DNA from: Eledone cirrhosa
Taxonomy: Eukaryota
Length of the DNA: 64,000 bases
Assembly: GCA_964016885.1 (NCBI GenBank)
Contig: OZ024747.1
Coordinates: 83,824,001 to 83,888,000, forward strand
Reading direction: 5' to 3'
Part shown: positions 1-64,000 of the stretch, one piece after another
Layout: each line of letters begins with the position of its first letter
Position numbering within the stretch: the stretch's first letter is position 1
Notes under the pieces: model-generated
What the model was told of the DNA's origin: nothing
The model's database searches: none
What the model saw: only the letters and a program-made list of their open reading frames with translations
Program-made: the position numbers and the translations under genes

Positions 1-179
1 GAATCTTACTTCATTAACAAATACGGACCCCGTCTAAACACTTCTCCCTAAGACGAACCCACAACATACACACGTCAACATACATACCTACATCAGCACA
101 CATCTCTACCCACATATAAACACAATGACATACGTAAACACACATGCTCTATGGTGCAACACAAAAAAATATATGTGCA

Positions 180-255
<76 letters not shown>

Positions 256-604
256 ATATATGTATGTGTATATATATAGTGAATATCATTTCACACCTTT
301 TATTAAGATTTTTGATGTTCTATTAAGAGAACCGATTTTACTGAAAAAATCGAATAATGTATACCATTTTACCAGGGGGAAAAAAATACTGGTCCACCCC
401 CACACACACACACACACACATATATATACACACACACATACACACGCGTACATCAACATACAAAGAGACTTATATATACACACACACACACGCACTTCTC
501 CGTATAAGACAAAAGCTGAAAAATATCTTTTGACATGATAAAATACCCTCATTGCTTTCAGACACATTCTTACTGACCATCCCTGCCACCATGAATTACT
601 CTGC

Positions 605-675
<71 letters not shown>

Positions 676-1015
676 TTGTTGTGAAAGAGTCATTTCTCAA
701 TCTTGGCGCAAAACCAATTTTTTATTCACATGACCTCTACCGACCAATCAAAGAATTTTTGCAAATTGGAGCCACTTTTTTAACATAAAAACAGGTAGAA
801 TACCCAAAACTAACCAGATCAGAGCAAACAGCACGGACACTCTATCTCAAAATTATTTTTGAAAAGCATTTAGAAATGCGCAACCGGTAAAAACTTAAAA
901 ACTTAAAACCACAACTGAATACTAACCCATACAATCACTAATACTCTTTTATTCCTAATTAAACCATTTTTCAACTGTGAACAATTTGTCAGCATTTTCT
1001 ATTCCGTTTACCAAC

Positions 1016-1020
<5 letters not shown>
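1..1020 (+). mobile_element. Penelope-like element 3' end remnant (end of GIY-YIG ORF plus long microsatellite-rich 3' region)
   Basis: Inverted homolog of 22420-23776. First codons read ESYFINKYGPRLNTSP*, matching the ORF end at 23619-23670. Confidence 0.6.
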
Positions 1021-1105
<85 letters not shown>

Positions 1106-1189
1106 GTATATGTCAATATATATATATATATATATATACCGTTTCGACTGCTAGCCCAGAAATAGCCGTCGAAACGGATTGAGCTCTGC

Positions 1190-1390
1190 TTAAAGTTTAA
1201 GCAAAGAATCGCTGCTTTCACCCTTAACGGGAGCTTCTGTTTCAGAAGATCCAGTTAAGAATGAAAGCAGTGATTCTTTGCTTAAACTTTAATTTGTTAT
1301 TTTAATAAATATTTGCTCTAGGGTTCTTATATATTTGATATATATTTATCCTTATCGAGCCCTCTTTGGATTTTAGTTTCACATTTATTA
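1190..1390. repeat. Fold-back palindrome (1190-1292) plus tail; same family as 35085-35305
   Basis: TTAAAGTTTAAGCAAAGAATCGCTGCTTTCA...CTTCTG TTT CAGAAG...TGAAAGCAGTGATTCTTTGCTTAAACTTTAA. The tail at 1295-1380 is the reverse complement of 35085-35175. Confidence 0.8.
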
Positions 1391-1394
1391 TTAT

Positions 1395-1467
1395 TAATAT
1401 ATGTATATATATGTATATATATGTATATATATGTATATATATATATATATATATTTGTGTGTGTGTG

Positions 1468-1530
<63 letters not shown>

Positions 1531-1699
1531 ATATATATATGTATATATACATATATATAAATAAATAGATATATATGTATATATACATATATATAAATAA
1601 ATAGATATTTATGTACAAGGTATAAGAGGGATAGCCCAACATAGTGGAATATAGTACTTCCTGTTGATAGAAATATTTATCTCCTTATCCCTGTCTTTC

Positions 1700-1791
<92 letters not shown>

Positions 1792-1937
1792 CTCTCTCAA
1801 ATAAACAGACGCATGTACTTACCACATGTTCACTACATATATACACACTTACATACATATATATGTACACTTACATACACACATATACCTATCTCTATCT
1901 CTCTCTCTCTCTCTCTTTTTCTCTTTTTCTCTCTTTC

Positions 1938-2023
<86 letters not shown>

Positions 2024-2152
2024 ATATATATATATGTATATATATATACATGTCTGGACATAAGCACGTGTACGATGGGATGTTTAAAATATATGTTTAT
2101 AATTTCGGCTTATGGGTAAAGTGACGTGAGTGCAAATAATGATTAAGAGCAT

Positions 2153-2215
<63 letters not shown>

Positions 2216-2348
2216 TAGACACACACATATACACACACACTCATACACACACACACAAACACATAGAAACGCACACACACACACACATATACATAGACAC
2301 ACACATATACAGACACATACACACACACATACACACACACATACACAC

Positions 2349-2381
<33 letters not shown>

Positions 2382-2697
2382 TAAACACACACACATAAAC
2401 ACATACACACACACATTCCAATATATGCACCACACAAGTCTTAGATATCAACTCGCAGATACACCTATATATACACCTACATATAAACACATACATACAT
2501 ATATCATACGTATGTCTAGACCTCCACATATGCATACACGTACCATCATACATATACACATGCATCACATGCATGTGTATACACTGAGGTAAACACATAT
2601 ACATACATATATACACTCAAGTATATATAAACAAGTATAAATAAACACATAAATATATATATATATGGATATATATATGTATATTTATATGTACGTA

Positions 2698-2739
<42 letters not shown>

Positions 2740-2786
2740 CATGTATACATGTAATTATGTATGCATGTATATATGCATAAATGCAT

Positions 2787-2859
<73 letters not shown>

Positions 2860-3271
2860 CGTGCGTGGGAGGTGTATAAATATGTATATATATGCATGAT
2901 GAGGCATGTGTGGGTGTATATATGCATGTATATACGTATGTATACATGTAATTATGTATGCATGTATATATGCATAAATGCATGGATATATATTATATAT
3001 ATATATATATATAATATATATACATGCATACATAATTACATGTATACATACGTATATACATGCATATATACACCTACACATGCCTCATCATGCATATATA
3101 TACATATTTATACACCTCCCACGCACGTACTGTTGTAAATATATAGACAAGTATACATAAACACCTACAAAGGCATAAAAACACATAGTAATGCCCCCTC
3201 TACACACACACACACACACGCTAATAGAGATACATATACTCATATACAAGCACACATACACACTGGCTATC

Positions 3272-3311
<40 letters not shown>

Positions 3312-3425
3312 GCGAACGCCATCACAAACACACACGCGTATTGTTTTGCATATACATACAGGTATACAAGCACACACGCATACACAGGCATGAACACACA
3401 CGCACATACACACACACATACACTC
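1395..3425. repeat. Compound (TA)n/(CA)n/(CT)n microsatellite field with an internal inverted repeat (2858-2970 / 3018-3129)
   Basis: Direct reading of the dinucleotide arrays; ACGTGCGTGGGAGGTG... pairs with ...CACCTCCCACGCACGT. Confidence 0.9.
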
Positions 3426-3500
3426 GTTTCCGCTCAACAAAATAGTTTTGTATATATATGAAGCAACCCCAAAGTTTACAAGCTATCCACAGACAGATAA

Positions 3501-4463
3501 CTTTCTTTTTATTTGCCACCAGGGCATCAAAGAGTGGGACAAGTACAATGGGGGGAGTTTACATGAAAAGGTGTCCTCAATAAGGAGGAGGCAATAACAA
3601 AATATAAAAATATAAAAATATAAAATATAACAAAAATAAATTGAATACCAAAATCCTCAATAGGGAGGAGGCGTCTTGGGGGGTTGCACACACCCCTGAA
3701 AAAAGTGTGCAACCCTTCTCCTCAGGAGCACAGAGAGAGGGTGCTCCCATGATCTTTCATCTTTCTCACCTACAGTCTGATGTAGAGTGAAGGCCCATTC
3801 ACACAGGCCATTCTCCCCACTTTCACCCACCTTTCATAGAAACGGCTGGGGTGCAGCACCTCTCTCTCCATCCTGATCCTTCTTCCGAAATGATATCGGA
3901 AGAAACGGACCAGTTGTTGGCCAGAGAGAAAGGTGCCTGACCTCAGTCCTTTCAGACACGTCCACCATACAACCTCTTTCGCCATGGCTATTACGCACAG
4001 AAACACCGCCTCTCCTTCGTTTTTGAAGAGGGGAGGCGGCTTGATCGTTACAATAGACTCGGTGGTCAACCGGATCGGTCCCACCCTTGACAGCAGTTGT
4101 TCGACATAGCCCCACAGATCGGCAATGCCCGAGCAGTGTACTAATGCGTGTGCAACGGTTTTCTCGTCGCACACGCATCTGGGACAGATCTTTTTCGAGG
4201 GGTCCCTACCCGGGCGCCCGTGTCTGTAGAGCCTTTCTCGAACGGGCAGAGCCCCTCGGTAGCACTGCCAGGCCAGGGACCTCTGGAAGTTATCCATGGG
4301 TCCTGGGCTGAATGTCCTACCGAACAGGTTGGCCAGTTCGTCTTCCTCCATGCCTAGGGCTTCTCCGAGGGCGTCGTCGCACCTGCTAACCACCAGCCCT
4401 CTATAGAATGACGAGGTGGATTCTCTACTGACAGCCGGGTCCGCCTGCCAGAGAGCCGTGAGC
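3501..4463 (-). mobile_element. Tx1/L1-clade LINE copy A, 5'-truncated (ORF2 C-terminus 3770-4463 plus 3'UTR)
   Basis: ORF 3770..4393 is clearly homologous to the C-terminus of both full ORF2s (SLAWQCYRGALPVRERLYRHG, CPRC..H..C). The 3'UTR ends AATAAA-AAGAAA. Confidence 0.92.
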
Positions 4464-4482
4464 CAGGCAGATAGATAGATAC

Positions 4483-4691
4483 ATTTCTTTATTAGCTACA
4501 AGGGCACAAAAGAAGGGGACAAAAACAAATGAAGAGTTTACATACAGGTATATGAAAATAAAACTATCAATAAAACAACAAATAACAATTGAAATCCCCA
4601 ATAGGGGGGAGGTGTTACACAGGTGTTGTACACACCCCGAAAAAATGTACAACCCTCATCTCCAGGAGCACCAAGAGTGAGTATTCCCTTC
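4483..4691 (-). mobile_element. Tx1-like copy B (3'UTR only)
   Basis: Matches the 3'UTR of full-length copy E (AGGGCACAAAAGAAGGGGACAAA; CCCCGAAAAAATGT.CAACCCTCATCTCCAGGAG); flanked by GATA tracts. Confidence 0.85.
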
Positions 4692-4727
4692 ATAGATAAA
4701 TATATAGTTAGGCAGGTAGATAGATGT

Positions 4728-5057
4728 ATTTCTTTATTTACCACACGGGCGTACAAAAATGGGACATTACAAGACGTCACGGCGGGTTTTTTTTACATAA
4801 AATCGTTAACTATAATAATGGATAACAATAGAATATATATAAAATAAAACAATTGAAATCCCCAATGGGGGGGGGGGGGGGGCGTTACTGCGGGGTTGTT
4901 TTACACCCCGTGGACAGAACAACCCTCAACACAAGGAACACGTTTTGTAGGTGTTCCCGTCTTCCCTCTGTTTGTCTTCTTCAACCTACAGGTTTATATA
5001 CAGAGAAGGCCCATTCACTCGGGCCATTTTCGCCACATTCATCCACCTTTCAGCGAA
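4728..5057 (-). mobile_element. Tx1-like copy C (3'UTR plus last ~25 codons of ORF2)
   Basis: Encodes ..RWMNVAKMARVNGPSLYINL*; same 3'UTR motifs; GATA flanks. Confidence 0.85.
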
Positions 5058-5074
5058 GATAGATAGATAGATAT

Positions 5075-5426
5075 ATTTCTTTATTTGCCACAAGGACGCA
5101 CTAGAAAAGGGAACAATACAAATACATATGTCGGGGATTTTGCATACAATCGTGTAAAAATATTTTTAAAACAAATAAATTCAAAAATCGAAATCCCCAA
5201 TAGGGGGGGAGGCGTTACAAATGGGTTCTTTAATACCCCGTAGATAGAACAACCCTCAACCCCAGGAGCATGTTGTGCAAGTGCTCCTTTCTTCCTTTTG
5301 CTCTCTTCTTCAACCTACAGGTTTATATACAGAGAAGGCCCAATCACTCGGGCCATTTTTGCTACATTCACCCACCTTTCAGTAAATTTACTGGGGTGCA
5401 GTGCCTCTCTCTCCACTCTGATTCTT
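5075..5426 (-). mobile_element. Tx1-like copy D (3'UTR plus last ~35 codons of ORF2)
   Basis: RIRVEREALHPSKFTERWVNVAKMARVIGPSLYINL*; closely similar to copy G. Confidence 0.88.
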
Positions 5427-5440
5427 AGGTAGGTAGGTAT

Positions 5441-5485
<45 letters not shown>
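5427..5485. repeat. (GGTA)n/(GATA)n microsatellite spacer between elements
   Basis: Direct reading; similar tracts at 4464-4482, 4692-4727, 5058-5074, 11328-11378, 17191-17260 and 17589-17601. Confidence 0.95.
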
Positions 5486-5486
<1 letters not shown>

Positions 5487-5721
5487 TTCTTTATTAGCCA
5501 CAGGGGCACAAAAGAAGGGGACAAATACAAAGGGGGAAGTTTACATACAATAAAAACGTGTAAAATGTTATCACAGATGGAATTTAAAAGTTAGTCGATT
5601 TTCCCCAATAGAGGGAGACAGTTTATATGGGTAACACATACCCCCGAAAAAATGTGCAACCCTCATCTCCAGGAGTACGAAGAGCTTGTACTCCTTTCCT
5701 CTCCTCCTCCTTTTCCTCAAT

Positions 5722-8700
5722 CTACAGGCTGATATAGAGAGAAGGCCCATTCACTCGGGCCATTCTCGCCACTTTCACCCACCTTTCATAAAACTTGCTG
5801 CGGTACAGCACCTCTCTCTCCATCCTGATTCTTCTTCCAAAGTGGTATTTGAAAAAAAGAATCAGTTGTTGGCCGGAGAGAAAGGCGTCTGACCTCAGCC
5901 CTTTCAACCTTGTCCACCATACAACCTCTTTCGCCATAGCTATCACAGAAAGGAAAACCGCCTCTCCTTCGTTTTTGAAGGAGGGTGGCGGTTTGATCAT
6001 GACAATGGACTCGGTGGTCAACTGGATTGGTCCCACCCGCGACAATAGTCGTTCTACATATCCCCACAGGTCAGTGACGCCCGGGCAGTGTATGAATGCG
6101 TGCGCGACGGTTTCTTCGTCTCGCACGCACCTCGGACAGATCTTTTTTGCAGGGTCCCTGCCCGGGCGCCCATGTCTGTAGAGCTTGTCTCGAACTGGTA
6201 GAGCTCCTCGGTAGCACTGCCAGGCCAGGGACTTTTGGAAGTTGTCCATCGGTCCCGGGCGGAAGGTCCTACCGAACAGACTGGCCAGTTCATCTTCCTC
6301 CACGCCTAGAGTTTCACCGAGCGCGTCGTCGCACTTGCTGCGGACCAACCCTCTATAGAATGACGAAGTGGAGTCTCCACTGATCGCCGGGTCCGCCTGC
6401 CAGAGGGCTGTGAGCGCCTGAGCACATTCGATGTGCCAGTCGCCCATTTTCCTCGGTCTCTGCTTGACCCAGGACTGCAGCTCGGTCAGTGAGACGAGTC
6501 GTGGGAAGGCTCGCCTCACGAACGGGGCCCACACCGGTTGTCCGGTGAGGAATACGTAGAGATGCCGCAGCCTGAGCGCGTGTTTGCGCATCGTCAACCA
6601 CGGCATCCCCAGCCCTCCGTTAGAAGGGTGTTGGCAGCAGATGGATCTTCTTACCAAAGGAGCCCGCCTCTTCCAAAGGAATCGGAAGAGGGCGCGCTCC
6701 ATTTTGGCGAGCGTTTTGGCTGGACAAGGCACGACGGTCAAGCGGTAGTAGATGGCGGACGCTATAAAAGTGTTCGCCACCTCCGCTCGACCTTTCAAGG
6801 ATAGTTTGCACTCGGCCCACTTCTGGGTGAGTGCAAACACCTTGGCCGTCACTTCGTTCCAGTTCTTCTCCACCTGGAGGTCCGGACCAAACCAGACCCC
6901 GAGCAGCTTTACCGGTCCTTCCGTCCAGCGTCCGACGACGCCATCGGAAGGCATCGGTCTGCATCTCCACGATCCGAGTTGCAAACCGATGGACTTGTCC
7001 CGGTTCAGCTTCGCTCCTGTGAGACTTTCGTATTCCTTTAGTAAGGTGCCGACTTCCTCGATTTGCGAGGCGCTCGACACCATTACTGTCACGTCGTCGG
7101 CGTAGGCCGACGCCGCTTTCCGCAGTCCCGGTTCCAGAGGGATGCCCTGCAATAGCTCCAGCTTCCGCAGTAGTGGCTCGAGAGTCAGTACGTACAGAAG
7201 GGAGGAGAGAGGGAATCCCTGTCGAATGGATCGCGTAATATGGAACGGCTCCGAGAGGTAACCGTTCACCTTGACCCTTGAGCAGATGTTGCTGTTGTGC
7301 ATTGCAGCAATCCAGCCCCTGAACACGGGTCCGAAGCCTGCCGCCTCGAGCACCGCATCCAGGTAACGATGGTCAACCCTATCGAAAGCCTTAGACTGAT
7401 CCAAGTTGATCAGGGCCCCACCGAAGCCGGGTTTACACCCTACCCTCTCTATGATGTATCGCATGAGGTGGAGGTTGTCGTGTATGGACCTGGTCGGGAT
7501 CGCGCATGTCTGCGCTTCTCCCACCAGGTTCTCGACGACAAGCGCCAGCCTCTTTGCCAACACCTTGGCCAAAATCTGTAACTCTGTGTTTAGCAGAGTT
7601 ATGGGCCGGAAGTTGCTTATGTCATCCCCCTTATTCTCGTCCTTCCTGATTAGTGTGACCACGCCCCCGGTTACAGAACTGGGAATTCTCCCGTTCTGTT
7701 GCCAGTTGCAGTAGACCGCTTCCAGGAGACCGGAGAATAAGTCCGGCATTGCTACGTAAAATTCGTAGGGTAGACCGTCGAGACCTGGAGATTTGCGTTT
7801 GCCGCATTGGCTCAGCGCGTCCCCTATCTCAGTGGCTGAAATCGGCTTTTCGCAGAACTTCGCCTCGCTGTCCGAGAGTCGCGGTAGGCCGTCGAGGTAT
7901 GGACCGAAATCCATAGCCTCTCCCGGCGCGCCGCTCCCCCCGAACAGCCGAGCAAAGTGCCGCTGAAAAGCCGCACACATCTGCTTCGGCTCACGTATCA
8001 CGCGTCCGTTTTGGTCCTTCAAAGACCGAATCGTGGACTTGTTGCCACTTTTTGCCTCCGTCACTCGGGCCCAGCTAACAGCTTTGGCTCCCTCGTTTCC
8101 CAGAGCACGTATTTTGCTTCTGACAACGCAGCCCTCGTGCTTTGCGTCGAAGAACTGGTCCAAGGCCGTTCTCGTTGCTAGCACGCTGGCTACGTTGCCA
8201 CTTCTAATAGCCTCTTCTACTTTATCTACCAGTTCCTTCTCGGTTCTATTTCTATCTAACGCTAATTCTTTACTAAAAACTATCGAGTCTAATCTAACTG
8301 CCCTCTTGAGAGAGTACCACCATCTGTTGTTGACAATGGCCCCTGTCAAGTGCTGTTTAACTAAAGTGCTAATCCGTCTACTGTAGGCTTTGCTTGTCGG
8401 TAACGACAAGTTCAGCTTCCAGTAGCCGGGTCCTTGTCTATGGGTTCTATCAAGGTTGGCCATGCAGGTCACTAGTTTGTGATCCGAATAGGCAACCATG
8501 AACATTTGTGGACAGCTTAACATGTCCCTATCCTTATTTCTAACTAGAACCCTATCTAGGTACGATCTAGATGTTCCGCTACGATTACTCCACGTCCACA
8601 GTGGCGCAGTCGGAAAATCTAGTCGATATCTATCGGCCAGGTCAAATCGGTCGATTAACTGTTTGAGGCTGTTACACCCCCCTTTATCGGGACATGCTCC

Positions 8701-9159
8701 CACATAGTCCCAACGTGCATCTAGGATTCCATTCCAGTCCCCCACTAAAAGCAAGGAGCGGGACGTTCCCAGAAAAGTCTCTAGACGTTTGAAGAAGTCT
8801 GGCCGCGGTGTCCCGGATGGGGCATATGCGGCCACCAGCCTGAACGCTCCACCTTCACTACCGTCAACGTCTAGGACCACCAGTCGACCCTCCGGGTCCA
8901 GATCTACCGTCTGTGTTACGAGGCCCAGGTGTTTCCGCAGCAAAACGGCAACTCCGCCCCCACCCCCCGGTTGACAGAGAGATGCGTAGATCTCAAAGTC
9001 ATCGAAGATGGGGGCCAGCTGTCGCTCGCCGTGGATCCTGGACTCGCAAATGGCTACCACATCCAAACTGTGCGACCTGAGGTCGTTTAAGAGTTTGCCC
9101 TGTTTCCAGGGCATCCCCAGGCCGCGTACGTTCACACATCCAACTCTTATATTGGCCAT
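5722..9159 (-). CDS. ORF2p: APE endonuclease + reverse transcriptase + C-terminal CCHC finger (1145 aa)
   Basis: APE motifs NVRGL, CESR, GDWN, YLDR, SDH; RT motifs KSPGLDG, FRPITLLN, LDQSKAFDRVDH, RQGxPLS, YADD, KLLG; finger CPRC-x8-H-x4-C. Confidence 0.96.
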   Translation of the reverse strand: MANIRVGCVNVRGLGMPWKQGKLLNDLRSHSLDVVAICESRIHGERQLAPIFDDFEIYASLCQPGGGGGVAVLLRKHLGLVTQTVDLDPEGRLVVLDVDGSEGGAFRLVAAYAPSGTPRPDFFKRLETFLGTSRSLLLVGDWNGILDARWDYVGACPDKGGCNSLKQLIDRFDLADRYRLDFPTAPLWTWSNRSGTSRSYLDRVLVRNKDRDMLSCPQMFMVAYSDHKLVTCMANLDRTHRQGPGYWKLNLSLPTSKAYSRRISTLVKQHLTGAIVNNRWWYSLKRAVRLDSIVFSKELALDRNRTEKELVDKVEEAIRSGNVASVLATRTALDQFFDAKHEGCVVRSKIRALGNEGAKAVSWARVTEAKSGNKSTIRSLKDQNGRVIREPKQMCAAFQRHFARLFGGSGAPGEAMDFGPYLDGLPRLSDSEAKFCEKPISATEIGDALSQCGKRKSPGLDGLPYEFYVAMPDLFSGLLEAVYCNWQQNGRIPSSVTGGVVTLIRKDENKGDDISNFRPITLLNTELQILAKVLAKRLALVVENLVGEAQTCAIPTRSIHDNLHLMRYIIERVGCKPGFGGALINLDQSKAFDRVDHRYLDAVLEAAGFGPVFRGWIAAMHNSNICSRVKVNGYLSEPFHITRSIRQGFPLSSLLYVLTLEPLLRKLELLQGIPLEPGLRKAASAYADDVTVMVSSASQIEEVGTLLKEYESLTGAKLNRDKSIGLQLGSWRCRPMPSDGVVGRWTEGPVKLLGVWFGPDLQVEKNWNEVTAKVFALTQKWAECKLSLKGRAEVANTFIASAIYYRLTVVPCPAKTLAKMERALFRFLWKRRAPLVRRSICCQHPSNGGLGMPWLTMRKHALRLRHLYVFLTGQPVWAPFVRRAFPRLVSLTELQSWVKQRPRKMGDWHIECAQALTALWQADPAISGDSTSSFYRGLVRSKCDDALGETLGVEEDELASLFGRTFRPGPMDNFQKSLAWQCYRGALPVRDKLYRHGRPGRDPAKKICPRCVRDEETVAHAFIHCPGVTDLWGYVERLLSRVGPIQLTTESIVMIKPPPSFKNEGEAVFLSVIAMAKEVVWWTRLKGLRSDAFLSGQQLILFFKYHFGRRIRMEREVLYRSKFYERWVKVARMARVNGPSLYISL

Positions 9160-9192
9160 GTTGGTGCTGAAAAGTTAAAAGAGGAAAAGAGA

Positions 9193-11109
9193 TCACTCAC
9201 CCTTCGCCTCCTGGGGACCAGGCCGCACGATTTCCATGGGGGTGTTGGAGGGGTTGTCTGGATGGGTGGTGGTTTCCGGCGGGGTGGGGACGCAGATGTT
9301 TGGTGGGGTGGGGTCTGGTGGGATGGGGGTGTCTGGGGTGGGGAGGCATTTGAGAAGGACGCGGTTGAGTGGTTTCACGCAGGAATTCCCCACATCCTTC
9401 TCAAATGTTTCTTTTAGGGACCTATAAGTTTGTATAGGGACCCTAATCAGTTTTAGGTTCATTTTTTGTTATTTTTTATAGAGTGGGCGAAAGTTTTCCC
9501 TTCGGTGAAAGCCGAAGGGTCGTTCGTAATGGTCTCCATTAGTGTTTTGTTTTCAGTGTTTATGTAAGTGTAAGTGTAATTTTCTTGTGTTGTGTTTGTT
9601 TTTGTCTGTAGTTCTTGTGTGTGCTTTCGTTTTGTTGTAGGTATTTTGTTTTCATGAGGTGGGGGTTTTGTTTGTGATATTTTTGTTGTTTGTGTTGGTG
9701 GTTGTATGTTTGTGGTAGTGTTTGCTGGTTTTTTGCTTTTGTGATGTCTTTTCTTTCTTTTCGAGCGATGGGGTTCTCCCTCGTCTTCACTGGGTGATGG
9801 CGAGATAGCCTCATCTGTTGTATCGTCTGTGTGATTGGGGAGGGGTATGTCTTGGGGAGCTGTTGTGTCTGTATGTGATTTTGCAGTGGTTTTAGGTGGA
9901 GTGAGGTTGGGTGGGACTGTGTTTGTTGTGGTTATTTTTGTGTGTTGGTGTTGTTGTTGTAGTGGTGGTGTTGGTGGTTGTGTTGTTTTGATGGGTGTTG
10001 GCAGAAGAGCCTTTTTTTGGTTCATTAGTTTAGGACAGGAAGCCCTCAGGTGACCCCTGCTAAAGCAATGGTAACATGAAGGCCGCCTACCCTCAACCGA
10101 AAGGTTTATGTAGGTAAGTCCGTCCAGGAGTACACGCTGTGGGATCATAGCTATTCGCTCTGGGCTCATTTGCACCAGAACTTCAATGCTAGTCCCATTG
10201 AATACATCTCTGGGGGACTTGCCTACTGACAGTATTCTGTCTTCATCAAAATTGATGAAGCCGCACAGTATCCACCATATGTTCACCTTTGGTGTGACAC
10301 TTGTGATTCTGATCTTTTGTGTCCTTTTTCCCATGTATGTAGGGAAAAAGGTGTACAGGTTGGATACAATTGGCGACACAGAGTAATTTTGGGCCGTCAA
10401 TTGATCCTTCATCAGTACCGAAATACTCCCAAAAAGTTTGCTTCTTTGAATGAATGCAATATCATTCATTGAATCTTTGAAAACCAGTTCAATATCTTTC
10501 TGTGACAATTGGACTGGTTTTCGGGTAGAATTGGAAACTGTCCTAAAAACTATCGTTTTGAGAGCAGTTTCCTTGCGAATTTCTACCGGAGAATTGATGC
10601 TGAAAGCACCATTTTTTTTCGAAGGTGACATATCTCTTAGCGTCCTTTAAAAGGTGTTCAGCATTTGTTATGTCGAGATATATCAATTGTTCTTTCTTTT
10701 GAACTTTCTCCGCAAAGGAGATTTTTGGTTTCTTTGTGGAATCCGTATTGGTGGTGTTGTCATTATTGTTGTTATTCTTGTTTTTATTCTTGTTGTCACC
10801 GATGTTGGTATCATCCGTATTTTCCTTGGTGTTGTTGTTGTCTTTGATGCTGGTGTTATTGGCGTTGTCTTTATTTTTTTCTTTGTTGTTGTTATCATTG
10901 TTGCTTTTATCATCATTATTGGTTTTGCTGTTATTTTTGTTGTCATTGAGCTGTTTGGTGTCATTTGTGTTGTTTGGATGTGAATTCGTTTTTTTATTTT
11001 CATTTTGTCTTTCCATCTCTATAGTATCTAGTGAAGAAGACGTTGTTGACTGCGAGCTTTGTAGTCTTACCGCCTCTCCACCACCATTATCGTTGGACGC
11101 AGCGTTCAT
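9193..11109 (-). CDS. ORF1p (gag-like nucleic-acid-binding protein, ~638 aa reconstructed) with two frameshifts at A-homopolymers (~10612-10619, ~9462-9467)
   Basis: Three track ORFs (10543..11109, 9459..10631, 9193..9462) join colinearly with ORF1 of copy F; KISFA motif; zinc knuckle CYHCFSRGHLRASC. Confidence 0.8.
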
Positions 11110-11334
11110 AACGTAATCAAAATTTTACAATATTTTTTTCCAAGATTCGATGGAGAAAAATTTTTTAAATGGATATTCCGCCCCTGTAGGGGCGAAAATG
11201 AGTTGACCCACCACCTGAAGGTCCAGACGGGTGGTCAAGTTACACAATGATATAAAATTGAACTAAAAACTCACGTTTTTTCCTTACATAAATTAACGGA
11301 AACTTCTCCGCGAAGTGACACACGTCTGATAGAG

Positions 11335-11378
<44 letters not shown>

Positions 11379-11588
11379 TTATTTACCATAAAGGCATAAA
11401 AAGAAGGGACAAATACAAAGGGGGAGTTTACATATAATCGAGTAAAAAGGGTGTAACATGAAAATAATCGAAAATAACCTCAAAAGGGAGGGGACGTGAT
11501 GGGGGTTGCACACACCCCCGAAAAAGTGTGCAATCCTTTGCCCGGGGAGCACATGGAGAAGGTGCTCCCCTCTCCTTTACTTCTTTAC

Positions 11589-14500
11589 CTACAGGATGGT
11601 ATACAGAGAAGGCCCATTTACACGAGCCATTCTCGCCACTATCACCCACCTTTCATAAAACTGCCTGTGGCCAAGCACCTCTCTCTCCATTCTTATCCTT
11701 CTTCCGAAGTGATATCGGAAGAAGTAGACCAGACTATGGCCAGAGAGGAAGTTGCCTGACCTCAGACCTTTCAATCGCGTCCACCAAACAACCTCTTTCA
11801 ACATGGCTATTACGCACAGAAAAACCGCCTTTGCTTCCTTTGTGAAGAGGGGAGGCGGTTTGATTGTCATCACGGACTCGGCGGTCAATTTAATCGGCGC
11901 CACCCGCGACAGCAGTTGTTCGGCGTAGCCCCACAGATCAGCCACGCCCGGACATTGCACCAATGCGTGCGCTACGGTTTCTTCGTGACGCACGCATCTA
12001 GGGCAAATCTTTTTTGAGGGATCCCTGCCCGGGCGCCCGTGTCTGTAGAGCCTCTCTCGAACGGGTAGAGCCCCTCGGTAGCACTGCCAGGCCAGTGACT
12101 TCTGGAAGTTGTCCATTGGTCCTGGGCCGAAAGTCCTACCGAATAGGCTGGCCAGTTCGTCTTCTTCCATGTCCAGCGACTCTCCAAGGGTGTCATCGCC
12201 CCTGCTAGCCACCAGCCCTCTATAGAATGATGAGGTGGATTCTCCACCGATGGCCTGGCCCGCTTGCCAGAGAGCCCTGAGCGCCTGAGCACACTCAGTG
12301 TGCCAGTCTCCCAGTTTTCCGGATCTTTGCTTGACCCAGGACTGTAGCTCGGTGAGTGAGACGAGTCTCGGAAAGGCTCGTTTCACGAACGGAGCCCACA
12401 CCGGTTGACCAGTGAGGAATACCTGTAGGTGCCGTAGCCTTAATGCGTGCCTACGCATCATCAACCACGGCATCCCCAGCCCTCCTTTCGAAGGTTGTTG
12501 GCAGCAGATGGATCTTCTCACCATAGGAGGACGCTTCTTCCAAAGAAATTGGAAGAGCATGCGTTCCATGGTGGTGAGTGTTTCCTTAGGGCAAGGCACG
12601 ACAGTCAGGCGGTAGTAAGTGACGGACGCTATGTAAATGTTCGCCACCTCCGCCCGGCCTTTTAGGGACAGCTTACACTTGGCCCATTTCTGGGTTAGTG
12701 CAAACACCTTGTTCGTAACCTCGTTCCAGTTCTTTTCCACCTGGAGGTCCGGTCCAAACCAGACCCCAAGCAACTTTACCGGGCCCTCCGTCCAGTGTCC
12801 GACGACACCGTCAGGAGGCATCGGTTTGCCTCTCCACGTTCCGAGTTGCAGCCCGATGGATTTTTCCCGGTTCAGTTTCGCTCCTGACAACCTTTCGTAC
12901 TCCTCCAGTAAGGTACCGATCGCCTCGATCTCCGAGTCGGTTGATACCATTACTGTTACGTCATCGGCGTAGGCCGACACCGCTTTGCTCAATCCTGGTT
13001 CCAGGGGGATACCCTGCAACAACTCCAACTTCCTCAGTAAAGGCTCGAGAGTCAATACGTACAGAAGGGAGGAGAGAGGGCACCCCTGTCGAATGGATCG
13101 TGTGATTTCGAACGGCTTCGAAAGGTAGCCGTTCACCTTGATCCTAGAACAGATGTGGTTGCTATGTAGGGCAGTGATCCAGCCTCTGAAAACAGGACCG
13201 AACCCAGCCGCCGCTAGCACCGCATCCAGGTAACCATGGTCGATCCTATCGAAGGCCTTAGACTGATCCAAGTTGATCAGGGCCCCACCGAAGCCGGGTT
13301 TGTTGCCAACCCTCTCTATGATGTATCGCATGAGGTGGAGGTTATCGTGAATGGACCTGGATGGGATAGCACATGTCTGCGCATCTCCCACCAGGCCACC
13401 CACGACAAGCGCCAACCTCTTTGCTAACACCTTGGCCAAAATCTTTAACTCTGTGTTTAGCAGGGTTATGGGCCGAAAATTATTTATACTATCCCCCTTG
13501 TTCTCGTCCTTCCTCACCAGCGTGACTACGCCCTTGGCTACAGAACAAGGAATTCTCCCGTTCTGCTGCCAATTGCAGTAGACCGCTTCGAGGAGTTCGG
13601 AGAAGAAGACCGGCATTGCTAAATAAAGTTCGTAAGGTATACCATCGAGACCTGGAGATTTGCGTCTGCTGCATTGGCTCAGCGCATCTCCGATCTCATC
13701 AGCCGAGATTGGTCCCTCGCAGGACTCTGCCTCTTTGCTCGAGAGACGCGGCAGGCCGTCGAGGTATGGACCGAAATCCACGCCCCGGCCCGGACCCTCG
13801 CCTCCCCCGAACAATCGGGCAAAGTGCTTTTGAAAGGCCTCGCACATCTGCTTAGGCTCCCGGATCACTCGTCCATCTTCGTCTTGCAACGACCGGATGG
13901 TGGATCGATTTCCACTCTTAGCTTCTGTCACGCGGGCCCATCCAACGGCTTTGGCCCCCTCATTACCTAGAGCACGTATTTTACTTCGAATGACGCAGCC
14001 TTCATGCTTTGCATCGAAAAACTGGTTCAAGGCCGTCCTCGATGCCAGCACTCTGGCCACATCTTCGCTCTTGATTGCCTCTTCTAATTTACCTGCTAAT
14101 TCTTTCTCGTTTCTATTCCTATCGGCAGCTAACATCTTGCTATAACTTATTGATTCTGTTCTAATCTCTCTTTTGAGAGATGCCCACCATCGGTTGTTGA
14201 CGATTGCACCCGTCAACCTCTCCTTAACTAATCTGCTAATCCGGTTTCTGTAAGTCTCTTTTGCCGGTAAAGACAAATTAAGTTTCCAGTAACCGGGACC
14301 CTGTCTATGTGTTTTCTCGAGATTGACCACGCAGGTCACTAATTTGTGATCCGTGTAGCCAACCGTGCGCATTTCTGGACAGCTTAATATGTCCCTATCC
14401 TTACTTCTAACTAAGAATCTATCTAAGTACGATCTAGATTGACCACTGTGGTTTCTCCAAGTCCAGGTAGGCACAGTTGGAAAATCTAGTCGATATCTAT

Positions 14501-15026
14501 CGACCAAGTTAAAACGGTCGAGTAACCCCTTGAGGCTGTTACACCCCCCTCTATTAGGACATGCTCCTGCATAGTCCCAACGTGCATCCAGGATGCCATT
14601 CCAATCCCCCGCTAGAAGCAGGGAACGCGACGTTCCCAGAAAAGTCTCCAAACGCTGGAAGAAGTCGGGCCGTTCAGCTCCGAAAGGGGAGTAGACGGCG
14701 ACCAGTCTCAAAGCCGCACTTTCACTACTGCCAACGTCTAGCACCAACAAACGACCCTCCGGGTCCGAGTGCACAACCTGTACGGCAAGACCCAGGTGTT
14801 TTTGCAGCAGTACGACAACCCCACCCCCACCTCCAGGTTGACAGAGAGATGCATGCACCTCAAAGTCATCGAAGGTGGGGGCCAGCTGCCGCATGACGCT
14901 GATTCGAGTCTCACAGATAACCATTACATTTATACTACATGACCTGAGGTCATTTAGAAGCTTTGCTTGCTTCCAAGTTGAGCCCAGGCCACGTGCATTC
15001 AAACATCCTACTCTTAACACATCCAT
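11589..15026 (-). CDS. ORF2p: APE endonuclease + reverse transcriptase + CCHC (1145 aa)
   Basis: NARGL, CETR, GDWN, YLDR, TDH; KSPGLDG, LDQSKAFDRIDH, RQGCPLS, YADD; CPRCVRHEETVAHALVQC. Same length as copy E ORF2. Confidence 0.96.
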   Translation of the reverse strand: MDVLRVGCLNARGLGSTWKQAKLLNDLRSCSINVMVICETRISVMRQLAPTFDDFEVHASLCQPGGGGGVVVLLQKHLGLAVQVVHSDPEGRLLVLDVGSSESAALRLVAVYSPFGAERPDFFQRLETFLGTSRSLLLAGDWNGILDARWDYAGACPNRGGCNSLKGLLDRFNLVDRYRLDFPTVPTWTWRNHSGQSRSYLDRFLVRSKDRDILSCPEMRTVGYTDHKLVTCVVNLEKTHRQGPGYWKLNLSLPAKETYRNRISRLVKERLTGAIVNNRWWASLKREIRTESISYSKMLAADRNRNEKELAGKLEEAIKSEDVARVLASRTALNQFFDAKHEGCVIRSKIRALGNEGAKAVGWARVTEAKSGNRSTIRSLQDEDGRVIREPKQMCEAFQKHFARLFGGGEGPGRGVDFGPYLDGLPRLSSKEAESCEGPISADEIGDALSQCSRRKSPGLDGIPYELYLAMPVFFSELLEAVYCNWQQNGRIPCSVAKGVVTLVRKDENKGDSINNFRPITLLNTELKILAKVLAKRLALVVGGLVGDAQTCAIPSRSIHDNLHLMRYIIERVGNKPGFGGALINLDQSKAFDRIDHGYLDAVLAAAGFGPVFRGWITALHSNHICSRIKVNGYLSKPFEITRSIRQGCPLSSLLYVLTLEPLLRKLELLQGIPLEPGLSKAVSAYADDVTVMVSTDSEIEAIGTLLEEYERLSGAKLNREKSIGLQLGTWRGKPMPPDGVVGHWTEGPVKLLGVWFGPDLQVEKNWNEVTNKVFALTQKWAKCKLSLKGRAEVANIYIASVTYYRLTVVPCPKETLTTMERMLFQFLWKKRPPMVRRSICCQQPSKGGLGMPWLMMRRHALRLRHLQVFLTGQPVWAPFVKRAFPRLVSLTELQSWVKQRSGKLGDWHTECAQALRALWQAGQAIGGESTSSFYRGLVASRGDDTLGESLDMEEDELASLFGRTFGPGPMDNFQKSLAWQCYRGALPVRERLYRHGRPGRDPSKKICPRCVRHEETVAHALVQCPGVADLWGYAEQLLSRVAPIKLTAESVMTIKPPPLFTKEAKAVFLCVIAMLKEVVWWTRLKGLRSGNFLSGHSLVYFFRYHFGRRIRMEREVLGHRQFYERWVIVARMARVNGPSLYTIL

Positions 15027-15059
15027 GTGGGCGGCAGAGCCAAAGGAGAGTGTAGAGAC

Positions 15060-16956
15060 CTACCTTTCCGCTTCCCGGGGTTCGGGTTGCACGACTTCCA
15101 TGGGGTCGGGGGTGTTGGGTGAAGGGGTGTCTTGTGGTGGTGTGGGGTCGTCAGTGTGTGGTGGGGTTGGGGTGTTTGGAGTTGTGTTGGGGAGGGGAAG
15201 GGGAGGGGGAAAGCTTTTTAGTAGGACGCGGTTTATGGGTTTGACAGAGGGTGGTCCTACGTCCTCCTTAAAATCCTTTTTTTAGTTTTTGGTAGAGGTT
15301 CATTGGGATCTTTATTAGTTTTAAATGTGGGTGGTTTTCTGACGAAACAAAGTTTACACCTTCGGTTTGTACCGAAGGATTATTGTATATGAGTTCATTT
15401 AATTTATTATTGTTTCTGTTGATGTAAGTATAGTGTAATGTCTTTTTTTCCGATGGTGTGAGTGTTTCGAAGAGGGGAGGGGCAGGTTTGGTTTTGTTTG
15501 TTGCTGGAGGGGTGTTTTCTGTTTTGTTGGATTGTGTTGCGATTTGGGTGGGGGTTGTTTGTCCTGTGTGTTTTGCACATGTTTTCTTTTTTTCCTTTTA
15601 ATCTGTCTGAAGGACTCCGTTTCTTCCTCCGAATTCGTTGGGTTATCTTCAGTGTTGGAGGGAAGAGGTATGTTTGCTGGTAATGTTTCCGTGTTGGTTT
15701 TCTTTGTGGGGGAGATGGATGTCACTATGTTAGACTGTGTTGTGTCTGCGGTGGTTGTGTTGTTTTATTGAGTGAGAAGTTGGGTGGGCCTGTATTTTGT
15801 TTTGGGGTAATGTGTTGTGACTGCTTGTGTTGTGGTGGTGTTGTGGTTTTACTGAGGGACGGGTTGGGTGGGACTGAGTTTTGTTGTTTGTTTATCTGTT
15901 GTGGTGGTGGTGGTGGAGCTGGTGTTGGTAGCAGGGTTTTCTTTTTGTTGAGTTGGGGACAAGCGGCCTTCAGGTGCCCTCTGCCTGCACAGATATGGCA
16001 GGACGGCCTTCTCCCCTCCACGCTAATGTTTATATACCCGTGGTCCTCTAATAGGATTCTGTCGGGTATTTGGGCGATGCGTTCAGGCTTCATTTGTACT
16101 ACCAGCTCTATACCTGTTCCACTGAACGCATTGCCTGTGGTTTTCCCAATGGAAATCACGTTGTCATTCACTGGATCGATGAAGCCAGCTATGAGCCAGC
16201 AGTAGTCCACATCTGGCATCATTGCATCCAGCCATATGCGTTGAGTTTTTTTCCCCATATAAGATGGATAAAAGGTGAAATTTTTCGAACGAATCGGTGA
16301 CAAAGCACATTTTTTTGCCGCCGATTCGTTCTTCATGATAATTGCTAGGCTTCCATACAGTCTGTCTTTTCTTATGAAAGTTGTTTCATTCAGTACTTCT
16401 GTGAGTACTGTTTTGATATCTGCTTGAGAAGGCTGTTCAGGTTTTTTTGTACTGTTGTTGATGGTCCGAAACTTGACCGTTCGGCTTTCAATGTCTTTCG
16501 TGAATTCTTGAGGCATTTTTACCAATAAAATACCATTCTCACCTTCACTTATGTATTGTTTGGCGTCCGTGATCCTTCGTACCACATCTGAAATGTTTTC
16601 CGCTATATAAGTCAAAGATTTCTTTGTTTTCTGTGCAAATGAAATCTTGTCGTCTGCTTTGTTTTCTGATATGGTGTTATTTTCAACTGTTATTTTTTTG
16701 TTTGTTGTGTCTTTGTTTGTGTTATTAGTATTGTCATGCAATTTTTCAAATTTTTTTTTTTTTCGTTGTTGGAATCCAAGTCCAGATTTATGTTTTCGTC
16801 ATTTAATTTTTTCTCCGCAGATTCGTCCGTTTTTATTTTCATTTTTCCTTCCTTCTCTATGACGTTAGTTGGGAAGGAAGGGAGGACTAAAGCGTGCGAG
16901 CTTACAACTCTTACCGCTGTCCCCCCACCACTATTTTCGTTCGCTGCGTTTAACAT
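15060..16956 (-). CDS. ORF1p of copy F with about four frameshifts, mostly at A-runs
   Basis: N-terminus MLNAANENSGGGTAVR resembles MNAASNDNGGGEAVR of copy E; KISFA; zinc knuckle CHICAGRGHLKAAC; C-terminus VKPINRVLLK..PMEVVQPEPREAER* matches copy E. Confidence 0.78.
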
Positions 16957-17190
16957 TTCTGTTAGACGATTGAAATTTTTTACACAAAATTTTTTAAAAC
17001 AGGTTTTTCACCTCTAGGAGGGGTAAAGATGAGCTGACCCACCGCCTGACAGTTCAGACGGAGGGTCAAGCTACACAATTGTATCAAAATTAAGTTTGAA
17101 CTCACAAAATTTCCTCAATAAATTTGAACAAAACTTCTGTGCGAAGTGAATGACATCCACACTGTAGAACAGACGACAGCTAGATTGTCT

Positions 17191-17234
<44 letters not shown>

Positions 17235-17259
17235 GTAGGTAGGTAGGTAGATAGATAGA

Positions 17260-17588
17260 TTTCTTTATTAGCCACAAGGGCGCAACAAGAAAAGGGGACA
17301 ATACAAAGACATGCCGGGGATTTTACATACAGTCGTGTAAAAAATATAAAAACCAACAATTTCAACAATCGAAATCCCCAATAGGGGGGGAGGCGCCACA
17401 AATGGGTTGTTTAATACCCCGTCGATAGAACAACCCTCAACTCCAGGAGCTTGTTGTGCAAGTGCTCCTTTCTTCCTTTTGCTCTCTTCCTCAACCTACA
17501 GGCTTATAAACAGAGAAGGCCCAATCACTCGGGCCATTTTCGCTTCATTCACCCACCTTTCAGTAAATTTACTGGGGTGCAGCACCTC
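17260..17588 (-). mobile_element. Tx1-like copy G (3'UTR plus ORF2 tail)
   Basis: EVLHPSKFTERWVNEAKMARVIGPSLFISL*; close to copy D; 5' junction in GATAGATAG. Confidence 0.88.
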
Positions 17589-18383
17589 ATAGATAGATAG
17601 ACGGGACCACGTACTACACAAGACTGGGCTGGTTACACACAATAATTGAAAACTAACTTGTATTCTGTCATAGAAGTATTTAGTGACCCGCTTGACCAGT
17701 TAATAGATTAAAAGATACAGGGCATTGAACTATACTTTAAGCCTGCGTTATCTACTACAGAGTCCATACCCACCCTCGCCAAATCATTTGACAGGTTCAT
17801 AACACCTTACCATTTTCTCAACCGCCTTGGATATTTTCATAACCCTGCTACACGGTAATGATGTTTAATGATTTATTTATTGATCGCAGGAAATTCTTAT
17901 ATACTTAATTTAATTATAGAAATTTGTATCAAACTGATCCCTTATGATTGAGTAATGCGCCTCTCTGAGGTGTGTGCCCTAGAGAGTTGCCTTGTTCGCC
18001 TCAATGGCAGCATCTGTCCGGTATATAGTGTATATAAATGTGTGGCTACGAACTATGTAAAACTGGGCTCACTATAGATAATAACTGTGGCTACGTACTG
18101 GGCTGGCTATAGATAATGGCTGTTAACTCACAGATGTTACGTGATGTTACGTGGGGGAAGTGATGGAAGTGATGGAAGCACTCAGTTACCCGCTCAGTCA
18201 ATCAATTAAACGATTAGAAAATGCGAAACGTATGCTGGCTTCTTATGCTTTAAATTATATAATTCTTTCAACCATTTCACTATTTCATTAACGGGAAACT
18301 GTGAATAGTCCCTCATGTCTCCTTCCTTCTCATAGTGAAACAGAACCGAGGAGAGAGAAAGAGAGAGAGAGACGGAGAGGAGC

Positions 18384-18414
<31 letters not shown>

Positions 18415-18740
18415 TAAGGGTGAAAGACAAAGTTGACCTATGGAAGGTAACTTCAGCAGACGTTACCAATGGTAATATATTGAAATGATATACCCTGCTA
18501 TATGAAGGGCGGTGGAAGCATTTCTGAATTGGGAGGGGAATTTCTTTTAATTTAGTTGTGGTGATTAATTTAGCTGTTATTATCAAATATCAGCCAAGAT
18601 ATAAAACACTTCGATATGAGATAAATATAACATGTACATACATTGTAACATATATACAAATAGATATGTTTTGGTAGTTTGGGGAGGAAATATATAATTA
18701 TTGGTGAACATATATTTGGAACTCTCTTCCCTCATACTTT

Positions 18741-18859
18741 TCGCCTGAAGAAGGGCTTATGCCCGAAACGTCGTTCCTCACCACCACCCCACTCTCAAGA
18801 GCGTGAAACTAATAAACCTTTGTTCGTACTGTCTCTCTGTTTTGTTCCCGTTCAATTTT

Positions 18860-18865
<6 letters not shown>
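18741..18865 (+). mobile_element. Penelope-type terminal repeat fragment with a hammerhead-like core; inverted partner at 19308-19395
   Basis: CTGAAGA-A-GGGC-TTAT-GCCC-GAAA-CGTC followed by AATAAA and (TA)n; the downstream 85 bp recur inverted at 19308-19395. Confidence 0.6.
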
Positions 18866-18934
<69 letters not shown>

Positions 18935-18963
18935 AGATCAAAAGATGGTTAAAGGAGTTCCAT

Positions 18964-19035
18964 GTATTTTATTATGCGCATTTCAAAAACAAACATCATC
19001 ATGCAATAATATTTGTGTTTTCATCAGATAAAACA
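18964..19035 (-). ncRNA. Degenerate minimal hammerhead motif
   Basis: Minus strand: TGTTTTAT-CTGATGA-AAAC...GTTTTT-GAAA-TGCG-CA-TAATAAAATAC; the UH site is mutated. Confidence 0.45.
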
Positions 19036-19113
19036 GGAGAACATGATATGAAGGCTAAAAAACACTTGTGGATAGTGCAGTTTTAAATCAACATATCAAT
19101 AAAACTCACCTCC

Positions 19114-19149
<36 letters not shown>

Positions 19150-19150
<1 letters not shown>

Positions 19151-19290
19151 CAAAGAAAGTGTGGTAAGAAACCAGGTGGACCATAACGCACCAGAGTACT
19201 CGATACTTAGGGCAGTAGAGTGAGTAATAGGGAAATTGTCAGGGCCCCAACGGCCGTAGCTCAGCCGTCGGGGTCCTGACTCTTTTCCTA
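19150..19290. repeat. Short interspersed repeat next to (TA)n; further copies at 23805-23982 and 39378-39498
   Basis: Shared AACCAGGTGGACCATAACGCACCAGAGTACTCGATACTTAGGG...GGGTCCTGACTCTTTTCCTATA. Confidence 0.8.
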
Positions 19291-19391
19291 TATATATATA
19301 TATATATATAGTGAAAAATTGGACGGGAACAAAACAGAGAGGCAGTACAAACAAAGGTTTATTAATTTCACGCTCTTGAGAGTGGGGTGGT

Positions 19392-19461
<70 letters not shown>

Positions 19462-19749
19462 AGTGCTAATTTTGTCAGCTCTCGTAAAAGTAGGTAAGCG
19501 TGACGAAATTTGAAATTGTAAAAATGAGATAAAACCAAATAACAAAATAAAGAAATATTTTCTGAGAGAAATTCTGAAATGTAATCTGATTGTATAGTCT
19601 TTGATAGAGACATCAAATAAATTTAGTAAATTCCATAGCATATATCGTTGTTTATATACGTTGACGCTAGATATTCACAGTTTATAGATGTTTCACTAGA
19701 TTATCTAATATAGGTGCTGGCTTAAGAGATACATATGCTATATATAGAG

Positions 19750-20228
19750 TCGGCGCTACTATTAAGGCCAATAACACAGCTCTGTATGGCGCAGACCTCA
19801 ACAGAGACATATATTCTTAAAGGTTCGCAGACGCTATCATTAAGACCAATAAGGCAGATCTCTATGGCGCAGACCTCAACAGAGACACATATATTCTTAA
19901 AGGTTCGCAGACGCTACTATTAAGTCCAATAACACAGGTCTCTATGGCGCAGACCTCAACAGAGACACATATATTCTTAAAGGTTCGCAGACGCTATCAT
20001 TAAGACCAATAAGGCAGCTCTCTATGGCGCAGACCTCAACAGAGACACATATATTCTTAAAGGTTCACAGACGCTACTATTAAGTCCAATAAGGCAGCTC
20101 TCTATGGCACAGACCTCAACAGAGACACATATATTCTTAAAGGTTCACAGATACTATCATTAAGACCAATAACACAGGTCTCTATGGCGCAGACCTCAAC
20201 AGAGACACATACATTCTTAAAGGTTCAT
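19750..20228. repeat. 80-bp tandem repeat x6 with alternating A/B units
   Basis: TCTATGGC(G/A)CAGACCTCAACAGAGACAC recurs at 19861, 19941, 20021, 20101 and 20181; CTACTATT and CTATCATT alternate. Confidence 0.92.
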
Positions 20229-21114
20229 AGTTTTATATAATGTATATAATTAACTTATATATATTAATAATTTTCTATGATCAATGAATAAATCGCTAAA
20301 CATCATTGCTTTTTAGCAGCATTGTGAAAATATCGAACGTGGTAGAGAGGGTCATATGGTGTTATGACATGTACATTGATTTGGTGTGGGGGAGTGTGGA
20401 CTGTATAGTCGAAAATGCAGGTTTAATAATTTTCTTAGTACAGTCAGAGCAAGAAGTATTGAATACTAGGTTTGTCAGCTTGCGAAACTGTACGTTGAAT
20501 GTTTTTATTTGGAAGAAGAAGGCGCATAAAAGGAGAAGGGGGTGTGTGCATATTTTAGGGATAACCAAGGGTGCTAAATTCCACGGCCACGGCCCAGTTG
20601 ATACCAGATATTCACTGTCTATCGATGTTGAAAAGATAATAAAATATAGGTATTACTATAATAGATATGTATGCTATAGATAATAGTTAGTAACTTGGCA
20701 GGTTATACCATCTCTCTCTCTCTCTTGGTGGATGTTATGTAATTTGCCACAGCTTATAGTTGCCGAGTAGATACGAACAACTTACAAGAGCTGCCTGAAC
20801 AAACACAACCTGTAGTTGATAACTGATTAGATATATGTAGATATCTATCATGTAGAAAAGAAACACTTTAGTAGGGATCGGGCTGCTGATTATTATAATC
20901 ATTATTAGTTTTTTTATTATCATCATTTAGTCGGAAGAATTGAGAGGTGGTGCCCATGAACTTTGTGGGAAACCTTTAAACTAACGAAATCGATAAGGAT
21001 GATGTCCTGTTTAAACTGTAGGTTGTTTATGAGATAGATAAAAAGAAGGAAAAATACAGACAGGAAGGGAATTACAGACAGCTAGAATTATGAACGAAAT
21101 ATTTACTGTATAGA

Positions 21115-21252
21115 CGGCGACTTGGCAGAGTTACAGAAAGTCGGATAGAATGCTTTGCAATATTTGTTCCGGCTCTTTGCATTCTGAGTTCAAATCCCAC
21201 CGAGGTCCACTTCACCTTTCATCCTTTCAAGCTCGATAAAAAAAAAGTACCA
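21115..21252 (+). mobile_element. tRNA-head SINE with Deu/Nin-like core, diverged (second diverged copy at 21722-21850)
   Basis: B-box GAGTTCAAATCC followed by ACTT..CCTTTCATCCTTTC...TCGATAAA. Confidence 0.7.
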
Positions 21253-21333
21253 ATCCTGTCTGTATTGGAATTGATTCACCTTCCATGTCTCTTTCTTACT
21301 TCCTCTCTATCACACACACTTTCTCCTTCTCAG

Positions 21334-21388
21334 GAAGAAATCAGCTGTGTTCAGACCTGGAGAGGGATTGGCTTCGCCAGGTGTATAA
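21334..21388 (+). CDS. Candidate terminal host exon (KKSAVFRPGEGLASPGV*)
   Basis: Pyrimidine tract plus CAG acceptor, stop TAA, AATAAA at 21429; shares VFRPGEG with the candidate exon at 34257. Confidence 0.35.
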
Positions 21389-22014
21389 TACCCAAGACAT
21401 GTTGCATGTTATTACGTTCCATTGCATGAATAAACGACTACTGGTCTTCAACAAAAATACAGAGCCCAGGGCCATTAAAAGCTAACATTTTATTTCAACA
21501 AACCAACGTCCATGCATGAATATATTTACTGTGTGGTAAGAAAAAGTGAGACACAATAGAGATATTGCCAGAAGACGTAACGGATGCTTAGGGTAGGCCA
21601 ACATAGAGGCAGTATTAAGCTTTGTTTTTTGTTATTTTAAACGAATAATCGTCGCAATGGTTGGAGAAGAAGAACGAGACAACAGTGCATCTAAACGGTA
21701 TTACTTGTATGTGCTTATCAAAGGCGATTCGGCAGAGTCATTGGAACATTGGATAGAATTCTTTGCGACGTTTCTAGTTCTTTGCGCTTTGAGTTCAAAT
21801 TCCATGGCGGTCAATTTTGCCTTTCGTCCTTTCGAGGTTGATACATAAACGATCAATCAGTATTGGGATCGATTCTTCTTCTACCTCTCTTTCTCACCTT
21901 CTGTGTTTCAGTATTTTTCTCTATAGTTATTTTTCTCTACCGATGATGTTCTAGGGAAAGGTAAAGGCCGATAGAGTTTGGCACCTCTGTCGTCATAACT
22001 CATTTGTTTTCCTA

Positions 22015-22137
22015 CCTGAGTCGACTGGAACAACGTGAAATAAAATGTCTTGCTGAAGGACCCAGCCTGCCGTCTGATCCAGGAATTCAACTCACAGCCT
22101 TACGAACGTGTAACCAGTACCATAACCACTAAGCTAC
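22015..22137 (-). mobile_element. Second tRNA-head SINE family (GTCCTTGAGCAAGACACTT core), diverged
   Basis: Homologous to 36840-36972 and 43803-43890; A-box TAGCTTAGTGG. Confidence 0.6.
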
Positions 22138-22243
22138 TCATTTTCTAAACCATACAATATTCAACTGTAACCTTTGACATAGGTAAGTGTGTGCTGTGTA
22201 GTCGAAAATGCAGGCTTAATAAGTATTTTAGTACCGTCAGAGC

Positions 22244-22304
<61 letters not shown>

Positions 22305-22347
22305 GAAAGGTATAGAAAGTATTGTAGCAAGAAGCCAACAGTATTCC

Positions 22348-22419
<72 letters not shown>

Positions 22420-22425
<6 letters not shown>

Positions 22426-22800
22426 TAAAAGGAAAAGAAAATGCTGACAAATTGTTCCCAGTGAAAAATAGTTTAATTAGGAATAAGTAAAAATTAGTAA
22501 TAGTATTGGTTAGTATTCAGTTTTGGTTTTAAGTTTTACCGGTTGCGCATTTCTAATGCTTTTCAAAAATAATTTTGAGATAGAGCGCCCGTGATGTTTG
22601 CTCTAATCTGATTAGTTTGGGAAATTCTACCTGTTTTATGTAAAAAAAAGTTCCTCCAGATGTATGAAAAAATTCTTGTGGTCAAAACAATTTTGATTGG
22701 TCGGTAGAGGTCATGTGAATGTTAAAAATTGATTTTGCGCCAAATGTAGGTTTGTCTCGGCTGATTGAGAAGTCACTGAAAAATAAGTCTTTCAAGACAA

Positions 22801-22834
<34 letters not shown>

Positions 22835-23052
22835 TAGTAGTAAAGAGGATCGTTGTTGTGATAATGGTCAGCAAGGATGTGTGTGCGAACCGCAGCTTGT
22901 TGACAGTTCAAATGCCTATTAAGACAAGTGTGTGTGTGTGTGTAGCAGAGTAATTCGTGGTAGAGGGATGGTCAGTAGGAATGTGTCTGTACGTGTGTGG
23001 GGAAAATTTTAACATGTTAAACGATATTTTTCAGCTCTTGTCTTATACGGAG

Positions 23053-23102
<50 letters not shown>

Positions 23103-23776
23103 CTCTTTGTATGTTAATGTACGCGTGTGTATGTGTGTGTGTATATATGTGTGTGTGTGAGAATGTGTGTGGTGTGTGGGTGGACCAGTATTTTTGTGAT
23201 ACTGGTAAAAATGGTATACATTATTCGATATTTTCAGTAAAAACGATTCTCTCAATAGAACATCAAAAACCTTAATAATAAAAGGTGTGAAATGATATAT
23301 AGTATTGGCATAATACCAAGGTGTGTGTGAGTGTCCAGATTGTACGTACTGCAAGGGGAATCCATTAGGCCTTGCCGTATTGGAATACTTGTGTACAAAT
23401 ATGTATGTGCCCATCAGTGTGCAATGCATGTGTGCGTATATGTATGTGTGTGTGTCGGCATGTTTATATCTATAGACATCAAAAGGTATGCAAATTTGTG
23501 TATATTTGTGTTGCACCATAGAACATGTGTGTTTACGTATGTCATTGTGTTTATATATGGATAGAGATGTATGCTGATGTAGGTATGTATGTTGACGTGT
23601 ATATGTTGTGGGTTCGTCTTAGGGAGAAGTGTTTAGACGGGGTCCGTATTTGTTAATAAAGTGAGATTCCTTGCTGATGCGCTGGGTGTGGGTGGCATTA
23701 TTTTTAAATTTGTAGAGGGGAAAGATTCTGAAGTTGGGATGATTTTGGGTGGCACAGGTATCAATGTGTTCACTCA
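22420..23776 (-). mobile_element. Penelope-like element 3' remnant with GIY-YIG C-terminal peptide
   Basis: 23619-23776 encodes SEHIDTCATQNHPNFRIFPLYKFKNNATHTQRISKESHFINKYGPRLN, the PLE-type H..F.I..R..E..I..P.LN pattern; bounded by (TA)n; homolog of 1-1020. Confidence 0.65.
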
Positions 23777-23982
23777 TATATATATATATATATATGGTAT
23801 ATATAACAAGGAAAATCTGGTAAGAAACTAGGTGGACCATAACGCACCAGAGTACGCGATACTTAGGGTAGTAGAGTGGGTAATAGGAAAAGAGTCATGA
23901 CCCCAACGGCTGAGCTCTGTCCGTTTCAGCTGTCGAAACGGCCGGAGCTCAGCCGTCGGGTTCCTGACTCTTTTCCTATATG

Positions 23983-24033
<51 letters not shown>

Positions 24034-24079
24034 TGACCCTAATATTACTGTATAATTTTGTTTCCTGTGTTTTGTTTTG

Positions 24080-24117
<38 letters not shown>

Positions 24118-24397
24118 TTAATTTTGTAAACTTGCCATTAAAATTATTTTATTTTGGAGAAGGTGGCATATAACTGGGAGAAAGGTGGCATAGTTTAGAG
24201 TTAGTCAAGGGCGCTAAATACCCATCTTTGTGATCTTCAGTGTATGTGAAAAGTCAGTATTCTAAACTTAATCCAATTTCCTATATCACTCAACATTTAA
24301 GTCTATTAAACAAATTCCACGGTTTTATTAACTCATCGTTCCTTGTGGAGGGTAGTTCTTTCCGGCAAACACTGTGATTACATCATTTTTCACATCG

Positions 24398-24500
24398 TTG
24401 TTATTGTTGCTGCTACTGCAGTTGTTGTTGTTGTTGCTGCTGCTACTGTTGTTGTTGTTGTTGTTGTTGTTGCTGCTACTGCTGTTGTTGTTGTTTTTGT

Positions 24501-24532
<32 letters not shown>

Positions 24533-24672
24533 TTATTGCTGCTACTGCTACTGTTGTTGTTGTTGTTGTTGTTGCTACTGCTGCTGTTGTTGTTGTTGTT
24601 GTTACTGTTGCGGTTGCTATTGCTGCTGCTGTTGTTGTTGTTGCTGCTGCTACTGTTGTTGTTGGTGGTGGT
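24398..24672. repeat. (GTT/GCT)n trinucleotide microsatellite
   Basis: Direct reading. Confidence 0.95.
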
Positions 24673-24807
24673 GTTTATAACGGTTCTTGGCTGAAAATAA
24701 ATAAATAGTTCAATTAAAGGAAATCATATAAACAAATTCACAAGCAAATATATACACAAGCAAATATATACATAAGCAAATATATACATAAGCAAATATA
24801 TACACAT

Positions 24808-25255
24808 GCCAACACACACACACACACCAACACACGCCAACACACGCCAACACACACCAACACACACCAACACATGCCAACACACACCAACACACACCAA
24901 CACACGCCAACACGCACCAACACACGCCAACACACACCAACACACACCAACACACGCCAACACACACCAACACACACCAACACATGCCAACACACACCAA
25001 CACACACCAACACACGCCAACACGCACCAACACACGCCAACACACACCAACACACACCAACACACACCAACACATGCCAACACACACCAACACACGCCAA
25101 CACACGCCAACACACACCAACACACACCAACACATGCCAACACACACCAACACACGCCAACACGCACCAACACGCACCAACACACACCAACACACACCAA
25201 CACACACCAACACACGCCAACACACACCAACACACGCCAACACACGCCAACACAG
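24808..25255. repeat. 10-bp minisatellite CCAACAC(ACA/ACG/ATG/GCA) x~45, preceded by a 16-bp x4 array (24741-24805)
   Basis: CCAA ends every 10-base block. Confidence 0.95.
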
Positions 25256-25364
25256 ACGCGCACATGCAACATAGTTCTCACTTCTTCTTTTCGTATCTTC
25301 GAAGCATCTGGTTATATGACAGTTTCCCCTTTCTTTACACAGTCCTTTGCATTATTATTAAATA

Positions 25365-25558
25365 GGGCGGTGGATTGGCAGTATCGGTAGAGGGTCGGAC
25401 GCCATGCTTTCCAGCATAGTTACGTCCCTTTACGATCTGAGTTCAAATCCCGCCGAGGTTGACTTTGCCTTTCATCCTTACGGGGTCGATAAAATAAAGT
25501 ACCAGTAATGAACTGGGTATTTGCTGGCCTTGTGACTAAAGTAGAAACAATTATTATT
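25365..25558 (+). mobile_element. tRNA-head SINE with Deu/Nin-like core and (ATT)n tail
   Basis: A-box TGGCAGTATCGG, B-box GAGTTCAAATCC, core GACTTTGCCTTTCATCCTTACGGGGTCGATAAAATAAAGTACCAG, tail AAAGTAGAAACAATTATT. Confidence 0.85.
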
Positions 25559-25559
25559 A

Positions 25560-26425
25560 AATTCTGCGAGATCTTTTAAGCTGCACTGGTTGGGTAGTAG
25601 AGGGCAAACAAGGCAGGGCTGCATCGTGTGGTCCTCCTCTCCGCATTCGCAGATGGTTGGGTAGTAGAGGGCAAACAAGGCAGTGCTGCATCGTGTGGTC
25701 CTCCTCTCCGCATTCACAGATGGTTGGGTAGTAGAGGGCAAACAAGGCAGGGCTGCATCGTGTGGTCCTCCTCTCTGCATTCACAGATGGTTGGGTAGTA
25801 GAGGGCAAACAAGGCAGTGCTGCATCGTGTGGTCCTCCTCTCTGCATTCACAGATGGTTGGGTAGTAGAGGGCAAACAAGGCAGTGCTGCATCGTGTGGT
25901 CCTCCTCTCTGCATTCACAGATGGTTGGGTAGTAGAGGGCAAACAAGGCAGTGCTGCATCGTGTGGTCCTCCTCTCTGCATTCACAGATGGTTGGGTAGT
26001 AGAGGGCAAACAAGGCAGTGCTGCATCGTGTGGTCCTCCTCTCTGCATTCACAGATGGTTGGGTAGTAGAGGGCAAACAAGGCAGTGCTGCATCGTGTGG
26101 TCCTCCTCTCTGCATTCACAGATGGTTGGGTAGTAGAGGGCAAACAAGGCAGTGCTGCATCGTGTGGTCCTCCTCTCTGCATTCACAGATGGTTGGGTAG
26201 TAGAGGGCAAACAAGGCAGTGCTGCATCGTGTGGTCCTCCTCTCTGCATTCACAGATGGTTGGGTAGTAGAGGGCAAACAAGGCAGTGCTGCATCGTGTG
26301 GTCCTCCTCTCCGCATTCGCTGATGGTTGGGCCGGTCTTGTAGCCCCATCTGGCCACAGCAGCTTTTGATCGCCCCATTCCTGTTCTCAGGTGGTTGAGT
26401 GTCTTCCACTGGACCCAAAATGCTT
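25560..26425 (-). mobile_element. LINE ORF 3' remnant (C-terminal Cys/His finger) carrying a 67-bp tandem array x~11 (25588-26330)
   Basis: With the array collapsed it reads WVQWKTLNHLRTGMGRSKAAVARWGYKTGPTI(C/S)ECGEEDHTMQHCLVCPLLPNQCSLKDLAEFN; 67-bp period. Confidence 0.8.
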
Positions 26426-26447
26426 CTGAGCCATAATTATTTTATAC

Positions 26448-26555
26448 GCCGGGGTTAACTTTGCCTTCCATCCTTACGGGGTCGATAAAATAAAGTACCA
26501 GTAATACACTGGGATAATTGCTGGCCCTGTGCCAAAAGTAGAAAAAATTATTTTA
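26448..26555 (+). mobile_element. 5'-truncated Deu/Nin-like SINE
   Basis: Core and tail match 25365-25558. Confidence 0.8.
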
Positions 26556-26623
26556 TAATCAAAACGATCATACACATTACAGATACGTTCACACAATCGC
26601 AAACAAATCGATACGCTCTCAAT

Positions 26624-26665
<42 letters not shown>

Positions 26666-26796
26666 GTGTGACCAAAAGTTAAACAAGGTTCATTGATTAA
26701 TCAATAAATATAATTTTACGATAGATTAGAAGCTCTCAATACTGCCAAGACTGGAATTGAACCATCAGCACAGTTGAGGTATGTCATACATCAATT

Positions 26797-26868
26797 TATA
26801 TATTTTATCTGATGAGGACGTACTGAAAAAACAGCACAGTAGCTCCGAAATATATATAATAAAATATA
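26797..26868 (+). ncRNA. Minimal type I hammerhead ribozyme motif (Penelope-type)
   Basis: TATATTTTAT-CTGATGA-GGA..TACTG..CAGTA..TCC-GAAA-TATA-TA-TAATAAAATATA. Confidence 0.7.
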
Positions 26869-26908
26869 TTTTGATTACGTGAATGTCTATATTTATTAAT
26901 ATTTTGAA

Positions 26909-26939
<31 letters not shown>

Positions 26940-26995
26940 TTCGTTTCTGAATTTGTTTAGCAAGATTCTTTATCTGAAATCGTGTGTTGAAACCG

Positions 26996-27522
26996 ATATT
27001 GTTATACTTTGGGAGGGTCATGTTGCCAATAAGAAACACACGCACCAGTTGCTTTCACTTCAATTTAATTTAATATATATTTATAAATTTACAAATTTAT
27101 AAATTTCTGGTTGGTTGGTTGGTTCCACAACCAGATAGTTGTTTATATATATATATAGTCATAGTTCTTTCGTCACACACTCTGTGACCTCTTCAGTGAC
27201 TGGGGATTTCTTTCTTCGTTTCTGTGCCTTTCCTTTCTTCTATCCTACGCCATTTTGTTTCAAAATGGCGTAGGATAGAAGAAAGGAAAGGCACAGAAAC
27301 GAAGAAAGAAATCCCCAGTCACTGAAGAGGTCACAGAGTGTGTGACGAAAGAACTATGACTATATATATATATAAACAACTATCTGGTTGTGGAACCAAC
27401 CAACCAACCAGAAATTTATAAATTTGTAAATTTATAAATATATATTAAATTAAATTGAAGTGAAAGCAACTGGTGCGTGTGTTTCTTATTGGCAACATGA
27501 CCCTCCCAAAGTATAACAATAT
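26996..27522. repeat. Perfect 527-bp palindrome (262-bp arms, TTT loop at 27258-27260)
   Basis: By eye the arms are exact reverse complements: ...CCTACGCCATTTTG TTT CAAAATGGCGTAGG... Confidence 0.95.
27317..27361 (+). ncRNA. Minimal hammerhead motif (mirror copy at 27157-27201 on the minus strand)
   Basis: AGTCA-CTGAAGA-G-GTCACA-GAGTG-TGTGAC-GAAA-GAAC-TA-TGACT. Confidence 0.7.
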
Positions 27523-27745
27523 ATATATATATATAAACTTTAATTAGTTAGCTATGTGTGCTTACACACTTTACAAATTATTCCCTGAGATTGTTTCATG
27601 TGTTTATTTTATATATATATCTGTCAATCTATTTCTAGTTGATATAAAATGCTCGGAACTATTCATTAGAATCTTTGAGCTTATTCTGCAGTGAATATGG
27701 CGCATGTCTCTCAGACATGGCAACCTTACCTTAATTTAATTTTGG

Positions 27746-27789
<44 letters not shown>

Positions 27790-27793
<4 letters not shown>

Positions 27794-27903
27794 GGTGTCC
27801 CCCAAAAATATATACACACTTCAACAGCATTCTAACGTGTATTGCTTGTTCAAGTAATCAAAGTACGTATACATTTTTGTGGAGGGGGGGGGGGGGTACC
27901 CTA
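27790..27903. mobile_element. Tc1/mariner-type MITE in (TA)n (second copy at 34511-34610)
   Basis: TIR CAGGGTGTCCC..AAAA..TATACAC / GTATACATTTTTGGGACACCCTG, flanked by TA. Confidence 0.65.
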
Positions 27904-27957
27904 TATATATCCCTTCACCTACTCTCTCTCTCCCTCACTCTCTCGCCCTCTCTCTAA

Positions 27958-30900
27958 CCATACAGCTCCCCCACTCTCTCCACCATACAGCTCCCTCACT
28001 CTCTCCACCATACAGCCCCCCCACTCTCTCCACCATACAGCTCCCCCACTCTCGCCACCATACAGCCCCCCCACTCTCTCCACCATACAGCTCCCCCACT
28101 CTCGCCACCATACAGCTCCCCCACTCTCGCCTATACAGCCCCCCCACTCTCTCCACCATACAGCCCCCCCACTCTCTCCACCATACAGCCCCCCCACTCT
28201 CTCCACCATACAGCTCCCCCACTCTCGCCACCATACAGCTCCCCCACTCTCTCCACCATACAGCTCCCCCACTCTCGCCACCATACAGCCCCCCCACTCT
28301 CTCCACCATACAGCCCCCCCACTCTCTCCACCATACAGCCCCCCCACTCTCTCCACCATACAGCCCCCCCACTCTCTCCACCATACAGCCCCCCCACTCT
28401 CTCCACCATACAGCCCCCCCCACTCTCTCCACCATACAGCTCCCCACTCTCGCCACCATACAGCTCCCCCACTCTCGCCACCATACAGCTCCCCCACTCT
28501 CGCCACCATACAGCTCCCCCTCTCTCTCCACTATACAGCTCCTCCACTCTCGCCTATACAGCTCCCCCACTCTCGCCACCATACAGCTCCCCCACTCTCG
28601 CCACCATACAGCTCCCCCTCTCTCTCCACCATACAGCTCCTCCACTCTCGCCTATACAGCTCCCCCACTCTCTCCACCATACAGCTCCCCCACTCTCGCC
28701 ACCATACAGCTGCCTCTCTCTCTCCACCATACAGCTCCCTCACTCTCGCCACCATACAGCTCCCCCACTCTCGCCACCATACAGCTCCCCCACTCTCGCC
28801 ACCATACAGCTCCCCCTCTCTCTCCACCATACAGCTCCTCCACTCTCGCCTATACAGCTCCCCCACTCTCTCCACCATACAGCTCCCCCTCTCTCTCCAC
28901 CATACAGCTCCCTCACTCTCTACACCATACAGCCCCCCCACTCTCTCCACCATACAGCCCTCCCACTCTCTCCACCATACAGCTCCCCCTCTCTCTCCAC
29001 CATACAGCTCCTCCACTCTCGCCTATACAGCTCCCCCACTCTCGCCACCATACAGCTCCCCCTCTCTCTCCACCATACAGCTCCCCCACTCTCTCCACCA
29101 TACAGCTCCCCCTCTCTCTCCACCATACAGCTCCCCCTCTCTCTCCAGCATACAGCTCCCCCACTCTCTCCACCATACAGCTCCCCCACTCTCGCCACCA
29201 TACAGCTCCCCCTCTCTCTCCACCATACAGCTCCCCCACTCTCGCCACCATACAGCTCCCCCTCTCTCTCCACCATACAGCTCCCCCACTCTCTCCACCA
29301 TACAGCTCCCCCTCTCTCTCCACCATACAGCTCCCCCTCTCTCTCCAGCATACAGCTCCCCCACTCTCTCCACCATACAGCTCCCCCACTCTTGCCACCA
29401 TACAGCTCCCCCTCTCTCTCCACCATACAGCTCCCCCACTCTCGCCACCATACAGCTCCCCCTCTCTCTCCACCATACAGCTCCCCCACTCTCGCCACCA
29501 TACAGCTCCCCCTCTCTCTCCACCATACAGCTCCCCCACTCTCTCCACCATACAGCTCCCCCTCTCTCTCCACCATACAGCTCCCCCTCTCTCTCCAGCA
29601 TACAGCTCCCCCACTCTCTCCACCATACAGCTCCCCCACTCTCGCCACCATACAGCTCCCCCACTCTCTCCACCATACAGCTCCCCCTCTCTCGCCACCA
29701 TACAGCTCCCCCACTCTCTCCACCATACAGCTCCCCCACTCTCTCCACCATACAGCTCCCCCACTCTCGCCACCATACAGCTCCCCCTCTCTCTCCACCA
29801 TACAGCTCCCCCACTCTCGCCTATACAGCTCCCCCACTCTCGCCACCATACAGCTCCCCCACTCTCTCCACCATACAGCTCCCCCACTCTCGCCTATACA
29901 GCTCCCCCACTCTCGCCTATACAGCTCCCCCACTCTCGCCTATACAGCTCCCCCACTCTCGCCACCATACAGCTCCCCCACTCTCGCCACCATACAGCTC
30001 CCCCACTCTCTCCACCATACAGCTCCCCCACTCTCTCCACCATACAGCTCCCCCACTCTCGCCACCATACAGCTCCCCCACTCTCGCCACCATACAGCTC
30101 CCCCACTCTCGCCACCATACAGCTCCCCCACTCTCTCCACCATACAGCTCCCCCACTCTCGCCACCATACAGCTCCCCCACTCTCGCCACCATACAGCTC
30201 CCCCACTCTCTCCACCATACAGCTCCCCCACTCTCTCCACCATACAGCTCCCCCACTCTCTCCACCATACAGCTCCCCCACTCTCGCCACCATACAGCTC
30301 CCCCACTCTCGCCACCATACAGCTCCCCCACTCTCTCCACCATACAGCTCCCCCACTCTCGCCACCATACAGCTCCCCCTCTCTCGCCACCATACAGCTC
30401 CCCCTCTCTCGCCACCATACAGCTCCCCCTCTCTCTCCACCATACAGCTCCCCCACTCTCGCCACCATACAGCTCCCCCACTCTCGCCACCATACAGCTC
30501 CCCCACTCTCGCCACCATACAGCTCCCCCTCTCTCTCCACCATACAGCTCCCCCACTCTCGCCACCATACAGCTCCCCCACTCTCTCCACCATACAGCTC
30601 CCCCACTCTCGCCACCATACAGCTCCCCCTCTCTCTCCACCATACAGCTCCCCCACTCTCGCCACCATACAGCTCCCCCACTCTCGCCTATACAGCTCCC
30701 CCTCTCTCTCCACCATACAGCTCCTCCTCTCTCGCCACCATACAGCTCCCCCCCACTCTCTCCACCATACAACTCCCCCTCTCTCTCCACCATACAGCTC
30801 CCCCACTTTCTCCACCATACAGCTCCCCCACTCTCGCCACCATACAGCTCCCCCACTTTCTCCACCATACAGCTCCCCCACTCTCGCCACCATACAGCTC

Positions 30901-32882
30901 CCCCACTCTCTCCACCATACAGCTCCCCCACTCTCGCCACCATACAGCTCCCCCACTCTCGCCACCATACAGCTCCCCCACTCTCTCCACCATACAGCTC
31001 CCCCACTCTCGCCACCATACAGCTCCCCCACTCTCGCCACCATACAGCTCCCCCACTCTCTCCACCATACAGCTCCCCCACTCTCTCCACCATACAGCTC
31101 CCCCACTCTCTCCACCATACAGCTCCCCCACTCTCGCCACCATACAGCTCCCCCACTCTCGCCACCATACAGCTCCCCCACTCTCTCCACCATACAGCTC
31201 CCCCACTCTCGCCACCATACAGCTCCCCCTCTCTCGCCACCATACAGCTCCCCCTCTCTCGCCACCATACAGCTCCCCCTCTCTCTCCACCATACAGCTC
31301 CCCCACTCTCGCCACCATACAGCTCCCCCACTCTCGCCACCATACAGCTCCCCCACTCTCGCCACCATACAGCTCCCCCTCTCTCTCCACCATACAGCTC
31401 CCCCACTCTCGCCACCATACAGCTCCCCCACTCTCTCCACCATACAGCTCCCCCACTCTCGCCACCATACAGCTCCCCCTCTCTCTCCACCATACAGCTC
31501 CCCCACTCTCGCCACCATACAGCTCCCCCACTCTCGCCTATACAGCTCCCCCTCTCTCTCCACCATACAGCTCCTCCTCTCTCGCCACCATACAGCTCCC
31601 CCCCACTCTCTCCACCATACAACTCCCCCTCTCTCTCCACCATACAGCTCCCCCACTTTCTCCACCATACAGCTCCCCCACTCTCGCCACCATACAGCTC
31701 CCCCACTTTCTCCACCATACAGCTCCCCCACTCTCGCCACCATACAGCTCCCCCACTCTCTCCACCATACAGCTCCCCCACTCTCGCCACCATACAGCTC
31801 CCCCACTCTCGCCACCATACAGCTCCCCCCACTCTCTCCACCATACAGCTCCCCCACTCTCTCCACCATACAGCTCCCCCACTTTCTCCACCATACAGCT
31901 CCCCCACTCTCTCCACCATACAGCTCCCCCACTCTCGCCACCATACAGCTCCCCCACTCTCTCCACCATACAGCTCCCCCCCACTCTCTCCACCATACAG
32001 CTCCCCCACTCTCTCCACCATACAGCTCCCCCACTCTCTCCACCATACAGCTCCCCCACTCTCTCCACCATACAGCTCCCCCACTTTCTCCACCATACAG
32101 CTCCCCCACTCTCTCCACCATACAGCTCCCCCACTCTCGCCACTATACAGCTCCCCCACTCTCTCCACCATACAGCTCCCCCACTCTCTCCACCATACAG
32201 CTCCCCCACTCTCTCCACCATACAGCTCCCCCTCTCTCTCCACCATACAGCTCCCCCCCCACTCTCTCCACCATACAGCTCCCCCACTCTCTCCACCATA
32301 CAGCTCCCCCACTCTCTCCACCATACAGCTCCCCCACTCTCTCCACCATACAGCTCCCCCTCTCTCTCCACCATACAGCTCCCCCACTCTCTCCACCATA
32401 CAGCTCCCCCACTCTCTCCACCATACAGCTCCCCCTCTCTCTCCACCATACAGCTCCCCCCCCACTCTCTCCACCATACAGCTCCCCCACTCTCTCCACC
32501 ATACAGCTCCCCCACTCTCTCCACCATACAGCTCCCCCACTCTCTCCACCATACAGCTCCCCCCCCACTCTCTCCACCATACAGCTCCCCCACTCTCTCC
32601 ACCATACAGCTCCCCCACTCTCTCCACCATACAGCTCCCCCTCTCTCTCCACCATACAGCTCCCCCCCCACTCTCTCCACCATACAGCTCCCCCACTCTC
32701 TCCACCATACAGCTCCCCCACTCTCGCCACCATACAGCTCCCCCACTCTCTCCACCATACAGCTCCCCCTCTCTCTCCACCATACAGCTCCCCCACTCTC
32801 TCCACCATACAGCTCCCCCACTCTCTCCACCATACAGCTCCCCCTCTCTCTCCACCATACAGCTCCCCCTCTCTCTCCACCA
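27958..32882. repeat. 25-bp minisatellite CCATACAGCTCCCCCACTCTC(T/G)CCA, ~4.9 kb, ~200 units
   Basis: Two units per 50 bases; 22-bp deletion variants; internal 850-bp block duplication. Confidence 0.97.
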
Positions 32883-33137
32883 CCACCACCTCTATACATC
32901 CACCCCAAAACTGCCAGATATCTATAATATATTATATCGAGAGATGGTTGTATAAAAATATTGCAGGGGTGCCGGAAATTGGGAGATGGGGGGGGGGGGA
33001 GATTTAAAGGAAGAAGGGGCCAGATTTAAAGGAAGAAGGGGCCAGAGAGAGAAACCGAGGAAGAAAGATTACATACATACATGTGTGAAGAAGAAAAACC
33101 TTAGATTAGGATATTTAATCTGTTATTTTAATAAATA

Positions 33138-33170
<33 letters not shown>

Positions 33171-33402
33171 TTACTTATATATACATATACATGTATATAT
33201 GTGTATGTATATACATATATATATATATATATATATACATATGTGTGTGCGCGCGAGCGTGTGTGTTTGCTTGAATATATATATTTGTATATCTATATAT
33301 ATGCATACACATATATACATACACACGCACATACACACACACATACATACATACACACACACACACACACTCTCTCTCTCCAATTCTCTCTCTCACACAC
33401 AT

Positions 33403-33461
<59 letters not shown>

Positions 33462-33714
33462 AATTGGTAAAGCAGTGAAAAAAGAAAGGGAAGATATAGT
33501 CTCTTAGGTTACTCCCGAAATAATATTGATATTTACTGGCTCAGGTGGGACGAATAAAAGCAGAGCTTGTCCCGAAGTTATTTAGCTGTAGAATGTGAAA
33601 TATCAAGGAAGTGTAGTGTCTAACCATGTATGAAATGGTGCCATTTATACAAATCTGAACTGCAATGCTGCTTTATTCTTATATTTATATCTTTATCACT
33701 CACTCTCGTTCTCT

Positions 33715-33908
33715 CAAACCTGTCAACGCTCCCCATCTTCCGGGGAGATCTCCCACCCACTTTGGGGTGGGTGAGAGATGTGTTCTCTTGTGAAAATGGG
33801 TATAGCTTTCATTATGTAAAATGTCCCCAATTTGTCTCATTTTTCCCCATTTTGGGAGCAATTTTTTTCACAGTACTCCCTGTTTGGATTTTTAGAGGTT
33901 GACAGGTC
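33715..33908. mobile_element. hAT-like MITE
   Basis: TIR ACCTGTCAAC / GTTGACAGGT; 8-bp direct repeat CGTTCTCT at 33707-33714 and 33909-33916. Confidence 0.65.
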
Positions 33909-34024
33909 CGTTCTCTGGAAGCATCCCTAAAACTGCAGCAAGGTAGAAAGAAAGGAATATAATAACATTTCTCAGCATGTAGTTCTCAAAGACAGTGTTC
34001 TCTTCTATTTGAACGTCATTGATA

Positions 34025-34208
34025 GCGGTGGTATGGCAGTATCGGTAGAGGGTCGGACGCCATGCTTTGTAGCATAGAGTTACGGCCCTTTATGATCCGA
34101 GTTCAAATCCCGCCGTGGTTAACTTTGCCTTTCATCCTTACGGGGTCGATAAAATAAAGTACCAGTAATACACTGGAATAATGTGCCAAAAGTAGAAACA
34201 ATTATTTT
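34025..34208 (+). mobile_element. Deu/Nin-like tRNA SINE
   Basis: A/B boxes, core and tail as at 25365. Confidence 0.85.
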
Positions 34209-34256
34209 AAAGTAGAAACAATTAATATGAAAATTACCTTGCCAAGCTTTCTACAG

Positions 34257-34389
34257 TCCGTGGCCAGATGAAGTGTTCCGGCCTGGAGAGGGATGGCATC
34301 CACCACATCTAGAAATGCTCAAGACACGTCGTATGTCACTACGGCACCCCTTACAGTTGCATCAGGAGTCAACAGGTTCATGTACATAG
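34257..34389 (+). CDS. Candidate host exon (PWPDEVFRPGEGWHPPHLEMLKTRRMSLRHPLQLHQESTG..)
   Basis: TTTCTACAG acceptor, open frame, non-repetitive balanced composition, VFRPGEG shared with 21334. Confidence 0.4.
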
Positions 34390-34448
34390 GTATATACCTA
34401 GTATTCATATTATCTATACCTCTATGTCTATGTACACGTATGTATATA

Positions 34449-34494
<46 letters not shown>

Positions 34495-34840
34495 TATGTA
34501 TATATATATAAAGGGTGTCCCCCAAAATTGTATACACACTTCAACAGCATTCTAATAAATAATGCCTGTACAGGTAAACAAAATGTGTATACATTTTTGG
34601 GACACCCTGTATATATATATATAGTAGAATAATCGAGAATCGGAATATCAGCCCACGAAATCACGATAAACAATATCCGATAAATGTGGCAGAGGGCTCA
34701 ATAATTTGGAAAATAAGCAAAGGGATATTTAATTTGTTGGTAATTCAACAAATATATATATATTTATAATTGATTCAGGAAAAACTTGAACCGTTAAGAT
34801 CTCGTCCCTGGATATGTCAATATTTATAAAACAAACTTTG

Positions 34841-34901
34841 TATTTTATCTGATGAGAGAGTACGAAAGTGTTGGTACCCTTGAAATATATATAATAGAAT
34901 A
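34841..34901 (+). ncRNA. Minimal hammerhead motif
   Basis: TATTTTAT-CTGATGA-GAGAGTAC..GTACCCTT-GAAA-TATA-TA-TAATAGAATA. Confidence 0.65.
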
Positions 34902-34942
34902 AATATGGTTTTATAAATATAGTTTCCATTTATTAATATTAT

Positions 34943-35003
<61 letters not shown>

Positions 35004-35084
35004 GGGTGTCCCAAATATATATATATATCATATATGTATGTATGAAATTTAAAATATATATATATATATAGTAATAATAATAAA

Positions 35085-35305
35085 TTTGAAGACTAAAATC
35101 CCAAACGGCTCGATAAGGATAAATATATATCAAATGTATATAAGAACCGTAGAGCAAATATTTATTAAAATAACAGATTAAAGTTTAAGCAAAGAATCGG
35201 TGCTTTCACCCTTGACGGGATCTTCTGAAACTTTCAGAAGATCCCGTTAAGGGTGAAAGCAGCGATTCTTTGCTTTAAACTTTAAGCTGTTATTTTAATA
35301 AATAT
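35085..35305. repeat. Fold-back element (palindrome ~35158-35304), same family as 1190-1390
   Basis: ...GGGATCTTCTGAAA C TTTCAGAAGATCCCG...; ~70-bp arms. Confidence 0.8.
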
Positions 35306-35488
35306 ATATATATATGTTTGTGTGCGTGGATGCGTGTGTATCTAACTCTCTCCTTACATCTCCTTCATCCCCCCCCCCCATACATATACTTCCTCTCAGC
35401 GCACATGGACCAAAATTCACGCAGGCACGCGCAAAGGTCATTAAATTGTAAATTATATCAATATATGGGTACTTAAATTAGTATATGG

Positions 35489-35559
<71 letters not shown>

Positions 35560-35570
35560 CATATATATTC

Positions 35571-35769
<199 letters not shown>

Positions 35770-35936
35770 AGAAATTGAGCGGAAAAAGGAAATATAGTCC
35801 ATATGGAGTATATTACCTTAAAAGATACGCCATATCAAAATGGAAAAATGATGAAGAAAAGGTGTCTTTCAGTAAATTTATGTTTATGAGTACACACGTA
35901 AATATATACGTAATCTATCCCTTCATATGCATACGT

Positions 35937-35969
<33 letters not shown>

Positions 35970-36046
35970 ATACACACACATACATACATACATACATACA
36001 TACACACATACACACACATATATATATATTATTAACATTACTATAA

Positions 36047-36435
36047 GTGAATTGGCAGTATCGGTAGAGGGTGAGACATGCTTTCCAGCATAGTTACGTC
36101 CCTTTACGATCTGAGTTCGAATCCCACCGAGGTTAACTTTGCCTTTCATCCATACGAGCGTCGATAGAATAAAGTACCAGTAATGTACTGGGTAACTGCT
36201 GGCCTTGTGCCAAAAGTAGAAACATTATTATCATCTTCAGCAAGGGTCGGTGGATTGGCAGTATCGGTAGAGCGTCGGACAACATGCCTTGACGTATAGA
36301 GTTACGGCCCTTGCCATTCTGAGTTCAAATCCCGCCGAGGTTAACTTTGCCTTTCATCTTTACAGGGTCGAAAAATTAAAGTACCAGTAATGCCCTGAGA
36401 TAATTGCTGTCCTTGTGCCCAAAGTAGAAACATTA
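36047..36435 (+). mobile_element. Two tandem Deu/Nin-like SINEs (36047-36230, 36245-36435)
   Basis: Each has A/B boxes, core and AAAGTAGAAAC tail. Confidence 0.85.
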
Positions 36436-36621
36436 TCATCATCATCATCATCTTGACGTGTTAGTTGCACTGATCCTCATGACTCTCCGACTCTCCATCC
36501 GGTTCTGTCGTCCATTTCTTGTGAAGGATCCTCCAGCACGTACTCAGGATCCTCTGATAGCTGTTTGATGTAGGTTCTGTGGTGTCTGCGCATGTTGGAT
36601 TATTCAGGCCTTAATGTCCAC

Positions 36622-36623
<2 letters not shown>

Positions 36624-36701
<78 letters not shown>

Positions 36702-36972
36702 ATGCGTGCGTGTGTGTGTGTGTGTGTGACAGCTCACACCTATGCAGGTTTTGCTGGCCTCCTCCAAGGTATATCTCGTTGGAGGTGTCTTGTGTGATTT
36801 TAATGATAGAGACCCCACCCCTATCATCTCATTTCAACAGCTAAGTAAACTGGAGCAATGTGAAATAAAGTGTCTTGCTCAAGGAAACAACACATCACCC
36901 GGTCCGAGAATTGAATTCACAACCTTACGATTGCAAGCCCAATGCTCTAACCACTAAGCCATGCACCTTCAC
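36624..36972 (-). mobile_element. tRNA-head SINE (second family) with (CA)n tail, inserted in the RTE remnant
   Basis: TGGCTTAGTGGTTAGAGC A-box, GTGAATTCAATTC B-like box, TTCCTTGAGCAAGACACTTT core; splits the LINE peptide DVLL|WT. Confidence 0.7.
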
Positions 36973-37044
36973 AAGAGTACATCGTTGACAATGTAATTCT
37001 TCGCTCTCGAACTAGTTCGTCTCTCTCTCGAATGGCCTGAGAGA

Positions 37045-37710
37045 TTACAGGTAAATGGGCGTAGGATATAATTACAGGTAGATGACCGTAGGATATAATT
37101 ATAGGTTGATGGACGTAGAATATAATTACAGTTAGATGACCGTAGGATATAATTACAGGAAAATGGCCGTAGGATATAATTACAGGTAGATGACCGTAGG
37201 ATATAATTACAGGTAGATGACCGTAGGATATAATTACAGGTAGATGACCGTAGGATATAATTACAGGAAAATGGCCGTAGGATATAATTACAGGAAAATG
37301 GCCGTAGGATATAATTACAGGTAGATGACCGTAGGATATAATTACAGGAAAATGGCCGTAGGATATAATTACAGGTAGATGGCCGTAGGATATAATTACA
37401 GGTAGATGACCGTAGGATATAATTACAGGTAGATGACCGTAGGATATAATTATAGGAAAATGGCCGTAGGATATAATTACAGGTAGATGACCGTAGGATA
37501 TAATTATAGGTTGATGGACGTAGAATATAATTACAGGTAGATGGTTGTAGAATATGATTACAGGTAGATTACCGTAGAATGTAATTACAGGTAGATAGCT
37601 ATAGGATATAATTACAGGTAGATGGACGTAGGATATAATTACAGGTAGATAGCCGTAGGATATAATTACAGGTAAATGACCGTAGGATATGATTACAGGT
37701 AGATGGCAGT
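37045..37710. repeat. 27-bp minisatellite GTAGGATATAATTACAGGTAGATGACC x~25
   Basis: In-frame YGHLPVIIS repeats on the minus strand. Confidence 0.95.
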
Positions 37711-38039
37711 AAAGTAGTTTTTTTTTTATAAGGTGATGTTTCCAGGATATGTTTAAAGCAGCTATGAGTATTCTTGTGTATGTTCCATCAAATTTCATCT
37801 CCAGTTCCACAGTGAGTGTCCACGTACAATATGACTGACTCTACTGTCACTTGGAAGAATTCACATTTTATTTGTTTGGGGAGCTTCGATTTCCAAATTG
37901 TTGTCATCTTATCCATGACAACCCAAGCTTTGCCGATGCGTGTGTTTATGTCACTTTCAATGACACCTTGTTTCCAGATCTTTCTTCCGAGATAAATGGA
38001 CTGGTCAACTTCTTTTAGAGGTTTACTGACTAGTCAGTT

Positions 38040-38520
38040 TATAGTGTCACCAATCTTGTCTATAGTGACACCAGTCTTGTCTATAGTGTCACCAATCTTG
38101 TCTATAGTGTCACCAGTCTTGTCTATAGTGTCACCAAACTTGTCTATAGTGTCACCAGTCTTGTCTATAGTGTCACCAAACTTGTCTATAGTGTCACCAG
38201 TCTTGTCTATAGTGTCACCAGTCTTGTCTATAGTGTCACCAATCTTGTCTATAGTGTCACCAGTCTTGTCTATAGTGTCACCACTCTTGTCTATAGTGTC
38301 ACCAGCCTTGTCTATAGTGTCACCAGTCTTGTCTATAGTGTCACCACTCTTGTCTATAGTGTCACCAGCCTTGTCTATAGTGTCACCAGTCTTGTCTATA
38401 GTGTCACCACTCTTGTCTATAGTGTCACCAGCCTTGTCTATAGTGTCACCAGTCTTGTCTATAGTGTCACCACTCTTGTCTATAGTGTCACCAGCCTTGT
38501 CTATAGTGTCACTGGTCTTG
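38040..38520. repeat. 21-bp minisatellite TTGTCTATAGTGTCACCAGTC x~23
   Basis: Direct reading; 63-bp three-unit higher-order pattern (GTC/CTC/GCC variants) in the right half. Confidence 0.95.
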
Positions 38521-38754
38521 TCTTGTCCGCATTTACACAAGGTCCAATACCTCTGTCTTTCCCCTCCAAACTGTATAGTATTCTGATTCGTGTATTGTAT
38601 CCGATATCATTGTTAGATCCTCTACATAATCAGCATCGGTAATGGTCCCACCCAGATAGGGTCTGTTTCTCGCGGGTGCTGCATTTCCTGCTGTGGCTGT
38701 GTAGGTCGTTGTTGGAGTGGCAATCTTTACTGCATGTGAGTAGATATAGGGAGA

Positions 38755-38808
38755 TGTTACTTGCTTTAAAGAACCTGACTTGCGTCTGGTTCTTTTTCTT
38801 CAGATTAT
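38755..38808 (-). ncRNA. Degenerate hammerhead motif
   Basis: CTGAAGA-AAAAGAACC-AGAC-GCAA-GTC-A-GGTTCTTT-AAA-GC; strong stem II, but the GAAA is eroded. Confidence 0.4.
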
Positions 38809-39493
38809 ATATATATATATATATATACAAACATAAATGATCGAGATTCGCATTTCGGCCCACGAAATAACGAAAAACAACCTCCGAGATGTGAGGCATA
38901 TATATATAAACTATAATAAAGGAAGGTCTGCGGGATTGCGTACGGTTTTTTTTTTTTATCACGTTTGTAAAATAAGTTGGATTACTTTGAATAAATAATG
39001 AATGAATATTACATAATTTATCTACTAAATTTCGTGGCTGTTCATTAAATATGTTTTGTTTATTTAAAGATTCACTTCTTTAAAATTTCTTCCGGTGGCG
39101 ATCGCTTAAATAAACATACTCATTTTCCGTCACTAATTTTCTCCTCATGCAGTTTATATATAATATCGTCTTTTTTAATGTATCATGGATTACGTTACTG
39201 ATTACATAAGACAGTGTAACGAAGTCTTCGTTCAATTTCTATGTATTATATATTGTCAATTAGGATTTTATTTGATGTATCATATCTACATGTATATACA
39301 CCTGCGTATAATATCAATATACACACTACACATGCCAACAGAAAACCACCAGAGGGGTGGTTATCTGCTAGTATATATAACGAAGGAAGTGTTGTAAGTA
39401 ACCAGGTGGACCATAACGCACCAGAGTACTCGATACTTAGGGTAGTAGCTGTCGAAACGGCCGGAGTTCAGCCGTCGGGGTCCTGACTCTTTT

Positions 39494-39540
<47 letters not shown>

Positions 39541-39885
39541 GTTATATCGTAAGTGTATTATTGGTTGTGTCATACGGTCCAATAAACTTTTGTTAGCAAT
39601 ATTAAGTTCTCCACGCTTTTGTATATCTCCAATTCCATTTATAGGAACAGCTAGATGATGTAAAACGGAGTATTTGTATCAAATTAAAGATCCGAAGGCA
39701 TGGTATAAATTTCCAATCATTTTATCACGACACATGTAAGAGATAGATCGATCAGGCGTATATATATATATTAATAAGAGGAATTCCAACTTTGTCTGAT
39801 TTACTCGTTTTATTTACAATCCTTTAAAATTTATAATGGTATTATAATGAAATAGTATGATAGAATATTAAATGTTAAGTGTTAA

Positions 39886-39926
39886 TTGAACAAGTACTTT
39901 CATGCTTTCGCAATCTTCAGGTTCAT
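39886..39926 (-). ncRNA. Minimal hammerhead motif
   Basis: TGAAC-CTGAAGA-T-TGC-GAAA-GCA-T-GAAA-GTAC-TT-GTTCA; palindromic GTAC in place of stem III. Confidence 0.7.
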
Positions 39927-39952
39927 AATGTGTGGTGACAGTCATGTTTGCA

Positions 39953-40013
<61 letters not shown>

Positions 40014-40121
40014 ATGATTTGAAGCATTAATCTTTTGAAAAATTCTGAAATAGTCGGTGAAACGAATAATTAAGAATCTAAATTAAAACTGATAAAACTA
40101 TTTTAGAAAGCCTTAATATAG

Positions 40122-40277
40122 GATAATTGTTTCTACCTTTGGCACAAGGACAGCAATACCCAGTACATTACTGGTACTTTATTTATCGACCCCGTAAGGA
40201 TGAAAGGCAAAGTTAACCTCGGCGGGATTTGAACTCAGACCGTAAAGGGACATAACTATGCTGGAAAGCATGGCGTA
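40122..40277 (-). mobile_element. Deu/Nin-like SINE (5'-truncated)
   Basis: Reverse complement of the B-box, core and tail. Confidence 0.8.
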
Positions 40278-40837
40278 TAGGATAATGATAAATATTACGT
40301 GGGTGTTCGCTTTGTAGATTGTTTAGTCAAACTGACGCAAAGAAACAGACGTATATTAATATGTATATATATACTTAAATGAAATACTTATCTATTTTCA
40401 AGTTTGATGTATTAAATTTTCATTAGCTTATATCTCTTAATGAGTTTTTCTAGAGTCCTTTGGGGTTTCGAAATAATTCCGTTTCGTAATGACGCTTCTA
40501 AACACGGAATAAGGGAATTTAATACTTCAATTCCCTGCAGAGATCAAATTGGTTCTTCGGTAGATAGGAATAAATGAAAAATGAATCTATAATTCTAAAA
40601 TATGCTCGTATTTATGAGTTGAACAAGTTTCAACAGGTACAATTACGATAATAAATCAACGATTCAACGAGAAGAACTCGTCCGCCATCATTAGATTTGT
40701 AAGAAATTGCTTCAGCGAAATCTTCCTTCCAACCACATCCTACTGCATTAAAAACACACTGAAAACTACAATATATCTAAAGTAGGGGAAGGGGTACCCT
40801 TTCAATCCGAAGAGTCGTTTTAGCTAAAGCAACAAAA

Positions 40838-41150
40838 ATAATTGTTTCTACTTTAGGCACAAGGCCAGCAATTTTGGTAGAGGGGAAAGTCGATTAAATC
40901 GACCCCATTGCATTACTGGTGCTTTATCATATCGACCCCATAATAATGATTTCTAGTATAGACATAAGACCAGTAATTTGGGGGAGGGGAAAGTCGATTA
41001 AATCGACCCCCATTGCGTTACTGGTGCTTTATCATATCGACCCCGTAATAATGAGAGGCAAAGCTAATCTCGGCGGGATTTGAACTCGGAACGTAAAAGG
41101 CCATAAGTTTATGCTGCAAAACATGTCTGACGCTCTACCGATTCTGCCAA
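40838..41150 (-). mobile_element. Deu/Nin-like SINE with a duplicated 3' segment
   Basis: GGGGAAAGTCGATTAAATCGACCCC...CTGGTGCTTTATCATATCGACCCC occurs twice (~40880, ~40985). Confidence 0.8.
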
Positions 41151-41347
41151 TAACAATTAAGATTGCGATTCGCATAATTTTTATTATAAACAAAAATTTA
41201 TAGAAGGAAACATGAACTTGGCAAACATTTTTATAACTAATTTGACTTTTAGCCTGGAGCTGCTTCATTCTCGCAGATCTGAACATATTCTCTTCCATTG
41301 TCATATCCCAAGCCGGTTGAATCAGCGTATTATTTACTACAATAAGG

Positions 41348-41570
41348 ACGTGGATTGGCAGTATCGGTAGAGCGTCGGACATCATACTTCGCGACATAGA
41401 GTTACGGCCCTTTGCGTTCTGAGTTCAAATCCCGCCGAGGCTAGCTTTGCCTTGCATCCTTACATTACTAGTACTTAAATTAAAGTACTAGTAATGCACT
41501 GAGGTCATTTTAATCGACTTTCCGCTCCCCTTCAAATTGCTGGCCTTGTGCCTGAAGTAGAAACACTTAT
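41348..41570 (+). mobile_element. Deu/Nin-like SINE
   Basis: A/B boxes and tail present; core partly replaced by a local inverted repeat (CATTACTAGTACTT..AAGTACTAGTAATG). Confidence 0.8.
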
Positions 41571-41662
41571 TTACTATGATAAACTAACAGGCTTCATCTA
41601 GGTGAGATTTTATTTAAAAACCTAGCGAGAAGAAACTAAATACCCTGAAATAATTCGTACAT

Positions 41663-42369
41663 CCATTCACAGGTCATACCATTCACAGGTCATACCATTC
41701 ACAGGTCATACCATTCACAGGTCATACCATTCACAGGTCATACCATTCACTGGTCATACCATTCACAGGTCATACCATTCACAGGTCATACCATTCACAG
41801 GTCATACCATTCACAGGTCATACCATTCACAGGTCATACCATTCACTGGTCATACCATTCACAGGTCATACCATTCACAGGTCATACCATTCACTGGTCA
41901 TACCATTCACAGGTCATACCATTCACAGGTCATACCATTCACTGGTCATACCATTCACAGGTCATACCATTCACAGGTCATACCATTCACAGGTCATACC
42001 ATTCACTGGTCATACCATTCACAGGTCATACCATTCACAGGTCATACCATTCACAGGTCATACCATTCACAGGTCATACCATTCACAGGTCATACCATTC
42101 ACAGGTCATACCATTCACTGGTCATACCATTCACAGGTCATACCATTCACAGGTCATACCATTCACTGGTCATACCATTCACAGGTCATACCATTCACAG
42201 GTCATACCATTCACTGGTCATACCATTCACAGGTCATACCATTCACAGGTCATACCATTCACAGGTCATACCATTCACTGGTCATACCATTCACAGGTCA
42301 TACCATTCACAGGTCATACCATTCACAGGTCATACCATTCACAGGTCATACCATTCACAGGTCATACCA
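41663..42369. repeat. 16-bp minisatellite CCATTCAC(A/T)GGTCATA x~44
   Basis: 16-bp period, single A/T variant site. Confidence 0.96.
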
Positions 42370-42681
42370 CCTCGATACTCTGATGTAAGTAATTAAAGAT
42401 AAGAATGATATTTCAATTATTTATATGATATCTGTATACAACACAACATGTGTCTATGTAGTACTGTAGTTGATCAGCGAGGAACAATTACGATAAATGT
42501 GGCATTAGAAATCAAATTACATCGGCTTCTCTCATATTTTCCCCCTCTTCTCTTTTCCCCTATCCGAACTTTCCCAATAAAGGACTTCTGTCCAAAACGT
42601 TGAAACCTCCTCCACTTCCACCATGTGTGAACCTAATATAACTGTGTAGAATTGCCTCCCTTGTTTTGTTCGCTCACTTTC

Positions 42682-42718
<37 letters not shown>

Positions 42719-42798
42719 TACATGTATATATATATATGCATACATCTATATATATATGCATACATCTATATATATATGCATACATCTATATATAAATG

Positions 42799-42872
<74 letters not shown>

Positions 42873-42949
42873 CCTTTTTTCTTTAAGGGGAAAAGATTTA
42901 AGTGAATGTTTGGCCCGTAACTATTTCAGATTTAGTAACAAAAACAAAA

Positions 42950-43385
<436 letters not shown>

Positions 43386-43683
43386 TAAACAAACAGAAAA
43401 GTAAAATAAAGAAAGTAGGTTTTTAAAACATGCCAAAGGTAAAAAAACAACTAAATAAATAAAACAATAAAAAGGGGAAATAAAAGAACGGATTTCTGCA
43501 GCTAAACTGCAAGAGGCAAACATTTGATAAACATGATGCATGTTTGTGTTGTTTTGTCTTTGCTGTTGTCTTAATGTGTATATATATGTGTTGGTGGAAT
43601 TAGTTATAAATTGTATGTTAGATAACATGGCATAAAATATGTGTGTATATGTATGTTTATCTCTCTTGCCCTTTCTTTTCTTT

Positions 43684-43765
<82 letters not shown>

Positions 43766-44087
43766 GTATATATATATATTTATATATATATGTGTGTGTG
43801 TATGAAGGCGCATTAGGCTTACAATCGGAAGGTTGTGAGTTCGATTCTCGAACGGCGTGATGCGTTGTGTCCTTGAGCAAGACACTTTATTAAATATCAT
43901 ATATATATATATATATATGTATATGCATAGACACACACACACACCATATTCTGATACCTATTCTTATAAGTGAAGTTTCGTGGACAAAACCAGAACAGGT
44001 CCAGACTATATATTTAGTTCAAAGAATCAGTCTATAATTCAACGTGGAATACTCATCGTTATAACCAAAACAGATCCATTTCATTAC

Positions 44088-44129
44088 ATGGTCTAATGAT
44101 TCTCCATTGAGATGAAACTGGTCAGTCAC
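44088..44129 (+). ncRNA. Degenerate hammerhead motif
   Basis: CTAATGA-T-TCTC-CATT-GAGA-T-GAAA-CTGG-TC; G>A change in the core. Confidence 0.4.
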
Positions 44130-44219
44130 TGTGAGAAATTATCCCCTTTGATATAAAATATATATTTTACATATGTATAGAGTTCTCTTTCTTAGAAAAG
44201 TGGCAATTACCAAAATTAT

Positions 44220-44822
44220 CGACGAAATCGTTCTGCACACACTCCTTCAATGTGTAGGCATTGCTACCCTGTGGAGTTATGTCAAACAGCTGCCGTCACG
44301 TATAAGACGGATACAGCTGTCAGCCGAGTTAATCATGAAGATTGATCTACCACCCTCCTTTAACTGGGAAGGGCAGCAGTTTTTTTCTGTCTGGTGGCTA
44401 TAGCAAAAGATATCGTGTGGTGGACAAAGTTAAGAGAACTGAGGAACGATCCTTTTCTCTTCCGTCAAGCGTTGATTGATATTTTTAAGTTCCACTCGAA
44501 AAGAAAAGCAAGAATGGAGAGGGGAGGTCCCCTGCAGTAAATCTTATAAAATATGGACGATTTGGGCGAAAATTGCAAGAGTGAATGGATCTACGTTCAT
44601 TGTGGACCTATGGGTCAGAAAAGGAAACTCGTAAGAGTGACCCGGGGTGATCATGGTGACCGTGGATTGGTGGAGTTCCCCGATCGTCCTTATTTTAAGG
44701 TTCTCCAGTATGTTTACCATAATCTCTCTCTAATCCGATTTTTATGTAAAGCCTCACACTTTATGTTGCCTCATTGGTAATGTACCTCTCATTCGGTGCC
44801 CTTGTGGCAAATAAAAGAAATC
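44220..44822 (+). mobile_element. Old 5'-truncated relative of the Tx1-like family
   Basis: DEIVLHTLLQCVGIATLWSYVKQL..IQLSAE..PPSFNWEG aligns with the ORF2 C-terminus; ends GTGCCCTTGTGGCAAATAAAAGAAA. Confidence 0.75.
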
Positions 44823-44830
44823 ATTATTAT

Positions 44831-44940
44831 CCCGCCGAAGTTGACTTTGCCTTTCATCCTTACGGGGTCGATAAAATAAAGTACCAGTAATGCACTGGGA
44901 TAATTGCTGGCCTTGTGCCTAAAGTAGAAACAATTATTAT
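44831..44940 (+). mobile_element. 5'-truncated Deu/Nin-like SINE (further copies at 45945-46148 +, 46460-46560 +, 63000-63110 -, 63488-63620 -)
   Basis: Core GACTTTGCCTTTCATCCTTACGGGGTCGATAAAATAAAGTACCAG. Confidence 0.8.
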
Positions 44941-44980
44941 ATCTGATCTCTCTTCCCACCCTCTCTCTCTCTATATATAC

Positions 44981-45100
<120 letters not shown>

Positions 45101-45126
45101 ATAGATATAGATATATGTATGTGTGT

Positions 45127-45200
<74 letters not shown>

Positions 45201-45214
45201 GTATGTGTGTATAC

Positions 45215-45292
<78 letters not shown>

Positions 45293-45297
45293 ATACA

Positions 45298-45330
<33 letters not shown>

Positions 45331-45356
45331 ATACATATATATATATGTATGTGTGT

Positions 45357-45466
<110 letters not shown>

Positions 45467-46652
45467 AAACGAAATATATGTGAGTAAGCGTGCGTGTGGG
45501 TTGCGGGTTCTCGAAATAAGTGGCGAGTGTTTTTCTAATAAACAGCACCAGTGATAATATTACATGTGGAGGAAAATGTTGATAGAAATAGACGTGAAAG
45601 ATTGATGAGAGTAACATTTCCTCGTATAACGAAGAGATACTGATATTGTAACAATGAGACATGAAAGAATAAATGTTGGTTAAAAAAAAAGGCCCCACTC
45701 TGCAACAAATACTTACTACTTTTGCTGGTCTTATATTTTTAATTTCTATTCTATTTACTTTCGTTTCTCTTCTTTGAGTATTTGCCATAGAATTCATTTT
45801 TGTGAATATGGAAAGGTAGAGAAATTCCTCCAATAGTGTTGTATGTTAGAAACAGTATGATGTATGTAAAAATGGAGTGGTGGTGAAATTCCTCCAATAG
45901 TGTTGTTGTGTGTTGGAGAGAGAAAAATAAATGAATAACCCATTGGTGGATTAGTAGAGTCATTAGAGCGTTGGACAACTTGATTTATGGTATAGGGTTA
46001 CGACCCTTTACAATCTGAGTTCAAATTCTGCCGAGGTTGACTTTGCCTTTCATCCTTACGGGGTCGATAAAATAAAAGTACCAGTAATGTACTGATGTCG
46101 ACTCCATACCCTAATTGTAGGCCTTGTACCTAAATCAGAAACCATTATATAAACACAATTTATTTTTGTGGTAGTGCACCTGAGCACTGTACACAATGAT
46201 TTCATTATATTATATTTAATAAATAAGTAAATAAATAGTGGGTATTAACACCTGGTGATGACATACAACAGATGACGGCTGCTGTCGCCATTACCCTGAT
46301 CATTTTCTTCATATCAAAATGCAATAATTTTCCATCTCGGGGAATTGTTGTGTGACAAGAACGTGTGGCTTCAGAGCCGCATGAGATACTTTAGCCAATG
46401 TTGAGTGGCTATTAGCCGCTTTCAAACACATTTATTTATGAAGGCTGCACTGAGTTGTGAGAACATCGGATAAAATACTTTCTGTTATTCGTAGCAACTC
46501 TCTGGGATCCAAGGTTCAAATCCTTCGAGGTCAACTTTGTCTTTCAGATGTCGATAAATAGTACAAGTCAAATACCAAGGTCAATTTGTTCGTTATGTCT
46601 CTTATTTTCTCTATCTTTCTCTCTTGAAGAAATATGTCCTCATCAGACAAAA

Positions 46653-46724
46653 TATATTTTTTGTCTGATGAGGACGTACTGAAAAACAACACAGTACCTT
46701 TGAAATATATATAATAAAGTATAT
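46653..46724 (+). ncRNA. Minimal hammerhead motif, same family as 26797; head-to-head inverted junction at 46636-46675
   Basis: TTTTGT-CTGATGA-GGACGTACTG..CAGTACCTTT-GAAA-TATA-TA-TAATAAAG; preceded by GTCCTCATCAGACAAAA. Confidence 0.65.
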
Positions 46725-46768
46725 ATTTTGAATATGAAAATATTTTTCATTTGTTAATATTTTGAATA

Positions 46769-46836
<68 letters not shown>

Positions 46837-47001
46837 CATATATGTATATATGTATATATATATATATATATGTATATATATGTATATATATATGTATATA
46901 TATATATATACATATGTATGTATATAGATATACATATGTATGTATATATATATATATATATATACATACATATGTATATATATATATACATATATATACA
47001 T

Positions 47002-47872
<871 letters not shown>

Positions 47873-47879
47873 CATACAT

Positions 47880-47911
<32 letters not shown>

Positions 47912-48221
47912 CTTCTCTGACTGATGATGGTATTTCCAGTGTAGCAGAAGCAGAATCAATTTATTTTCTTTCTGGAGAGAGGGATTTTTCTTCTTCCAGA
48001 AATGTCTGACTGTTTGTGACCTTTAATTAAAGTTAATTGCATCGTAAACCTTTCAAGATCATCTTTAACTATAAGTCGGATGGAATTACAGTGGAAGAAT
48101 AAAATATAATGAAAGCAAGAAAATATATAGTAAAAGTGGAGAGTTAAAGAGGTAAACAAGAGAAGCTATCTTAGCGGATGTTTATGGATGAAGGCAGTGT
48201 TAGTGGAAGATAAACTATGAG

Positions 48222-49168
48222 AGGTTGGTGGTGGGGGAGTTGATGAGGATAGTGGTGGTGGGGGTGGGGGTAGTGGTGGTGGTTGTGGTTGTAGTGGTGG
48301 TGGTGGTGTTGGTGGTGGTGGTGGTGGTGGTGGTGAGGAGGGTTGATGAGAATAGTGGTGGTGGTGTTGGTGGTGGGGGAGTTGGTGGAGGTGGTGGTGG
48401 TGTTGTTGGTGGTGGTGGTGGTGGTGGTGGTGGTGGAGGTGGTGGTGGTTGTGGTTGTGGTTGTAGTGGTGGTGGTGGTGTTGGTGGTGGTGGTGGTGGT
48501 GATGGTGGTGGTGGTGGTGGTGGTGTGTGGTGGTGAGGAGGGTTGATGAGAATAGTGGTGGTGGTGGTGTTGGTGGTGGGGGAGTTGATGAGGATAGTGG
48601 TGGTGGTGGTGGTGGTGGAGGTGGTGGAGGTGGTGGTGGTGCTGGCGTTGGTGGGGGAGTTGATGAGGATGGTGGTGTTGGCATGGTTGGTGGCGGTGGT
48701 GGTGGTAGCAGTGGTGATAGTGATGGCGGTGGTGATGGGAATGGAGGTGGTGGTGGTGGTGGGGGGTCGCTATGGATGTGATGGGGATGGTACTAGTGAC
48801 GGAAGAACGGTGTGTGGAGATGGTGTTGGTAGTGGTGGCGTAGAAGGTGTGGTGATGGTGGTGATAGTGATGGGAGGATGGGAGCGGAAAGTTGGGGTGG
48901 AGGCTGAAGACGGTGGAAGGAGGTGTTGCTGTGGTGATAATGAGGGTGATGGTGGCAAAAGTGGTGGTGGTGTTGGCCATAATTACTGATCGTGATGGTG
49001 ATGGTGTTGGTGGTGATGATGTAAGTGTGGGGTACAGATGGCAATGATATCGATAATGGTGGGGATGGCGATGATGTGATGAAAGTGGTGGTGTTGGTGA
49101 TGTTGTTGGTGATGTTGTTGGTGATGTTGTTGGTGATGTTGTTGGTGATGTTGTTGGTGATGTTGTTG
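48222..49168. repeat. (GGT)n/(GAT)n low-complexity field ending in a (TGTTGTTGGTGA)n 12-mer array
   Basis: Direct reading. Confidence 0.9.

Positions 49169-64000: not shown

Follow-up and report, generated by a model that had tools for sequence, protein, structure and literature searches.

Several families of the Tx1 clade show a preference for microsatellites: Kibi for (TC)n, Koshi for (TTC)n, and crocodilian Tx1 elements for (TTCC)n/(TTTC)n, with Tx1-1_Crp, Tx1-5_Crp, Tx1-6_Crp, Tx1-1_Gav, and Tx1-2/3/5/8_AMi as the crocodilian microsatellite-targeting families (PMC4494074). The elements described here are likewise APE-type non-LTR elements at a microsatellite, but, compared by description, they differ in their target, (TCTA)n/(GATA)n, in their octopod mollusc host, and in having several lineages at one site. 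In crocodilian Tx1-Mar/SINEU-3, sequential tandem insertions sandwich a target-site duplication (PMC4494074); these are stacked as the present copies are, but there SINEs make up the stack, and the target is a DNA transposon, Mariner-N4_AMi. Tx1L of Xenopus encodes a sequence-specific APE endonuclease, and Tx1L-EN nicks upstream of AGTT (PMC1950540), which is close to the AGAT proposed below; the target of Tx1L is the Tx1D transposon, a unique sequence, whereas that of the present LINE is a simple repeat. The SaTar MULE arrays of guayule and rice are non-nested, of mixed family, and built by microsatellite targeting (PMC5907723). Unlike the LINEs considered here, SaTar MULEs are non-autonomous DNA transposons, and GATA is absent from the main text of that article (PMC5907723). 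Togen, specific for (TG)n, and Hero are microsatellite-specific non-LTR elements (PMC4640811), but they encode a restriction-like endonuclease and have other targets, while the present LINE encodes APE. Human L1 ends in poly(A) and targets TTTT/AA loosely, in contrast to the absence of poly(A) and the TCTA-type flanks seen here. No GATA-targeting LINE was found in the literature searched; Repbase, subscription papers, and the supplement of PMC4494074 lay outside that search and may record one. Microsatellite-targeting Tx1 families and stacked insertions are already published, and a GATA target would be new; as the mechanism itself is known, the gain would be a new specificity, not a new system.

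The window (the whole 64,000-nucleotide stretch of Eledone cirrhosa DNA analyzed here) contains an array at 3502-17588 of seven LINE copies, A to G. All seven lie on the minus strand, head-to-tail, with no copy interrupting another, as the first-pass annotation had claimed; a single orientation in 7/7 copies has p=0.016 if orientation is random. Two copies (E and F) are full length and five are 5'-truncated, with the 5' borders of the truncated copies accurate to about 3 nt. The copies, the spacers, and the outer flanks are as follows.

3489..3501, minus strand: outer downstream flank, GTTATCTGTCTGT, perhaps the first target-site duplication in a decayed copy
3502..4463, minus strand: copy A, 962 bp, 5'-truncated, with the last 230 codons of ORF2, open
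4464..4483, minus strand: spacer A/B, TGTA TCTA TCTA TCTG CCTG
4484..4691, minus strand: copy B, 208 bp, 3'UTR alone, from alignment
4692..4728, minus strand: spacer B/C, 9 degenerate in-register TCTA units
4729..5054, minus strand: copy C, 326 bp
5055..5075, minus strand: spacer C/D, TATA (TCTA)3 TCTT C
5076..5426, minus strand: copy D, 351 bp, of the same subfamily as G (90%)
5427..5485, minus strand: spacer D/E, (TCTA)11 TATA CCTA CCTA CCT
5486..11327, minus strand: copy E, full length, 5842 bp
11328..11377, minus strand: spacer E/F, (TCTA)10 TCTC TCTA TC
11378..17190, minus strand: copy F, full length, 5813 bp, with ~40 more 5' bases than E
17191..17259, minus strand: spacer F/G, (TCTA)3 (CCTA)4 (TCTA)10 T
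17260..17588, minus strand: copy G, 329 bp, 5'-truncated
17589..17601, minus strand: outer upstream flank, TCTATCTATCTAT, with no element 3' end upstream

Every copy ends in AATAAA(+GAAA) without poly(A) and runs straight into TCTA-type sequence, in agreement with the earlier description. The first unit is degenerate after B, C, and D (TGTA, TACA, and TATA), and the flank of A reads GTTA TCTG TCTG. In 6/6 internal spacers the TCTA register starts directly after the last A and is held to the final base; the 3' register is thus fixed and the 5' phase variable, the spacer lengths modulo 4 being 0, 1, 1, 3, 2, and 1. The 12 nt adjoining copies A to G match (TCTA)n at 9, 10, 12, 9, 10, 12, and 12 positions on the 5' side and at 9, 11, 10, 11, 12, 12, and 12 on the 3' side. 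A match of at least 10/12 is found in 11 of the 14 junction flanks, as against 99 of 99,714 background 12-mers, none of which reaches 12/12; the weakest flanks (5' of A and D, 3' of A) stand at 9/12, a level reached by 4.7% of background 12-mers.

GATA had also been noted at the outermost 5' junction, and 13 perfect repeat bases do adjoin G there. Since no element 3' end lies upstream of this flank, it is target-derived, and the repeats are therefore not only tails; its first 12 nt are identical to the 12 nt after the 3' end of G. The claim that long GATA tracts are confined to the array stands as well: among GATA-register runs of at least 9 bp in the window, 8 are within the array's repeats and only two 9-mers occur elsewhere, one at 21032 (+) outside the array and one in ORF2 of F on the other strand. 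When one mismatch is allowed, GATAGATAGATA has 37 matches, all within the array and all on the plus strand (shuffles: mean 0.73, maximum 4).

The target repeat is present on both sides of G (12/12 identical) and, with common variants, of B (16/20), C (15/19), and D (12/15), although a target-site duplication within a repeat is inherently ambiguous. Because target DNA would be duplicated, non-repeat variants are expected on both sides of a copy, and they occur around B (2 sites), C (1), and D (1), i.e., at 4/10 downstream variant sites (p 0.002-0.07 by assumed rate, for pairings picked after the fact). The variant CTGCCT is common to the spacer at 4464-4483 and the first 20 nt of that at 4692-4728. 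For B, the longer duplication requires a 17-nt filler, and the shorter reading has no common variant. By eye, one gap and two A>G changes separate the outer downstream flank (3489..3501) from the upstream flank GTCTATCTATCTAT, which it resembles.

The outer flanks suggest an original site of only about 3 units (13 bp), and the long tracts have therefore probably grown within the array. Of the earlier proposal that the copies are stacked in one (GATA)n microsatellite, the stacking stands, as the copies are joined solely by TCTA-type spacers; the single long pre-existing tract probably does not. Deviations from the pure repeat occur at 15/78 positions in the spacers among A-D, as against 9/178 in those around E and F (Fisher p=0.0008), which suggests different ages. 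Degeneracy within A-D is greatest in the unit that directly follows the 3' end (6/16 mismatches vs. 2/32 in units 2-3, p=0.012).

These junctions bear on an account without targeting, in which the repeats would be tails and reverse transcriptase, jumping from RNA to RNA, would have produced the array as one concatemer or a few. Such concatemers would account for the common orientation, the absence of nesting, and the single tract per junction, and the coding parts of A, E, and F could not be told apart in age, either by CpG decay (5/22, 6/24, and 5/22) or by private amino-acid changes (6, 5, and 9). However, they leave unexplained the 13 perfect bases upstream of G (a full match in 0/99,714 background 12-mers), the two-sided variants of B, C, and D, and the contrast between old and young spacers, and they require at least five lineages, with 69-82% identity, to have been expressed simultaneously; we regard this account as very improbable.

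The copies are 69-90% identical pairwise over their 3' 200 nt, and the ORF2 part of A is 84% identical to residues 916-1145 of E ORF2 (tblastn). dN/dS values are 0.119/0.739 for E/F, 0.084/0.566 for A/E, and 0.104/0.495 for A/F, i.e., a ratio of about 0.15-0.2. As judged from these comparisons, the copies are separate lineages under purifying selection, which argues that the array is not a tandem duplication and upholds the earlier view of diverged subfamilies. A duplication or an assembly artefact is scarcely credible: the window is rich in satellites and the homopolymer frameshifts of ORF1 (below) could be read errors, but the 5' breakpoints differ among copies, the differences between them are mainly synonymous, and at least half of the sampled words of E 5487-9200 are present in 5 runs from 3 studies, one of them possibly the source sample; 15 rows with a smaller share were left out of account. 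No RNA runs are listed among the runs containing these words.

Both full-length copies have two ORFs.

5722..9159, minus strand: E ORF2, 1145 aa, open; APE endonuclease, RT (YADD), and zf-RVT
9193..11109, minus strand: E ORF1, three frame pieces, broken near A-runs around 10619 and 9467
11589..15026, minus strand: F ORF2, 1145 aa, open, with catalytic motifs and 79% identity to E
15060..16956, minus strand: F ORF1, several frame pieces, with about four breaks, mostly at A-runs

E ORF2 matches PF03372 (1e-12), PF00078 (5e-26), and PF13966 (4e-6); both E and F carry the endonuclease motifs NxRG, E39, Y112, GDWN, YLDR, and DH, and in E ORF2 the residue F replaces the conserved C of QGCPLS. The nearest named protein is from Argonauta (62%). 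With two ORFs, no LTRs, 5'-truncated copies that have a common 3' end, and an ORF2 with an N-terminal APE, an RT, and a C-terminal zinc motif, the elements have the layout of the L1 group and are nearer to L1 than to R2: the best PDB match of ORF2 is human LINE-1 ORF2p (E 8e-50, residues 4-856, spanning APE and RT), which scores 172 bits over EN and RT vs. at most 82 bits, over RT only, for R2. In an RT tree without named Tx1 families (FastTree, midpoint-rooted, 64 RTs, with 19 near-redundant rows of the 40% cluster and proteins of low RT coverage excluded), P0001 and the 40% cluster join E and F in one group (1.0), which lies on the side of the fish protein P0042, a protein with ZCCHC3-type RNA-binding domains (0.95), and away from plant L1-type proteins.

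ORF1 is frameshifted in both full copies, so that both may be inactive, a point against the targeting explanation. That of E has a central RNA-binding-like region, and a single CCHC knuckle is present there as well as in F. ORF1 of the Tx1 clade has RNA-binding domains and a CCHC knuckle, unlike the coiled-coil type of L1, which lacks the knuckle. Against Pfam, E and F ORF1 gave nothing above cut-off. Their atlas neighbors at 0.90-0.92 carry zf-CCHC, one cluster having RBD_ZCCHC3 on 82-84% of its members; in a scan of 26 ORF1 relatives, zf-CCHC was above cut-off in 5 and RBD_ZCCHC3_2nd gave a weak match in 1 (E 0.04). ORF1 showed no similarity to the N-terminus of P0042, and a word-indexed ORF1 search yielded 0/313 candidates. 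The array elements are APE-RT LINEs that likely belong to the Tx1 clade, a placement that is indirect. We also considered, and rejected, a third ORF located between ORF1 and ORF2: the piece is the ORF1 C-terminus, which in E matches the C-termini of continuous relatives of 527-603 aa (E 0.006-0.009), and E and F are not broken at the same places. An ORF1-only mRNA produced by splicing (donor at the ORF1 end, acceptor at the ORF2 stop), considered because ORF2 ends in CTGTAG in 6/6 copies reaching that point, is likewise unsupported, as the four-fold sites of the last 31 codons are 8/13 identical vs. 62% overall.

Beyond the array, one decayed relative was found, and the 3'UTR of the copies contains stem-loops.

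44221-44820, plus strand: decayed relative H, with the same 3' terminus as the array copies, followed by TCATTATTAT, not TCTA
5600..5690 (E coordinates), minus strand: 3'UTR stem-loops, present in all seven copies

As H is followed by ATT repeats, the wider lineage is not uniformly GATA-bound. By the criterion of PMC4494074 (>20% of genome-wide flanks of one sequence type), 7/7 array copies in the window qualify, as one non-independent locus, and H does not. The Kibi and Koshi targets, (TC)n or (TTC)n, were not matched, all array junctions being TCTA-type, and neither blastn nor tblastn placed copies in the TC/GA tracts of the window. A metagenome scan with E ORF2 gave no relative among 17 pattern matches; when the alignment was used instead, 54 distant loci emerged, with 22-52% identity in their best segments, and none of them had at least 3 GATA units; and viral contigs and prokaryote genomes yielded no relatives. 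The 3'UTR hairpins covary, with 7 of the 24 pairs showing compensatory changes across the seven copies (RNAalifold). Rfam returned 5 matches up to E 1, all under gathering score, and no ribozyme or known RNA. The first-pass annotation had not included these hairpins, the ATT-flanked relative, the broken ORF1s, or the published precedent for stacked insertions.

The account that we favor, as probable though drawn from a single locus, is that the GATA strand is nicked by an APE-RT LINE that likely belongs to the Tx1 clade, and that each insertion duplicates the target and rebuilds the landing site. ORF2p would bind its own RNA at the 3'UTR hairpins and nick 5'-AGAT/AGAT-3' (or one base off) on the GATA strand. 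The freed 3' T could then pair with the terminal A of a GAAA-ending RNA and prime reverse transcription, with a 1-nt overlap in E, F, and G. Cleavage of the second strand would fall at a variable distance of about 12-20 bp, so that the repeat is duplicated and copies stack; successive insertions over a long time, together with slippage of the purer tracts, could build the array from a site of ~3 units. Strand-specific (TCTA)n insertion with renewal of the landing site had been proposed earlier, and the outer 5' junction, the preserved register, the variants common to some copies, and the independence of the lineages speak for it, while its derivation from one locus tells against it. Alternatively, the RNA and not the endonuclease would select the site, the TCTA tail of a readthrough RNA pairing with GATA DNA opened by a loose nick. 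The pure TCTA runs after E, F, and G (10-11, 10, and 3 units) in a fixed 3' register, the lack of poly(A), and the ATT run of H, as expected of a family-specific tail, are compatible with such guidance, and a boost of R2 specificity by co-transcribed target has been discussed (PMC4494074). The degenerate first unit in A-D, however, fits an inherited target better than a fresh tail, and an AATAAA-like signal stands at every 3' end; tail guidance appears unlikely.

If targeting by the endonuclease is correct, GATA is added to the few simple repeats known as targets of APE-type LINEs, microsatellite-targeting Tx1-like elements are extended to molluscs, and GATA tracts could, by a concrete mechanism, be started and extended through retrotransposition. 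Target change of an APE endonuclease has so far been studied by loop grafting in L1 (PMC1950540); the two open ORF2s and an ATT-flanked sister family form a natural series on this question.

A broader proposition, which we put forward tentatively and with rather more doubt than conviction, is that of an octopod Tx1-like lineage with a strand-specific (GATA)n endonuclease, whose target was kept across at least five subfamilies, with tracts grown from 3-unit seeds, a sister family on (ATT)n, and possibly a spliceable 5'UTR intron. The candidate introns, recognized from their sequence, lie at homologous positions in the two full-length copies.

11184..11274, minus strand: E 5'UTR intron-like segment, 91 nt, GTGAGT ... 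pyrimidine tract CAG, containing a hairpin
17014..17105, minus strand: F 5'UTR intron-like segment, 92 nt

A single LINE lineage is represented by seven minus-strand copies (A-G) between 3502 and 17588 of the window:

5486-11327, minus strand, copy E, full length
11378-17190, minus strand, copy F, full length
Copies A, B, C, D and G, minus strand, 5'-truncated, of 962, 208, 326, 351 and 329 bp, respectively

All seven share the 3' terminus AATAAA(+GAAA). In the six internal spacers between them (20-69 nt), the TCTA register begins with the base after the last A and is kept to the spacer end. The sequence GATAGATAGATA, allowing at most one mismatch, occurs 37 times, always within the array and on one strand (mean in shuffles, 0.73). 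The first-pass annotation had described the array accurately, as seven co-oriented copies with TCTA-register spacers and no poly(A). Both full-length copies start with TCACTTCGC (11310-11318 and 17140-17150, minus strand), which we take to resemble an initiator-type start motif, and this likeness suggests an internal promoter. The 5' junction of F carries about 40 extra bases (17150-17190, minus strand) that are not in E and have no other match in the window.

Over the 3' 200 nt, identity between copies is 69-90%, D and G being the closest pair, and A, E, and F differ mostly at synonymous sites (dN/dS ~0.15-0.21). These values bear out the earlier statement that the array is not a tandem duplication; duplication or an artefact fits poorly and is extremely improbable. 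Judged from their sequences, the copies derive from separate active lineages. The 3'UTR stem-loops are kept in all seven, with compensatory change in 7 of the 24 predicted pairs, and we infer that they may serve RNA recognition.

Any of the internal spacers might be a tail belonging to the copy upstream, and therefore the evidence that GATA repeats are a target rests on other facts. The 5' junction of G adjoins TCTATCTATCTAT, upstream of which there is no element end; a full match to the repeat was seen in 0 of 99,714 background 12-mers. All seven insertions have the same orientation and none interrupts another. At 4 of 10 sites, a non-repeat variant found on one side of B, C, or D recurs on the other, in pairings picked post hoc, of which that at B requires a 17-nt filler. 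Such variants favor a target because a copied tail would not produce them. As a further pointer to a target, spacer decay is greater among A-D (15/78) than next to E and F (9/178), and D and G, which form a subfamily pair, stand on either side of E and F, which suggests that E and F inserted later. Counting against targeting, direct age tests found no difference between A, E, and F, three flanks match the repeat at just 9/12, and all of this evidence comes from one locus.

We favor, as fairly probable, endonuclease-directed insertion with target duplication. The GATA strand would be nicked at AGAT/AGAT, with a 1-nt T:A overlap at the nick, as in E, F, and G; the second strand would be cut 12-20 bp away at a variable position, and every insertion would leave repeats on both sides. 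The Tx1L endonuclease is described as nicking before AGTT (PMC1950540). Sequence alone does not tell this apart from targeting guided by the RNA tail, which is given a distinctly lower probability. Concatemers made by template jumping fit poorly and appear improbable. That the element lands in GATA repeats, by the endonuclease-directed or the RNA-tail-guided route, is very probable.

The feature is real, and the mechanism proposed for it is a known one. PMC4494074 describes Tx1 families whose specific microsatellite is (TC)n, (TTC)n, (TTCC)n, or (TTTC)n, as well as tandem SINEU-3 insertions that sandwich a TSD. Plant MULEs form non-nested arrays via microsatellite targeting (PMC5907723), and the endonuclease of the microsatellite-specific elements Togen and Hero is restriction-like (PMC4640811). 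The GATA target is probably new: no GATA-targeting LINE was found in the literature searched, which did not extend to Repbase, subscription papers, or the PMC4494074 supplement.

Both E and F have an open ORF2 of 1145 aa, 79% identical between the two, which contains APE endonuclease, reverse transcriptase (RT), and zf-RVT domains with catalytic motifs present; in E, the conserved cysteine of QGCPLS is replaced by phenylalanine. Its top solved-structure match is human L1 ORF2p, across EN and RT. The nearest proteins are an NCBI sequence (70%), an Argonauta hians protein (62%), and then a cluster near 40%, which makes an octopod the likely host. In an RT tree built with no named Tx1 reference, the element lies next to a fish protein carrying ZCCHC3-type domains and apart from plant L1-type proteins; it thus likely belongs to the Tx1 clade. 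Thirteen L1-Tx1 families were recently active in Octopus vulgaris (PMC13282606), where a term search of the main text did not return the word "target"; the passages of PMC8967140 that mention L1-Tx1 expansion in coleoids name no target. A CCHC knuckle is present in ORF1. As a lead only, the Atlas neighbors of the central ORF1 region (scores 0.90-0.92) are RNA-binding proteins of the CCHC and ZCCHC3 types. Frame changes, mostly at A-runs, disrupt ORF1 in E and F. Uninterrupted relatives of 527-623 aa exist, and two match the last ORF1 piece of E (E-value <0.01); therefore mutation or read error accounts for the breaks, and a third gene was rejected.

Both full-length 5'UTRs contain, at homologous places, an intron-like segment that is a candidate intron:

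11184-11274, minus strand, copy E, GTGAGT, hairpin, pyrimidine-rich YAG
17014-17105, minus strand, copy F, GTGAGT, hairpin, pyrimidine-rich YAG

GTGAGT and YAG span 91 and 92 nt, with a conserved hairpin between. Scored crudely against a consensus, the two donors place 2nd (tied) among 273 and 8th (tied) among 297 GT sites; the two acceptors place 4th (tied) among 369 and 1st among 376 AG sites. Spliced 5'UTRs are reportedly known in human L1 (PMC5860796). A donor-like site also lies over the ORF1 stop in both copies (minus strand; GTGAGT at 9200 in E, GTAGGT at 15063 in F), for which no conserved acceptor partner was supported in E and F.

Outside the array lies a relative from the same LINE lineage:

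44221-44820, plus strand, decayed LINE relative, 33-55% identical in amino acids and, over the 3' end, 62-67% in nucleotides

It has the same terminus as the array copies, followed by TCATTATTAT (an ATT run) instead of GATA, and then by a short SINE-like repeat. This may count against a GATA target or complement it: either these are sister families on different repeats, which would parallel Kibi and Koshi, or the repeats are family-specific tails. The relative is possibly a sister family whose target or tail differs. The SINE-like repeat (44831-44905), presumably an octopus SINE, is abundant, recurring at 14 further places in the window (e.g., 25447, 26447, 34107, 36121, 40159), and sometimes adjoins ATT runs.

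Immediately right of the array, an inverted pair of 285 bp with 73% identity (17737-18017 and 20147-20426) is probably another repeat family. Large minisatellites occupy 49158-61789 (29-bp x 443) and 27948-32882 (25-bp x 198); very long stop-free frames arise from them and were rejected as genes. The window ends (63737-64000) in about 44 degenerate CCTAAC (TTAGGG-type) telomeric units.
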